A stretch of DNA of 64,000 bases from Nemertoderma westbladi. Its lineage: Eukaryota > Animalia > Xenacoelomorpha. Under the pieces are notes generated by a model. It was not told the DNA's origin, ran no database searches, and saw only the letters and a list, made by a program, of their open reading frames with translations. Location of the stretch: NCBI GenBank assembly GCA_032718475.1, contig JAUCBJ010006371.1:40395-104394 (forward strand). The letters are read 5' to 3'. Shown piece after piece: positions 1 to 64,000 of the stretch (positions are counted from its first letter, which is position 1; the number at the start of each line of letters is the position of its first letter). The position numbers were made by a program, and so were the translations under genes.

Positions 1-1405
1 TTGGACCAGCACCACAGCCCACATTATTACCTATGTTGGACCAGCACCACAGCTCACATTATTACCTATGTTGGACCAGCACCACAGCTCACATTATTAC
101 CTATGTTGGACCAGCACCACAGCTCACATTATTACCATGTTGGACCAGCACCACAGCTCACATTATTACCATATTGGACCAGCACCACAGCTCACATTAT
201 TACCTATGTTGGACCAGCACCACAGCTCACATTATTACCATTTTGGACCAGCACCACAGCTCACATTATTACCATGTTGGACCATCACCACAGCTCACAT
301 TATTACCTATGTTGGACCAGCACCACAGCTCACATTATTACCTATGTTGGACCAGCACCACAGCTCACATTATTACCTATGTTGGACCAGCACCACAGCT
401 CACATTATTACCTATGTTGGACCAGCACCACAGCTCACATTATTACCTATGTTGGACCAGCACCACAGCTCACATTATTACCATGTTGGACCAGCACCAC
501 AGCTCACATTATTACCATGTTGGACCAGCACCACAGCTCACATTAATACCTATGTTGGACCAGCACCACAGCTCACATTAATACCTATGTTGGACCAGCA
601 CCACAGCTCACATTATTACCTATGTTGGGCCAGCACCACAGCTCACATTATTACCTATGTTGGACCAGCACCACAGCTCACATTATTACCTATGTTGGAC
701 CAGAACCACAGCTCACATTATTACCATGTTGGACCAGCACCACAGCTCACATTATTACCTATGTTGGACCAGCACCACAGCTCACATTATTACCATGTTG
801 GACCAGCACCACAGCTCACATTATTACCATGTTGGACCAGCACCACAGCTCACATTATTACCTATGTTGGACCAGCACCACAGCTCACATTATTACCATG
901 TTGGACCAGCACCACAGCTCACATTAATACCTATGTTGGACCAGCACCACAGCTCACATTATTACATATGTTGGACCAGCACCACAGCTCACATTATTAC
1001 CTATGTTGGACCAGCACCACAGCTCACATTATTACCTATGTTGGACCAGAACCACAGCTCACATTATTACCATGTTGGACCAGCACCACAGCTCACATTA
1101 TTACCTATGTTGGACCAGCACCACAGCTCACATTATTACCTATGTTGGGCCAGCACCACAGCTCACATTATTACCTATGTTGGACCAGCACCACAGCTCA
1201 CATTATTACCTATGTTGGACCAGAACCACAGCTCACATTATTACCATGTTGGACCAGCACCACAGCTCACATTATTACCTATGTTGGACCAGCACCACAG
1301 CTCACATTATTACCATGTTGGACCAGCACCACAGCTCACATTATTACCTATGTTGGGCCAGCACCACAGCTCACATTATTACCTATGTTGGAACAGTACC
1401 ACAGC
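1..1405. repeat. 35-bp minisatellite (TTGGACCAGCACCACAGCTCACATTATTACCTATG, with 34-bp variants), about 40 copies, cut by the window edge; probably within a PARP4 intron
   Basis: Directly visible tandem unit. The overlapping repetitive ORFs in all three + frames are its translation. Confidence 0.95.
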
Positions 1406-1845
1406 TGCTCACAGCAGCTAGGGCGTGAAGTGTATAAGGCGTGGCATGGGTTATTTTTCAAACATTTAAAAGGTTGCTGAATTTCACATTTTTGGAAAAC
1501 AGGAAGAAAGGTTGTGCAGATAGAATAATTTATATTTAACCGGGTGCCTAAGTAGGCCTTGTTATGTTAGACATGGATGACAGTGTAGTCGTAATTATGT
1601 TATTTTTGTCCCGATAATTATAAGATAAATAATCATATTATTCCTCGAGAAAAATAATATTTTTTATTATTTTATATTTTTTGGTGAAATCTCTCAAATT
1701 TTTATTGTACGTATCGATAGAGTACCGAAGTATAGCAAATGTTTGAACCTGATTTGAACAAATTAATCAACACACTCTAAATTTTAAAAATATTTTGGTT
1801 ATCGGACAACCAGTCCTGTAACTTCCATTCATTTCTATTTTCCAG

Positions 1846-4800
1846 ATGATCCATCAGCTAGCAGCTCGAGCTCTTATTCGCGATTGGGAACAGGGGTTGC
1901 TTGGCAACACAGCTGTGGAACACGAGTCATTGAAAATGACAACAAAATCGACAATTATAGAACTCAGCCAAATCTATCAAATAGTCACGGAATTTACTAG
2001 CTTTATCGCTGTTGAGAAAAGAGAAAAAGTTAGTCGTAATCTATTAGTAATGTATTGTGTTATTGTTATATTTTATATTTTTTTAACTGTTTGTTTCTGT
2101 GGAATTTCTAATAATTTGTACCTCGCCTTAATTTTCCAATTTCAAGGGGTTTTAATTAACAAATGAGATTTTACAATTGTAATATTGTATTTGTAACCAT
2201 TACGTATTTACAGGATGAAGTATTTGACAGCTCTGCTGGTCCAGATATGTTCGAGTTATTGGCGATTGAGGACGTGGACAGTCTGAAGTATATGGGATGG
2301 ACTGAAGGGGACCCCGAACCAGAAGATATAGCCGATATAATATTCGACCCCAACGATGTTATGGATGCGGCTTCTGCCGCTGAGACTATAGGCGGTCTAA
2401 TTAAAGATGCAAAGGTATTTTAATATTTATTAGCTAAATAACTTTGTTATGGGATCAACTAATGGTTCCTTATTTATTTTAGTTTAGTGATATGATTTGA
2501 TTCTTTTAAGATTTCTCAGGAAACCAAAATAATATATTCAATTACTAAGGGGGCAGGCATTTTGTTCGTGTTTCATCAATGCATTTAAATATTGCGTCCA
2601 AATTGTCAAATAACAGAATTACCCTGGATCACAATTTGTGCCATTCGATTTTGCATCTCGCTAACAGTCTTCCACATTTTGATGCGTCGCTATCGACACA
2701 TCTACTTATTATTCAAGTTGCGTCACATTAACTCCATTTTATTATATTCTTAATCGTATGTAATTAATTATCACAATCCTTTAAAAATGATATATTATTA
2801 TATTTTAACTGCTAGGTAGCCGAATCTTCCAATATAAAGGAAGCGGAACGCGCATACCGTGAGGCAATGGAAGCTTGCGATAATATTATTGGAGATGAAT
2901 TACTAATGAAACCGATTGCAGTAAAGGCATTCCTCGATAGCAAAATAGCCTGGTTGCGGTTTCTTATCAATTTCAAGAAAGAAGAGGCCTCAACTATAGA
3001 GGGTATCGTCGAGGCTTTCGATTGGCTATCGCAGGTTGACATGGATGAAATCCCAGAGGATCATCGAGGCGATTACTTCGAGTTAATAGACGATGCCGTT
3101 TGTGAGTTAGGCGAGCTCGGATTTTGGGAGTTGTTGTGTGATTTGGTTGGAACTGAAGAACGCCTTGACATAAACGTTCATTTTGGAGAACTGGTAGAGT
3201 CGATGAAGAAATTCTCCCTACCGGTAGGTGTTAGGCATCTACTCGATGCTTCTCTAGAACTGTGTGAGGAACAGAAATCTAAGGCCTTAGAGGAATTGGG
3301 CCATGATTATAGTACAAGTGCGTCTTCATCTTCTCTTGATGAGGGGGAGGATGATGATAGAGATGTTTGTGAGTGTTACGATCCTGATCTCACAGGATCT
3401 TCCAGCTACTCCGACGTTGATGAGGCCGTCGCCCCGATTGTTATGGATCTCGGCGGGTTTACCGTCAAGGCGGGATTCGCGGGATACGAGAAACCCTCGG
3501 TGACGGTTCCTACGGCGGTGGGGCGTCCCAGACACCAGGGCGTCATGGTCGGAATGGGTCAGAAGGACAGCTACGTTGGTTCCGAAGCCGTGGGTAGCGT
3601 GCCTTCGGTAGGGAAGGTTCTACCGGAAACCGGTAATTCCGTGAAGAAGAAGAAGAAGAAGGCACGGGTAGTATCGAATGAACCGGTGTTCAACTTGCAG
3701 CGAGAAGTCGCCGAAAAAGCGCCAATTTATACAGAAATAGCGAGGAGGCGGATTGCAGGGGAAGGTGGCGGTTTCGGTGGCGGTGGTGACAAGGGGGCGT
3801 CCTTCAAGGAGGCGCCGATAACAGACTCAAAGGAATTGGGGGTCTCTGAAATTATCACTGGTTCATTATTTGGTGCGTCGAATAAAATGATGGTGCAAGC
3901 CGTTCCATCCAAGCGTTTGTCAACTTTGAATGCCGCGGCGGCCCCGCAGCAATATTCGCAAAGAACCTACAAATTTGCGGCAGCACCACCGGCACCACCT
4001 CCACCAGGACTTCCTGCGTCATTCGGACCACCACCATCTCAATCTCCAACATACAGTGCAACATCACCTATATCACTAGGATATGGTGCACCACCGTATT
4101 CTATTGCAGCCGCAACTTATGGCACGCCACAAGCATCACCATTTATTTCTGCACCTAGACCGCCAGCACCTCAGCAACACTCCATATTATTTGGTGCACC
4201 ACCTGCTCCATCACGACCACTACATCAACCTCCTCCTCCACCTGCACGCAAATCATTTCTACTCGGTGCCCCTCAAGCACTACAATATGCTTCACATATA
4301 GGATGGCGTGCAGAACCACAACCTTCCTTTACATTCGGGGCACCAATACCATCATCAGCTCCGCTCCCGCGGGCAAGAGGTGGAGCATTACCTCAATCAC
4401 AAGATTTCGCTCCATCACCGCCCAAACCGGCTCCAGTACAATCCATCACACAACCGCCCTCGCCCCCGCAAGCCGCTACCAAACCTGAATATTTCTGTAA
4501 TATTTCGAGAGCTAAGCGAGTAATTACAAGTAAATCAGTGGTGGATAGGAAAGCCAGCGAAATTACATCAGCGATGGATGCAGAAGAATTTGGAGGACTT
4601 AGAAAGACGACGTCTAGTGGGATTAAGCCATCGTGGAGATCTGTACCTACCCCTGGGGGTAACTTATTGATGGCCGCCGATTATGTTCCTTTCGCAGCCG
4701 AAATACCCCAGCGAGTTCTATTAAAGAAATCGACGGATCGCGATGCCGTGGTCCTACCTGCAGGAGGTAAAAGGATTCCGGTACCATCGGGACGTGGGGG

Positions 4801-7331
4801 TTCGCGTCGGTTCGCCGCCCCTGTCGTCCCCCGACCGTCCATGCGGGTCTCGGATTTCAACGACGAGTTACTAATGGCGAGGAATACGATGTCTCTAGAT
4901 GATGAAGATGAGTTGATGGCCGAACTGGATGAGATGGAAGAGGATGGCGACGACGAGTGGGACGACGGAAGTCCAACTCTGTACGATACCGGGTTTAGCT
5001 ATATAGACATGGCTCTCTCTAAGAGTGACCCCGCGGTTCCCAGTATATGTGTAGCACAGCAACTAAAGGCTCTCTGGGAACTCCAAAATAGTGAGGGTTA
5101 TTGGGAACTTTCAGTAGAAGTCGGCGAACTGATTGATATACCGTGCCACCAGATTCTGGCTAATCTAGTTGACGCCGGCCTAATGTCGTTAGGTAAGTTT
5201 ATGAATAATTTGTTTTGTTTATAATACATTTAGACGCTACCGCCAACCGACCATCGATATGTCCGAGACAGACCGACGATATGTCCGACAGACCGACGAT
5301 ATGTCCGACAGACCGACGATATGACCGACAGACCGACGATATGTCCGACATACCGACGATATGTCCGACATACCGACGATATGTCCGACAGACCGACGAT
5401 ATGTCCGACGATATATCCGACGATATGACCGACAGACCGACGATATGTCCGACATACCGACGATATGTCCGACAGACCGACGATATGTCCGACGATATAT
5501 CCGACGATATGACCGACAGACCGACGATATGTCCGACAGACCGACGATATGTCCGACAGAACGACGATATGTCCGACAGACCGACGATGTGTGCGACAGA
5601 CCGACGATGTGTCCGACACACCGACGATATGTCCGACAGACCGACGCTATGTCTGACAGAGCGACGATATGTCCGACAGACCGATGCTATGTCCGACAGA
5701 CCGACGATATGTCCGACAGACCGACGATATGACCGACAGACCGACGATATGTCCGACATACCGACGATATGTCCGACATACCGACGATATGTCCGACAGA
5801 CCGACGATATGTCCGACGATATATCCGACGATATGACCGACAGACCGACGATATGTCCGACATACCGACGATATGTCCGACAGACCGACGATATGTCCGA
5901 CGATATATCCTACGATATGACCGACAGACCGACGATATGTCCGACAGACCGACGATATGTCCGACAGAACGACGATATGTCCGACAGACCGACGATGTGT
6001 GCGACAGACCGACGATGTGTCCGACACACCGACGATATGTCCGACAGACCGACGCTATGTCTGACAGAGCGACGATATGTCCGACAGACCGATGCTATGT
6101 CCGACAGACCAACGATATGTCCGACACACCGACGCTATGTCCGACAGACCGACGATATGTCCGACAGACCGATGCTATGTCCGACAGACCGACGCTATGT
6201 CCGACAGACAGACGATGTGTCCGACAGACCGACGATATATCCGACAAACCGACGCTATGGCCGACAGACCGACGATATGTCCGTCCGATCGACGATATGT
6301 CCGACCGACCGACGATATATCTGACAGACCGACGATATGTCCGACAGACCGACGATATGTCCGACAGACCGACGATTTGTCCGACCGACCGACGATATGT
6401 CCGACAGACCGACGATATGTCCGACAGACCGACGATATGTCTGACAGACCGACGATATGTCCGACAGACCCACGATATGTCCGACAGACCGACCGTCTCC
6501 CGTCTGACGATACGTCCGACAGACCGACGATATGTCCGACAGACCGACGATATGTCCGACAGACCCACGATATGTCCTACAGACCGACGATATGTCCGAC
6601 AGACCGACGATATGTCCGACAGACCGACCGTCTCCCGTCTGACGATACGTCCGACAGACCGACGATATGTCCGACAGACCGACGATATGTCCGACAGACC
6701 GACGATATGTCAGACAGACCGACGATATGTCCGACAGACCGACGATATGTCTGACAGACCGACGATATGTCCGACAGACCCACGATATGTCCTACAGACC
6801 GACGATATGTCCGACAGACCGACGATATGTCCGACAGACCGACCGTCTCCCGTCTGACGATACGTCCGACAGACCGACGATATGTCCGACAGACCGACGA
6901 TATGTCCGACAGACCGACGATATGTCCGACAGACCGACGATATGTCAGACAGACCGACGATATGTCCGACAGACCGACGATATGTCCGACAGACCGGACC
7001 GTCTCCCGTCTGACGATACTTCCGACAGACCGGTTATTTTCCGATTATTTCTGTTCCAGGTATTCGCACAACGGACTCGACTACGAGATTCGTTGCCACA
7101 CTGTTCGTCCTTCTTTATATATCGAACCTGGATGCTTTTCTCGACGGTGTTGACCTCACGGTCGCTGACCTTAAAAATCTAAAATTCCTCATTGTCAGTG
7201 ACTTTGAAGGTCGTCTTGGTAAGGCTGTTGAATTTGTTAAGAAGATTAATGGAAGTTTCCCATTGGTTCTTACCAGTTTGGAATTGGGACGGAATATTCC
7301 TGAGTCTTTAGATATGATAGTCGCAGAATAA
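1846..7331 (+). CDS. PARP4: PARP4 / vault poly(ADP-ribose) polymerase-like protein, 3' part (5' exons lie outside the window)
   Basis: Exons 1846-2028, 2214-2414, 2816-5192 and 7060-7331(TAA) have GT-AG junctions and compatible phases. [17 protein letters not shown]...[15 protein letters not shown] and [11 protein letters not shown] match the post-VWA region of PARP4. [13 protein letters not shown]...GLMSLG|IRTT...[11 protein letters not shown]...AVEFVKK...LELGRN matches the C-terminal MVP-interacting domain. Confidence 0.88.
5250..7031. repeat. 20-bp minisatellite (GACCGACGATATGTCCGACA) filling nearly all of the last PARP4 intron (5193-7059), with a ~408-bp higher-order duplication
   Basis: Visible tandem unit. 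The pattern of variant units recurs at a 408-bp offset (e.g. 5361 vs 5769). Confidence 0.95.
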
Positions 7332-7379
7332 ACAGATTCAATGTTATAATGACCAATAAAGATAAAAGTTCTCTCTTAA

Positions 7380-9775
7380 CCCTATTAGTACCGGGCTATA
7401 AAATGCTGTACAAATACCGGAGGGGGGTCATATTGACCCCCCCCCCCCCACCCCCCCCCCCCCCCCCCTCCTCTAAAATCTACAAATATTTACGAAAACG
7501 TCTGATTTTCTGTTTGTACGTAGGTATCACTAGTCTGGATCCGACCGAAAAAAAAATTTTCGAAAAAATGTACTGGGGTGGTTATATTGCAGCTCCAAAA
7601 TTACAAGTGGTGCACAATTTTCACAAAATTTAAAAGTTACATTTTCGGCTAATTATTTTTCAATACAGGATTTCTGGGGCGCATAATACATTGGAAAATA
7701 TTTAAAAATGATATGATTACTATAAATGGCTGTTTAGTCCTCTCTGCGTAGGAAAAAAAGGAAAAAAACAAGTAACCAGCACTTTTCAGTTAGAACACAA
7801 AATATTTAATTCACTTATACGATGCTATAAATTCACATTTTCAGGTTTTCTAGGGCGCTGATTCTAATGGAATACATTTCTAATATTCCAGATCATTGCT
7901 ACTTGTATTTTTCGGCGTAATTTGGCACATTTTGGTGCTAGCACCAAATTTCGTACCCATCACCAAAAAGTACAAGTTTGCGATGTCCAGTGCTGTTTTT
8001 ATTGATTCCATCGGATTCAGAACCCTCAAAAACCCGTATAACGCAAGAAACAAGGTGACACAATCAAAACGCAAGAAATAAATAGTCAGTCACAAGCAAT
8101 TTTATCTATTGAATGGATTTTCAAAATTTCGTGCTTGCACCAAAATTTGCACACAGCACCGAAAAATACAAGTTTGATACGTTTGGTGCAACTCGTATAT
8201 ATATCATCGAAACCAGGACCCCAAAAAAACCCCAATTGCGTAAAAAACAAGTTTCAAACAATCAATTTACAAAATTGACATATTTCAAAATTTGGTGCTG
8301 GCACCAAAATTTGACATCCGCCGAAAAAAACAAGTTTGAAATTTCTAAATCAATTTATATGAATTCCATCCAATTGCTAACACCAAAAAACTGGAGTAAA
8401 TAAAAAATAGAGATGTTACAATTCATATTTAATGAAATGTAATTTTCAAAAAAACGTCTCAAAAAATGTGCCAAAAGTTGGGTTAAAAAATGGTGCTATA
8501 ACTCGAAAACTACCCAATATTTTTGAAAACGGTTTTCACTACTAGGAAGACAATAGATTTTTAGGAAAAGTCATAAAATTTCAGATTCCCAACTGCGTTT
8601 GTTTCAGAATTCTAATAAAAAAAACCACAGGGGGGCCATTCTCACCAAAATTGGCCAAACGGGTGTCCTGAAGCCATAACTTATGTTTATGGCGGTTCTA
8701 GAAAGTGGTTGATGGCTTCAAAGTTAATGTTAACAGTTAATTTCAGCTCTAACATACATCATGTCTTACCGTAGCAGAACATAATATGGCCAAAAATATG
8801 GTCAAAATGACATTTTCACATGTCCCAGTTCCAAAGTACTAGTAGAACAAACTGTTAGAAAATTCCAACCCCAAGGTCATATCCAGTAAACCAACATATC
8901 GTTAGAAAGCTGGATAAATAGAGATTCGTTTTCAGCAGTATTTGTATACGTACAATGTAGTTGGTGTCGTACAGCTGCATTTAACATCGTGTCCGACACT
9001 TTTCTAATTTTTATGTCCGACCCTGTAATGGTGCTCATTTCATCTTAACTTTTTAAGAGCAATCCTAAAAGTAAATGTAATTTGAAAGCAAATTTTCTCA
9101 GGATGACCACGTTAAAATTTCATCGCATTTGATTAATTTCCGTACAAGTAGTCGTCTTCTAAGTAGACCAAGGTATATGTGACAATCTCTTTGTCCGGCC
9201 CCTGTAATGGTGAGATATTGCCTATTTAAAAATGATACAATTACTGATAAGAGTTAGTAAAAATACTGCCAGATTCGTATTTCTCAGCGCTTTCAGGGGG
9301 TGTATGAAATATGTAGGTTAGCCACACTGCAAATTATTTATAAACAATAATCAATCACTGTGTCCGGCCCTGTAATGGTGTCCGCCCCTTGTAATGTATG
9401 GCTCTAGGAGGCTCTGGGATCACGTTCACTATTATAATAAAAGTAATATCTTTCATAATTCAAAATATAATTATAGGCGTGGATTATTATATATTTTCCA
9501 AGAAATGTACGCATTACAAGCCGGACAAATCATTACTGGGCGAACTCGTTTTAAATGCCAAATAAATTTTTTCAACGGCGCAAAAGTGTTTGACTATGGT
9601 GCCCATGAAATTCCTGAGATCACGAGCTTTCAGATAATATATGGGTTTACTATATTCTGGAGAACAATTTTTTTGGAAATATTTACACCCGTTTTGGCTA
9701 ATTTTGGTGAGAATGGGCCAAGGGGGGTCATATTGACCCCCCCACCCCCCCCCCCCCCCCCCGGGTTTAATAGGG
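7380..9775. mobile_element. Non-autonomous piggyBac-like DNA transposon (~2.4 kb)
   Basis: TTAA target duplication at 7376-7379 and 9776-9779. Imperfect TIRs CCCTATTAGTACCGGG / CCCGGGTTTAATAGGG. Subterminal palindrome GGGGGGTCATATTGACCCCCC near both ends, and an internal inverted repeat (~8636 vs ~9686). No transposase ORF. Confidence 0.82.
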
Positions 9776-12171
9776 TTAATTGTTGAATATGAATATTGTT
9801 GATTTTTTGTATTCGTTAGATAATTATATTTAATTTTATTTCAAGAAATTAATAGCAAAAAACCTCTAATATGTACAAACACACATACACACAATAATAA
9901 TGGACTAGAGAGAGACCCAGACAGCCTGCCGTCCTTATAGATTTAGCTTCTGGGAAAGCCCAACCTCTTGATTGGGGCAAACCACATCACCAATTGCATG
10001 CGATACATCCCCCAGATTCTTACGCCATGTATTGTGATTTACCAGATATGACCTCACATATTTGTATCAATAATTATTTGGAGTGTCAGAAATACGCTCT
10101 GGGGCGAGCCATGTAGGAAGGACATAGCGTATGTCAATTGGTTTCTTTCGGCGAGTCGGTTAATTTTTACAATTATTGCCATACCACTAAGACTTTGATA
10201 TTAATTATTTCTTTAAAATAGATCCTGATTGATTACCACGATCTTTGCAGGCCTCAGATTTTCCGTTTTGCTATAACATTCTAGTTACTTGGTGTTACAG
10301 TCCTCACCAACATTTGTACAAAATGTAATTTAACTTTCATTATATAAACAGATAATTTTTTAATTTTACTTTTATGAACATTTAAATTTTAATAAAAGTA
10401 AATTCCCAAGCTTATTGTGCCTATAGTTCTAATTGAATCATTGTGTAATGTTTGTAGGCCTACAACAGTTAGTACATTGATTAGTATTTTTTTCATGGAC
10501 TTGTGCTCAGTATATAATAATAATATTATCTAGGCAGATGAAGCCTGATTCTGATGTACCATACCTGATTCTATTTGTATGCTGGTCTTACAATTAATTG
10601 TTATATTATTTTTAAAACAAGCTTGAGTAAAAAATGCTTCAAGTTTAGATTAAAATAATAATTATTATTGTGGTCTTTATTGTTGTGATTTTGTAATTAT
10701 GTATTTTTTTGTGTAAATTTTTAATATGACTTGATTTTTTAATTTATAATTTAAATTATAATATCAAAAATGCTTTAAATAGTAATCAAACTATGTAACT
10801 TACCATTCAATTATTAATTCTTAATAATATTATATTTAACGATATTGAAATTTTGTAATTTTTTATGATATCCTAAGCTGAATTACTTTTGTGGATTGAT
10901 CATCCTTATTGATTGATTCAGTGAAATTATTTTATGTAGGCTTATTCATGATTTAGGAATAGAGTTAAGGGTTTTAGTGATTTTAACAATTTTAATTATC
11001 TACGATTGACCTTGGGAAAGGCCATTAAACCCAACGCGTACTCTAGTAATACTAACCAAACACTAAGTCGATAGTAGAGGTCGTCAAGTTGCGCTGTGTA
11101 AACTGAAAAACTAAACAAGCAAATTAAAGTTATTATCTTTTTTTTTACTTGTGTTTTTAGTTAAGGGGTTGTCCTCAAAGTCTAACGACTGATTATTTCC
11201 AGCGCGGTCGCCCGCCATTACTACTTCCCAGAGGAAACCCCAGTACCCATTTAGCTACAGCTTTATGGGTGTAAGTAAGGTAGAGAGATGCACCTTGGCT
11301 AGTCCCTCTAATGCTCTAAAGCATTCGTGCTGAAACCAAAACCACCATGGCCCCTCTCCGGGGATCTACAGAGAGACGTGAATTCAAGGCAACTAATTTA
11401 ACCCCTTTTTTTTATTGCAATTTTTTTAGATCTCTCAACTAGAGTGAGTAAGTAAGAAATCTTACGAGGTTAGGTAATTAATACGAATTTCTATGGGAAT
11501 TCATTAATTAGGTTTCGGTTTAAAGTCATAGGGTGCGGTGTGAATTAATTCATCCATACATTAATTTGCATACATTGTGTTGGGGTAACGGCCTACCCAT
11601 CCGTGTGATTCATCTGACTTCATCGTTCATTCTCAGTGAATGTAAATGAAATATTTGGGTTGGCAGAGTCGATTGCCACCCGTAAACTATCCATGTACAA
11701 TCAGCTAGCTCCCATTGTATAAGTGCAGTTAGGGTGCCGTGTAAGTAAATGGCAGCGATATTGGTATTCACTCTGCCTACCAGTGCCCATTAATAGCGCC
11801 TTCCCTTTTTCCTAATCCAGTGGAATATTAGCCTGGTCCTGCGATCCCCCTCCCTCTACTAAGGGACTATGCCCGGAATAATTCCTGTTCGATCTTTACT
11901 GATTAGCCGGGACTGACTGACTTGGCGAAACTATTTCGTGTGCTCCACGAACCCTATGCCCCCATCCTGCGTCCGTTAAGCCAAGGCCAATCCAACCTGA
12001 TTGCTTTGCTTCATCCCACATCCTCAATCCAATCTAATTTGGAAATGTACACCATTACTGCGCAATGTTTACTCCACTCCCGTTTCTAAGGCCATGGTCA
12101 TAAAATTAAGTACCAATCGTTGTAATATAACTATTACAGTAATTTTTCGCGAATATTATATTATTATGCTA

Positions 12172-12430
12172 ATGAATGGGATAATCTTTTAGTCTCGTTA
12201 AGCCAAGGAATGCCTGTTCACCACCATGGGTGATCTTCCACAGTAAACCCTTCCACTCTGTTTCCCAGGTTGCCTTGGTTCCCATTTATCGACCACTGAA
12301 GGATGGAGGCCGGGGTTGGGCTAGGCTGCAGCATTTAAAGCACTGTGCCCAAACAGTGCTGCCCCATCTAGGGATCAAACCCGGGCTCCCTAATCGGAAG
12401 CACAGTAATGTCACCACTAGACCAAGCTGC
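12172..12430 (-). mobile_element. tRNA-derived SINE, copy 1
   Basis: The minus-strand head has an A-box TGGTCTAGTGG and a B-box-like GGTTTGATCCC. A second diverged copy lies at ~34993-35250. Confidence 0.75.
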
Positions 12431-12949
12431 TGCTTGGTCTATTATGCTAATGGAATATGGATATATATATATCAGAGAATAGTGCAATAATGTATAATAA
12501 TATAGGATTATTTATTTAATAAATTAAATTTATGGATTAAAATTGCAGGTTTCACTTTGTGGCGGCGGATGTTAAACTATTGAGTGACAGTTAAGAATCC
12601 TGTAAGCGGAACATAGGACGTCGCTGCCTAGCTACGACTGTAAGACAAGGCTACTGCCGCTATGGACGGAGTCTGAGTGGCGCCGGTAGTTAATGGTGCG
12701 GATAGATTTATGTACCGGTACTCCATCCATTTCCTATTCCACACCCCGCTCTAACAGTCAATCACTTCTCAAGAACCCACCCCGTCACACTTTTAAGTAA
12801 CCAAATCCATTAATAATTAGAAATAAACATCCCCCCCCCCATGGTTCCTCGATAATCCATCAATCCAATAATCCATAACCATACATAAATAACCCATACC
12901 TCCAACTATATACAAACCATAACCAACTGTATATAGTTGATCATGCACC

Positions 12950-13630
12950 TCAACCCAAACCATCTCACCCATCAACCCAAATCATCCCCCCACCAAACCA
13001 ACCCATTTCTCCCACCAAACCAACCCATCTACCCCACCAACCCAACCCACCCCTCCTACCAACCCAACCCACCCCTCCTACCAACCCAACCCATCCCTCC
13101 CACCAAACCAACCCAACCCATCCCTCCCTCCCACCAAACCAACCCAACCCATCCCTCCCACCAAACCAACCCATCCCTCCCACCAAACCAACCCATCCCT
13201 CCCACCAAACCAACCCTATCTCTCCCACTAAACCAACCCAACCCAACCCAACCCAACCCATCCCTCCCACCAAACCAACCCATCTCTCCCACCAAACCAA
13301 CCCATCTCTCCCACTAAACCAACCCAACACATCCCTCCCACCAAACCAACCCATCCCATCCCTCTCCACCATAACCCGACCCATCCCTCCCACCAAACCA
13401 ACCCATCCCATCCCTCTCCACCAACCCAACCCATCCCTCCCACCAAACCAACCCATCTCTCCCACTAAACCAACCCAACCCAACCCATCCCTCCCACCAA
13501 ACCAACCCATCTCTCCCACTAAACCAACCCAACCCATCCCTCCCACCAAACCAACCCAACACATCCCTCCCACCAAGATCCAACGGATTCTTCCTTCCAG
13601 CCCCCCCCCCCCCCCCCCCCCTCTCCCCCT
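12950..13630. repeat. C/A-rich low-complexity tandem array (CCAAACCAACCCATCCCTCCCA-type) ending in poly-C
   Basis: Directly visible. The G-rich minus strand explains the Gly/Trp-rich spurious ORFs. Confidence 0.9.
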
Positions 13631-15092
13631 CTCGCACAATAACACATCCCATCCTTGCAATAACCCTCGACTTCTACTTGATATCTCACAAATGAACTCC
13701 TCACATCCCTTATACATCTGCATTCATTCCTGGCCAATTCTCAGTAAATATCATTCCCTGTAAACACAACCCCAGTGCTGCTCCCTACTCGCGTTATTTC
13801 AATAAATTATATGCATCCCATGATCATGGGATAATTTCATGAAGATGTTCCCAATTAAATCAAACTGTTTTCCCCTCCTATTGATTGTAATAGAGCTCTT
13901 TTTGGAGCCATGTCGGGGGTATCAGCACAGCTCAGCGCTGTCCGTTTGTTAGTCTACTGTCTCCTCTCCAGCACTGAGTACGGAAATGATTGGGATATTC
14001 GAACAAGGTGTGTGCAACGCAAATCGAAACAAGTTAGCGCGTACACAGTTGCTGACATAAAATCGATACACTTTAATCAACAAAAATATATGAGAGAGCA
14101 TTGTTACTGCTGATTGAAACCCAGTGTGACGCCATTTTACTGTTAATTCATTGAGAACGTCTTCTTAATCACCGAAATTTCATGACACTTTCAGCCCAAA
14201 TGAGGGAGGAGAACCAGAAGCGATGCTTCTTTATACTGATTGTCTGATAATCATGCCGCCTTTGGTAAATTCAATTATGATCTCTGATTAGTTTCCGGAA
14301 CGCCGGGGGTGCAAAATGATAAAACTTGAAAAGGTTCCTTTAAGCGTTTCATAAAGGATATCTCGATGACTCATTGTAGCATTGGCTTTCTCTGCAGCTG
14401 GTTAGCTGCGTAATTGGCCGTGACTTTGTTACTTACCTGGTATCAGTACTACCTGCCTCCTTCAATAATGATGTAGGTATAGCTACTTTAACCTTAACAT
14501 TTAATTAGTCCTGTTTAACAATAATTTAGTATGAGGCACATAGAATTCATCTCAACTCAAACCATTGACTCTAAATAGATGGATTTTTACAATTCAGGGA
14601 TTTGTTATTATTAATGAGCAGAATTTATTATATATTTTTTAGTGTCAGAAAAACGGTAGAAAGAAGAGTATGGGATGATGCACACTTTTTGCTCTACTTA
14701 TGCCAACATAACGAATTAGTCTGATTATGTCTGGTCTGGTTATCTGTCTATGGCCCATAAGGTGCCCCGCACAAAATTTGAGCTCTCAAAACGGTGGATT
14801 TTATCTCGCTCGACAGACAGATTAACAAACCAGATTTAGGGTTTGAGTTCCACAAACTACAATTAGACGACAACAATGGTGATACCCGAGATCCATAAAA
14901 CTAGTTTATTTCTAAAGTATTACGAAATAATAAAGCCATTTAATATTAATTAAAGTAATAAATTAGTAAACAAAATTTGCAAAAATTCAATTAGCACGAA
15001 GACACTTCTACATGGCTTAGTCACTACATGTAGAGTGGTAAAAAGAAAATACATTTAAGAAACTATTAAGAAATACGCTCGAAAAAAAACAA

Positions 15093-18000
15093 CTATAACG
15101 CCGTTTCTTTTTTGTTATTAATAACAAAAGTGTAGTCAAGGGCTGACGTTGCTAGTGGAATTGAGGTCTTGATAGGAGCGGCGATGTCCCCATTGGTTGT
15201 CACCTTGGTAATCGCAATGTCGTCGCAAGCCTCGTAAAATTTTGAATTATCAAAGAAATTCGCCTGTGTGGAGGCGTTTGATTGGTAGGGGAGAGGGGAC
15301 CCTTCGCAGGACCAATCAGGGATCGAGGATTGTCCGGACCAGCGTCTATCCCGCAACCCTATAACCTCATTGGTCGATGAGTGTGACATAATCTCCAGTG
15401 ATTGGTCCTTAGGTTGTGGGTCTGGGGGCGCGAGTAGGGGGGAATCCGATAGCTTGCCGACTACTCCGTTACGCTTGGGTTTATTCAGCGAGCGGGATAC
15501 CAAACTCAACATCTGTTGTATCTGGCGTTCGTGCCGTGTGAGTCGCACGGACACCCCGCTGTCGCTGTCCACGCCCCCGAGATGGGGCGACTCGCGCGCC
15601 GGCGGCCGGATCTCCCGGAGTACCGCGGAGAGATTCGACGGAAGACTCTGTTTTATTCTCTCATCGTCGCTGAACGCGCCGCTGTACGCGGAACCCCGCT
15701 CCAACGACTCGGGAGTCACTTCGTATTTCATCGACTTTTTATCGGAAGCCGATTTGCTCTTAGTAATTGTATTACTATCTCCCGCTCTGGGTGATTTATT
15801 AGCGAGACAATGGGTGGAGGTGGATGTCAATTGCCTCGATGTCCCTCCCCTGTATTCCCCTATCAATAGGTCTAGCATGCGGCTCTGTGCCGACAGCGAG
15901 GCGCAGACACCAACCCCGGGGTTCCGAGACAACGATCTACTAGAGCAGCGGGGTTGCGCGACTACTGGCGGTTGAAGCGTCGCATCCGATATCTGTACCC
16001 ATAGATCGTCGGGAGTTTTTATTTCAGTTGTGGGATTTGTTTCGGGATTTTGGGTGTCTGGCAAGACGTTCAATATATCCTCAGTGCGTGGTGGCCCCCT
16101 TCCGTTGTGTAACTGAATCACTCTCGGGTTTGCACCGAAAGCCACTGCATTATTCTCTACAGGGGAAAATAAGAGTTTCTTTTTCATTTTTCGTGTTTTG
16201 TTGATAACATTGCTGCCGAGTTTACAGAGCTCCTGGCGCAAAGAGGAATGTATTTTACCACCACTAGAGGGTTGAATGTCCTGGTCTATGATGGATATGG
16301 GGGAGTCGCCTTTACTGGATATAGAAAGAGACCGGGGGATGCCGGTGATTGGTGGGGGGAGACCTCCGCAGCTGCTCCCTGAGGTTGAGCAACTGAGCAC
16401 GTGATTGGTCCGCGGTAGGTCGGGGCTACGGGAGGTAGACAAGGGGGGTCGGTCGTTAGGCAACGGGGGTTTACCGGAGGGACCCAACTTATTGCACACG
16501 ACGCCGTTAGGGGTCGTATCTTCGAGAGGTTTGGAATCCTTCGAGGCGACTTCGTTGTCGGAGACCCCGGAGGAAGTATCGTTGGCCCGAGTATCGGTTG
16601 CTAAGGAAACCGGTACGCCGTAAGTGGCCAGTAGACGGACTATATCAGTGTGGCAACCTTTGAGCGCGAGTTTAAGAGGAGTTCGGTTGTAGCGGTCGGC
16701 GTGGTACGGGTTGGCCCGGTAGGCCAGGAGGGTAGCGACAACGTCGCGATGGCCTTCCTGGGCCGCGATACACAAGGCCGTCGTATCCTGGTTGCAGCAG
16801 TGGTCTATACGGGCCCCCTGGTTGAGCAGACGACCCACTATGGCGGCGTGACCCTGCCACGCAGCCGCCTGCAACGGGCTGCGTCGTTCCTTGTCGCAAG
16901 TGTTGGGCCGCGCGTGGTATTCCAGTAAGAGATTCACCATGGCCGTGTTGCCCTGCCAACAAGCGACGTGGAGTGGAGTCCTTCCCTGGTTGTCCTGACA
17001 CTCTACGTAGGCGTCGTTATCCAATAGGAACCGGGTCATCTGTAGCCGATTCTCTAGGGCCGTCATGTAGACTACCGATCTACCGTCACTGTCCCGCTGG
17101 TTGATGTTGGATCCCTTCATTAGGAACAGGTTGACCAGCTGGAAGTGGCCCTCCAACGCGGCAACCCGTATCGGCGACTGTTCCCCCAGGTCCCGGTGGT
17201 CCATCTTCGCTCCTCGGTTAATCAGCATCTTGCACGTGTCGATGTGGCCCTCGGAAGCGGAGAATATCAGCGCGGTTCGACCTTCCATGTCCGTGTCATC
17301 CACATTGGCGCCAGCGTCAATGATCGTTTGACATACCTGAATAGATAAATAATAGCGAGGTGTTATTATTACGATGGCATTAACAATTACACGATTTGAT
17401 CAATGTCATAATGCAGTGTATAGTACAATGCATAACTAATATTCAAAAAATTTAACATTATTTGATCTAGTTAAGTGAATTATTGGGTTAGATAATACTA
17501 TTGAGGAGAAGAAAACAGAAGATGTACGATGTCTGTTTTGCGAGCAGCTAGACAGTGGTTCCTGTAACTAATGACTTGTTGTGCGAACATTGATGGTGAC
17601 AACGGTTATTCCCGGGGGATCCCAAACTGTTCCACCTCCTGCTGCCATACACCACGAATCCATCCTGCATTCCTGCATCTCAAGGATTATTCAGGTTTTC
17701 CTTCAGTTGTTGGTTACTGATGTGTGTATGTTGATATGGTGCCGATATGATGTGTGTATGTTGATATGGTGCCGATATGATGTGTGTATGTTGATATGGT
17801 GCCGATATGATGTGTGTATGTTGATATGGTGCCGATATGATGTGTGTATGTTGATATGGTGCCGATATGATGTGTGTATGTTGATATGGTGCTGATATGA
17901 TGTGTGTATGTTGATATGGTGCCGATATGATGTGTGTATGTTGATATGGTGCCGATATGATGTGTGTATGTTGATATGGTGCCGATATCTAACTGAGGGT

Positions 18001-21000
18001 AGGGCTGTACAGAAAGTGTAGCGTGGTTTATCTGCACTCGGGGGTATACGAACTTTTAGGCGCCCCCACCTACACACCCATATGTTAACAACGCCTCTGG
18101 GACTGTTAAAAACAGAGGATTCAATTAAGAAAATTTAACATTACTTAACTACATTAACTTCAGCTTAATTAACTTAACATAACTTCAGATAAACCTCTCC
18201 TGTCGCCATGTGACTATGGGAAGACAAAGTGCCGCGGTGTCAATACCAACGGGTTTAATTGAGAATTTAACATTGATGCGGGATATTAATTCGCCAAGGC
18301 GGGTTTTGCGTCGAGTTTCCCCCCTGTCTCTTCGGATCAGTACTTAAGGTTCTTAACAGCATTTGAGTGCCATTTAATTAATACGTTTAATGTTTATTGG
18401 TTTGATGGTAGCCGCGCGCATTAAACCAAGAATAGGTGAACCAATTTGATAAAGTAGCAATGGTTATCATATATCAGGCCAGACGTTAAGGTTCCTCACA
18501 TTATTATTCACAAGGTGTTATTTGCCATGGGGAAGTTAAGTTGCTCGGAATGTGTGACGAATTGTGGCGTTAATAACCCAAGTTGTAAATGAGTTGGATC
18601 TTCTAATCTGACTGCATATGGTGTCCCGCTGTCATCTAATCGTTTTCTGTCGCAAAAGCGTCTTTCATCACCACAGGGGGAGAGAGATACATGTGGTGAT
18701 AAAAACACTGGCCATATGGTTTGGTTTAGTTAGAATTACAACACATAATGTACTCTTGGAATATTTTTGATGGGAATTTGCCTTACCAGAATAGAATACT
18801 AAACTTATCATGTCACTTCAATTCTCCATCAGCCACCTTTGTAAATATATTGGGTGGCAATATGCGAAGCAGACTTTGCTGAGCTGTTCTAAAAAATAAC
18901 TAATTTACTTCATGGAAAATAATATAATGTATCGCTTATATGATTACATCAAGTTTTCTTTGAGACGGGGTGTAACCCGGATTTTCAATGAAACTTAATA
19001 CTGGAATTATTTTAATTAATTATTTTGCTTCACGGTTTACACATCTCATATTTATTTTATTTTAATAAACAATTATTTGTCGAAGAAATATTAATCTTAA
19101 ATAACCATCTTCTCCAACCTCCTGCCTTTTGCCAATCATATTGGGAGGGGGGGGGGGGGGGGGGGGGTGCTTGGGTTTGTCACAAAAAAAATGTGAAAAA
19201 TGTTTCAATTTCCAGGACATTATTTCAACCTAAAACAATATGAAACTGTCCATGTGAGTACAGTACAATTTTAAACGGTTGCAGTTTTATTTTTTGGAGT
19301 AATCAGCTGTTATTTGCATCGATTTTCCCCGGGAGAATGATTAATTTTTATTGCGTCAAGACAAGAGTCCCCCATGCCCATATCTATACTTACCAGTTAT
19401 GGCATACTTAAAATGTGTGGCGTTAAATTAAAACCAGCGTAGTAAATTTACTAGTTCGAAATTTAATTATATACCGTTTAATTTTTCGCTACATATTTTG
19501 GTGCATTTAATTGCGATCGTAAATGCTTAGCTAGAATTTAACGAGAACAAATGCCAAGAATCACTCCCAAACAACATAAATTGAATTATATTGCTGGTAA
19601 AGTTGACAGCTTCGTACACTTATCTGGAACTTACTTGTGACATCAATTTGGCATCAATTCTTTAACTTGCATATAATGGGATTTCAGAATTATTGCGATG
19701 GGTTAGGGTGTAAAATGCGTTTAACGCAAGAATGCGGGTGGATTTGGGTAGATGTTTTCAATAATACGTGTTGTAATGTAATATAATGTAATGTATATGT
19801 TTACAATAAACGGTATATTCAGAGACGGGTTCGGAGGGGGGGGGGGGGGGGGGGGGGGGGTGTATCCATACAACCTACCTTTGTATATCCCTCACGGTTG
19901 TCCCCCGGTTGTCCCACTCAACCCACCTTTATATGTCCCGCGCGGTTGTTCCACTCAACCCACCTTTGTATGTCCCTCACGGTTGTCCCCCGGTTGTCCC
20001 ACTCAACCCACCTTTATATGTCCCGCGCGGTTGTTCCACTCAACCCACCTTTGTATGTCTTTCACGGTTGTCCCCCGGTTGTCCCACGCAATCCACCTTT
20101 GTATGTCCCGCGCGGTTGTTCCACTCAACCCACCTTTGTATGTCCCTCGCCGAAGTCCCACTCAACCCACCTTTGTATGTCCCCCACGGTTGTCCCCCGG
20201 TTGTCCCACTCAATCCACCTTTGTATGTCCCACGCGGTTGTCCCACTCAACCCACCTTTTGTATGTCCATCGCCGAAGTCCCACTCAACCCACCTTTGTA
20301 TGTCCCTCACGGTTGTCCCCCGGTTGTCCCACTCAATCCACCTTTGCATGTCCCATGCGGTTGTCCCACTCAACCCACCTTTGTATGCCCATCGCCGAAG
20401 TCCCACTAAACCCACCTTTATATGTCCCTCACAGTTGTCACCCGGTTGTCCCACTCAACTCACCTTTGTATGTCCCGCCCTGTTGTCCCACTCAACCCAC
20501 CTTTGTATGTTCATCATGGTTGTCCCACTCAACCCACCTTTGTATGTCCCTCACGGTTGTCCCCCGGTTGTCCCACTCAACCCACCTTTTTTATGATCCT
20601 CAGGGTTGCCCCCCGGTTGTCCCACTCAACCCACCTTTGTAAGTCCCACCCTGTTGTCCCACTCAACCCACCTTTGTATGTCCCTCACGGTTGTCCCCCG
20701 GTTGTCCCACTCAACCCACCTTTGTATGTTCCTCAGGGTTGCCCCCCGGTTGTCCCACTCAACCCACCTTTGTATGTCCCACCCTGTTGTCCCACTCAAC
20801 CCACCTTTGTATGTTCCTCAGGGTTGTCCCCCGGTTGTCCCACTCAACCCACCTTTGTATGTTCCTCACGGTTGTCCCACTCAACCCACCTTTGTATGTT
20901 CCTCAGGGTTGTCCCACTCAAGCCACCTTATTATGTCCCTCCCAGTTGTCCTACTCAACCCACCTTTGTATGTCCTTTCCAGTTGTCCCACTCAACCCAC

Positions 21001-24000
21001 CTTTGTATGTCCTTTCCAGTTGTCCCACTCAACCCACCTTTGTATGTCCTTTCCAGTTATCCCACTAAACCCACCTGTGTATGTCCCTCCCAGTTGTCCC
21101 ACTCAACTCACCTTTGTATGTTCCTCAGGGTTGTCCCACTCAAGCCACCTTATTATGTCCCTCCCAGTTGTCCCACTCAACCCACCTTTGTATGTCCTTT
21201 CCAGTTGTCCCACTCAACCCACCTTTGTATGTTCCTCACGGTTGTCCCAATCAACTCATCTTTGTATGTCCTTCCCGGTTGTCCCACTCGCACTCAACCC
21301 ACCTTTGTATGTCCCTCACGGTTGTCCCACTCAAACCACCTTTGTATGCCCCTCACGGTTGTCCCACTCAACCCACCTTTGTATGCCCCTCACGGTTGTC
21401 CCACTCAACTCACCTTTGTATGTTCCTCACGGTTGTCCCAATCAACCCACCTTTGTATGTCCCTCACGGTTGTCCCACTCAAACCACCTTTGTATGCCCC
21501 TCACGGTTGTCCCACTCAACCCACCTTTGTATGTCCCTCACGGTTGTCCCACTCAAACCACCTTTGTATGTTCCTCACGGTTGTCCCACTCAACCCACAT
21601 TTATATGTCCCACCCGGTTGTGCCACTCAACCCACCTTTATATGTCCCTCACAGTTGTCCCACGGTTGTCCCACTCAACCCACCTTTGTATGTTCCTCAT
21701 GGTTGTCCAACTCAACCCACCTTTGTATGTCCTTCCTTTCCAGTTGTCCCACTCAACCCACCTTTGTATGTTCCTCACGGTTGTCCCCCGGTTGTCCCAC
21801 TCAACCCACCTTTGTATGCCCCTCCCAGTTGTCCCACTCAACCCACCTTTGTATGTTCCTCCCGGTTGTCCCACTCAACCCACCTTTGTGTGTCCCTCCC
21901 AGTTGTCCCACTCAACCCACCTTTGTATGTTCCTCACGGTTGTCCCACTCAAGCCACCTTTGTATGTTCCTCACGGTTGTCCCACTCAACCCACCTTTGT
22001 ATGTTCCTCCCGGTTGTCCCACTCAACCCACCTTTGTATGTTCCTCACGGTTGTCCCACTCAAGCCACCTTATTATGTCCCTCCCAAGTGTCCCACTCAA
22101 GCCACCTTTGTATGTTCCTCACGGTTGTCCCACTCAACCCACCTTTGTATGTTCCTCACGGTTGTCCCACTCAACCCACCTTTGTATGTCCCTCCCAGTT
22201 GTCCCACTCAACCCACCTTTGTATGTTCCTCCCGGTTGTCCCACTCAACCCACCTTTGTATGTTCCTCACGGTTGTCCCACTCAACCCACCTTTGTATGT
22301 TCCTCACGGTTGTGCCACTCAAGCCACCTTATTATGTCCCTCCCAAGTGTCCCACTCAAGCCACCTTTGTATGTTCCTCACGGTTGTCCCACTCAACCCA
22401 CCTTTGTATGTTCCTCCCGGTTGTCCCACTCAACCCACCTTTGTATGTTCCTCACGGTTGTCCCACTCAAGCCACCTTATTATGTCCCTCCCAAGTGTCC
22501 CACTCAAGCCACCTTTGTATGTTCCTCACGGTTGTCCCACTCAACCCACCTTTGTATGTTCCTCACGGTTGTCCCACTCAACCCACCATTGTATGTCCCT
22601 CCCAGTTGTCCCACTCAACCCACCTTTGTATGTTCCTCCCGGTTGTCCCACTCAACCCACCTTTGTATGTCCCTCACGGTTGTCCCACTCCACCCACCTT
22701 TGTATGTCCTTTCCAGTTGTCCCACTCAACCCACCTTTGTATATCCCTCCCAGTTGTCCCACTCAACCCACCTTTGTATGTTCCTCACAGTTGTCCCACT
22801 CAAGCCACCTTTGTATGTCCCTCCCAGTTGTCCCACTCAACCTACCATTGTATATTCCTCACGGTTGTCCCACTCAACCCACCTTTGTATGTTCCTCACG
22901 GTTGTCCCACTCAACCCACCTTTATATGTTACTCACGGTTGTCCCACTCAACCCACCTTTGTATGTCCCTCCCAGTTGTCCCACTCAACCCACCTTTGTA
23001 TGTTCCTCACGGTTGTCCCACTCGCACTCAACCCACCTTTGTATGTCCCTCCCAGTTGTCCCACTCAACCCACCTTTGTATGTTCCTCACGGTTGTCCCA
23101 CTCAACCCACCTTTGTATGTTCCTCACGGTTGTCCCACTCGCACTCAACCCACCTTTGTATGTTCCTCACAGTTGTCCCACTCAAGCCACCTTTGTATGT
23201 CCCTCCCAGTTGTCCCACTCAACCTACCATTGTATATTCCTCACGGTTGTCCCACTCAACCCACCTTTGTATGTTCCTCACGGTTGTCCCACTCAACCCA
23301 CCTTTGTATGTTCCTCACGGTTGTCCCACTCGCACTCAACCCACCTTTGTATGTTCCTCACAGTTGTCCCACTCAAGCCACCTTTGTATGCCCCTCCCAG
23401 TTGTCCCACTCAACCTACCATTGTATATTCCTCACGGTTGTCCCACTCAACCCACCTTTGTATGTTCCTCACGGTTGTCCCACTCAACCCACCTTTGTAT
23501 GTTCCTCACGGTTGTCCCACTCAACCCACCTTTGTATGTTCCTCACGGTTGTCCCACTCGCACTCAACCCACCTTTGTATGTTCCTCACAGTTGTCCCAC
23601 TCAACCCACCTTTGTATGTTCCTCACGGTTGTCCCACTCAACCCACCCTCCCAGTTGTCCCACTCAACCCACCTTTGTATGTTCCTCACGGTTGTCCCAC
23701 TCAACCCACCTTTGTATGTTCCTCACGGTTGTCCCACTCGCACTCAACCCACCTTTGTATGTTCCTCACAGTTGTCCCACTCAAGCCACCTTTGTATGTC
23801 CCTCCCAGTTGTCCCACTCAACCTACCATTGTATATTCCTCACGGTTGTCCCACTCAACCCACCTTTGTATGTTCCTCACGGTTGTCCCACTCAACCCAC
23901 CTTTATATGTTACTCACGGTTGTCCCACTCAACCCACCTTTGTATGTCCCTCCCAGTTGTCCCACTCAACCCACCTTTGTATGTTCCTCACGGTTGTCCC

Positions 24001-27000
24001 ACTCAACCCACCTTTGTATGTTCCTCACGGTTGTCCCACTCAACCCACCTTTATATGTTACTCACGGTTGTCCCACTCAACCCACCTTTGTATGTCCCTC
24101 CCAGTTGTCCCACTCAACCCACCTTTGTATGTTCCTCACGGTTGTCCCACTCAACCCACCTTTGTATGTTCCTCACGGTTGTCCCACTCAACCCACCTTT
24201 GTATGTCCCTCCCAGTTGTCCCACTCAACCCACCTTTGTATGTTCCTCACGGTTGTCCCACTCAACCCACCTTTGTATGTTCCTCACGGTTGTCCCACTC
24301 AACCCACCTTTGTATGTCCCTCCCAGTTGTCCCACTCAACCCACCTTTGTATGTTCCTCACGGTTGTCCCACTCAACCCACCTTTATATGTTACTCACGG
24401 TTGTCCCACTCAACCCACCTTTGTATGTCCCGCCCAGTTGTCCCACTCAACCCACCTTTGTATGTCCCTCCCAGTTGCCCCACTCAACCCACCTTTGTAT
24501 GTTCCTCACGGTTGTCCCACTCAACTCACCTTTGTATGTCCTTCCCGGTTGTCCCACTCGCACTCAACCCACCTTTGTATGTCCCTCACCGTTGTCCCAC
24601 TCAACCCACCTTTGTGTGTCCCTCACCGTTGTCCCACTCAACCCACCTTTGTGTGTCCCTCACGGTTGTCCCACTCAACTCACCTTTGTATGTCCTTCCC
24701 GGTTGTCCCACTCGCACTCAACCCACCTTTGTATGTCCCTCACCGTTGTCCCACTCAACCCACCTTTGTGTGTCCCTTACCGTTGTCCCACTCAACCCAC
24801 CTTTGTATGTCCCTCCCGGGCTGCCAGGTGTAACCCCGTCATCCCGTTGTTATCCCGTTGCGATCCATTTATCCGCCGATCGAGCAGCGCGTTGACCACA
24901 TCCAGACTCCCCTGGATGGCCGCCACACCGAACACGAATCTCCCCTCGCCGTCCACCTTATCGTTGGCGGCACCGCGATCCAACAGGGTCGCCACCACGT
25001 CAGCGTGTCCCATCGACGCGGCGGCGAGTAACGAACTCCGTCCGTTGTTATCCGTTCGATTGATATCGGCTCCGCGGTTCAGTACCGACTCGACAACGGG
25101 GTTGAGTCCCTCGTAGGCGGCGAGTAGCAGCGGACTCATTCCGTCTGCGTCGACCTGATCGACAGCGGCGCCGCGGTCCAGGAGGGAGTCCACGATCCGG
25201 TGGTTCATAGCGTGGTGGCTGAGCGCCGCCACAGACAGGGCCGTGCGGCCGTCGGCGTCCGCGTGTCCCAGACGGGCGCCTGCATCCAGCAGCACCCCCA
25301 CCACCGCGGGACGGCCCATATAGGCTGCGGCTATGAGCGGGGTTCGACCCTCGGTGTCGCTGCTGTTAGCGTCCGCCCCCGCCGCTAGCAGCCGCTCAAC
25401 CGCGGTCACGTGACCCGCCCAGGCCGCCGCTCGCAACGCCGTACGTCCGTCGCGGTCCGCCGTATCTACCACAGCCCCGTTGCTCAGAAGCAACTCAATG
25501 ACGTCATCGTGACCCCCCCAGGCGGCGGCCCGTAACGCGGTCCACCCCTGATCGTCCTGTTTGTCCACGGCGATCCCGTTCGCGATGAGCAGCCCCGCGA
25601 TCTCGCCGTGCCCCCGATTGGCCGCCAGATGCAGCGGGTTGTCCCCGGCGGAGTCCGCCGTATCCACATTGGCTCCCCGCTGGAGGAGTAACTCAACGAC
25701 CTCCAGGTTACCCGCGAACGCCGCGTTGCACAGCAACGTGCGCCCGTTGTCGTCCATCTCGTTGACCATGGTGCCGCTGTCCAACCGCATCGCCATGGAG
25801 TTTATGGGATCCGGACACTCGGGTCCCGGGTTCGACCCCCCCTCAGCACCGGGGAGTTTCGCGCCGCACTGCAACAACATGCTGACAACCCTGTCGTCGT
25901 GGTAACGAGTTTGCAGACAGTCGGCGACAGGGCCGCCGGACCACAGCAACCACATGGGTATATGTAGGTCCCCGTCGAATGGGAAATCTATCTGTGATTC
26001 TAGCAAATCGTAACAGAGCGATTGGAGTTGTTTGTGTTCTAGAATGTCGATGCTAAGTGTGGCGTCGCCCCTCAGTGTGGCGTCCCCCCTCAGTGTGGCT
26101 GCCATCGCGAGCATGGCGTGGCCTTCCCGTTTGTGGCACAGATACTTGGGGGTGCAATGCTTCACGTCTAGCAGCCACTCCGCGAAACTATTGTGGAAGA
26201 TCTGTATGTTCCCATGGTGGGTTGTTTGTGTGACGAGTTTGAACACGGAGTCCATGAGTTTGTCGAAGTGTGGGCGGGTGAGTGAGGTGTTGCGAGACGA
26301 GACTGCTATGAACAGTAGGTCGGGGGAGACGGGAGACTGACAGGCGAGCAGCACGTTGAGTAAGGGCTGCACACGGGGAAAATGTTTCCTCGGGAAGATC
26401 CTGTTGCAGAGCCACAAGTAGAACCCGTTGAGAGTCCCGGGGATGTCCCTGATGTCTTGGAGACTAATAAACCGATCGCAGACCCCATCCAATACCTTCT
26501 CCAAGTAGAGAACACAGCCGTTACTCTTAATCAACAGTTGGTTTAACATTTCCGCGGTTTCTTTGCTCAACTGCCGTCTCAATGTCTCATCTTTATCCAA
26601 TCGCGTTAGAATGTATTGCTGAATGTCTTTGACAACGTTGGATTTACGCAGATCGTCGAGGGTGATTTTCCTGAAGCCGCTGAACAATCGGGAGATGTGT
26701 TTCGTGTGGCGTCGGGATGTGCACACTAGGAGTAGCCACGGTGGCAGTAGGTTGTAGTGGGTGGCTAAGAGTTCGGCGATGCTACGACTTTGATTGGTTT
26801 GTTGCACGGAACCAGATGAGTTGGATCCCAAGGGTTGGTTCCCCAGGGTACACTCATCAACCCCGTCTATAAGAAGGAAGCAGTTTCGCGTGGGCGGGTT
26901 TAGAGTGAGCAATGGAAGTAGGACGCCGGATCTAAAAGCCTCGTCCACGTTTTTAGCGCATTCGGTGGGTTCTAGAAGGGCTTTAATACTGGGTTCAGAT

Positions 27001-27329
27001 ATTTTACCTGAGTACCCGTGAATTATAGGGGATTTACACAGGGAAGCCACTAAATACTGTATGAAACCGACCACCGACAACGTTTCGCGCTCTTGGCTGT
27101 GGCAGAACCAAGCGGCCAATAGACGTCGACTCAGCGCCCTCTGGCGGCTGTAGTTGGAAGTAGGTGTCGCGATCTCGGAACACAGGGCGGTCTTCCCGCT
27201 TCCGGGGCCACCCATTATCACGGTGCCGCTACTGCGACAGGAAGGTCGGCTTTCTACGACGTGGAGGATTTTCTGGAACACCCATTCTCGGCAAAAAAAC
27301 CGTTTGCCTTGCAGAGAGCAGGAAGACAT
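15093..27329 (-). CDS. ANKRD50: Ankyrin repeat domain-containing protein 50 (P-loop/NACHT-like NTPase + ankyrin repeats + PDZ-binding tail)
   Basis: Exon 1 27329-24801 has LQGKRFFCREWVF, Walker A GGPGSGKT, Walker B LLIDGVDE and ankyrin repeats, ending AAREGHTK|gtgggt. Exon 2 17336-15093 starts cag|VCQTIIDAGANVDD, has more ankyrin repeats and ends KKETAL, like the vertebrate KKETPL. The phase-0 join completes an ankyrin repeat. Confidence 0.92.
17717..17988. repeat. 30-bp minisatellite (TGATGTGTGTATGTTGATATGGTGCCGATA), ~9 near-perfect copies, in the ANKRD50 intron
   Basis: Directly visible tandem unit. Confidence 0.95.
19870..24820 (-). repeat. ~5-kb 37-bp minisatellite whose unit spans the ANKRD50 exon 1 / intron donor junction
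   Basis: Sense unit CCGTGAGGAACATACAAAG|GTGGGTTGAGTGGGACAA. The first unit is the true exon end (REGHTK) plus donor at 24801/24800. Confidence 0.95.
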
Positions 27330-28948
27330 TTACAAATGGCGGCAAGCAATTTTCAGGCGATATAGATTGTCATTCAAAACAATTAAAAGTTAACGCTGTC
27401 TTTCGTTTATGAACTAGGTATATGCTGCTGTAGTTGTTGTAGATAATGCAATTCATCACAAACAGACAAATCATAACCAATTCGCATTATATCAATTGAA
27501 TATTAGTTGTTACATACAACACAATTAGAAACAAATGTACAATACATTTTCTAACTGATTGACAGCAAATTAAGACTTTCAACAGACTTGATGGTCATTT
27601 GAGAAAAAATTACAGTAGCTAAAATGACTACCGGTAGTGTAGGCCTACCGTTACCGCTTACCGGTAGTACCGGTACAAACTGAAACAAAGTAATCGTAGC
27701 AGCTACCGGTATAGCGGTCCAAAGTATCGGCAGCGGAAAGTAAGTGAAGAACGGCAACTAAATTGATGTATTAGGAATATTTAATAGGAAATATTGTTAC
27801 AGCTACACCAGTACACGTACTCGCTGTAGTACAAATGATTAAACGTACAACTAGTAATTCCCACTCAGTTGGAAATTATCTTGGATCGATCGGTGCTGAT
27901 GTATCTAATATGCCGTTGAGCTTTGATGGGTGCTGTTTTGATATATAATATTCAAATTAATTTGAATAGGGCCGATAGGGTGAATCTGCCCAATTCGAAA
28001 ACAATCAAACCTTTTTTGGAATTTGATTCTTACTATGAAAATTTACAACCTCTCTACTCTCAGTCGATTAAAGGTAAAAGCGTTTTTGGACCTATTAAAT
28101 CCAGAATAAATACTACAAAGGAGTATATTGGCCAATTATAAAATAATATTAAAAGAAACAATAATTCAATAGATTTGACTGATACAGTTCAAATTAAATA
28201 AAAGCAATAGCTGTAATTGTTAGAAACTAATACGAATATTTACAGTCTGACAGTTATAGTAGCCAGCGAAACGCTAAAGTCAAGTCTAATGTTTGCAAAG
28301 ATCTGAAACACCGCAGTGATTTACGATATCATGATAACACACAAGCCCACGCATTGCGTAAAATGTAAAGTAGTTAGTTATCTAGTGTGGTAGAATGTCA
28401 ATAATGCTGACTACCAGAATATATAAATGCAATAGGATGATGGCGACGGTGAGTTTCCAAGAAATATACTATATATATGATGGACTCTGTGTCTGCAAGA
28501 AATATCCTAATATACTATGCTACACTGCCAATGTCTGCTAGTATTTTGTTATGGTTTATGTATTTTTTAGCTCTAAATTATTGAAGCGGCGAGTTTGAAA
28601 AGACCTAAATCTGTAAATGGTGTGTAAACGCTATGCCGACAACCGACAGCCGACAACCAACGCCGACAACCATTATTAAAGCTAATTTATGTTATTTATT
28701 AATTATGGAAAGGAACAGGTTACAGTGGAAGGTTATTCTAACCAAAACAATAAACGAGAGTGACGAACTCCCGTTACATTTTCATATTTTCCGTTGTCTG
28801 CAGTGGTTGTCGGTTGTCGGCTTAAATGGTAAATTTGCAAGTAAATTTTTTCTTTACCTATGTAGTTTTTAAAGCTCTACCCGCCAGTGAGAACGGCCCG
28901 TGTGAAGAATACCAGACTTTCTGCCGTTATATTTCACTTTGCAGTTTA

Positions 28949-29173
28949 CCCCATGTGAAGAATACCAGGTTTTCACTAAAACCACAGGTTACAGAAGGGC
29001 TGAATTTAACCAAAACAATAAACGAATTAGTATACGTACAGGTTATAAGACATAAATAAGCGCTATAAAACACTTAATAAATATAAATTAAAAAAAAAAT
29101 AAAAAATCTTCATATATAAAATTCCAATAAAAAGTCGACCGAAAAGTGAAATCCTGGTATTCTTCACGTGGGC
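28949..29173. mobile_element. Short MITE-like element with inverted ends
   Basis: CCCATGTGAAGAATACCAGGTTTTCACT is inverted as AGTGAAATCCTGGTATTCTTCACGTGGG. A partial extra copy of the end lies near 28897. Confidence 0.5.
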
Positions 29174-29916
29174 AGATTTTTAAGTAAATAATAAGTTTTT
29201 TCGTTTTCCTGAACAATTGTTTTTTGCAGATAGGCCCTTTTCGAACTAGTCGCTTCAATTGTCATACTTCTAATTTTGTCCCTAATGTGAAGGTTAATTA
29301 CAATACATTATCGTCTACACATTAGCATAAGTAAAAAAAACCTACAAACTATAGCCTACAAAATACGAAACCAAACAACATGAGCAAACAGAAATACATA
29401 CTGTTATATAAAGATATTATATAATTATTATATGCGAATAAATTATACTGTAACTTCAACATCGTTTATAGAGGCTTGTTATAGACAAACATGTGGTGTT
29501 TGAATATTTCCAAGCAAATTGTATAGCTAATAAACTTTGACCTTTCGTGCCCTATTAAAGGCAACAACATGAAACATGTGTGCAGGGCTACAGGAATGGA
29601 ATGAATGATGAATTATTGGTTTTGAATTAGGTAGGCCTATCTAAGTTTAGAAGTTCGGTAGAATTAGGATTGATTATATTATTTTAGTAGTTAGGATAAC
29701 TTTGAAATAACCACCATACAACCAGCGGAGACAATGTTTTTACAATAAAAATGACTACTTACAGTACAGTATATATTATTATGGAGTACACTGCCATTAA
29801 ACAGAACGTTTTCAGATTGAAATCTACGTCTGGGAAGCCTACGAATTCTTCACATATCACATGGGCGTGTCATTGCCCCATTGCGAATTATTATGAAACG
29901 AATAAATATCATAATA

Positions 29917-30187
29917 AACAAGCGCAAAATCGCCCAATGGTCCGCGTCTACTAACGCATTAACTGTCTCCTTGAATGGCTTACAGTACTACCAATCTTAC
30001 TAACAAAAAAATCACCGGAAATTGGGATTGAACTCGATACCTAGAGATTCCAAGTCCAACGCTCTACCAACTTCGCCACTGCGTCGTATGAAGCCTTATA
30101 AAAAACCTAACTGGAAAATTAACAACAACACCAACAACAACAACAACAACGTTGTGAATACTAGGACCTACACGGACGAAAAAAAAC
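29917..30187 (-). mobile_element. Helentron-associated (HINE/DINE-like) non-autonomous element with internal tRNA-like segment, copy 1
   Basis: Homologous to 32849-33108. Has an ACAAG end with hairpin, a GGTCCGCGT subterminal repeat and a (CAA)n microsatellite. Confidence 0.55.
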
Positions 30188-31139
30188 GGCTAAATGGTAA
30201 TCAATGGTAAAATCGCAAAAGACAATTACAATCCGCGTAAAATATAAATAAAAAAAATATCCACTCTTCATGTAAATTTCGTTTACACAAGTAAGCTAGT
30301 TAATAGAAGCGAAAATAAATCAATAATGTTAACATTTTCCCACTATGTCTGACTAAACACTAACCGTACCGGTACCTCCCTCCTGGCTTGGCTTAGTCAT
30401 TAAGTAATGAATTCAAGATTAACCACCCACTATCATCACACAGCAGGGAAAATCACACAACTGTCAGACACCTCGGAGTGCAAATCCTAGTCCAAATTTA
30501 TAAAGCTTACTTCTGCCTACCGCACACCTACTTAGATAACAGGCCAGACTGACTCTATAAATGGGAAACACTAGCTTTATTAGTACCGGTATTACCGGCC
30601 GCCAGTATAAATTATTTTTATGAATCGGGGTAGCTGGAAGCGTGGCTGGTAGGCTGCTTCTACACTGGCAGTTTGATTCCGGCTCAGCCCAGTGGTGGAA
30701 GCAGGACGCAGGAGCAGGCATCCTTGAGCTATGCAGGCGGGGAGATAAACTTTATTGGGAGTGATGGGAATAGGCAGCTGGGAATGGAGATCTTGTAGGA
30801 CACCTAGCGCCCATAACGCGTGTTGAATATTAGTTTTCGGAAGTTTTTGTCTTTATTACTGTATTACTATTATTAATGAATTATTTATAATTAATGATAA
30901 GATATAAAGATTATATTTTATTTTTAATTGCTTACACAGTACTGAGTTAGAGTTACGTTATGTATTTTATTTTAGTGTGTTATTATTATTACATAACAAT
31001 TAACAATCCATCACATACAAAGCCATATTTTAATATATAAGATAACATCGTCAATATATGGAATTCTATACAATATATAAAAGTATAAATATAAAATTCA
31101 AGTCTCATAATAAAGTTATTTAAATGGAAAGAATGATGG

Positions 31140-31600
31140 ATGTGGTTGCTATGGCTACAGGTACATTAAAAATTAAAATACACAGTTGAGAAAACACAAC
31201 ACTCATCTAGATTGGAGTTGTGATTATGAACGAGAACACACAAAAGCAAACCTAGTTATTTTTAACTAATATATCATGATGCAGATGACTTAAAAATTTC
31301 AAATTCTAATTTATGCCGGTTGCCATGGAAACATACAAATTAAATGAAAACCTTGTATTTAACATATATTTTTCCAAATGTAGTACATATAAGTAAATCA
31401 TTTTCTGGAAATCTCCACCGTCACAGTTAAGGGGTTATAAATGTCATATTAAGTTCTGGTTGCCTTGGAAACGTGTACTTGATGCCACCATGTCTGATTT
31501 CCAAGTGGCTAGCAGTTTTTTCTTCCACAGTGACCCCAAAGGAACGTTTGTACCAAATTTCATGCTTGTATCACAATTTGAATGATTCTGCCTAAAACAC
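31140..31600. repeat. Probable interspersed repeat remnant with three GTTGCYWTGGMWAC (X-box-like) palindromes
   Basis: GTTGCTATGGCTAC ~31145, GTTGCCATGGAAAC ~31319, GTTGCCTTGGAAAC ~31459. Confidence 0.35.
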
Positions 31601-31892
31601 CACATTATTCTGCCCTTCTACTGTTTTAAATTAAATTTACAATAATAACAAAACTAACATGATTTATGCCGTTCACTCTAAATTTCTTGCGAATAGCATA
31701 ATACAAATTATATTTAGGTGGCGTGATAGTAAATACTAGTGATTGTTTAAAGTGGGCAGTAATGAGCACTATATTTTTTGCTATTCCATATACCCATGCT
31801 TCACTGTACTTTTTAGATACTGAAACGGAATTAAGTACAAGCCAGAACATTCAAAGAATTTATTACTATTTTTCAACATGTTTACTAAATTA

Positions 31893-31987
31893 TACCTACT
31901 TATACTTACACTTACTTATACTACTTATACTTATACTTATACTACTTATACTTACACTTACTTATACTACTTATACTTATACTTACT
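31893..31987. repeat. (TACTTA)n-type microsatellite
   Basis: Directly visible. Confidence 0.85.
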
Positions 31988-32848
31988 GTACTGAAATATT
32001 CACTGAAAATGGCTCCATCACAAATATAAGTAAAAGTGAGCAAGTTTGAAACTAACAGTTATGTCGGATGAGGACAACTAGGCCCTACTATTTATATAAA
32101 AACTTCATGATTTCTCCCAACTTATTCCCAACTGTTAAATAATTGATTAGCTGGCAAAGATTGTTGATCTGAAAACGCCGAATTCAGAGGAAATACAGTA
32201 GACAGTCACACTCGTCCTGCTATCTAACTTCTTGCAAAGATAACAATCTGCCACCAGTGCAGTGTTCCTACGCCAATGCCAAGGCTACATCGACAATTAT
32301 TTCGCACAAACTGCAGTAGTCGTCTATTATTTTATTAATGGATTCCTAAATGTGTAGCCTACAGAAGCTAACAGAATAGTTTGCATTGAATTGGTTGGTG
32401 GATAGGTTGATAACTGAGTTAGTTTGACGGGTAGGAGGTAAATTTGATCTCTTTAGGTCTGCAACTTATTATATGAGAAAAAAATATACACGTACGAAGT
32501 TGTTAGATATTGAGCTGACTGAACCCAAAATACTTAAAACAATTACAGTACATAGTAACATACTGCACGAGATTCAGAAACGACGCAGCTCAGAGGGGGT
32601 ATTTAACTGTCGGTGAAAGGGAATAGACCAATTAGGGCATTAATGTCAAAGGATAATTTCTTAAATTATTTGTTTCTTTTATTATCAACTGTGTTTATGA
32701 GCGATAATTTTTGGAGCCTTGCCTTGCGGATACAATAATAAGATAATTTTCCTGGTAGGGGCCTACTGACAACAGAGATCGATAACACTGTGGCAAAACA
32801 GTTGAATGTATTGTATATGTATAATAAGCGCTAAAGAATCCGTTTCAT

Positions 32849-33108
32849 AACAAGCGCGAAATCGCGCCAAGGTCCGCGTCTACTAACGCATGAACTGTCT
32901 CCTTGAATGGCTTACTCCCAATCTTACAACAAAAAACTTTCATCGGAATGGGGGATTGAACTCGGTACCTAGAAATTCCAAGTCCCACGCTCTGCCAACT
33001 GAGCCACTGGGGCCGCATTCAATCCTTAATACCAAAACCTAACGAGAAATTAACAACAACAACAACAACGGAGTGAATACTAGAGGTATCGCTACGCGGA
33101 CCTAAAAA
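32849..33108 (-). mobile_element. Helentron-associated (HINE/DINE-like) non-autonomous element with internal tRNA-like segment, copy 2
   Basis: AACAAG end, hairpin GCGCGAAATCGCGC, subterminal inverted repeat GGTCCGCGT...ACGCGGACC and a (CAA)n tract. The minus strand has A-box TGGCTCAGTTGG and B-box GAGTTCAATCCC. Confidence 0.6.
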
Positions 33109-34295
33109 CCCCAATATAAATTATAAATGCGGGTATTGTGAGAGGATATTAAAATAATGGTTCTATATGTAGATATCAATCAGTACTGAGTAAACTCAGT
33201 ACTGAGTTTATTGTAATAAGGAATTCAGTCAGCAAAGAATCACAGACAGTTACGGGGGGGGGGGGGGGCGACTTCACGCAAATCCAATCTCGGCTAATTA
33301 ATATTTCGTTTCAATGTTAAATGGTAAAGGGACAACTGCATATAGACATATATATATCTTCTTCTTCCGAGCACTTAACTTAATTCAAACATGGGTGGTG
33401 GTTGGTATTTTGTTATATATGTCAGACCGATAGAGCAGATTGCACTGTGCATTATTTCATTATTTGAATTGTATACTTCAATTTCGATAAATTTGAAATC
33501 GTTCTATAGTTTGTCATAGCTATTTTTTGTTGTGATATATTATTCTTAGGCTAATTACTGTTTGTTAAACAATTTTAGCGTTAGCCGAACTTCTTTTAAT
33601 TGAAGGCATTTAACAAGTTGGTGATGACAAAGTTTTGAGTGGGCATAATATGTTTCAAATGAACTAGTTCAGCAACGTTGTTGAGAAATATACTCTTTTA
33701 ATTTCACTTAAAGTATTCTTAGTTAGGGAGGGTGCATTACTAAATCAGGGGTGGCATCAGAAATGTAAACTGGAAGTCTACAGTATCGAAGACATTCCCG
33801 GTGGGTAAGTTACGGTTATTATATAAAAATAAACCATTGGAAACATCTATAGAAAATTAGAAGCCGAGTGAGTATGAGGTACTATATTTTATATGCTTGC
33901 GAGGTGTAAAGTAGCTCTTTTAAAATTTTGTTTTTATGCCTAAATGGTCGGATAATATTGCGTCCGAAAATAATGTTACAAGTAGAATTAAGCACACCAA
34001 ATAAAATTGTTATTATTATCATCCGCGATTAATATATCAGCGCCTCATTGATCATGGAATAAGATTACAATGGCGGTAACGCCACAAAGTAGTTTATCAA
34101 TCAAATAACAAGAGCAAACAATACTAAACTCACCTTAATAAACTTAATTATTACAATAGTACTATGTAATAATAAACGAGAGCCCTAAAACCAGGTAGGT
34201 ACTACTGTATTAGTCTATGGCCGACAATAACCATTCACATTTATTATGATTGGGCGCTAATTAAAACTACATTAAACACATCCCTCCTTTCTCAG

Positions 34296-37200
34296 TTAAA
34301 CGCATTCGTAAAACTTGTTGAGCTGGTTGGCATCTTCAACTGTTGGTAAGTGATTCCATGGAATGTAGTCGCCGTCAATAGTTACCATGCTGTTACCATT
34401 GGTAGCGAAGGCCCCGCTGTAGTATTGCATAACGGATTTTGTTTCATATGGACTTCCCAAGGAATTTATTGACTGTTTTCGGAATGCAAACCTAGAATTA
34501 AATTAATCACAAATGGACATTGAATTGATAATTACTCCAATTGGTTTAGTTTAGACTAAACGTTATACTATTTTTTAATTATTTGTAAAGTCTTAAGTTT
34601 ACTATAGTTACTTAATTTATAGGTATTTTGTAATAAAAGTCATTAAAAAAAATTCGTCCAATGTAATTACATAATAAATAAGAATATATAAAGATTATTT
34701 ATTTATTATTTTATAGTTCCTACTTTAAATTTTCAGGAATATTCTCCCACAGAATTCTAACGTGGTTGTCTCGATCCGGACGGCTCTGTTCGTGGAAGAA
34801 GCCGGCGGCATGGAGGAACTCGTGGATCGCCGTTCCTTTGCTATGGCAACCGTATCCTAGCGACAAGTTTTGAGACCCGCCATTTCGTCCAACCTAAAGA
34901 CCGAGTTGGATATTAAGTCGATTACAGTAATTATTATTAATATTGTGATTAATACTGTGGGCATAACGCGAATTTAGTAGCAGTGTTTGCATATGAATGG
35001 GAGAATCTTTTAGGCTCGTTAAGCCAAGGAATCCCTGTTCACCACCATGGATGATCTTCCACGGTTAACCCTTCCACTCACTCTGTTCCAAGTTACCTTG
35101 GTTCCCATTTATTGACCAGTTAAGGATGAAATCCTGGGTTGGGCTATGCTGCAGAATTTAAAGTACTGTGTCCAAATCGTGCTGCCTCTATCTAGGGAGC
35201 GAACCAGGGCTTCTAATTGGAAGCCCAGGAATGTAACCACTAGACCAAGCGGGTGCTTGTATGTATTCTAAAGATAAAAAAGGTTGGTACTTACATAAGA
35301 AGTGCAGCCGCTGCCAAGAACAACGTTAACGTAGTCGGGTTCATTAGTTCTCGGCACCAGTCGTATACACGTGTACTGAGCGAACCAAGCCTTGGCCTGG
35401 TCGACCGCATTGCGAACATCTCCGTTAGAAGTTCCATAAGTGTATGGAATTGCGTAATACTATGGAACATACAACAAATTGCAATTAATAAAGGCACCCA
35501 TCAAATACTGTAATAATAATTGGTTGTACTCGTTGCAGACTAATTATACGGAAACAGTAGCACTGTACAGCAGCAGTAGGCCTAAGTGTACTGCCGGTAA
35601 ATGAATCTTCGCCTTTTCCCGGAAAAGATGCAAAAATATTTTGAGGTATTTTTTTTAAAGAAATATGTAGTTTGCCTTTGTTTCCCTCGGTGGGGAGCTA
35701 CTGTAGGTCTATTTGAAGGGGAAAAAGTGCAATCTTATTGGTGAAATGTTGCTTACAAATAGAGTAGGTAAAGAATTTTACAAATCTACCTGGGGGGGGG
35801 GGGGGGGGGGGGTCTTTACGTCTCAGGGCCACGCTTTTGAGCCTTGGATCTTTGTTTTGTAGACACCCTTACAACTACAGTAGTATCTAATGCAAGTAAA
35901 ATTGTAATTCTGGTTGCTTTGATCCGAAATCGGTATCTTATCTGATGTCTTACGTACCACTGGTATGCTATTGATGTACCACTGATGGTACTGATTATTG
36001 ATAGTAACAATGTGTTAGCAAGCTGTATTTTTCGAGGTGTTTGTTATTATACATTTATTATAGGAAGGGATCTAGGGGTCTTTTCAAAGAACCTGTGGCC
36101 TAGTAGTTGTAGTGTCGGCTTTCACCTCGAGGTCCCAGGTTCGAATCCGACACCACGCTGATGAGACCCAGTAAGGTCGAAACGCGTACGTGGTTTGGAG
36201 AGATATGAGATATTAATTTCAAGAAAAATTACGCGATTCCTAAATTTGTACACTACCCGGTTAAAAAGTACGCATGTGATGGGATTAGTCCTGCAATTGC
36301 GCCAATAAAAGATAAGTTATTTTCGGTAAAATAAACTTATCATTCGAGGTAAAGACCCCTAGATCCCTTCCTATAATAAACTGATGGTACTGGTACACTC
36401 ACCTTTGGATACAGATATTGCGTCCATCGAATACTTGGATATGCAGAACTTCCACGACCAAGAATAGCGTCTTCTATTATGGTTCTCGTTTTCTTTGCGA
36501 GAATAATATCTCCCTGTTGAAAGTTGGGACAAACATTACAATTTACATAATTTATGTAAACATTTTAATATATATTTATATCACTGAAGACGTGTGTTAA
36601 TACACGAAATGGCCATATGATAAAAGGAATTTGTTTTACCTAGAATCGTGCCTTAGACCCTTACAACACCAATATAACTCCTCGATTTTACTGTAACTCT
36701 GTCACATTTTAAATTAGTTTTTAATTTGAAAGCTTTGGCTATAAACACCATTACTGTTTAGTCGAATCTTAATGATCCCTGCTCTAAGATATTATATTTT
36801 TTCATTATCAACCTTTTATAAGCTATAAACCCATACTGTATTGGCATTGTGAATTATCCTGTCAGCATAGGCGCCTACGCTTAGCCTTTAGCTTGATAGT
36901 CTGCCACACGCGGTCCCGTTTAGTTTCCATTATTTGGAGTTATCTTACCTACTCGGCCTGTGTAATGTGATCGAAACGTGACAGCATAACCAACCAGTGG
37001 CCTTGGCCAATTACTACCCTGCTTTCACTACGGAATTACATACTTGAGTACGGATCCGGATTTTCATTTTTTAAGGTATAAAAGGCGATGATTTTGTATT
37101 TCCTTCACTTTTTGCGAAAATGCGACTGTGACTTCCTGTGACTGCGCCATTTACTGCGGTAAATGTTTTCTGAGCTTTTAGAGCATTTTGATTTAAATTT

Positions 37201-38738
37201 ATGAATTTATGATTTATGAATTCCACCAAATCTGATAATTGTTACTAATAATCGAGAACTCATATTATTCCAACTATTTCAACTACTTAGGCGACCAATA
37301 CGGAATCTCACTTTAAGGTCATTCCCCTAAAAGGGAAAGGCCAACCTTTATACAGATTTTCGTCCACCCTTCGAACCCTAACGGGATGTGTCCAATAACC
37401 CACTCCCATTCTCACCCTTCACCCGCCGCATCGCACCCCCAAATCACGCAGCTTCGTTCACAATATTTTAACACAATAATTACGCACTTGGAAAATCGCA
37501 TTCGGATTTGATGCTTCCTGAAATGCTATGTATGTCACGTATTGACAATGAGGGATACAGTAGTTGCTGCTGACATTCAATATTAGCCGATATTAAGTTG
37601 GCCTACAGTACTGTCTTCGGAAATCATACAACCTGATAAGGCAGTTCTTCTCCCTCAGTTACGCATTCACATATTGGGCAACCGTGTTCGTTGTTCTTCC
37701 ATCCAAACAAGCAATCCACTCCGCATTCATCAGCTACAAACGTCGAGTCTTTACAGTTATCAGCTACAGCAGGATCAAGTTGGTGTTGTAGTTGGTTTTC
37801 TACAGTGAAATAAATATTCAGCCAGGATTTTTAAGGGTGGTGGAGGAGGGGGGGGGGTGCGGTGATGGTAGTAATTAAATACAGAAATGTCGCATATAAT
37901 GCATAGTAGCGGGGGGCCTACCTACAGTATACTTGATTTACTTTTAATACTGAGCTAAAATTTTGGACAGTAAAAAATGAGAGACTCGTTTTATACCAGA
38001 CAGAAGTAATACATTCATTATTAAGTATTAATTTTATTTAAATTTTAAAAATTAACTTCAATTTGCTCTACCGATAAGACTATAATATGTATATAGGTAC
38101 AGTACAGTAGGCCTACTGTACCTCCACATTGTTCACAAATAGCGTTATGGTCGAAATTGCCTCCCTGTGAAATATCCCCCGTCATGATCGCCCAGCGCGT
38201 AGTGCCTCCCCGGGCAAAATTGCCTTGCAGAAGTGTCCCCTTCCGAGCCAAATGCACGTACCTCCATTGTAACTAGTAACTGAATAACTATTCTTGTCGT
38301 ATTCTTGTTTAAATCACCCATTGTATATGTTTTTTGTTAATATTCTATCAGTTTTTTTTAAGTTTTTTGCACCGTATAATTACATAGTTTTGGTACAACA
38401 GTACTTTAGCCTAACTTTTAATTGGCATAATAATAATAATAATAATAAATGTAACCTGTTCCTTTCCTTCAATATGTAACTAAATCGTTCATTTTTTGGT
38501 TAGAATAGCCTGCCAATTTTTATTGCATTGCATTTTAACAAGTTGTATCGTTATAGCGATCCTGATACAGTACGTACAGTATACTGTATTGCTTCAGAAT
38601 TAATTATCCAAACAAAGACATTTATCATTGAAAGGTTGTAATGTAATTGTAATTTTTTTAATGTAATTTTTTGGTATAATATAACTTACCGCTAGCTGAA
38701 GCAAGACAACAGAATGCAAGAATAACAAAAAGTTTCAT
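34296..38738 (-). CDS. Secreted astacin-family (M12A) zinc metalloprotease, 285 aa, with an antistasin-like Cys module in the prodomain
   Basis: Six GT-AG exons with consistent phases: 38738-38690 (signal peptide MKLFVILAFCCLASAS), 37799-37633, 36513-36403 (YQ|GDI aspartate-switch motif), 35459-35295 (TCIRLVPRTNEPDY...GSGCTSY), 34893-34724 (HEFLHAAGFFHEQSRPDRD) and 34491-34296 (Met-turn SVMQY...LNKFYECV*). Total 858 nt. Confidence 0.92.
34993..35250 (-). mobile_element. tRNA-derived SINE, copy 2 (in astacin intron 4)
   Basis: Colinear with 12172-12430. A-box TGGTCTAGTGG, B-box GGTTCGCTCCC. Confidence 0.75.
36092..36150 (+). promoter_or_regulatory. tRNA-derived (tRNA-Glu(TTC)-like) internal Pol III promoter
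   Basis: A-box-like TGGCCTAGTAG, anticodon-loop-like CTTTCAC and B-box GGTTCGAATCC. The acceptor stem is not intact, so this is not a functional tRNA. Confidence 0.65.
36147..36198 (+). ncRNA. Minimal type I hammerhead ribozyme
   Basis: Stem I ACCACG/CGTGGT, core CTGATGA (36158-36164), stem II GACC-cagtaa-GGTC, GAAA, short palindromic stem III (ACGCGT) and cleavage triplet GTA (36186-36188). Confidence 0.85.
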
Positions 38739-40489
38739 CGTTAAATTTGTCTACAGTGATATGGTAATGTTTATTTGTGACCAATAGTGTTGTCGAGGTT
38801 GTTGAGAAATACAACTTTATTTTTATACTAGAATAACCATTTGAATTTCTACTATATTTTTTGCGATAAAATAAATATGGCAAGAGATAAGGTTTGCATT
38901 AATTAGTAAGTTGAATTCGTTCATTGCAGTTTGTCCAACCAATATAGATAATGCAGCAGTTTAAATTTCAAAAAGCATCTCAAATTGTTTTACTGAATAG
39001 GCGGCTAATACTTTGAAGAAGCCGCATAATGCTAATTTCCCAGGATATTTAAGTTTATTCGGTTGATGACCCCTTAAACTCATGTTCTAATTACTTGAAA
39101 AAAAGATTAGGATTAATTAACTTTAATGCCAATGTATTGTAGGCCGCACGTTCTGTACGTTTATTTGCCGTGCCGAATCCGCGAATCGCGTTTGTTCTTG
39201 ATATCTTAATAATGGTGGTGATGAAAGGTTTTAATTTAGTACCGATCACTTAGTAAGGAGTTTACGGCAGCCATCAAGGCTCATAATGATATCCGAAAAG
39301 AAGCGACTTATAAAGCATCACATGTGAAAACATGTGCATCTTGGTAACGCGCATTATCTTGTCAGGTATTTACTTTTCGTTCGTAATTTTATTGAAGTTT
39401 ATGACGAATACGTATTTGTAAAATATATTTAAAATCTTTTTAAATTTATTTTTTAAATCGTACGATCCACACCTCCATGCATGGTCACGCTTCCGCCTTC
39501 CACAAACCTACGTTGGTGGGGGTGCGTGGGGGGCAGGTGCATATGCGTTCCCGTAGATCAGAGAACACCTTGTCTGTGATTGCTCTGTGACTAACAACCA
39601 TCAAAGCGATGGTGCCTACTGCGTCTTTGTCAATTCTGGACATCCATCAGTAAATGTGTACTTCTAGAAACAGCTTTGCTGCAATATAATTGACGCGGCA
39701 CGTCAATTATGACGCGCCTCACCGACAGTGCCGCCGGCACTGTCGGCAGCATTGACTGTCAAGCATTATTATACTGTTCACAAAATTACGAAATACTTTC
39801 ATTGCGTTCGTTTTTTCTAACAAAGGCTCTATTTATGTGAAATTAAGATTGAAGGCCTACTTTTTTATTCGGACGTCCCTTCGTCATTCGTCCCATTATC
39901 TAGAACCCTCGACCCAATATGTTTATTTATTTATCTTGAGTTTATGAGTTTGTTGTGGGCCATCGCCACATTACTGCATTAATTCGGTCATAATTATGCA
40001 AACTTTCTGTATTTGCTAGGAACAAATATCTAAAGTACTTTTAGTCAAAGCTGTAAGCCTATACTACACACAGACTGTCGGACACACTACAGTACTACCA
40101 GAGACTACTGAGTACAGGAGTAGGCCTACTGAGCTACGGTAGGTATATAATAATAGCTGCACTGATTTGACTGCGATAGGCACCGTCTGACCGGTACTGC
40201 GGTATGCACCTTCCACAGTCTGCGGTCTGAGAGTACAACTAACAGTGCAGTTGCAGAGTTGGTTATATCGTGTTTCAGCTTCAGGGCCTCATTTTATTTA
40301 CCTGTTTCTGTGTTTACCGGTCTGCCACTGGCTGACTGGCGGTGTCTTCCGTTGTCGTTATACAGTGTACTCTACTCAGTACTGGTACTGCAGTACTGGT
40401 GTACCGATTTCCGCCTCACTTTGCACTTTACTGTCAGTCCGGTAACGTCGCACCTGCTGACTGTCAGACTGTAGGACTGTCTGATACAA

Positions 40490-41737
40490 ATGAGAGAGAG
40501 AATGACAAGCACTGACACCCGAGAACTTAAACTGGATGGGCATGTCGGTTTCGACAGCTTACCGGATCAACTCGTCAACCGTTCTGTCGCCCAGGGGTTC
40601 TGCTTCAACATCCTCTGCATCGGCGAGACAGCGCTGGGCAAGTCAACCCTCGTAGACACCCTTTTCAACACCCACTTCGAGAGCGAACAATGCTCCCACA
40701 AACTCCCCAAAGTGGTTATTAGAGCGGCTTCGCACGACCTTATAGAGAGCAATGTCCAGCTGAAACTAACTGTGGTTGATACGCAAGGGTACGGCGACCA
40801 GATAAACAAAGAGAACAGTTACAAACCCATAGTTGATTACATCAACGAGCAATTTGAGAAATATCTTCAGGAGGAGTTGAAGATCCAACGCAATATGTTT
40901 AGTTTCCACGACACCCGTATTCACATGTGTCTCTACTTTGTGAGTCCCTCTGGCCACGGCCTAAAAGCCCTCGATTTAATTACTTTGAAGAAACTGGACA
41001 GCAAGGTGAACATCATCCCACTTATAGCGAAATCAGACACAGTTTCTAAGAACGAGTTGCACAAATTTAAGATAAAGATTATGAGTGAGTTGGTTTCTAA
41101 CGGAATCCAGATCTACCAGTTCCCAACCGACGACGACAACGTTGCCGAGCTCAACTCCCAGATGAACGGGCATCTCCCATTCGCCGTGGTCGGAAGTATC
41201 GACGAGATCAAGACGGGTACCAAGACCGTCCGCGCGCGTCAGTATCCCTGGGGCGTCGTTCAGGTCGACAACGAAGCCCATTGCGACTTCGTTAAACTCC
41301 GCGAGATGGTGTTGCGCACCAACCTCGAGGACCTGCGAGAGTCCACGCACACCCGGCATTACGAGTTGTATCGCCGCTGTCGACTGCAGGAGATGGGATT
41401 CGCCGACTCCACCGGTGATAAAAACTTCTCTTTGCAGGAAACTTTCGAAGCTAAAAGACAACAACATTTGAAGGAGTTGCAAAACAAAGAGGACGAAATG
41501 AGACAGAAGTTTATAGTTCGTGTTAAAGAAAAGGAATCCGTGTTGAAACAGAACGAGAAGGAATTACACGCGAGGTTCGACGCTATTAAAAAGGAACACG
41601 CGGAAGAGAGGCAACGATTGGAAGAGAAGAAACGCATTCTGGAAGAGGACATGGCGAGCTTCCAGAGACGCAAGGAGGCTGTGCGACAAGCGCAGGAAGC
41701 GGCTCATGCCGCCTCCTTAAAGGGGAAGAAGAAATAG
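40490..41737 (+). CDS. Septin, SEPT6/8/10/11 group (single coding exon)
   Basis: [14 protein letters not shown]1 GETALGKS, G3 DTQG, G4 AKSD, septin unique element ARQYPWG...[10 protein letters not shown], and a C-terminal coiled coil. Confidence 0.95.
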
Positions 41738-42706
41738 ACACAATGTTTTGGTTATATATAAAGGTCGTTATCTATTATGCGATGCATCGGTTTAGTTTCT
41801 TGTTTCTTACTGTAGTTATTTATATCATTTGGACATTATTTTATTAACTCCACAAAATCCTATAGTGAATAAATAAAAAAAAAACGAATAAATATAGAAC
41901 TATGATGTTGAACCAATAATTTTGTTTAGTTAAGTAAATCATTCAGTGGACTTACTATCTTATTTTTTATTTATATTATTGTTTTTTCCTTATTTTTTTT
42001 TCGATTACTGAAACGTTGTGATTCCAACACTTTGTTCCCTAACTTTTGGCGTTACTTTCTTCTTTATTTGCAGTTTGTTCACACAAATGTGCAGTGTTTG
42101 AGTGTAGCAACGACACCAACTCTTGTGCTTTTCTACATGTAAAGAGACTTTATCTCTCAGACTCATTTGAAGCAATCCGTTTACCTTCGCTACGTAAATT
42201 TTCTTCGTTATCGGACTAAATCTATACTTATATTATTATTTGTGTTGTTAATATTTGTCGCGGTAATTTATACCCTGATTTCAGTTTGATTAGGACTCTT
42301 GTTGAGTTTTTTTTATCCATAACATTATTGTGTTCGTTTCATTATAGTTAGCTAATTGTATGTTCATTACTTTACGTGTCAATGTGCTCGTATTTAATTT
42401 AATTCAACTCAAATAATCTAAATGTTGTTGCTTTCCAAAGTGTCTAATTATATCAATTAAAAAAAGTGTTAATAAAGTTGAACAGGTTTGTTAGTGATTC
42501 TCTGGGATGTATTCTTACATTGACACCGCTATTCATTATGAATGTAAAGTAGTACAAACTAAATAGCGTGCAACTATCGAGCGCCTAACAACATGCATAT
42601 AGTCCCTAGTTGCGCAATAATTAGAGGTCGGTTGGATTTTAAATGACACGATCTAATATCCCATTTCTGAAAAAGGTCCTGTCAATGCCGTTAACAGAGT
42701 TATAAA

Positions 42707-43712
42707 GGGTCGTTTGCACAATAAGTGGCCAAATTGCGTCCCATGTAATTTCGCCATTTTATAAGCCATAACTCAGGTGAAAATAACCAAAACCATATAG
42801 TCATATACACCTTTATATATTTCTATAGAGCGAATTTTTGCCCATTTTTTGGCATTGGTTTTAAGCATGAAAATAAATTTTATGCGATGTCCCATTCTAT
42901 GTTTTTGAGATACAAACAATCATAACCAAATGTTAGTAGTAACTACAGTATATATCGGCCAAAAGCTTATTTCGAGATCTACAATCTAGTACTAGTCGTT
43001 ATGCGGGTACTTCTTTAAAATTTGTTTTTGAAGCAATAAAAAATGCTATAAATTCGTTTTTAGAAATTTTTTCATGTGTTGTAACGCTCGTTTTTTAAAG
43101 ATAACTTTTTAGTGTGAAATGTGTATGTGTCAAAGTAAGTATTTTCCGAAAGATAATTTTATTGGCTATCCGTATATATACGATTGAATGCGAAACGATT
43201 AGTCTAACAGAATTTATGCCCAAAAGTTAACCCAGCAGTTTTTTTACGTTATTGGAAATGTCCCTCTTGTAACGCCCTTATTTTCGCCTTTTGTATTTTT
43301 GGACCGTTTCTGAAGGCGCTATCTAATGACATACAAGGTCAAGCCTAGAGATTGCTAAGCATGTCCCCAATTGTCCTGCATGTAACGGTATGCAACGCAT
43401 TGTAACGGTGTCTCACTTGTAAAGCATGCACAGAAAAATGTAACGCAAAGAAACTGTCGTTACACTTTCATTACAGATGAGACATGTCCAAAACGTAACG
43501 CATGTTTAAACAAGGAAATTGATATAAGACAAAGCGTTACCGACGAGTCATACGTTTTTCGTCCATAACTTTTTTACTATTGGTAGAAAAAATGAACCAC
43601 TATGAAATTTGAAATCAGCACGCTAAGGGCTTCCGAAAGTATGATTTGATAGGGTTGGTGGCGAAATTTTTTTTTTAACATTGAATTTGGCCACTTATTG
43701 TGCAAACGACCC
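42707..43712. mobile_element. ~1-kb non-autonomous TIR element, PIF/Harbinger-like
   Basis: Perfect 29-bp TIR GGGTCGTTTGCACAATAAGTGGCCAAATT at both ends, flanked by AAA on each side (possible 3-bp TSD). No ORF. Confidence 0.75.
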
Positions 43713-44347
43713 AAAGTATATTTGCTTTTAGAGCTAGAGTATAAGGATTCAGCAAATTAATCTGTATAACTACTGAGGCCGTAGGCCGAAGTAGTCCCGT
43801 GTGCAACCCGTGCAACCCGTATGCAACCCGTGTCACCATTATTCTGCCTTTGTATAGCAGTTTTATAGCTGTTTTATAGCTGTTTTGGCTGTTGTTTTAT
43901 GTTCTGAAACATATTTCCGACTCGGTACATGTTTAATTTTTATGGTAGCTAGTGTTTTCAATAGTAGTTAGTGTATTCATAAAAATGGTACAGTAGCTAG
44001 TGTTTTCAAAAATACCAACAAATCGTATTATTATTATGAATATCCATAGTAAAGTTGGCATCTTTATTAATTTACCAGTGAAAAGAGTCTAGTATTGAAG
44101 AAAATAAAATAACGCTATTTCTGCAACAATTTATTAAATAGATAATGAAAAAAAAAAACAGTAGTTGCACAGATTCGGTCGTCGTTCTTATGTTAGAGTG
44201 GAGCGATATTAATTCAAGGAAATGGATTTAAATTCTACGCAAGGCTTGAAAAAATTGAATATGCGTGTTTGTATTAGAACAGGTTTCTTAAAAGTACAAA
44301 GTATGCTGTCATGTTGTTCGTTCAATATGCTCTAATTAACAATAAAC

Positions 44348-44675
44348 ACAATATTGCAATGTTCTAAAGTTAATATACGGAAATAATAACCTGAAGCGAA
44401 TAAAACTGAATAATCACTGATGCCGTTCCAGAAGCAAATTAACCTGTATAATTACCGAGGCCGCAGGCCGAGGTTATTATATTAGGTTAATTAGCTGAAG
44501 GAATAATACCTTCAGCCTTATCCTTCAGCAAATTAACCTAATATAATAACCTCGGCCTGCGGCCTCGGTAATTATACAGGTTAATTTGCTTCTGGAACGG
44601 CATCAGTGATTATTCAGTTTTATGCGCTTCAGGTTATTATTTCCGTATATTAACTCTAGAACATTGCAATATTGT
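44348..44675. repeat. ~330-bp near-perfect palindrome (fold-back)
   Basis: Arms of ~155 bp are reverse complements with few mismatches around a short spacer. Each arm contains CCGAGGCCGCAGGCCGAGG. A related motif lies at ~43748-43795. Confidence 0.88.
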
Positions 44676-45919
44676 ATGTATAGTCCGTTCTCGAACAGAC
44701 AATAATTATAGGTCACCTATAATGTCAACCCTAAATCATAAAAGTATCTTCTTAAATTTGCGTTTATTGTCATAAAAAGTTGCAACCTAAGTAACTTAAA
44801 ACGACATGCGACACTATTGAAGTGAAGATTTTATTTATTCCACATTGGATAAAATTTGTACATACATTAAAACAATAAATAAATACCTTTATAAATAATA
44901 CGGCCACCACATACGGTTGCTCGACTTTCCACGATTTCTCCAGAGCGCAGCTTTTGCAGCTCCCCCACGTGATCAAAGTCCGCGGATTCTACTATAAACT
45001 TTGGTGCGGTCTAAGTAAATTCGCGTCAACAACCAATATACTTGAGGCGGTTGACAATGGAGACAACTCCAGTATCAACCTCAAATATTTATCGGGCCAG
45101 CGGCGGAGGGTGGGAGCGCAGTTCCTTTCCAACGGCTTCCATCACAAACTCTGCAGCTCAACAAGATGCTGGCGGCCCACCCCTGCATGTATTTGCCGCC
45201 TATGCAGCGGTCAGGCGTCCACTGCCGCCCATGCGATGGGCTGCAATGGGCTGACCAACGTGGCTCGCCCCACAACCCTCAGCCTCGCATTCCACCTTCA
45301 GCAAATATAAATATTACAATACCCGATTTTATTTAAATAATAACCCCCTAATATGTGGCTGTGTAATTAATATTTATATCTATTTTATTTATTTTTATAC
45401 AGTATTACTGTATTAATTTTTATAAACTACTTATTTTACTTATCCGTTGGATAAATTAAATGCCTTTATATCAAAACAATAAATAAATAAAATCGGATTA
45501 AATTATGGCTGTAGCTACTGAAACTTTTAGTCAGGTGCGCGATTATTGATTCATGAGAGGCCAATTAATTTGTAAAAATCATCTTACAATATTTCTACTA
45601 AAGTTATCTATTAATATTTTACACGTTTTTAATTGCCAGTGTTCAAGCGGGAAATCGATCCGAAATTTAATCTGAATTGAATTGTTGAATACAAGATCGA
45701 GCTTATGGCGCATTTTAGAACTGCTATGATCCATAACCAAAACCCGACAATATCACAACTTTTGACCAGCTAAACAATATTACAGCTACTTACAGTTATG
45801 GTGTATTTATTCAATCGAATAGAAGGCTTCCAGCTGAAGCAAATACATTCAACATTCGAATGGCCATATTTTACGACGATATTTAGTTTGCGTTAATATT
45901 TGGAATGAGCAATGAGACT

Positions 45920-46396
45920 TAACGCTCTTTGGGAGGTAACGCTCTTTGGGACCTAACGCTCTTTGGGACCTAACGCTCTTTGGGACCTAACGCTCTTTGG
46001 GACCTAACGCTCTTTGGGACCTAACGCTCTTTGGGACCTAACGCTCTTTGCGACCTAACGCTCTTTGGGACCTAACGCTCTTTGGGACCTAACGCTCTTT
46101 GGGACCTAACGCTCTTTGGGACCAAACGCTCTTTGGGACCTAACGCTCTTTGGGACCTAACGCTCTTTGGGACCAAACGCTCTTTGGGACCTAACGCTCT
46201 TTGGGACCTAACGCTCTTTGGGACCTAACGCTCTTTGCGACCTAACGCTCTCTGCGACCTAACGCTCTTTGGGACCTAACGCTCTTTGCGACCTAACGCT
46301 CTCTGCGACCTAACGCTCTTTGGGACCTAACGCTCTTTGGGACCTAACGCTCTTTGCGACCTAACGCTCTCTGCGACCTAACGCTCTTTGGGACCT
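45920..46396. repeat. 17-bp minisatellite (TAACGCTCTTTGGGACC), ~27 copies
   Basis: Directly visible tandem unit. Confidence 0.95.
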
Positions 46397-47821
46397 TCAT
46401 TATGTTGTAACTAGTGTCACACCCACCCCACACCCCCCCCCCCCCCCACCGGCCCTCCAAATAACAAACTAATTATCTAGATGGTTTCAACTAAAAACAG
46501 TTATATTTTATTAGATATACCAATAATAGCAGCATAAAACAATTGATTTATTACATTGCAGTCAAACATAACATAGCACAAGAGTTATAAAATCCCACAA
46601 CCGGAGGGAATATAGTTGTTTCCAGGAGGTCGCTAACACTATAAAGACAAACTTTAAATAATTTGAAATCTGAAAAAATGGGGCAACCCAGGTAAGTCCA
46701 TGTCAGCGTAGCGGTATAATTCGTGGACACGTCGTTGGGAAAATGTTTGAACGCTAGTTGGTTAATCTTTGATGAAATGGAACCAAATTTGGTACACATT
46801 GTAGTCTATCAAAACTTTATAAATTCTACACCAAGACAGCCTTCTATAGTATAACGCGGACGAATGACTAGGTCCAGTTATTGTACCTCTACGCGAAGTC
46901 TCATCTGGACTTACGAGTGTGCGACGCCCCCACTTAATGTTTCAATGTATTATAAATTGTTGTCTTTGCAGTAAGAACAAAGCCTTTAATTGTTTATTGC
47001 ATACCTAAAACAATATGTGTAAAACAACTGACATTCTAGAATCATATTATTACTAATAAATAAGGGTGGAATATAAGTGCATCAACAATGCAGCAAATAC
47101 AGGCTGTGGAACATTGAGATTTGATATTCTATTCAGGTGATGTGTATACGCCCACGCATGCACTCCAGACTCACTGACAAAATATAAAATTGGCTAACAG
47201 AATATTATTATTAACAATTATTATTTAAACATAAAAGCTAAGCTATGCAGTGTATGAATAATTATAGTAAAATATTATTTATGAATCGCAAACATTTTTT
47301 CCATTTCATCGCAAGTTTACTCAACTGCTTTAGTGAATAAAGATAAAGCTGTGTTTAAGGATAAAATATGACTAAAATTCACACGTAATTTTACTACGCA
47401 ATTTACTGGTGGAAAATAAAATAAAAAGTATCCTTGACTGCAGATAAAATAAAGGATAAGAAAGCTAAAACGGAGTTCAGTGGCGGATCTGGGAATTCGT
47501 AACAAGGAAGGTCGTACCAAATGGGTTTCAGAAAATATCGTATGACCTGTTGTAAATCCGCGATCGACCGAAAACATAAATTTGCAATAATCATCTGTAA
47601 AACGAGCATTCAATGGATTTGAAGAAATTTTTGTTGTTGTTTCATTATCAATTAGTGGGTGTGTGGTGGTATTTGGGGGGGGGGGGGGGGGGGGGGGGTT
47701 ATCCGTCAATGAGTGTGTAATGTTTCAATATTGTAAAGCAGTACATTTGTTTGTTGTACTTATCTAATATAATAATATACACAAGTCCCTTTCGGAGCTA
47801 TAAAATATTTGAACAGCGACA

Positions 47822-50800
47822 TCAATTGAATTCATCGTCACTGTGATCAAAAACCTCCCCGGTTCTGGAGAGCATATAATTATCCATGTCGATACTCTTA
47901 CAGTTGTTAATAGCGTAGCGCAGTCGGTTGGCCAGCATCCCCTGACTCGAGTAGGACGGCAACCTGAGTTGGAAGAAACAAGTCTGCGCCGTAGGCAGCG
48001 AGTCCAGTTCCCGATCCACTCGGATTATCTGAAACCGCTGACTGATATCCGCGATGTTGACGGGAAGACGCGATCTCCCGGAAACGAATCGCATAAATAA
48101 AACCCGTTCGTCGTTGTTAAACTCCGTCAGCGTCTGCCAAAACCACAGGATCAAGTGATGACCTTCTGAGAGCTCGCGGTAACGGACAACAGATTTCAAC
48201 ATGTCCAACGAGATATCGGGGACGCCGCAGACCAAACGTTCAATGTACGCGGAAGTGACCAACGAGAAGAGAGGAACCGGCACTATCCAACTCATCCCGA
48301 GACGCACCGCGGCTACCTGTCGATCCATCTCGTGCAGGCGATAGTGCAGCACCCTCTCGACGTACTCCTTGCGGTTGTGGTAGGTGAGCGGGATGCTGTG
48401 GCCCCCCGGGACCACGGGCACAAACTCTCCGGTCGCGCTCTGCCCCTCGAAGGAGTCCAACGGAATCACCTCGGAGAAGGAACTCGCGGTGACTCCGCTC
48501 CGATCGATGCCGGAGACGCTCCGCAAACTGCGGATGTACATCGGGTCAACTTCCTCCAAGTCCTCAACGGAAACGTTCATACCCGCCAACTGCTTCCAAG
48601 TCAGTTTGGCTAAATGTAGATCGATGGGTTTCTTGGTTCGTATGGCGACGCCCAATAAAATTCCGAGGAATTTAAACATCTGTAGATCTTCCTCGGTGGA
48701 TAACGCCGGATTCAATAAATACTTGTCGCGGAAGTTACCGGGGTCGGCCAGCGAGTTAGGAGTTGGGATTAGTATGTTGAGGTCACCGCGATGCAGTTCC
48801 GAACACATCTCTGTCATGGTATCATCGAACACCCCCCCAGCGTCGTCAGCACCTTCTCCTTGCAGTTTCACCTTCCATGCGCGGGACGGCAGTCGTAAAT
48901 CATCAGCTTTCAACGACAGTATCTGCCGGGCCAGTTGTACGAAAATCGGCTTGGCCTTCCGACCTCGGGGCACCAGCCGCCTCACAGTGACCTGCGGCCC
49001 GTAACTCCTTCCCTGCACCATGGTGCGCCCGATTGCGCGCACTGAAGGTAGTTGGTAGACCCGGGGCGCCAACAGTGGGCGCACTGTGCCACCGATCAGA
49101 CCCCCGACGGTGTAGGCCCGCTCTAAAGACGGATCCAAATCTGACTGCAGACACATGAAACGCCAACTCGCCGAGACTAGATCAGAGAAATGTAACAGCG
49201 TTCGCAGTCTAGAACGGATAGACTCGATGGGAATGTCTAATAGGCATGTGTACTGCTGGGGAATGGATTTGGGCAAACCGAGGAGGATTGGCGTGGCATA
49301 GCCCCGCCGTATCGGGCTGGGCGGTGGAGAAGTCCAGGCCGCACTGTGGGTTCGGCCAGCGGCTATCTGACGGATACCTTTCCCACTGAGCGGCGCGATA
49401 AGCACCGGTTCACGTTGGAATGCCACGTGGCCCAATCCCAACTGGCCGTCCGAGTTGTTTCCCCACGCCCAAATGTTCCCGTTGGAGCACAATACTAGCG
49501 TGTGATCGGCGCCCACAGCGATATCCTCCACGAAGGAGTTGAACAAGGCAGGAATTTGTTGAGGTTTATTTTGAGTTCGACTTCGACCTTCAGTAACCCC
49601 GGTGAATCTCTCCTGTCCGAAGGAGAAAACCCTCCCGTCTTTAGTGAGAGCGACGGTAAACTGAGTTCCACAAGCCAGCTTCTTGATTCCTTGATTCTGG
49701 AGAGTTTCTATTCGATGAGGAGTCGATTTCGCTATAGAGTTACCCAATCCCAGCTTGCCATAGTCCCCGTCACCGCAGGCCCACACGGTCAATCCATCTT
49801 GGCTGCAACACACCGTATGGTTGAGACCACAGACAACCTGGCCAACTTGTTGACTGACTAAGGCTTCAATACGTTCGGGAGTTTTCTTATTGGCCGTTCC
49901 GCCATGTCCTAATCTTCCATAGTCACCGTTACCAAACGTGAATACACTACCGCTAGATGTGGTGACAGCGCTATGTTTAAACCCACAAGCCAAATCAACA
50001 ATATCTTCCCCTCGGAGCGCTTCAATCTGCCGAGGTCTCCTCTGCCTATCACTATTACCGTGGCCCAACTTCCCGTAATCACCGTCACCCCAGCTGAAGA
50101 CCTCGCCACTGTCGGTCAACGCTAACGAGTGACCGTCAGAACCACAAGAAGTGGCCAGTTTCACAACCACAAATCCCTGAAGAGAGGATACTGCAGTCAG
50201 TGTGTAAAGGTCATCAGAATTACCTTGTCCGAGTCGACCATAGGACCCCTCACCACATGCAGAAACTGTGCCGTTTGACTGTATTGTAAAGGTACAATTT
50301 TGACCGCATATTAATTGTTGGGCATTAGAAAACAAAGCACGCTGAGTGGGTAGTGTCATAGGACCCATTGATGTGGATTCTGCGAGCTGCCCGTGCCGAT
50401 TATCCCCCCAAAGATAAACATCTGACTTACCACCAATCATCCATTCCTCCGGGTGCTTACTGGACCATTGCATTATTTGTTCATCCATCTGCAGTGTCCA
50501 TATGCTGTTGTCCAATGGACTCTTGCCTCCTTCTGAGATGCGCTCAAGGAAAGGCACATGAAATGTTGATGGAAATGGTTTTCTATGAGTTAGAGAATCG
50601 CACGCGGAAATACAAGTAGCCAGTTGGAACAGCCACGCGAAATCCTTATGATCATCAACTGCGTCATGGGCTAATTGGTGGGGTGGCTTTCTTGGTTTCC
50701 CTATAATTTGATCGAGGCGTAAACTCACAGCGATAGTGCACAGCGATTTAAAATAATCGGTGTGAGTGAGTTGGTCCCCTGATGTAATTAAGTTTTTCTC

Positions 50801-53800
50801 ATAGTTGTATTGGCTTTGAAGCATCAACGGCAACAATGACAGAAGCTTTGTCAGCCAAGGAACATCCTTGAGTCCAAATACATTTAAGTTGGCCAATTCA
50901 TGGCGACACTTATAGAGGATTTGATTAGCCTCAAGAATGGCATCATCTACATTTACTAACAATAAATCACTGGAGCTCGACAACCCAACAGCTAATTGTG
51001 ACTCTTGACACCACGCAGATACAGCATTCGATTCGCCCTGAAGAGTTTGCACTAGGCAACCATCATACATTGTCCATATATTGCACAATCCCTGGTCGCA
51101 ACATGTGACCAGTAGAAGAGAGTCACTGCTAAATTCAACAGATCTAATAGGTTTTGAATGGCCTTTAAGAGACATCAGATGCGATACACAGACACAACTT
51201 GGAGTCGACTTGGAAATGGATTCCGAAGAACCTGGAGAAACATCATTGGATACAGTTTCTGCACTTAGCACATCTTTTGGCAACTTTGGTGCAACATTCC
51301 ACAACTCAACACCACCACTCTGCAATGCAACAGCTAAAAGAAAATTAGCACAGATGTGGTGTCCTTTTGAAATAACTGGGGACCACCGAAATGCCATAAT
51401 CGGAGTTAACAATTCGATGTGAGAAGCTAAGATCCACATATCAATTCTTTGATGCCAAATCCTCAGCACAGGATCACCATCAGCTATACTGGCAAGGTAT
51501 ACACCACTAGGGTCCCACTCCAAACCAATAATTCTTGTTTTGTGACCTTGAACAAAAAATGGTCCTGAATTTTGTACACAAAAATATTTGGAACAAAACA
51601 TTATACCACCATCATCATAACCAACAGCAAACCATTTATCTTCATCATACCAAGCCAATTTGCTAACTGCAATACCAGCCCTAGTACAAGAGTCCATCTC
51701 AACAGTATGATATGTTGATGCATCAAATATTTGAATAGATACCACTGTACCATCATCCCGACCTACAAGCAACTGATCTTTGCACGAAAGCGAGCTTTCC
51801 GAGAACAGTCTGTGTTGAGGCCAAGCAACATCATTAACTTTGCATGGCTGAGTCTCACTGTGACTACAACCGCCTGTTAAAGACCAGATGTATATGTCGT
51901 GGCCAGCTAAACCAGCCAGAAGTTTGCCATTGGAATTCCAGTAAAGCTTTTGAATTTCATGACTTAATTCATCCCCCATTTGCCAGCACTGGAACAATGT
52001 TGGTTTTTTTGCACCAACCCAGACAAAAACATTACCGGTTGAATCAACAGAAGCAAGCCGATTGCATGATGGATCAAACTGACAATCATAAATATTTCCC
52101 TGGTGACCTTCGAGTTTTAATGTTTGAAATTGAGGTAGATCTTGCCTACAGTCATCAACAGAATGTCCACCAGAATCATTGGCAAATAAAACAGTAAGGA
52201 ATTGAATTAAATGCCCTACAGCCCACTCCCTGTAGCCGACAGCCAGTTCACTCAAGCAACATGCGGATAAACAATTGCATATTAACAAAAGAGAAGACTG
52301 TTGACTCCAGACCTGAGTCACAAATGCTTGGCTTTTTTGGCATGACCCACACATTGCTTTGTCCATTTGTTTCTGGGCGAATTTACCAAGTAAAGCTATT
52401 AGAATTTTAACAACAACAAACCCAACATTTGATTCCTCGGATTGACCTGCAGGGCCACATGATGCTGTTAGCATAAGCTCCTTAGTACAAAGTTGCAGCA
52501 ACAGGTGATGGGCCACATCATCGGTCGAGGCCAGAGAAATGATGGTCATGCCAAGGTTATCCATCAGTTGTGGGGTCCGCAAACTCTCCACAAGAGATAC
52601 CAGTTTTACCAAAATATTAACATCAGCTAAACCAATGCTTTCTACACTGGTTGCTAAACAACAAGGAGGCTGGCCAATTGAAACTACGGATAAAACCTGG
52701 AGAATTGTACTCCGTGCTATTTGAATTTGAAAAGTTGATCCGATGTTATGCAACGCAGATAGTCGATCGTTAATGATATATTGTGTGATTGCCTGATCGC
52801 CCAATGTCAGTTTTTGCCCAGAAAAATTATGTGGTATGGTAGATGGTGTGATTGGATCTCGTGTATTGACAGCTTGTTGACCTAAAGGATCCACATCGAC
52901 ATTAAACATGACTGGAGCGGGTAGACGTGTTGAATCACTTGGATGAGACATGGAATTCATTAAACCCAAAAGTGCCTCTGAATCTCCATCCTTGTGCAAT
53001 TGATTTAATTGGTCCGGGGAGAGATCTGATGTGTGACCCTCTTCACCCAATTCTGCAGTCTCTTCACCAACTATGGAATTCTGACCGAAATAATTTGTCC
53101 TACATAAGGGGCACAACAAATAATAAGGTGTACCAGTGCCACAAGTTCCACCGAACCATCCATCAACATAAGTGCCAGTGCTGCGATAGCCATGACGGCA
53201 CGAAGGATTTCCACACCCTGGATGGGAATTTCGCATATGAGCATTAAACTCTTCAACAGAGATGTTACACAGTTCACACATGACGGCAACATCACCAACA
53301 ATTGGATCTGATATTCTGTCATCGTTCCAAAGGTCTCCATTATCTTCCACATTGTCAGATGAAGATACTCGATGAGGAGGTGAATCCGGTGACAAAATAA
53401 TAGCGGCTCGACGAAGATTTCTTTGGGCAAATTGGTGTGGATTACGGGGTTCTCGGCATGGTAGTGGTGGTGGAGTCATCCGACTAGTCCATACCCTCCT
53501 GGCAGGAGGTCGTCGCATCATTGTCAAGCAAACTCTTGCTTGAGGCAACACTTCGCGACAACGTTCTTCCAATGAATTTGGAACGGAATCATCACCAGGG
53601 CAAAATAAGGCTTCATCCCTATGATCTACAGTTGAATCAACTACAGGATGCTCCAGTAAATATGTAGCAACCATGTTAGCGCGGTGAGCTGCACTGCTGT
53701 TATCAGCACCCGTTGCGACAATCGCTTGTTGGATATGTTGAACAGAGAACCCCATTTCTAATAGTGGAACCGCAAAATCAGGCAATAACAAGGACTGTGA

Positions 53801-56800
53801 TGTTGATGACATTGGCATTAACGGTTCATAAGGGATGCTGCATGCCTCCGGTGCATCTTGAAAACGAGTACTATAGATTGTAGCATTAGTATCCATACCA
53901 GTGTCTCGTGATTGAGCTGGCGCACCAGTATCACAGCCAGCATTATGGCGTCTTCGTTGTGGATGTGCTACACTGAAATGCTGTTGTGGAAGTCTTTGCC
54001 TGGGTGGTAATAAAATAGTCTTATGCTCTTTAAGATCAGGGGGTGGCTGGGCTTTTCCAATTAAGCAGTGCAATATGTTCAAAGAACTTTCAAGCTCATG
54101 TACAGGAACTTCACGCTTTATAGTAGTGGATTCAATAGCTTTGTTAACCAACACTCTCATTGATGTTTTTAAAGCGCTCTGCATTTCAACCACACTTTCT
54201 TCTTGGCTATCTCGTAAGATAACTTCTGAGAAATGGCTACTTGTTAATAACCCTGTTAAAAACTTCAATATTCCTACTTCAAGGTACATTAACATGAATT
54301 CTTTAATTTCATCCAGAGTGTCAGCTGTTGCTATAAACTTTGTTGAAAAGGGAAATTGCTTAGGCCTCACATCTGAACCATCGTTTTCTTGACTATCTGA
54401 TAGTTTTGACAAATTCTGAGAAATATCTGTAAGAGAAGCATTCATCACTGTCTGTTTAGTTTTGGAACTAAATAATGTAACAAGCATATTTATCATAGGT
54501 GGTGTCATACCTTGGAGATGACTGAAGTCAAATGCAGGGTGTTTTATGATTTCTAGAGATTGCAAAGGTTCATCCACAAACATGCGATTTGAAGAACTAA
54601 CTGATCGGTCATCCCATTGAACTTTTCCGGTAGAAGAACCATGCTTGATAACACCCAACAAAACACCCTCTCTACCAGTATCCCTCTGCATACACCGACA
54701 TCCCGCCTTTAGACCTCTGTCAAGTCCGCCACATAGGGCCAAAACAGGAAAAAGCATCTTCATAAAATTGTCCGTAACATCTGTGGACACTGCCTTTGTT
54801 CCGCGGTCAGTTTCGAAAGTGTCTATGTAAGATACACAGTTGGCCAAACGTTGGATTAATTTATTACAAATAAGGGATGACCATGATTCACTGTGGTTGA
54901 TTAAATCTCGCATAACAGCTATGTAGTGATCAGCAAGTGCAAACATTTTAGGTGAACAATGCGGTTCTCCAGAAATATAATCACTGGGAGATTCTGAGGC
55001 TTCAAAATCGCTAATTTCCACTTTCTCACCAGGAGAGTTGCTGTAAAACATAACACACGGGTACAGAATATCATTGGCCTCTAGATTATCAAAGGCGACT
55101 CTTAAATCTTGATTATTTTTTGCAAAGCTTAAGGTTCTTGCGTTTGTGTCTACCTCAACATGTATGCAATCTCCTTGCGTATAACATGGAAACTGTACAG
55201 GTACACTGATTTCCCCACCATGATACAAATTGCCACTGTAGGCACGATATAACCACATATCATACGTAGACCGGTGACTGTAATCTTGGACAGGGAATCG
55301 GGATACACCAATACAAGTACCTTCATTGCCTGGATTTTCTTTGAGAATGTTAAAGCACCACCGTGACTTACCTGATGGCAGGGGTGTTGCAGTCATACCA
55401 TAGGCCTTGCCAATGGTCGAATGCATAATACAATTACTTGGTTGAATAAGACAATTAACTGACTTATTAGAATCAAAATATGTATGCTGTAACAGATAAT
55501 TTAAACCGTACTCGGAACCGAAGCTATCTATATTAGGGGTCCAGATAGCATGATAGATGCTATCTAAAAGTATGTCCACGAAGTTAGATAATAGAGAATC
55601 ACCACTAGATGAATACATTACTAATTCACCAACTTTCTCAAAGAATAATTGACGCAGCAGATGGGTAGCTAAGAGTTTGGTTCTCAAGAGTTTTACACCA
55701 TTATATGAAGTTTGTCCAATTTTCATGAATAAGTTGATCCACTTACTAGAAGAAAGGCGAGTTTTAAAAACGTTAAACAAATTTGACAATCCAGTTAAAA
55801 ATACTATAAAATTGCCCACAGATTCATCCGAATTCAACACAGTTGTAGCAGTTAAAGTGTGTCGACTCGATTTTGAAGTATTCGTCGGTGGCGTCTTGAT
55901 ATAAGTAATCAAACTTTCCACATGCGTCATCAATAATGTTTCAATAAAATCGATCTGAGCTACATTGTTTGAAGTCTCGTCCAGTAGACCAGAAGTGAAT
56001 ACAACGAGATGGAGGAGAACCTTGGCAACGGCGAGGAGACATGGCAAAGGTTCCAAGGAGGCAGCCATAAAGGGGCTAAGAACCTGCTTATTCATTTCCA
56101 GAGGCAGCCGACAAGATAACAAAACAAGTGGCTTCAATAAACCTACTGAAAACGCTAACTTCACATCTTGGCATTGGTACTTGTATGTAAGTGCGCAAAT
56201 GCAGGCCATTAACATCGGGGTTGAATGCAAAGATGGGTGGTCCTCAAGCTCATTGTCAATAATGTTTGTAATATGTGAAAATATTTTATTAATCGTTGAC
56301 TCTATCAAAAACAAGAACTCTCTTGGGGCGCATTGAATACCAGCCAGGTAATGGCTGTACACAGTCACACCATCTTCTGAGTGCAGTCCGACACTGCTCA
56401 AACCAAAACAGCCATACATGAATTGAAGTTGAGCAGAATCCACCAAGTCATGCAATGAGAGTGTATCATCGTCATCATTTTTAGTCAATTCCCCTTTACT
56501 CAAAATCTTTTCAATTTCTTTAAGTGCATCAAGACGAATTTCCGCTTTGGTACATTGTTCATCAATGGCACTAGCAACTAGCATTACATTAGGTGGGGTA
56601 CCGGCTTCATATTGGCTAGGTTTCTCGAAATAATCTAAATGTGCTAAAGCGAATGTAACAATATTGTTACATATAGCACGGAATATATCGGCTAATGAAT
56701 ACTCAACATTGTTGTCGAAAGAAGTTGTGGATGCGGCATCGCAAATACTGGAGTTGGAAAATTCTTGTGTCAGTAGCTGGTCGGTGGGCAAAATGTGTGG

Positions 56801-59800
56801 CTGAATACACGTGAGTAAGAATATTGATTGGCATGCAGAAAGTCTGCATTGGCTCTCAAAATGGCTGTCACTTTTACTTTCTAAAACATAGAGACTAGCC
56901 AATCGCTGTCTTACAACAAATGCACAATGGTAAACATATAGTAAACATGATGGCAATGGCTTCGAAGAAGACGTGCTAGGCCCATCCACATGACCGCCGT
57001 ATTGCGTTGTATCGGGTATGTAGTAACTTTCACTAGCGACATCAGCCAACCCGGTGTGCATGAGTATGGCAGCGAATACACAACGAGTAGCTCCATCCAA
57101 TAACGTATCAACGGGGAAACACGCCATTGGAGTTTCCATGTTATTATAAGCGTTTAATAGGTTTTGCCAAGATTTCGCTTGGTTTTGCCCAGACAAACAA
57201 ATATCACGATAGATTTGTGGCAACTTGATGGCACTCATGTCTGTACCGCTATCAGAAGCACCAAAGCTCAACGAATCCAAATGTATATTTTGCACATTCT
57301 CGAATTCCTTCACAGCATCGTTAAGGGGTAAACTGAGACCTTTACTAAAGAGACGACATTCCAGCAGTCGGTTCATACAGGTCGGTTCCAGCAGCGAATG
57401 CGTATAGAGTTTACCACGGATTGCTCGACCTACAAGTAGAGAAGTACATTGTTCAAGTTTGTCAAGCCAGGAAAAAAATGAAACATCCACGACTGCATTC
57501 ACTGAATGTCTCATTTGATAGTCGTTACCGTTGAATACGCCAGTTTCTGAAGCCGGACAAAGACATTCATCGAAGCTCAATCCTTGAATCTCATGCAACA
57601 AGGCGGCTCTCTGGTATGCTTCATCTACCCCCATATTGCTGCTGAAAGTGGGTTTACAAATCTCTTCATGGCCTTCATGAACAACTAGGGATTCGATGAC
57701 AATTACACGTTTAAAAACATTGTTGATACAAACTAATAATTCTCCGAATGAAGGTAACAATGGAGCCAATGTGTGAGCAGGCACCAACAGTAAAGACTGT
57801 ACCGCCAATAGTAACAACATTCCACTTGGTGATTCAAATAATATATCGCGTAACTTTCTAACTATTTGAAAGTTGAGCGGCGCTGAAAGTACGCCTAGAG
57901 TAGCGTTATATACAGTGGATGCGTTAATGATAAGCATATGAACGTACTTATGCACCAAACTGCCAGTAGTAGTAGCTAATTGATTTTCCTTAAAAGTAAG
58001 TAAATGACTGGCCATTAGGTGTCTTTGCATATTTAGAAGGAGTTTGTGAATGAGACAAGTTGCGGAATTTGCAGTTTGTAAAAGAACATTGTCATCAAAT
58101 GTTGAGCCGGGGGCAGCAGCGGTGGTTGTGGGATCAATAGCAGGGAGTGAAGATCTACGATCAGTGATTCTTAATCTCAGTCTCTTCACAGTACAAAACG
58201 ACAGGTTTTTTAATAATATTTGCAGCAAACTTTCGGCCAAATCAGAAGTGGTCTCAGAATTAACGCTGGAAACTAGCCCTAAAACGGTAGCAACCTTGTC
58301 GTTGTCTTGAATGCTATTCAGCACCAAATTCAGTTGGGTTATTTGACCGCGAGTCAGCGACGCCCAACCTTGCGGTTCATGGGGTAACAAGCTGTGCAGC
58401 AGTTCCAGACGTTCCTTTACCGGAGGTAACAGAAGCAGAGCGCCAACCGAGAGAACGCTGCTGATATGGTGATGTACCGGTTCGGCGCGTGGCAGATCCA
58501 GCAGGCGGAATAACAGCAGACGTATCGGTGCCGATAAATCGCCGATCACTTGGGAGTTGGCGCTACCGGTGGACGCCAACGAGAGATGACTGCCGAGGAG
58601 ACGGAGAGTTAGCATAGCGAAGCGAGTCTGCTCGTCCGACGAACGGAACACATTGCCTGAGGACTCCGGCTCCGCCAAGGTTGCCCAATATGTCTCCATG
58701 AAGGAGTGCAGCACCCTGAAGGTGTCCCGATGAAGGTCCACGCAGTAGTGTTGGTGTAGGGCGACCACCTGGCGGTCGGACGGCACTGCGGTCCACACTA
58801 TCGTGTGACTAGACCCCGCGGACACCTGTTGCACGTCGACATCCTCGAGACCAATATTTACCTTGGAGGGTTGAGTCACGGGACTCACTGTGTGACCTTG
58901 GCCACATTGACCCATAACGTTGTTTCCCCAAGCAAAAACCTAACAAAAATTCAATAATCTTATTATAAATGTCTATTAAAGAAAAACGTGAATAAAATTA
59001 TATTTGGATAAATGGTATTTCGGGATTCTAGTGCTATTAAGTAGAATAAAAAATCAAAACGCAGTTTTTGAAACATTTCAAAATTTTTTATTTGAATTCA
59101 AGTATAATTGTATTTCGGACATATTGATTGAATGTTTGAACTTTTTGTCATTTGGGACATTTCGTTTTATAACTTGAAAATGAATATAGATCTTCGACAA
59201 CGCCACTTGATTTGTCAACAAGATCGAATGTAAATTGGTCTAAAAAAACAGTTTTTATAGAAGGTTTTGCATTTGAGTCTCTTTGTGGTGCCTTTTATTG
59301 AAAAAAAAACGTCGAATAGAGGCGCCTTTATTCGGCGGCTTATGAATGAGGCAAACAGACCAACCTGAAACGCATCGCTGAGACAAACAACATGACCATC
59401 CCCGCAGGTGATATCGATGACCCTAACACCGTGAAGGACCTCTATGATGCTGGGTTTCAGTCTGATTACTTCGGCTTGGCTGGTCCCCAGACACGGCCCC
59501 CCTCCCCACGAATAGACCTGGCCCGCGGCTGTCAGTGCTAGCGAGTACAGACTGCCAGCACACACCTTTATAACTCCCACACCGGCCAATGTCTCGATAG
59601 GTCTAGGCCGATGTTGTCTGAAACAAATACAATAATAATTGTACCTCCCCTTTCTTTGACACTAACGCCACCCATCCTTGTACAATGTTGTGCATTACGT
59701 GTGTAAAAATCACCGCCTTGTGAAACCTGCCAAACTTTAGTTAAGTAATATTGATGATACACTTCGGGAGATACAGTATACACATTAAATAAAGGGCAAT

Positions 59801-62800
59801 TTACTTGATTATTAGAAGACCATCAGGGCTTCTTGCTGTCAAAAAAAACATCTGTGTGTGTGTGTGTGTGTACGTGTGTGTGTGTGTGTGGGGGTGTGTG
59901 TGTGTGTGTTTGTCTATATGTTTGTACACATTGATATTGGCTTGGAAGGGTAAGAAGTGCTCTACTTCGTGGCCAACTATACAAAGAAATGTATCGATCA
60001 TTTGGGTTCTTATTTCAGTTATTAGTTATTTAAGCTGGTAAAATTTAGCTCATGCTGTATAAAAATTGCACAGGTCGATTCGCCGTGTCCCCTTGATTAA
60101 TTGCCCTGAGACCAGTTTAATTGACCTGACACCAGTTTAATTGCCCTGAGACCAGTTTAATTGCCCTGGGACAAGTTTAATTGCCCTGGGACCAGTTTAA
60201 TTGCCCTGAGACCAGTTTAATTGCCCTGAGACCAGTTTAATGGCCCAGAGACCAGTTTAATTGACCTGAGACCAGTTTAATTGCCCTAAGACTAGTTTAA
60301 TTGCCCTGAGACCATTTTAATTACCCTAAGACCAGTTTAATTGACCTGAGACCAGTTTAATTGCCCGGAGACCAGTTTAATTGCTCTAAGACCAGTTTAA
60401 TTGCCCCGAGACCAGTTTAATTACCCTAAGACCAGTTTAATTAACCTGAGACAAGTTTAATTGCCCTGAGACCAGTTTAATTGCCCTTGAGACCAGTTTA
60501 ATTGCCCTGAGACCAGTTTAATTGCCCTGAGACCAGTTTAATTGCGCTGAGACCAGTTTAATTGCCCTGAGACCAGTTTAATTGCCCTGAGACCAGTTTA
60601 ATTGCCCTTGAGACCAGTTTAATTGCCCTGAGACCAGTTTAATTGCCCTGAGACCAGTTTAATTGCCCTGAGACCAGTTTAATTGCGCTGAGACTAGTTT
60701 AATTGCCCTGAGACCATTTTAATTGCGCTGAGACCAGTTTAATTGCCCTGAGACTAGTTTAATTGCCCTGAGACCAGTTTAATTGCCCTGAGACCAGTTT
60801 AATTGCCCTGAGACCAGTTTAATTGCCCTGAGACCGGTTTAATTGCGCTGAGACTAGTTTAATTGCCCTGAGACCAGTTTAATTGCCCTGAGACCAGTTT
60901 AATTGACATGAGGCCAGTTTAATTGCTCTGAGACCAGTTTAATTACCCTGAGACCAGTTTAATTGCCCTGAGACCAGTTTAATTGCCCTGAGACCGGTTT
61001 AATTGCGCTGAGACTAGTTTAATTGCCCTGAGACCAGTTTAATTGCCCTGAGACCAGTTTAATTGACATGAGACCAGTTTAATTGCCCTGAGACCGGTTT
61101 AATTGCGCTGAGACTAGTTTAATTGCCCTGAGACCAGTTTAATTGCCCTGAGACCAGTTTAATTGACATGAGACCAGTTTAATTGCTCTGAGACCAGTTT
61201 AATTGCCCTGAGACCAGTTTAATTGCCCTGAGACCAGTTTAATTGCCCTGAGACCAGTTTAATTGCCCTGAGACCGGTTTAATTGCGCTGAGACTAGTTT
61301 AATTGTCCTGAGACCAGTTTAATTGCCCTGAGACCAGTTTAATTGACATGAGACCAGTTTAATTGACATGAGACCAGTATAATTGCCCTGAGACCATTTT
61401 AATTGCCCTGAGACCAGTTTAATTGGCCTGAGACCAGAATAATGATTAACTGACCTGTTATTGTCACCGTGACCTAGGCGACCCTGATCACCGCCACCGA
61501 ATGACCATACTGTTCTACCGTCCATTGACACCGCTAAGGTGTGACTAGCACCGCAGGCCACCTGCCCCACTCCAACCAGGTCGTTCACCAGAGTCGGTAA
61601 ACTCTTACTATTAGAGTCACCATGGCCTAATCTACCAGAATCGCCTGAAAAATAATCAATATAAAAAAAACATAACAAAGGAAAGTTGTAGAAATAGGGC
61701 TAGTAACCAAATATCATGGTACCAAATTTATTTGTACTATACATGATAATCAATTCATTTTAATAATTAACAAAGACCTACTGCGCTGTGGCAAGCCACT
61801 AACTCTATCAGCATCTTATCAGCTCACACTTCCTTATCTCAGCAACGGCAGAAATTTGTTTAAATTTGAATGACGGGATGAATTGTCTTGAGAGAGTTAC
61901 ATAGAGAATTACAATTACATTACTCACAAGAGCTTTCGCAAAAAACTGTCAAAGTTTCAAAACTTTTTTGATAGACAAAACCAATTTGGACCTTATCAAA
62001 AACTGCAGAATACTATAATAATATTGGTTCTGAGTATAACGATACCCAACTCACCTTCTCCCCAGGTGTAGAGCATCCCGTCCTCTGTGACCGCAGCCGA
62101 ATGTCTGTAACCCGCACTGATGCACGAAACTACCTTCAACTCTAAAGCGCCTCCGATGAGTTTCGGAACCTTTTGTGTCGTCGAGTTGCCGTGGCCCAGT
62201 TTACCGTAATCACCGTCACCCCAGGAATATACCTGGCCGGTTTCAGATAGAGCTAGTGTATGGCCGTCGGAACCTAGACAAACAAATGGTTCAGATAGAG
62301 CTAGTGTATGTCCGTCGGAACCTAGACAAACAAATGGTTCAGATAGAGTTAGTGTATGTCCGTTGGGAACCTAGACAAACAAATGGTTCAGATAGAGCTA
62401 GTGTATGGCCGTCGGAACCTAGACAAAGAAATGGTTCAGATAGAGCTAGTGTATGTCCGTCGGAACCTAGACAAACAAATGGTTCAGATAGAGTTAGTGT
62501 ATGTCCGTTGGGAACCTAGACAAACAAATGGTTCAGATAGAGCTAGTGTATGGCCGTCGGAACCTAGACAAACAAATGGTTCAGATAGAGCTAGTGTATG
62601 GCGGAACCTAGACAAACAAATGGTTCAGATAGAGCTAGTGTATGGCGGAACCTAGACAAACAAATGGTTCAGATAGAGCTAGTGTATGGCGGAACCTAGA
62701 CAAATAAATGGTTCAGATAGAGATAGTGTATGGCCGTCGGAACCTAAACAAACAAATGGTTCAGATAGAGATAGTGTATGGCCGTCGGAACCTAGACAAA

Positions 62801-64000
62801 CAAATGGTTCAGATAGAGTTAGTGTATGTCCGTTGGGAACCTAGACAAACAAATGGTTCAGATAGAGCTAGTGTATGGCCGTCAGAACCTAGACAAACAA
62901 ATGGTTCAGATAGAGCTAGTGTATGGCGGAACCTAGACAAACAAATGGTTCAGATAGAGATAGTGTATTAGAGACGAATAAATCGTGATTCTAACCCTTG
63001 GAACTGGATATCTTCCTTATGGCTGGCCCGTCTAGGAATGCGAGAGTCTTTGGGGACTGCTGGTTGGTGCTGTCCCCCAGACCAAGTCGACCGTAGGAGC
63101 CCTTCCCGCAGGCCCTCACGGCCCCGTCGTACCCTACCACGAATGTGCAGTATTGCCCGGCCTCTGCGTGACGCGCCCCGTCGAAACTCCCACTCCGTTT
63201 GGGACAGAGAATCTTCTCGATACTCGAGTCGGCGAGTTGGTGGCTGCTGTTGGAGCCCCACACGTAGACGTCGCTGGGGGTCGAACCCGCGGCTTGGACG
63301 CCCGGCTCGGTGCTACAGGTACGCGCGTACATGTTGGCCTGGTCCGCCAGCTCCGAGTGCAGTTGCATCGCGGCGGCGTAGAGCGAACACTCGCTCGAAG
63401 GATCGTCGTTGGGTACGTAACGACTCGACTCCGAGCACCGACCCCCGGACTGTCGGACTTGGATAAATATCTGGGAGAATATTCGGCTCGATATCTGCGA
63501 ATTACATAGGAAATATTATTTTACCTGTCTGCTAAAAGACACAGCCCTTGATAACTCAAATTAATTGGGGAGTTATATGGTTGATCGCGAACTCTGGAGG
63601 TGATGCATCCTAGTGATGTGGACGATGATGTACATGAACCTACCTACATCATGATAATAGGAAAACTAAACCATAAAAAAAAGTAAACAAACTTACCGTA
63701 TTGCCCGCCGATGCATGACTTTTCAGTATCACTTCAATCCATTCTAGAATATAGTGTAGAGAACCTCTGTGACACGCTATACCTAGCAGCAATTCTGCAC
63801 ACAATCGTCGTCCCTGTATCAAATTAATTTAATTTCTCATTAAAATTAACTCACATTGTCACTACAGATCAGAAGTTTAATTAACTATCCCCAACTATTA
63901 ATTAATTATTAAAACTCACCAGATTATCGGCACAGGATGAAGAAACCATCGCAGTTTTGAGGAAGGAGGAGACCTGGTCCAAACAATCTACAGCGATACC
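47822..64000 (-). CDS. HERC1: Giant HECT E3 ubiquitin ligase HERC1 (RLD1, SPRY, UBA, Cys/His-rich segment, WD40, RLD2, HECT); 5' end outside the window
   Basis: Exons 64000-63920, 63813-63697 ([11 protein letters not shown]...[12 protein letters not shown]), 63494-62996 ([12 protein letters not shown]), 62273-62055, 61644-61455, 59617-59365 and 58939-47822. RCC1 repeats, SPRY ([17 protein letters not shown]), and a HECT domain ending [16 protein letters not shown]...IDMDNYML. Confidence 0.93.
59853..59909. repeat. (TG)n microsatellite in a HERC1 intron
   Basis: Directly visible. Confidence 0.9.
60095..61438. repeat. 20-bp minisatellite (AATTGCCCTGAGACCAGTTT), ~65 copies, starting ~15 nt into a HERC1 intron
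   Basis: Directly visible. The donor GT is at 61454-61453. Confidence 0.95.
62242..62968 (-). repeat. 48-bp (44/49-bp variants) minisatellite whose unit spans a HERC1 intron/exon acceptor junction; 15 acceptor copies
   Basis: Sense unit CCATTTGTTTGTCTAG|GTTCCGACGGCCATACACTAGCTCTATCTGAA. The last unit is the true exon start ([11 protein letters not shown]) at 62273. Confidence 0.95.

Follow-up and report, generated by a model that had tools for sequence, protein, structure and literature searches.

A truncated actin piece with a conserved D-loop in the PARP4 linker, and its possible role as bait for microbial effectors

Why should a PARP4-type gene carry, in frame, a small piece of actin? The question is raised by a locus in the window, the whole 64,000-nucleotide stretch of Nemertoderma westbladi DNA analysed here (coordinates are window positions, all on the + strand). 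Judged from its flanking exons the gene is PARP4-type. An exon at 1846–2028, spliced in sequencing run X4 (described below), encodes the conserved anchor that follows the vWA domain (56% identity to coelacanth PARP4 1130–1188, E 7e-20), and an exon at 2214–2414, assigned from its translation and from GT..AG joints in X4 on both sides, encodes the end of the anchor and the start of the linker. The large linker exon at 2816–5192, whose splice ends were placed from X4 and the sequence, is the positional counterpart of human exon 30. It lies in an open frame of 802 codons (2816–5224) that holds the actin piece, and its last part (5048–5192) begins the MVP-interaction (MINT) domain (E 3e-6 against coelacanth PARP4 1593–1615). 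The end of this domain and the stop codon fall in the last exon, 7060–7331, which is reached by a loose end in X4 (E 7e-4 against coelacanth PARP4 1689–1713). Coming after a large low-complexity exon, these two C-terminal matches are weak but positionally right. The PARP catalytic, VIT and vWA exons would be located 5' of the window. Among the 22 actin-bearing orthologues scanned, BRCT, PARP catalytic, VIT and vWA domains are all found upstream, BRCT being absent from two N-terminally shorter models only. The H-Y-E columns, which we take to be the PARP catalytic triad, are intact in 27/27 orthologue PARP domains aligned, the window gene's own domain lying outside the window.

The first-pass annotation had reported an in-frame, gapless 57-residue match to actin residues 2–58 at 3419–3589, and searches with the segment confirm it (E 5e-18 against PDB actins; 2e-9 for Pfam Actin). 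The full actin fold, with its four subdomains, nucleotide-binding and about 375 residues, is absent: the match is confined to residues 2–58, and the residues that follow, in the place of actin 59–70, are unrelated to actin. Identity is unevenly distributed, with 21/21 residues identical over 35–55, as had been claimed, vs 41% over 8–34, so that the DNase-I-binding loop (D-loop) is retained intact. The P1 loop had been described as destroyed; positions 12, 14 and 15 are indeed changed, but D11, G13 and K18 remain, and the loop is better called altered. AlphaFold2 predicts three strands at a block pLDDT of 65–82, which fall in the diverged first part of the piece (residues 2–34; 3419–3517), and a flexible D-loop at pLDDT <50 in the remaining part (3518–3589), with an overall mean pLDDT of 60. 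The model suggests that the first half may serve as a small scaffold presenting the D-loop. GC at the third codon position is 0.69 over the piece vs 0.41 for the whole exon, a difference that might point to refreshing from actin genes; windows with third-position GC as high are common in neighboring genes.

The piece is real DNA and no assembly chimera, an artifact that the annotation had allowed for. Runs X1 and X2 (one sample, possibly the source of the assembly) and run X3 (another study, near-identical), all of which behave as DNA, each hold 1800–5200 in a single contig. One X3 contig, with a loose end reading as an actin gene, matches 35/38 bases of the D-loop; the DNA contigs pass through the loop without a break, which makes a 31-mer shared with a host actin gene unlikely. 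Run X4, labelled 'DNA?', behaves as RNA, because introns are absent, the GT..AG joints 2028>2214 and 2412>2814 are present, and its loose end after 5195 continues into the last exon at 7063. The presence of the piece in spliced mRNA is borne out in part: among the X4 records listed, record 7 (3204–3512) crosses the 5' border of the piece and record 10 covers 3577–4414, but none spans the D-loop, a region crowded in X4 by very deep actin contigs. None of these listed records contains a joint that skips the piece, which is very probably transcribed. One X4 contig also has a one-base deletion at 5109, absent from the DNA runs, which is either an allele or an error.

To what extent is the piece shared with other PARP4s? 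When exon residues 1–290 were used as a query, 39/56 long proteins were PARP4 records with the same actin piece, from Capsaspora, sponges, cnidarians, an acoel, a flatworm, molluscs, crinoids, hemichordates and a tunicate. This query favors intact D-loops, and a recount was made on PARP4s retrieved solely with the vWA-side anchor. This actin-independent census comprises the best 120 of 283 records (92 non-vertebrate and 28 vertebrate), including isoforms, near-duplicates and truncated models, and its counts are not species frequencies. Within these best 120 of 283 the piece is present in 33/92 non-vertebrate and 0/28 vertebrate records, so that recurrence in orthologues, which the first pass had proposed to check, is observed, from Capsaspora to a tunicate. 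Both halves and an intact D-loop are found in 32 of the 33; the exception, from Amphiura, ends after residue 41 and is probably a truncated gene model. The alternative of an insertion with no conservation in related species fails, as the piece is conserved across holozoans.

Conservation is concentrated in the loop. Over 23 genera of the actin-independent set, mean identity to coral actin is 0.93 for residues 35–55 (0.96, minimum 0.86, without Amphiura) vs 0.60 for residues 8–34. In a divergent true actin the pattern is reversed (35–55, 0.24 and 0.14; 8–34, 0.52 and 0.41; a single protein in two copies, compared without gaps). In an alignment of 28 pieces the first half retains D11, G13, K18, A19, G20, A22, G23, P27 and P32, and G42 and V43 are present throughout, although these fragments were picked by loop pattern and per-position figures are therefore circular for 36–50. 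N12 and G15 are almost always replaced (N12 lost in 27/28 pieces, G15 in every row scored), and the D-loops carry substitutions at position 41 (M, I, R, K) that are absent from the animal reference actin. The piece reaches about residue 70, with a common ending after residue 68, in Capsaspora and in the majority of sponges and cnidarians; in bilaterians, this window included, it is cut at 58. The claim that only the attacked loop was retained is contradicted both by this longer form and by the three-strand scaffold with its conserved core residues. A fragment tree is compatible with a single origin of the pieces (p-AU 0.69), its 66 columns being too few to establish one. In Actinia the first half is 93% actin-like, which suggests a refreshed or newly inserted copy. 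Because the piece is conserved across holozoans, and its D-loop is far better retained than its scaffold, it is, on this comparative evidence, an ancient and selected element. Such a piece also occurs in VIT/vWA proteins of Physarum and Anaeramoeba that have no PARP domain, where it precedes a C-terminal domain that is MINT-like by eye. The actin module may thus be tied to the VIT-vWA-MINT chassis and not to the enzyme, and the coupling to an ADP-ribosyltransferase proposed at first pass is putative.

The actin piece has company within its own exon. At 2822–3052 lies a degenerate C-terminal half of 14-3-3, to which an orthologue-built profile gives a low score of 8.7 bits, reached by 0/300 shuffles; hhalign returns 62% (0/100 shuffles), and orthologues hold a clear 14-3-3 at that position. 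The remnant is invisible to Pfam and PDB searches alone, and pairwise comparison with one of two single 14-3-3 sequences (P0211) failed (121/500 shuffles). A short Snf7/CHMP4-like (ESCRT-III) remnant at 4862–4945, followed by an acidic Trp motif that is not significant, likewise scores low (7.0 bits, 0/300 shuffles); two orthologue Snf7 pieces match it with 0 and 3 of 500 shuffles as high, and its only PDB match is CHMP4B, over 9 consecutive identical residues (E 7.3). Between the two, the sequence at 3983–4495 is a proline-rich low-complexity stretch with one CTD-like heptad, not significant. Four further candidates in the exon were rejected, shuffled sequences scoring as high in 107/300 cases for WH2, 177/300 for a P-stalk motif, 210–284 of 500 for a WASP-type VCA and 77/500 for a CTD repeat. 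A PDB search of exon residues 1–195 and of the last 243 codons gave no significant match, and a protein atlas search gave TPR-like leads alone, under 0.8.

Across the family the composite nature of the linker is plainer. In Pfam scans of 42 PARP4 records it contains truncated pieces of further core proteins: the C-terminal half of 14-3-3 (profile positions about 125–223), ubiquitin, the linker and substrate domain of HSP70 (about 380–520), the VAMP SNARE motif without its anchor, calmodulin-type EF hands, Snf7, WH2 and PDZ, joined by an acidic ribosomal P-protein tail, Pol II CTD heptads and weak FG-repeat matches. These Pfam matches already lie in public annotations. Pieces were counted in the anchor census with orthologue-built profiles (seeds counted as hits, CTD scored by pattern), using reversed linkers as a control. 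Among the 92 non-vertebrate/28 vertebrate records (best 120 of 283), 14-3-3 was found in 31/0, ubiquitin in 23/0, P-stalk in 22/0, HSP70 in 12/0, VAMP in 8/0, calmodulin in 6/0, WH2 in 5/0, Snf7 in 4/0 and CTD in 23/2; none of the nine profile-scored pieces was found among the 28 vertebrate records. No excess over the reversed-linker control was seen for polyproline, acidic-Trp, RS and poly-Lys patterns. Piece order is loosely maintained, with 14-3-3 or ubiquitin first and HSP70 last, and a single chain strings up to six pieces. Content varies among relatives and among paralogues: one Dysidea record has VAMP and actin and another Snf7, and Mytilus records have either actin, or calmodulin and Snf7. 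Sponge linkers accompany the actin piece with WH2 and polyproline tracts. A second actin piece, the C-terminal tail, is found separately in 4/127 linkers and in 0 reversed controls, and one linker, from Dreissena, contains a string that we take to be H3-tail-like. A Pro comes directly after the C-terminal GG of ubiquitin in 9/12 motif-retaining pieces (8 species; 25 ubiquitin-positive records); a Pro at this site blocks host deubiquitinases.

Comparable designs exist elsewhere. Integrated decoys of plant NLRs, and protease tripwires such as NLRP1, build an inactivated version of a host target into a larger protein. Like NLR decoys, PARP4 linkers present an integration hot spot with lineage-variable content, and if the bait reading set out below holds, the arrangement would by analogy be an integrated-decoy design. 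The chassis differs, being BRCT-PARP-VIT-vWA-MINT rather than NB-LRR; Pfam detected no NB-ARC, NACHT or LRR in the exon or in the orthologues scanned. The bait region of alpha-2-macroglobulin is flexible and exposed, offers many recognition sites and belongs to a cage-like trap. The PARP4 linker, unlike it, is cytoplasmic and lacks a thioester, its baits would be recognizable as parts of named host proteins, and the vault would take the place of the cage; Pfam scans of the 42 PARP4 orthologues found no member of the A2M family. POTE-actin and other fusions place actin in frame with another gene as whole, recent retrocopies, whereas the PARP4 piece is ancient, 57 residues long and unable to form the actin fold.

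Part of the linker content has been known since 2014. Perina et al. (2014) reported actin or actin-binding domains in the PARP4-like (clade 5) homologues of Capsaspora, Salpingoeca and Acanthamoeba, 14-3-3 in amoebae, lancelet, sea urchin and Capsaspora, and ubiquitin-related domains in Acanthamoeba (PMC4245714). They treat these as complete domains, appended to the protein and connecting it with the cytoskeleton or signalling, whereas here actin is a 55–65-residue piece with a near-invariant loop; the accessible text of that paper mentions neither the fragment nature, the animal-wide spread, further pieces nor a bait reading (PMC4245714). For vertebrates, Daugherty et al. (2014) describe exon 30 as the largest exon, disordered and placed before the MVP-binding domain, as is the exon studied here, and propose that it recognizes pathogen factors for ADP-ribosylation or for sequestration in vaults (PMC4038475). 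According to the consulted part of that paper exon 30 changes fast and has no reported homology to other proteins (PMC4038475), whereas the putative invertebrate baits copy slowly changing host surfaces. In open-licence PMC and bioRxiv texts we found no description of a bait array, of the fragment nature of the pieces, of their spread across animals or of the wider piece set.

We consider it somewhat probable that the actin piece forms a single module in a strip of host fragments in the PARP4 linker, and that this strip serves as bait for microbial effectors. The module follows the VIT-vWA region and precedes the vault-binding domain, amid lineage-variable pieces, and the Pfam scans and the census both point to integrations at this one hot spot across PARP4 linkers. 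Each piece would be unable to do its parent's job, yet would retain an exposed surface that microbial enzymes recognize. By anatomy the parent activity appears lost in the truncated actin, the half 14-3-3 and the short Snf7, and the pieces are truncated and come from unrelated pathways. In favor of bait, moreover, conservation of the actin piece is concentrated on the exposed D-loop, the opposite of what is seen in a divergent true actin. An effector that bound the strip would be held on vault-anchored PARP4 and there sequestered or ADP-ribosylated; one that cut it would detach the catalytic N-terminal half from the wall of the vault, and so raise an alarm. Capture is slightly favored over release, because some pieces look protected from cutting. 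The Gly42-Val43 bond of the actin D-loop is cut by Serratia grimelysin (PMC7311988), and the same bond is included in the window piece. The window thus holds one homologue of an effector target. We presume that the other linker pieces are effector targets as well, but as evidence this is weak, because almost any core protein is targeted by some pathogen. Two published observations lie close to the bait reading: the vertebrate counterpart exon is disordered, under positive selection and proposed to contact pathogen factors (PMC4038475), and the vault protein TEP1 holds an antiphage-type NADase domain (2026 preprint, 10.64898/2026.05.01.722283). The decoy idea of the first-pass annotation is partly supported, in a wider form, with the whole linker as a string of host-protein pieces; its D-loop-only version is corrected, and so is its restriction to anti-actin effectors, actin being one putative bait among ten or more pieces.

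Several observations count against the bait reading, among them the protist VIT/vWA carriers without a PARP domain, and some of them fit its main rival, in which the strip is a host docking platform whose pieces recruit the normal partners of their parents. The D-loop module would dock on actin, actin-binding proteins or chaperones, and the others would select vault cargo or ADP-ribosylation substrates. Many pieces are binding modules, and the 14-3-3 half, the HSP70 substrate domain, PDZ, WH2, polyproline and calmodulin are also ordinary ligand-binding modules; in sponges, WH2 and polyproline tracts occur alongside the actin piece. The long-term constancy of the D-loop would suit a constant host partner, and the loop is a subunit-contact surface of the actin filament (PMC7311988). 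Perina et al. take the actin domains as a link to cytoskeletal organization (PMC4245714). Loss of human PARP4 changes vault cargo and the vault interactome, which fits an adaptor role, and PARP4 is anchored inside the vault lumen, a residence shown for human PARP4 only (PMC12280208). If general, this position would limit the access of effectors, and the MVP residues that bind PARP4 are conserved solely in the vertebrates of that paper's alignment, so that vault anchoring in invertebrates is not assured (PMC12280208). Housekeeping docking would not, however, be expected to produce piece sets that vary widely between related lineages and paralogues, as in Dysidea and Mytilus. Nor does it readily account for pieces that span translation, transcription, trafficking, proteostasis and cytoskeleton, for the absence of all nine profile-scored pieces from the 28 vertebrate records (best 120 of 283), or for the positive selection reported on the vertebrate exon (PMC4038475). 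On balance we regard docking as unlikely, though it is the strongest competitor to bait.

Two further explanations are less probable still. The strip might sample host proteases, oxidases, kinases and ligases, and so tune PARP4 and the vault to general damage. The linkers do retain loop methionines, CTD heptads and the Dreissena H3-tail-like string, which we take to be modification-prone surfaces. The ubiquitin GG-Pro and the loss of N12 after D11 (27/28 pieces), however, look to us like evasion of host processing, and lineage-specific turnover would be unexpected if the enzymes sampled were fixed host ones. Human PARP4 does act in a damage-induced death pathway (PMC13127586), yet a general stress sensor seems improbable. 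More improbable again is a neutral mosaic, in which a permissive disordered exon gathers retro-copied scraps of strongly expressed genes, and occasional gene conversion from actin genes keeps the D-loop alike. Every donor is indeed an abundant housekeeping gene, the Actinia piece suggests refreshing or new insertion, one X3 contig with a loose end reading as an actin gene matches the D-loop closely, and the raised third-position GC, a possible sign of refreshing, counts against bait as well. Equally high GC is nevertheless common in neighboring genes, the unbroken DNA contigs make a 31-mer shared with a host actin gene unlikely, and the substitutions at position 41 are absent from the animal reference actin. 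Moreover, the same piece occupies the same position, with its frame intact, from Capsaspora to tunicates, and derived states are held in common, namely the replacement of G15 in all rows scored and the ending after residue 68 in Capsaspora, sponges and cnidarians; the compatibility with one origin (p-AU 0.69, 66 columns) agrees, weakly.

Extended to the family, the bait reading would make PARP4 an ancient cell-autonomous immune sensor, with the linker as an evolvable bait library and the vault as its trap, vertebrates having swapped the baits for a fast-evolving disordered exon. We hold this larger proposal tentatively, as possible but slightly doubtful. What vaults do, and what PARP4 does within them, has been an open question for decades (PMC12280208; 10.64898/2026.05.01.722283), and a linker made of identifiable host pieces offers concrete ligands to seek, piece by piece, in tractable hosts such as Hydra, Hydractinia, Nematostella, oysters, Macrostomum and Capsaspora. 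If the pieces prove to be adaptors, the linker would name the cargo-selection code of the vault. If they are baits, integrated-decoy immunity would extend from plant NLRs to an invertebrate ADP-ribosyltransferase, the positive selection on the same exon in mammals would be explained, and the vault particle would gain a testable immune job. Should PARP4 be an immune sensor, its bait list would be a readable record of the host surfaces attacked by intracellular microbes since before animals.

Comparison of the window with the short-read contigs revealed small intronic indels at 2488, 2707, and 2709. One contig from X4, a sequencing run labelled 'DNA?' that behaves as RNA, carries a one-base deletion at 5109 that the DNA runs lack; the MINT (MVP-interaction) region of PARP4, where this deletion lies, would be frameshifted by it.

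The introns of the window are full of tandem arrays with units of 20-48 bases (1-1406, 5255-6996, 19899-24815, 60097-61437, and 62242-62968). Pfam annotation also identified three neighboring genes: a septin gene that occupies one open frame (40475-41737, plus strand), a TANC/ANKRD50-like NACHT-ankyrin gene, and a HERC1-like ubiquitin ligase. The NACHT-ankyrin gene lies on the minus strand in two parts (15093-17399 and 24792-27329); the region between them contains a 37-base repeat arrayed over 4.9 kb. The HERC1-like ligase (47822-58939, minus strand) is a single open frame of 3705 codons with RCC1, SPRY, WD40, and HECT domains, beyond which more RCC1 exons reach ~62400.

Within the prokaryote genome scan, three bacterial ORFs, each 300-370 codons long and located on long MAG contigs (L048:3242-4153, L050:3116-4162, and L051:3149-4246), contain only the DNase-I-binding loop (D-loop) segment of actin, close to the C-terminus and tandemly doubled in L051; a Pfam scan of these ORFs returned no match. 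Actin-length open frames that begin like eukaryote-type actin were also observed on long cyanobacterial and myxobacterial contigs (L001, L002, L031, L032, L038, and L039 (match at 4001)). Many of the remaining matches, on short contigs, look like contamination.

The actin piece is also present in protist-type VIT/vWA proteins that lack PARP (P0305, P0307, P0070, and P0176). In Anaeramoeba P0305, the part of actin from approximately residue 43 onward comes first, and a second, N-terminal piece follows later. A further seven protist proteins (P0034, P0038, P0047-P0049, P0054, and P0056), one of them named Balamuthia, feature a BRCT-TIG-DUF4062-NACHT-TPR order followed by actin, which is near-complete in both of the two records scanned with Pfam. 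Since DUF4062 is described as a TIR-like NADase in a preprint (10.64898/2026.05.01.722283), these seven proteins appear to be NLR-like and to carry an integrated actin.

Follow-up and report, generated by a model that had tools for sequence, protein, structure and literature searches.

A 37-bp minisatellite of exon-intron junction copies in the ANKRD50 intron of Nemertoderma westbladi, probably a neutral passenger

The stretch of Nemertoderma westbladi DNA analysed here (the window, 64,000 nt) carries on its minus strand two coding exons separated by an intron of 7,464 nt (24800..17337). Judged by its predicted protein, the gene is an ANKRD50 orthologue, as the initial annotation had it: Pfam recognizes an N-terminal NACHT-like/TANC1-type region and ankyrin repeats, a protein search returned 533 matches at E<=1e-30 (the best at 53% over 99% of the query), and the names among the 120 matches listed are mostly ANKRD50 or ANKRD50-like. 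The donor side of the intron is occupied by a long tandem array, and the features that matter for its interpretation are these:

24801..27329, minus strand: the ANKRD50 orthologue's first coding exon (843 codons, last residues ...REGHTK), encoding NACHT-like/TANC1-type domains together with ankyrin repeats
24799..24800, minus strand: authentic 5' splice donor GT (AAG/GTGGGT, the slash marking the junction), phase 0, placed by a spliced contig and by colinearity with 116/120 orthologues
24792..24794, minus strand: in-frame TGA at intron +7..+9, kept by any downstream donor
19862..24819, minus strand: junction minisatellite, 1 authentic donor and 128 pseudo-donors, with 63 distinct sequences among 128 and with 6-unit blocks repeated
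19836..19860, plus strand: run of 25 G adjoining the distal end of the array
17337..19835, minus strand: remaining 2.5 kb of the intron, not unit-derived, in which a separate array, 30 bp x 9, occupies 17718-17988
17337..17338, minus strand: 3' splice acceptor AG, preceded by a pyrimidine-rich tract (0.71 pyrimidine)
15093..17336, minus strand: second coding exon, 747 codons, beginning VCQTII, with ankyrin repeats and then a low-complexity tail

Tandem Repeats Finder reports a period of 37 bp across 19899-24819 (scores 4306 and 1771), and splitting the minus strand unit by unit from 24800 to 19878 yields 129 donor-bearing units, close to the figure of about 130 first proposed. Neighbouring units are spaced at most 49 nt apart, so no donor-bearing unit has been missed. 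The array takes up 4,939 nt of the intron (66%), which agrees with the earlier estimate of two thirds. Its composition is likewise as first described: unit 1 consists of the final 19 nt of the coding exon (encoding REGHTK) and the initial 18 nt of the intron, and most units (95/129) carry AAG/GTGGGT, with the GT itself intact in 128/129. The units thus stand head to tail, are of minisatellite size, and span a real exon-intron boundary together with its splice signal. Set against the true exon end, the 37-mer consensus has 2 mismatches in 19 positions, and the 104 37-mers have a mean identity of 93% to that consensus. Elsewhere in the window there is no unit-like sequence (<=13 mismatches in 37).

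Spacing between units is 37 nt in 104 of 128 cases, 48 nt in 12, 43 nt in 8 and of other lengths in 4. The longer units had been assigned to the distal end, next to a poly-G run; this holds for the G run and for the 48-nt units, 10/12 of which lie at or distal to 20852. The 43-nt variants lie in the proximal and middle parts of the array. The sense strand of the array also contains 18 G4 motifs against a letter-shuffle mean of 3 (maximum 8, n=200), a comparison to be read as a lead only, as shuffling destroys periodicity.

The array extends into the intron only, leaving the authentic exon intact, with a zero-gap alignment across the junction in 116/120 orthologues. Three ORF-type matches (P0102, P0114 and P0119) lose homology at this same junction, continuing with V-S, V-G and V-R, endings that would be expected from read-through of a phase-0 donor. 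The exon-encoded E, G and H are present in 119, 119 and 116 of 120 orthologues, yet EGH is still read in only 43/128 copies, and 4 copies have a stop in that frame. Residues conserved among orthologues have therefore been lost from most copies, which argues that copying ran from exon to repeat, and the exon is, on this comparison, the source of the unit. Later turnover was concerted: there are just 63 distinct sequences among 128 units, variants are shared, three 6-unit blocks are each present twice, and divergence increases distally (Spearman 0.25, P=0.004).

The AG/GT within each unit, and the AAG/GT...CAG/GT form of the junction, recall the proto-splice-site model, in which the duplication itself gave birth to the intron, or else recursive splice sites. 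Either reading can hardly be credited here. No pyrimidine tract precedes the AGs of the units (the pyrimidine fraction averages 0.34 and never exceeds 0.41, compared with 0.71 before the true acceptor), so the copied AG does not have the context of an acceptor; the true acceptor lies 2.5 kb past the array; and colinearity of orthologues indicates that the intron position is apparently common to other animals. The non-repeat part of the intron, 2.5 kb long, ends in an acceptor of its own, so the intron is probably older than the array.

The count of 129 is the count in the assembly. Unique contigs from two DNA runs, X1 (possibly the source of the assembly) and X2 (independent), end at 24788 and 24790, that is, at the array edge, and the bin containing one unit has a depth of 558 and 230 in the two runs against ~19 for unique DNA. 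High unit depth in both runs means that the unit is present in many copies beyond this assembly as well, even if the crude ratios of ~92 (X1) and ~34 (X2) represent a kind of depth that gives no copy number. Within the two coding exons, X2 shows 7 differences from the window. A real but short junction array, its length overstated by the assembly, seems very unlikely. The length does rest on the assembly, and the X2 ratio is the lower one; against this, a set of 63 distinct units arranged in ordered blocks and diverging along a gradient is unlike collapse or expansion errors, the X1 ratio is high, and in both samples the contigs end at the edge of the array.

Evidence for donor usage comes from a third run, X3. 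Of the 8 runs listed in a search, 5 carry part of exon 1 and none is an RNA run by its record. X6, which comes from another organism, gave no cover, a result without weight either way. X3 is labelled 'DNA?' and is taken as RNA from its behaviour alone (exon-only cover and a spliced junction). Its contigs span 24920-27508 in the region of the first coding exon, and its record 7 (413 nt, depth 62.5) maps to 17013-17338, on the exon 2 side. Its loose end is the only one of the three listed that falls at the acceptor, and it agrees in 30/30 letters with what donor 1 should give; the equivalent 30-mer from any of donors 2-129 differs at 10 letters or more. The contig thus connects exon 2 with the unique end of exon 1, which shows the first donor in use and normal mRNA arising from the authentic site. 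No pseudo-donor junction occurs among the three X3 loose ends listed, on the evidence of a single contig from a single run; contigs lose rare variants, and pseudo-donor use of a few percent could escape them. Together with the colinearity of 116/120 orthologues, the spliced contig places the true donor within the unit rather than elsewhere.

The consequences of choosing another donor can be read from the letters. Read-through past the first donor gives K-V-G-stop, and all 128 downstream donors keep this stop, so that only the first can yield the full-length protein, as had been proposed. Use of donor 2 would set the stop 28 nt upstream of the junction. Nonsense-mediated decay (NMD) generally requires a stop more than 50-55 nt upstream of a junction, so decay would not be automatic for the likeliest mis-splice. 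Eight downstream units match the consensus donor better than the authentic one does (7-8 versus 6 of 11 positions), yet the first donor is the one seen spliced.

A junction-spanning arrangement of this kind is already known, and the ANKRD50 array is a large, clean further example. The closest precedent is the intron-7 (IVS7) VNTR of human F7, in which Borensztajn et al. 2006 found that adding or deleting units left donor choice unchanged (PMC1557585). There too the unit is 37 bp, the first unit spans the donor, positions +1..+6 read GTGGGT, the remaining donors are intronic pseudo-donors, and the most upstream donor is used (PMC1557585). The two differ in scale, with 5-9 units carrying 4 nt of exon in F7 and 129 carrying 19 nt here, and in setting, an internal 124-nt exon as opposed to a 2.5-kb first coding exon (PMC1557585); they differ, too, in that every ANKRD50 pseudo-donor keeps the stop. 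No homology between the two arrays is implied, and the shared unit length is a coincidence. The choice of one donor among more than 100, raised by the initial annotation, is a puzzle already studied and not new.

Other systems fill in the range. Amphioxus (lancelet) 'mirage' minisatellites, described in Adh3, the globins BflGb6 and BflGb9, troponin C and PGBD5, are tandem copies of exon-intron boundaries with units of 10-160 bp, on the donor or the acceptor side; they leave normal splicing undisturbed, evolve in concert and number several per genome (PMC3087553, PMC3902484). The ANKRD50 array resembles them in another invertebrate host, at a copy number of 129 that far exceeds the 3-6 of BflGb6 (PMC3087553, PMC3902484). 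In CBS IVS13, interferon-inducible 6-16, LMNB2 and PDGF, the donor recurs 10-25 times within the intron, fewer than here, and use is limited to the first one to three (PMC1557585). Use of donors 2-3, the next two pseudo-donors, is detectable in CBS and 6-16 (PMC1557585), whereas none was seen in ANKRD50 among contigs that would miss rare use. The human ABCA7 intron-18 VNTR (De Roeck et al. 2018) has 25-bp units and alleles up to 9,711 bp, with length effects measured on expression and exon skipping (PMC5954066). It shares with the present array a donor GT in the unit, a multi-kb size and a stop upon one-unit retention (through a frameshift in ABCA7), but its unit starts at the GT, while that of ANKRD50 also includes 19 nt of exon (PMC5954066). 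The available text of PMC10078293 holds nothing bearing on junction-spanning units.

Taken together, these observations favour, at a probability of roughly 0.78, 129 head-to-tail junction copies that are a neutral passenger of the intron, with extra donors that are almost silent. The array would have been seeded when slippage or unequal exchange duplicated 37 bp across the donor of an older intron, and unequal exchange or conversion would then have enlarged it in multi-unit blocks, perhaps aided by its G-rich strand. By analogy with F7, the spliceosome may settle on the furthest-upstream usable donor while the RNA is still emerging, in which case copy number would cost little. An occasional slip to donor 2 or a later one would end in decay or in a truncated product of 845 residues and so stay hidden, with little left for selection to act on. 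The array is thus most likely tolerated because the first donor wins, with the qualification that the first-donor rule was demonstrated in mammalian cells with up to 12 units and a 124-nt exon and is applied here to a 2.5-kb exon in an invertebrate.

Functional roles had also been suggested: a U1 sponge, an NMD-coupled dosage control or an expression tuner. None of the three is supported. The donor core has 1.0 minor alleles per site against 1.39 in the rest of the unit, a trend toward fewer variants that is not significant in a test of 9 sites with low power (permutation P=0.14); 14/37 nine-site windows are equally or more conserved, and +5G, which differs in 19/128 units, is among the most variable sites. 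Because the core is not extra-conserved, a sponge or dosage role finds no support, and the F7 unit changes that left donor choice unaltered tell against such roles as well.

It is highly improbable that the copies form a selected landing array, loading U1 snRNP against early intronic polyadenylation or soaking it up. Nearly every GT is intact, and 4 AATAAA and 8 ATTAAA hexamers lie just downstream in the non-repeat intron with none in the array. Such hexamers are expected, however, where the non-repeat intron is AT-rich. The donor is mediocre (6/11 matches), its core shows the insignificant conservation and variable +5G just given, and a single locus would not be expected to titrate an abundant snRNP.

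A length-dependent tuner of dosage is unlikely, if less so. As in ABCA7, longer alleles would give more stop-containing products or slower splicing, and hence less ANKRD50, possibly as an unselected side effect. Consistent with this are the stop kept by every downstream donor and the ABCA7 VNTR itself, which includes a donor and shows ~2% one-unit retention and lower expression from longer alleles (PMC5954066). The crude depth ratios of the two DNA runs also differ, though such depth is no copy number. Opposed to it are the absence of an alternative junction among the three X3 loose ends listed and the indifference of F7 donor choice to unit numbers of 1-12 (PMC1557585).

On the passenger reading, the first-donor rule now covers an invertebrate gene in which a very long exon is followed by 128 competing donors. 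The array is also apt to mislead gene predictors and read mappers. Greater weight would attach to it only if array length altered ANKRD50 output, or if junctions seeded minisatellites genome-wide above chance. The window holds a further array at a splice junction:

62242..62968, minus strand: second junction array, at a HERC1 acceptor, 48 bp x 15, each unit 17 nt of intron and 31 nt of exon; the last copy is the colinear acceptor, and the exon starts at 62273

This acceptor array is the mirror image of the ANKRD50 donor array in the same window, and the pair, less than 40 kb apart, makes a convenient natural reporter of splice-site choice. No same-species HERC1 protein that would bear on acceptor choice occurs among 68 matches (the best at 70-72% over 1/3 of the query). 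Tandem arrays make up 18% of the window, and 2/8 of them contain a splice junction. On rough inputs (22 junctions, 31 kb of non-coding DNA), P(>=2 of 8)=0.017, but ANKRD50 is the index case; leaving it out gives P(>=1 of the other 7)=0.17, so enrichment is not claimed. We regard as quite unlikely the larger proposition that minisatellites are preferentially seeded at splice junctions here (ANKRD50 donor, HERC1 acceptor) and that the 129-donor array is a length-variable rheostat, the leak into stop-containing forms scaling with array size. On that view it would be the invertebrate equivalent of the ABCA7 VNTR, and would provide a natural 100-site ladder on which to follow the decay of donor choice with distance.

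Two other arrays were considered and set aside. The 20-bp HERC1 array at 60097-61437 starts 17 nt past a donor and is partly donor-like, but has no exon part and was not counted; the 35-bp array at 1-1406 leaves the window and could not be linked to a PARP4 exon end. A dispersed high-copy repeat lies at ~28650-29170.

Eight tandem arrays longer than 250 bp, totalling 11.6 kb, make up 18% of the window. One of them begins at the end of the first exon of an ANKRD50 orthologue:

27329-24801, minus strand: exon 1 of the ANKRD50 orthologue, 843 codons ending in REGHTK, with a 37-bp array directly after it

The exon-1 protein has 533 matches at E ≤ 1e-30, the closest being hemichordate ANKRD50-like proteins (53% identity), followed by ANKRD50 of vertebrates, molluscs and arthropods, a spread that places the host among the bilaterians; Pfam identifies ankyrin repeats together with NACHT-like/TANC1-type domains in the orthologue. 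When the end of exon 1 (24801) is joined to the start of exon 2 (17336), 116 of the 120 listed orthologues align with zero gap. Split at the donor, the array comprises 129 units running from 24800 to 19878 on the minus strand, of which 95 carry AAG|GTGGGT. Unit spacing ranges from 26 to 49 nt (37 nt in 104 of 128 cases), and the array occupies 66% of the 7,464-nt intron. The initial annotation, which had described a minisatellite built from the exon-intron junction, was accurate in all details checked. Long G or C homopolymer runs are found in non-coding DNA at 7437, 9740, 13600, 19137, 19836 and 47675, which makes the one adjoining the array unremarkable.

Many copies of the unit are present in two samples, represented by the public sequencing runs X1 (possibly the source) and X2 (independent DNA). 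Contigs of unique sequence end at 24788 in X1 and 24790 in X2, where repeated words start, and the bin holding one unit has a depth of 558 and 230, respectively, versus ~19 for unique DNA; the crude array depth ratios of ~92 and ~34 do not give a copy number. The internal order is that of a real array under turnover by unequal exchange: 63 distinct sequences occur among 128 units, three 6-unit blocks are each found twice, and units farther from the exon are more divergent (Spearman 0.25, P=0.004).

None of the eight listed runs is recorded as RNA. One of them, X3, covers exon sequence only, whereas X1, X2 and X4 continue through flanking DNA, and X3 was treated as RNA on this behavior. One contig of X3 at the acceptor, 413 nt long with a depth of 62.5, departs from the genome at 17338, and its loose end agrees with the expectation for donor 1, the authentic splice site, in 30 of 30 letters; for each of the remaining 128 donors, the corresponding 30-mer shows at least 10 mismatches. 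The 2-base offset from the start of exon 2 arises because exon 1 and the intron both finish in AG. No second loose end appears at the acceptor among the X3 contigs listed, an assembly form that drops rare variants. Donor 1 is thus in use, as seen in one contig of one run, with rare use of other donors lying beyond contig resolution. It is the donor seen despite eight downstream units, unit 4 included, that fit the consensus donor better, at 7-8 of 11 positions versus 6 of 11. Within exon 2, a separate 53-nt contig of X3 connects 16451 with 17013, skipping 561 nt; the two sides share 7 letters and do not form a minus-strand GT-AG pair, and the join is probably a template-switch or graph artefact.

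A TGA at intron +7..+9 is in frame with exon 1, so the 128 downstream donors (44 in frame 0, 43 in frame 1 and 41 in frame 2) would all yield an identical truncated product of 845 residues, regardless of frame. Nonsense-mediated decay (NMD) has a limit of 50-55 nt between stop and junction. With donor 2 the stop falls 28 nt before the junction, inside that limit, while donors 3 onward place it outside.

In its exon-derived portion the unit specifies the ankyrin E-G-H motif, whose residues are found in 119, 119 and 116 of 120 orthologues; among the 128 copies, just 43 have kept EGH, and 4 contain a stop in that frame. Because the motif is near-universal in orthologues but mostly lost in the copies, comparison of the sequences shows that the exon was the source of the repeat, which later drifted. 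The intron seems to predate the array, its remainder consisting of 2.5 kb of unrelated sequence with its own pyrimidine-rich acceptor. Three ORF-type matches (830-838 residues) lose homology at the junction site with V-S, V-G or V-R, the endings expected if a phase-0 donor were read through. Intron gain by duplication is excluded, since no pyrimidine tract accompanies the AG|GT of the units (fraction 0.41 or less, versus 0.71 at the true acceptor); the same lack excludes recursive splicing at the units.

Retention of the copies as U1 sites would predict lower variation in the -3..+6 core than elsewhere in the unit. Minor alleles per site number 1.0 in the core versus 1.39 elsewhere (permutation P=0.14), 14 of 37 nine-site windows are equally or more conserved, and +5G is altered in 19 of 128 units; GT is unbroken in 128 of 129. 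The earlier suggestion of a U1-binding role, and selection on the donor core generally, thus find no support in this low-power test, which trends towards conservation.

Similar repeats are known. Human F7 intron 7, like the ANKRD50 intron, has a 37-bp repeat across the donor and uses the first one; splicing goes to the furthest upstream of the usable donors, its pseudo-donors are functional yet silent, stronger downstream sites (consensus value up to 91) do not compete with it, unit numbers from 1 to 12 have no effect, and CBS, 6-16, LMNB2 and PDGF are further junction minisatellites (PMC1557585). Amphioxus "mirages", on donor and acceptor sides both, are described as leaving splicing undisturbed (PMC3087553, PMC3902484). 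We regard the ANKRD50 array as a real, large and well-supported case of this known type. At a probability of roughly 0.78, a small duplication across the pre-existing donor would have seeded a G-rich minisatellite that grew in blocks into the intron and was tolerated because the spliceosome takes the first usable donor and rare slips run into a stop. The array is most likely neutral. A length-dependent effect on ANKRD50 output is improbable; its best support is the donor-containing ABCA7 repeat, with ~2% one-unit retention, an effect of array length on expression and up to 9,711 bp of 25-bp units, so that the ANKRD50 array is not unique in size (PMC5954066).

A second gene in the window, HERC1, also has a junction array:

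62242-62968, minus strand: HERC1 3' splice site array, 15 copies of a 48-bp unit (17 nt intron plus 31 nt exon)
60097-61437, minus strand: 67 copies of a 20-bp unit, beginning 17 nt past the HERC1 donor at 61454
47822-58939, minus strand: HERC1 open frame of 11.1 kb (3,705 codons), after several small exons

Just 63 nt separate the first copy of the splice site array from the donor at 62995. Only the 15th and last acceptor is colinear with orthologues; acceptor 14 is predicted to add 16 residues in frame, and the remaining 13 would disrupt the reading frame or run into a stop. The long frame encodes SPRY, WD40, a second RCC1-like domain and HECT. A few unit variants of the 20-bp array resemble the HERC1 donor context, so this array too may have arisen from a junction, at an earlier date. 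Two junction arrays among the eight in the window are suggestive; taking ANKRD50 as the index case, the probability of a further one is ~0.17, so no enrichment is claimed. Junction-biased minisatellite seeding with a length-dependent leak is the boldest reading considered, and an unlikely one.

Other features of the window are as follows:

1846-7340, plus strand: 3' part of a PARP4-like gene
1-1406: 35-bp array in a PARP4-like intron, extending off the window
5243-7032: 20-bp array filling most of a PARP4-like intron and touching neither junction
40475-41737, plus strand: septin, coding region in a single open frame of 420 codons

The PARP4-like exon at 2816-5191 encodes a stretch resembling the N-terminal part of actin (PF00022, E 3e-8); a mussel PARP4-like protein (P0193) has one as well. 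A dispersed repeat of very high copy number at ~28650-29170, possibly a non-autonomous transposon, reaches a summed contig depth of at least 10^5 in three DNA runs, where unique DNA stands at ~19; a second repeat lies near 29934-29983. Dispersed pairs occur at 12172-12436 and 34993-35259 (85% identity) and at 29917-30138 and 32849-33069 (83%). A long inverted repeat at ~44400-44625, with arms of ~100 bp by eye, looks like a fold-back element.

Follow-up and report, generated by a model that had tools for sequence, protein, structure and literature searches.

In an astacin gene of the window (the whole stretch of 64,000 nucleotides analysed here), Pol III-type promoter boxes, a hammerhead ribozyme motif and a perfect inverted repeat lie side by side within one intron. 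This raises the question of what kind of element brings the three together, and whether the inverted repeat marks its ends. A first reading, made from the sequence alone, had drawn a cassette at 36054..36380 between the arms of the repeat and had suggested a non-autonomous family that combines SINE, ribozyme and inverted-terminus features.

Extent of the element and its inverted joints

The limits of the element were read from Logan contigs of five public runs of organism A (X1 to X5, from three studies), aligned to the locus. Contig depth is 21.9 in X1 and 14.6 in X2 through 35993, rises to several hundred thousand at 35994, and drops at 36380, where the right-hand 13-mer begins. Since the repeat depth rises and falls exactly at the two 13-bp direct repeats (35981-35993 and 36380-36392), the element is 35994-36379, and the direct repeats, which had been offered as a possible target duplication, are one. 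The 30-bp inverted repeat (36054-36083 and 36351-36380) is confirmed as perfect. The cassette drawn at its arms misses 60 bp on the left; the left arm is no terminus, as it sits 60 bp inside the element end and extends into the body in other copies. The left junction is present in contigs from two studies (X1 record 1, X2 record 9) and is thus no assembly artefact. Among the X1 to X3 contigs listed, none runs across the whole insertion or the right flank and none represents an empty allele; the right flank at 36394-36528 has no contig cover in these three runs, for which a filter is possibly responsible.

The repeated unit consists of 36087-36380 plus a 60-bp tail, 354 bp in total, and is non-coding. 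Its extent is set by contigs that run beyond the arms, into the body at 36082 and into the tail at 36376-36380. At the 5' limit (36086-36087), 9 nt upstream of the A box, eight X1 contigs depart at 36087, and the long contigs X1 records 1 and 2 and X2 record 10 start at 36086-36087. At the other end, contigs of X1, X2, X3 and X4 past 36376-36380 read the reverse complement of 36053-35994, and X5 record 22, a contig of 253 nt, leads from 36141 across the arm into the tail, with no difference in either aligned part. Contigs show the family to have two 3' ends, one with the tail and one without it. The tail itself has an A+C fraction of 0.63 and is almost without structure; at 35994, 21-25 contigs per run exit to unrelated T-rich flanks (agreement 0.41-0.49). 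The order at the locus is duplication, inverted piece (tail plus 30 bp), forward tail-less copy, duplication (Table 1), and the bases at the head-to-head junction differ in other copies, whose contigs have other fillers. A second copy of the element was not found within the 64-kb window. A 14-bp match of 35809 to the arm was dismissed as chance, next to a poly-G run.

Table 1. Features of the insertion and of the neighbouring host exon, in window coordinates
Feature	Position	Strand	Remark
Left target-site duplication	35981..35993	+	13 bp; 12 bp should A36380 be part of the element
Optional 60-bp 3' tail of the inverted copy	35994..36053	-	None on the forward copy
Second copy of the unit's 3' core, inverted and 5'-truncated	36054..36083	-	Left arm
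Junction bases separating the head-to-head copies	36084..36086	no strand	Few bases
Forward copy, from the unit's 5' limit to the tail-less 3' end	36087..36379	+	Non-coding
tRNA-derived head, refolded as a 5' hairpin	36089..36142	+	
Pol III A box TGGCCTAGTAG	36096..36106	+	A score 8.5 bits
Pol III B box GGTTCGAATCC	36138..36148	+	Perfect consensus
Type I hammerhead motif	36152..36194	+	Predicted cut 36188/36189
TTTT, possible Pol III terminator	36320..36323	+	Sole run of at least 4 T in the unit
3' core end of the forward copy	36351..36380	+	Right arm
Right target-site duplication	36380..36392	+	Direct repeat; repeat depth stops
Host astacin exon	36403..36516	-	X4 record 32 connects to both neighbouring exons

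What the inverted repeat represents can be read from the other copies. Past 36082, 24 X1 and 17 X2 contigs continue as the reverse complement of the unit body, and in other copies the left arm extends as the reverse complement of 36339-36350. The contigs hold at least 16 distinct inverted-to-forward joints, mostly at single-locus depth; those listed come as 7 among 15 in the first contig set (the best 15 of 82) and 11 among 15 in the second, with 2 in common. At the joints listed, agreement of the inverted pieces with the window sequence ends 23-85 bp from the tail end; the forward starts span 36108 to 36352 (the second set could show forward starts only up to 36215). The inverted repeat arises afresh with every insertion, as reported for Penelope-like elements (PLEs). 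Inverted termini are therefore not the family trait they had been taken for, the arms varying in length among the copies in X1 and X2, and the earlier expectation that other copies would share the repeats does not hold in that form because the arms have no fixed common length.

These variable joints rule out fixed TIR/MITE or DIRS termini, unless a subfamily with exactly such ends exists. Capture of a tRNA-hammerhead cassette by a MITE- or DIRS-like element whose 30-bp inverted termini are fixed would suit the perfection of the 30-bp repeat, but the repeat runs 60 bp past the left arm, arm lengths vary among copies, no duplication adjoins the arms, and DIRS elements are described as lacking target-site duplications, or TSDs (PMC8969392); we give this account almost no chance. 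An ordinary LINE-dependent SINE with a 5' inversion through twin priming would account for the tRNA head, the 12-13 bp TSD and the 5' truncation. In twin priming the inverted segment is an upstream part of the RNA that is not duplicated, whereas the inverted piece of this insertion is a second copy of the 3' end and reaches 60 bp beyond. The unit is also without a poly(A) or microsatellite end, and a hammerhead of this type is a PLE mark (PMC4209133), which leaves such a SINE very improbable.

The unit is young, homogeneous and probably present in thousands of copies. Depth at the first repeat base is roughly 2,800-8,800 times that of the flank in both samples (X1, X2), a ratio taken only as 'thousands' because summed depth is not a copy number. 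In X1, 2,742 of the 3,366 aligned contigs are at least 95% alike. Between 35950 and 36215 only three sites vary at a 1% share, none of them in the boxes or the ribozyme, and the window copy deviates from the majority at three sites (36122, 36293 and 36351). Depth over the head is far under that over the body (71k against 750k in X1, 17k against 410k in X2), so that only a minority of copies retain an intact promoter; the same would be expected of truncated end repeats. Relative depth over the head is about three times as high in X1 as in X2. At 36087, eight X1 contigs have a common inverted junction (36200-36220 reversed) before the head, with an agreement of 0.64, and X1 possibly contains an amplified head-to-head subfamily with this shared junction.

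The host gene lies on the minus strand, with Pfam Astacin in two exons. The insertion is in its intron 36402-35460, whose donor GT is at 36402/36401; the insert is antisense to the gene and begins 23 nt inside that intron, close to the distance of about 20 nt first estimated. Cleavage of the astacin pre-mRNA in cis, which had already been argued against, is rejected: the hammerhead is antisense to the gene and the descriptor has no hit on the minus strand. As separate observations, the inverted piece sets an AATAAA (36054-36059, minus strand) in the sense of the astacin intron, the 30-bp arms are able to pair in the astacin pre-mRNA near the donor site, and the host astacin has an antistasin-like domain at its N-terminus (37627-37830, minus strand).

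The tRNA-derived head and the hammerhead motif

Like a SINE, the unit carries tRNA-derived A and B boxes near its 5' limit. A profile of 71 tRNAs scores the head at 16.3 bits (E 5e-4) and one limited to the 27 tRNAs without the search motif scores it at 16.0 bits, against best values of 10.3 and 11.5 bits for the two profiles in 40 shuffled 64-kb windows. The combined A+B matrix score of 33.9 bits is the top of the window (best among 100 shuffles, 27.9) and is inflated because the training tRNAs were partly chosen by the B-box motif, for which the smaller profile controls. The A-box score is attained at 4.4e-4 of window positions. A functional tRNA is ruled out, as there is no cloverleaf fold, ARAGORN with default settings reports no tRNA on the head and the Rfam tRNA model has no match there at E<=10. 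Judged by its sequence, the head is a decayed tRNA-like promoter and not a tRNA.

The head also folds back on itself: 36089-36103 is identical to the reverse complement of 36128-36142 at 12 of 15 positions, where 55 real tRNAs reach at most 9 of 15. Since the A box overlaps this fold-back with the B-box region, the hairpin may supply part of the A-box score. The boxes had been described as tRNA-Glu-like. The boxes and the tRNA origin stand, the profile score exceeding all shuffles, while the assignment to Glu falls: position 36122 is C in more than 99% of the depth in both X1 and X2, so that most copies have the anticodon TCC and the TTC ('Glu') is private to the window copy.

Pol III transcription of the unit from this internal promoter is likely, given the A and B boxes and a 5' limit where Pol III would start. 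The T4 run at 36320 precedes both 3' ends and could halt Pol III before either. X4 contigs, which come without strand, start or level, contain spliced astacin and unit fragments.

The hammerhead is the sole motif of its kind in the window, and the same descriptor finds none in 200 shuffled 64-kb sequences. It has a full core; stem I is 6 bp and stem II 4 bp long, the palindrome ACGCGT takes the place of stem III, and stem I is extendable by 5 bp (36146-36150 with 36195-36199). In the earlier description as a complete minimal type I hammerhead following the B box, type I and the full core are correct and 'minimal' fits less well; helices of 6 and 4 bp are nearer the 'canonical' size class of PMC4209133 than its 'minimal' one. 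The proposed check against Rfam gives a match to Hammerhead_HH9 (26.6 bits, E 2e-4) that stays under the gathering score of 52, and no family in the Rfam scan lies above gathering. For two molecules, the active dimer is the predicted MFE structure (-42.7 against 2 x -17.2 kcal/mol), and the monomer is predicted to favour an inactive fold, with its active form 5.6 kcal/mol above the monomer MFE. In the predicted fold, the T-arm that is freed by the fold-back of the head lengthens stem I. A non-autonomous-looking family with a tRNA-type promoter and a dimer-type hammerhead, as originally proposed, is supported.

Cleavage does not define the copies. Nine of the 16 forward starts listed lie upstream of the cut site, from which we infer that uncut RNA was copied, and one lies within 2 nt of it. 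This bears on a satellite origin, in which the unit would be one monomer of a tandem retrozyme or of a repeat like Sm-alpha, cut by its hammerhead to unit-length, possibly circular RNA and then re-inserted. Non-LTR retrozymes are 150-450 bp long and, like the unit, have long TSDs and a type I hammerhead whose palindromic helix III is weak (PMC7229834), in Sm-alpha a hammerhead accompanies a Pol III promoter (PMC6765202), and tail-to-head joints do occur (36001 joined to 36106 in X1 and X3, and 36305 joined to 36142 via the tail end). However, the starts of copies are scattered or coincide with the tRNA head, the tandem joints observed have single-locus depth and truncated heads, and the tail end leads mostly to unrelated flanks. 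The astacin-intron locus is a single unit and no array, and the tail-to-head joints listed elsewhere are few and of low depth. We regard a satellite monomer as improbable.

A candidate Pol III-driven passenger of Penelope enzymes

The insertion is very probably of PLE type. A variable inverted 5'-truncated copy, a tail confined to one end and a TSD that encloses the entire unit make up the Penelope layout, and the type I hammerhead of a PLE end repeat is found as a motif and in the predicted fold. Published EN+ PLEs have a 5' inverted truncated copy, an optional tail and a surrounding duplication (PMC8557442, PMC3846280, PMC8969392), with TSDs of 8-10 bp and tails of 30-40 bp (PMC8557442, PMC3846280), against 60 bp for the tail of the unit. 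The likeness to EN+ PLEs such as Pen2a and Poseidon_Ac takes in the head-to-head inverted truncated copy, the one-end tail, the TSD and the 5' fold-back, as well as the type I hammerhead with a tiny palindromic helix III; hammerheads in PLE end repeats have already been published (PMC4209133). The link to PLEs and to Sm-alpha drawn in the sequence-only reading is supported.

Among explanations of the unit itself we lean, with modest confidence, towards a Pol III-driven, stand-alone, non-autonomous family that derives from a PLE and is copied by the enzyme of an autonomous PLE. No ATG-led frame leaves the 3' end of the unit, no poly(A) or simple-repeat end is found there, its ends being PLE-like. 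Against such a family counts that no autonomous partner turned up in the window, where the 115 longer frames outside the tandem arrays have no RT or GIY-YIG match.

In the mechanism proposed, Pol III would start near 36087, just 5' of the A box, and read past the T4 at 36320 beyond the tail. A dimeric PLE RT/GIY-YIG protein would bind the 3' region and nick both target strands 12-13 bp apart, and cDNA would be primed from each nick at two internal sites around the tail, namely 36379 and the tail end. The two cDNAs would end at random points and join head to head, giving the inverted repeat and the duplication; at this locus, nick one would have been primed at 36379 and run to the RNA 5' end, and nick two at the tail end, for 90 nt. 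The hammerhead would be handed down from a PLE end repeat and would cleave only once dimerised or assisted by protein, which would leave uncut, promoter-bearing RNA as the usual template. Purified Poseidon_Ac protein is reported to cut and extend both target strands in vitro, with reverse transcription beginning at two internal tail-flanking sites on uncut RNA, and the Poseidon_Ac hammerhead to cleave with protein only (PMC11167929).

Alternatively, the unit may belong to an autonomous PLE with its own coding sequence and form its end repeat (pLTR), in which case the copies would mostly be 5'-truncated stubs and the head that element's promoter or a passenger. Strong 5' truncation of PLE insertions is usual and pLTRs often stand alone or inverted (PMC8557442, PMC3846280), 5' palindromes are known from pLTRs of about 200 bp and the present head has a 5' fold-back, and depth declines toward the 5' end, with heads under-represented. 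Against this, independent contigs end at 36086-36087 without common foreign upstream sequence, the eight loose ends at 36087 read the unit's own inverted body, and the loose ends at the unit limits have no common continuation into a coding body (agreement 0.41-0.64), although they give 30-letter consensuses only, in which a minority of copies continuing into an ORF would stay hidden. There is no ORF start within the unit or its tail, unlike the end repeats described for Adineta Pen2a (PMC3846280) and Poseidon_Ac, which contain one. The 5' limit 9 nt ahead of the A box is SINE-like, with tRNA-derived A and B boxes in place of the Pol II promoter described for EN+ PLEs. On balance we consider the end-repeat account unlikely, if deserving of serious weight.

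A passenger family of this kind would have partial counterparts. Schistosome Sm-alpha has a Pol III promoter and a hammerhead (review PMC6765202), and both Sm-alpha and Sj-alpha of Schistosoma place the hammerhead right after a Pol III-type promoter, as here; they are described as tandem units cut to promoter-less monomers, whereas the present copies are dispersed, keep the head and bear the inverted end and tail that mark PLE insertions. Non-LTR retrozymes of metazoans, likely PLE dependants (PMC7229834; bioRxiv 10.64898/2026.07.22.740005), are also short and non-coding, with a type I hammerhead, and are proposed to be non-autonomous PLE derivatives. They are tandem by definition, the accessible portions of these sources describe no tRNA-derived promoter for them, and copies of the unit do not start at the cut. 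Short non-autonomous Penelope elements are reported from butterflies (PMC6685494). TRIMs with a Pol III promoter have been published (PMC10886601); like tRNA-derived SINEs, the TRIMp3 elements Helenus, Ajax and Cassandra described there are short and non-autonomous and have a small-RNA-derived Pol III promoter, as does the unit. SINEs and TRIMp3 rely on LINEs or LTR retrotransposons, and the unit would be the PLE counterpart.

More tentatively, PLE-dependent tRNA-headed elements may form a third class of Pol III parasites, with repeated origins in unrelated animals; in the present one, the refolded hairpin would extend stem I and a dimer switch would remove the promoter. SINEs are by definition parasites of LINEs; such a third class would stand beside SINEs (LINE-dependent) and TRIMp3 (LTR-dependent), and in the present element the promoter would be removed by dimer cleavage only when the RNAs are crowded or bound by PLE protein. 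A tRNA-headed dispersed element with a PLE inverted end and tail was not found in the literature searched, which took in few subscription papers; such a family may be catalogued in Repbase or Dfam. The case for retrozymes using Penelope enzymes has so far been built mostly on ribozymes in common, co-occurrence and similar pLTRs. With the full Penelope insertion signature on a young, uniform and abundant unit of 354 bp, the in vitro PLE system would gain a minimal substrate of natural origin. Experiments could then ask what a PLE protein requires of an RNA supplied in trans, by which route tails and inverted ends arise, and what keeps a seemingly dispensable ribozyme in PLEs. Such copies are liable to mis-annotation as MITEs, SINEs or tRNA pseudogenes.

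Pattern scans and other features of the window

A pattern scan for a B box plus hammerhead gave no loci in viral contigs and at least 80 in metagenome contigs. Among the metagenome loci listed, none is similar to the element, the best blastn match being 24 nt. Eight of them (L004, L007, L017, L039, L042, L046, L055 and L070) have an intact tRNA and, a few bases on, a full type I hammerhead with a stem I of 5-6 bp and a stem II of 4-5 bp. From their sequences these loci look like hammerhead counterparts of tRNA-trailer theta ribozymes; the literature found on the latter makes no mention of 'hammerhead' in its accessible portions. Core motifs, perhaps of other topologies, are present at L015, L016, L018, L021, L023, L025, L047 and L058.

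Elsewhere in the window, a second perfect inverted repeat of 29 bp (42707-42735 and 43684-43712, about 1 kb apart) probably belongs to a true TIR element, and a long imperfect fold-back was seen by eye at about 44400-44660. An ordinary tRNA-headed SINE-like family is present on the minus strand at 12172-12436 and 34993-35259, and another such family, also on the minus strand, at 29917-30138 and 32849-33069, where it adjoins (AAC)n. The septin of the window (415 aa) has no exact match in the protein collection searched, and its named full-length homologues reach at most 72% identity, the best being from a hemichordate; the host is accordingly an animal distant from the named proteomes. Very long uninterrupted frames at 47822-58939, 40490-41737, 24792-27329 and 15093-17399, whose products are a HERC1-like protein (3705 aa), this septin, and NACHT-ankyrin and ankyrin proteins, point to an intron-poor animal genome.

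Follow-up and report, generated by a model that had tools for sequence, protein, structure and literature searches.

An acceptor-type junction minisatellite in an intron of HERC1 of Nemertoderma westbladi, with its last copy probably serving as the splice acceptor

The window analysed here is a stretch of 64,000 nucleotides from contig JAUCBJ010006371.1 of the Nemertoderma westbladi assembly GCA_032718475.1 (positions 40,395 to 104,394 of the forward strand), and its minus strand carries the gene for HERC1. The identity proposed in the initial annotation is borne out, as every named best match to the long downstream frame is HERC1, at about 40% identity and with hemichordates on top, and Pfam recognises RCC1, SPRY, WD40 and HECT domains in the host protein, the HECT domain being C-terminal. 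A seven-exon model using the acceptor at 62273 runs for 4158 codons to a single stop, and its GT-AG introns measure 106, 202, 722, 410, 1837 and 425 nt. The gene is intact and is, at least in part, transcribed and spliced, since the 4158-codon frame is preserved and two introns are removed in a contig from run X4. The features on which the analysis turns are the following.

47822..64000, minus strand: HERC1 host gene, 5′ end beyond the window, seven-exon model
64000-63920, 63813-63697, 63494-62996, 62273-62055, 61644-61455, 59617-59365 and 58939-47822, minus strand: HERC1 exons; introns 1-2 seen spliced in X4, the others inferred from homology and frame
62996..63494, minus strand: upstream exon with the start of the first RCC1-like domain; acceptor at 63494 seen spliced in the X4 contig
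62969..62995, minus strand: upstream donor GTTAGA and unique intron; 5/9 consensus matches, the weakest of six HERC1 donors in the window
62933..62934, minus strand: first acceptor AG, closing a 63-nt intron; CTAAT at -36; early stop
62242..62968, minus strand: acceptor-type minisatellite; TRF period 48, 15.4 copies, 93% matches, score 1189
62322..62370, minus strand: 49-bp unit with CTAAC at -28 for the penultimate acceptor 62321; used as exon, it gives a stop or a frame shift
62274..62321, minus strand: last full 48-bp unit, ending in the canonical acceptor AG (62275-62274)
62055..62273, minus strand: downstream exon of 219 nt with the last acceptor; ends in the strong donor GTGAGT, 7/9

None of the sequencing runs listed for the locus is recorded as RNA, a fact that says nothing about expression. 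The X4 contig, which comes from a run guessed to be DNA, covers the first HERC1 exons with the first two introns removed. It departs from the gene path at 63231, where three bases are shared at the switch point, and continues with 27 nt matching 49245-49271; it is read as a chimera. Cover from X4 is absent over 62256-63179 and hence at the junction, and the X5 contigs show no match over 62060-63150. A search for Nemertoderma westbladi protein across the junction found none, the best identities being 41%, 82% (best 120 of 184) and 78% (16 hits).

The intron between exons 63494-62996 and 62273-62055 consists almost wholly of tandem copies of its own 3′ junction, and the TRF score of the array is far beyond chance. 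The repeat unit is made up of the final ~14-16 nt of the intron and the initial ~32 nt of the following exon, and the last partial copy is the true exon start. A script run on the minus strand places exon starts at 62932, 62888, 62840, 62791, 62743, 62695, 62651, 62607, 62563, 62515, 62466, 62418, 62370, 62321 and 62273, identical to the 15 positions listed earlier; under the protein-restoring model, the stretch from donor 62995 to acceptor 62273 contains 14 extra copies. In count and order as assembled, the 14 full units measure 48 bp in seven cases, 44 bp in four and 49 bp in three, and a higher-order block of 145 bp (three units, 48+49+48) recurs within the array. Of the 722 nt from the donor to the last acceptor, 695 (96%) are repeat-derived; the short unique stretch described after the donor is present, although it measures 27 nt (62995-62969) rather than about 28. 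Whole units account for 659 nt from first to last acceptor, in keeping with the earlier suggestion of intron growth by junction duplication. Both structural features of a mirage are found, namely a tandem repeat with its unit across the exon-intron boundary of the host and extra copies that are intronic and keep the splice AG (intact at 15 of 15 acceptors). The HERC1 array belongs to a known kind of repeat, the acceptor-type mirage, previously described from lancelets.

Reading frame separates the copies sharply. An early stop is met from 13 of the 15 acceptors, and the frame stays open only via 62273, the canonical acceptor, and via 62321, where the open 16-codon frame of the 48-bp unit adds 16 aa as first noted from the sequence. 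Acceptors 62651, 62840 and 62888 are in frame overall, yet a stop codon is encountered within the array. An internal AG, present in the last full unit and placed 27 nt before the exon start, is also frame-preserving but lacks a pyrimidine tract. Judged by these frames and the 4158-codon model, the canonical protein does require the most distal acceptor, 62273, and the copies are intronic in that model.

Donor strength was taken as the count of matches to the donor consensus, not as a trained score; by this measure the six real HERC1 donors have 5-8 matches out of 9, with G at +5 in all of them. A GT follows the AG directly at all 15 acceptors, and the AG|GT donor that would be regenerated in the array has 3/9 matches, none of them after the GT. 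The branch-point motif is YTRAY. The last acceptor has no YTRAY within 45 nt upstream and an AG-free zone of only 25 nt; acceptors 62321, 62466 and 62791 have CTAAC at -28, supplied by the 49-bp variant, and AG-free zones of 47 nt, and for acceptor 62932 the motif is matched by CTAAT at -36. Nothing in these local signals speaks for the last acceptor over the other copies. As the unit contains only ~14-16 nt of intron end, any branch point close to an acceptor must fall in exon-derived sequence, and the branch point for every acceptor must be either exon-derived or far upstream. A branch point in exon-derived sequence is not described, in the relevant sections of the cited reports, for the amphioxus mirages or for the human CBS 844ins68 duplication.

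Three further ideas about the signals were set aside. RNA structure as the acceptor selector was rejected, the canonical acceptor being predicted to be no more accessible than the others. Two variants hit the same G, which could suggest that selection favoured the branch-point variant or removal of the internal AG, but a repeat hit of this sort is not rare by an estimate that assumes about eight substitution types over 48 sites. A 20-bp array in the next-but-one intron was examined as a decayed copy of the donor, and 14.6% of 3000 random stretches of the window score equally well.

The explanation we prefer, to which we give a probability of about 0.7, is that the array is a young junction minisatellite whose 14 extra acceptors are mostly unused and whose last copy is chosen by exon definition, yielding normal HERC1. 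The starting event would have been a 48-bp duplication across the intron/exon junction, followed by amplification through slippage or unequal exchange that would have left the 44- and 49-bp variants and the recurring 145-bp block, the block being what slippage or unequal exchange is expected to produce. The original intron end was likely deleted, because the first element of the array, 27 nt past the donor, is an incomplete copy derived from the exon. Exon definition is the likely selector of the predicted last-copy use because the upstream donor has 5/9 matches and the downstream donor 7/9, the first possible intron is only 63 nt long, and an exon shorter than 250 nt arises from the last acceptor only. 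The weak upstream donor and the 63-nt first option would disfavour pairing across the intron, and the strong downstream donor would favour the nearest acceptor across the 219-nt exon. Leaky use of upstream copies would lead to early stops, and such transcripts would likely be cleared by nonsense-mediated decay.

Some observations point the other way. Local signals are better at 62321, 62466, 62791 and 62932, which counts against last-copy use, and the short HERC1 introns of 106 and 202 nt suggest that intron definition may operate in this animal, which counts against exon definition. Intron definition prefers the upstream acceptor, and under exon definition this 3′-site preference is described, in the part of the study drawn on here, as reduced but not abolished (PMC9225289); the cited splicing rules derive from human data.

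Two premises of the initial annotation are not supported. The first, that selection of a distal acceptor is unusual, runs against the published use of the downstream copy in CBS 844ins68 (PMC2630376) and against amphioxus mirages that are reported to leave splicing undisturbed (PMC3087553). The second treated the preference for the first AG after the branch point as an obstacle; according to PMC9225289, that rule concerns close acceptors, and acceptors more than 12-20 nt apart typically have separate branch points and pyrimidine tracts. The first-AG rule is therefore no bar to splicing at the last copy.

Under the preferred reading, the locus is a further clean case of a minisatellite seeded by a splice junction and of a gene tolerating a large number of decoy acceptors. 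It would also serve as a compact natural experiment on exon definition and on the recruitment of branch points in an invertebrate, in which 15 near-identical acceptors differ chiefly in where they lie and in a single base of the branch point, within an intron that is 96% repeat and with a unit too short to hold a branch point. Its significance would grow only if the upstream acceptors prove to be used in an allele-dependent manner.

A different possibility is that a substantial share of splicing goes to acceptor 62321, either alongside 62273 or in its place, inserting 16 extra residues into an RCC1 blade, with the order of unit variants setting the isoform mix and the loss to decay. This acceptor leaves the frame open to the normal stop, has the consensus branch-point match at -28 and the 47-nt AG-free zone that are both absent from the canonical acceptor, and starts an exon of 267 nt, merely 48 longer than the canonical one. 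Homologous proteins nevertheless speak for the shorter form. Among 240 proteins compared for spacing, both anchor motifs flanking the junction are present in 151, which are mostly vertebrate and not independent; the spacing after the junction is identical in 150 of the 151, the remaining one has a single extra residue, and a long insert occurs in none of these 151. Alignment to hemichordate HERC1 gives 477 bits with 17 gap positions for the canonical model and 435 bits with 33 for the form with 16 more residues. In addition, stops follow from two further acceptors that carry this branch-point variant, and there is therefore no sign that selection placed the variant. Substantial use of 62321 is considered unlikely.

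A broader conjecture, and a quite doubtful one, is that the array acts as a splice dial, the order and number of units on each allele setting the shares of canonical HERC1, of HERC1 with 16 more residues in the first RCC1 propeller and of destroyed HERC1. In this picture, a single-base variant in the 49-bp units converts the internal AG to a consensus branch point, and the canonical acceptor, its original branch point lost by deletion, would depend on one taken over from exon-derived sequence.

It is very unlikely that the array impairs HERC1, as it would if the proximal acceptors, 62932 foremost, captured most of the splicing and the products were degraded, leaving a productive minority and a mildly harmful but tolerated allele. 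Acceptor 62932 does have the best local signals and lies closest to the donor, and the upstream acceptor is preferred in intron-defined events according to the cited part of PMC9225289, but the reading frame of 4158 codons is unbroken, runs from two studies carry the array, and published mirages are reported, in the passages that treat their transcripts, without aberrant mRNA (PMC3087553, PMC3902484). The spliced X4 contig stops short of the junction and is neutral on this question.

Stepwise splicing, in which each AG followed by GT would regenerate a donor and the intron would be removed unit by unit, had been offered earlier as one way to reach the last acceptor and is here judged highly improbable. 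Recursive splicing at AG-GT ratchet points is known from long introns in which the regenerated donors are strong. The HERC1 intron resembles such cases in having AG directly followed by GT at all 15 acceptors, but it is 722 nt long and its regenerated donors fall below usable strength, with 3/9 matches and none past the GT against 5-8/9 in the six real donors. Each step would remove only 44-49 nt, below the shortest modelled HERC1 intron of 106 nt, the junction in the finished mRNA has the identical sequence and would have to escape recutting, and the GT is merely the first two bases of the exon.

That the array is largely an assembly artefact is barely credible: no contig in the runs examined crosses the whole array, so that copy count and order rest on the assembly, and the bases diagnostic for the 44- and 49-bp variants fall in no read-derived array piece, but in three DNA runs from two studies (X1, X2 and X3) contigs fragment into short pieces of the junction unit at either end of the array, and in X1 and X2 depth follows the multiplicities in the window. 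Across five array pieces, depth tracks 31-mer multiplicity in the window with r of 0.99 in X1 and 0.98 in X2, with the caveats that the assembly may itself derive from one of these two studies and that the depth of a contig does not measure copy number. X1 shows a depth per copy of 7-8, with flanks at 4.1 and 10.4, and X2 one of 17-25, with flanks at 12.5 and 17.5, and the latter points to as many copies as in the assembly, or more. In X3, depth per copy is lower, at 6-10 against flanks of 22-26.5, again not a copy number, and the 62750-62801 variant piece present in X1 and X2 is missing, a gap that by itself proves nothing; the pattern gives a weak hint of a shorter allele. X3 is recorded as the same sample as X2, yet three flank bases differ. 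Genomic read support, proposed earlier as a check, is present in that the junction unit occurs at multi-copy depth in contigs of two studies, and assembly error, named as what would overturn the annotation, does not by itself account for the array.

The window holds a second array that lies across a splice junction, on the donor side.

19878..24819, minus strand: donor-side array with a 37-bp unit formed by the exon end and donor of an ANKRD50/TANC-like gene; 115 AAAG|GT copies

Eight long arrays were counted in the 64-kb window, of which two span a splice junction, five apparently do not and one begins at the window edge. The genome seems prone to intronic minisatellites, with junctions sometimes caught up in them.

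The closest known counterparts are the mirages of amphioxus. BflGb6 has three to six tandem copies made up of the intron 3′ end and exon start, and its transcripts appeared to be regularly spliced when assayed by RT-PCR (Ebner et al. 2010, PMC3087553); other amphioxus mirages in the cited passages are BflGb9, Adh3, troponin C and PGBD5 (PMC3087553, PMC3902484). As far as these descriptions go, the HERC1 array shares with them intronic tandem copies of the intron 3′ end and exon start with many AGs intact, signs of array turnover and the presence of donor-type cases in the same genome. It differs in having 15 copies of 44-49 bp, compared with three to six copies of 150-160 bp in BflGb6 (Adh3 units are of 10-72 bp), and in a unit with only ~14-16 nt of intron and 27 nt of unique intron left. 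Splicing of BflGb6 was checked by RT-PCR, whereas the HERC1 array is known here from DNA sequence.

Two human loci provide further comparisons, again as represented in the cited portions of the reports. The CBS variant c.844_845ins68 duplicates an intron/exon junction, as the HERC1 array does, and its distal copy is strongly favoured with normal mRNA (PMC2630376); it has one extra 68-bp copy, in contrast to the 14 extra copies in HERC1. In the 37-bp VNTR of F7 IVS7, the boundary element spans the exon/intron junction, and the pseudo-sites, identical to one another, can function yet ordinarily stay silent (Borensztajn et al. 2006, PMC1557585). The HERC1 minisatellite likewise has a boundary element that spans the junction. 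F7 IVS7 is the direct counterpart of the ANKRD50-like array, being on the donor side with the first, exon-adjacent site winning, and the HERC1 array is its acceptor-side mirror image.

The Rogers model, as cited in PMC3087553, derives intron gain from tandem duplication of an AG/GT proto-splice site. Tandem duplication in HERC1 also includes AG-GT, but no new intron is made and the unit contains a real intron end. Intron gain of the Rogers type was considered for this intron and rejected: when its start and end are compared by eye with the flanking exons, agreement is limited to the first three bases of the intron start, and the intron end shows none. In the HERC1 of another animal, moreover, this position is occupied by an ordinary intron of 601 nt.

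The position of the intron was surveyed in 80 metagenome loci, of which 59 were left out as lacking the search motif or as being HERC2-like or other RCC1 repeats. No comparable array occurs among the TRF matches listed for 18 metagenome loci. By sequence comparison, the intron position appears to be patchy among animals, since the HERC1 motif is unbroken at the intron site in 16 of the 80 loci, four near-identical contigs agree with it in the position and phase of their 601-nt intron, and in one locus the acceptor is shifted by one base.

In the HERC1 gene of another animal, the intron matching the array-bearing one in both position and phase is a plain one of 601 nt (L027:2398-2998, and likewise in the near-identical metagenome contigs L028-L030). 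At L001:1-140 the HERC1 acceptor is displaced by one base from this position, and 16 other HERC1 loci among the metagenome loci examined have no intron there. Within the Nemertoderma gene itself, the 5′ part holds six introns in 5 kb, whereas none interrupts the 11.1-kb terminal exon (47822-58939, minus strand), a single exon that encodes the final 3705 codons. This distribution may reflect 3′-biased intron loss.

The window is rich in minisatellites: an ANKRD50/TANC-like gene carries a junction array of the donor type, and there are six more long arrays with units of 17-35 bp.

19878-24819, minus strand: donor-type junction array, ANKRD50/TANC-like gene
1-1406: long minisatellite
5255-6996: long minisatellite
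12951-13576: long minisatellite
17718-17988: long minisatellite
45916-46396: long minisatellite
60097-61437: long minisatellite

The 37-bp unit of the ANKRD50/TANC-like array comprises approximately 15 nt of exon end plus the donor, and a motif count gives 115 copies of AAAG|GT, of which 95 read GTGGGT and five GTGAGT, with GTAGGT in the final copy. The first candidate donor lies at 24800 and the following exon at 17336. Several of the six further minisatellites occupy most of their intron; for 60097-61437, comparison within the window showed a resemblance between the unit and the adjoining donor no greater than chance. The HERC1 intron at 63696-63495 contains a short stretch (63548-63602) with matches in several unrelated contigs of the DNA runs X1-X3; this stretch is therefore likely a small dispersed repeat.

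Sequencing run X4, previously guessed to be DNA, is likely an RNA library because its contig, covering 63231-64000, skips two GT-AG introns. At 63231, at the beginning of the first RCC1-like domain, this spliced contig jumps to 49245-49271, 14 kb downstream. The jump is likely a chimera; the downstream match consists of 27 nt at the contig end, and three bases are common to both sides of the switch.
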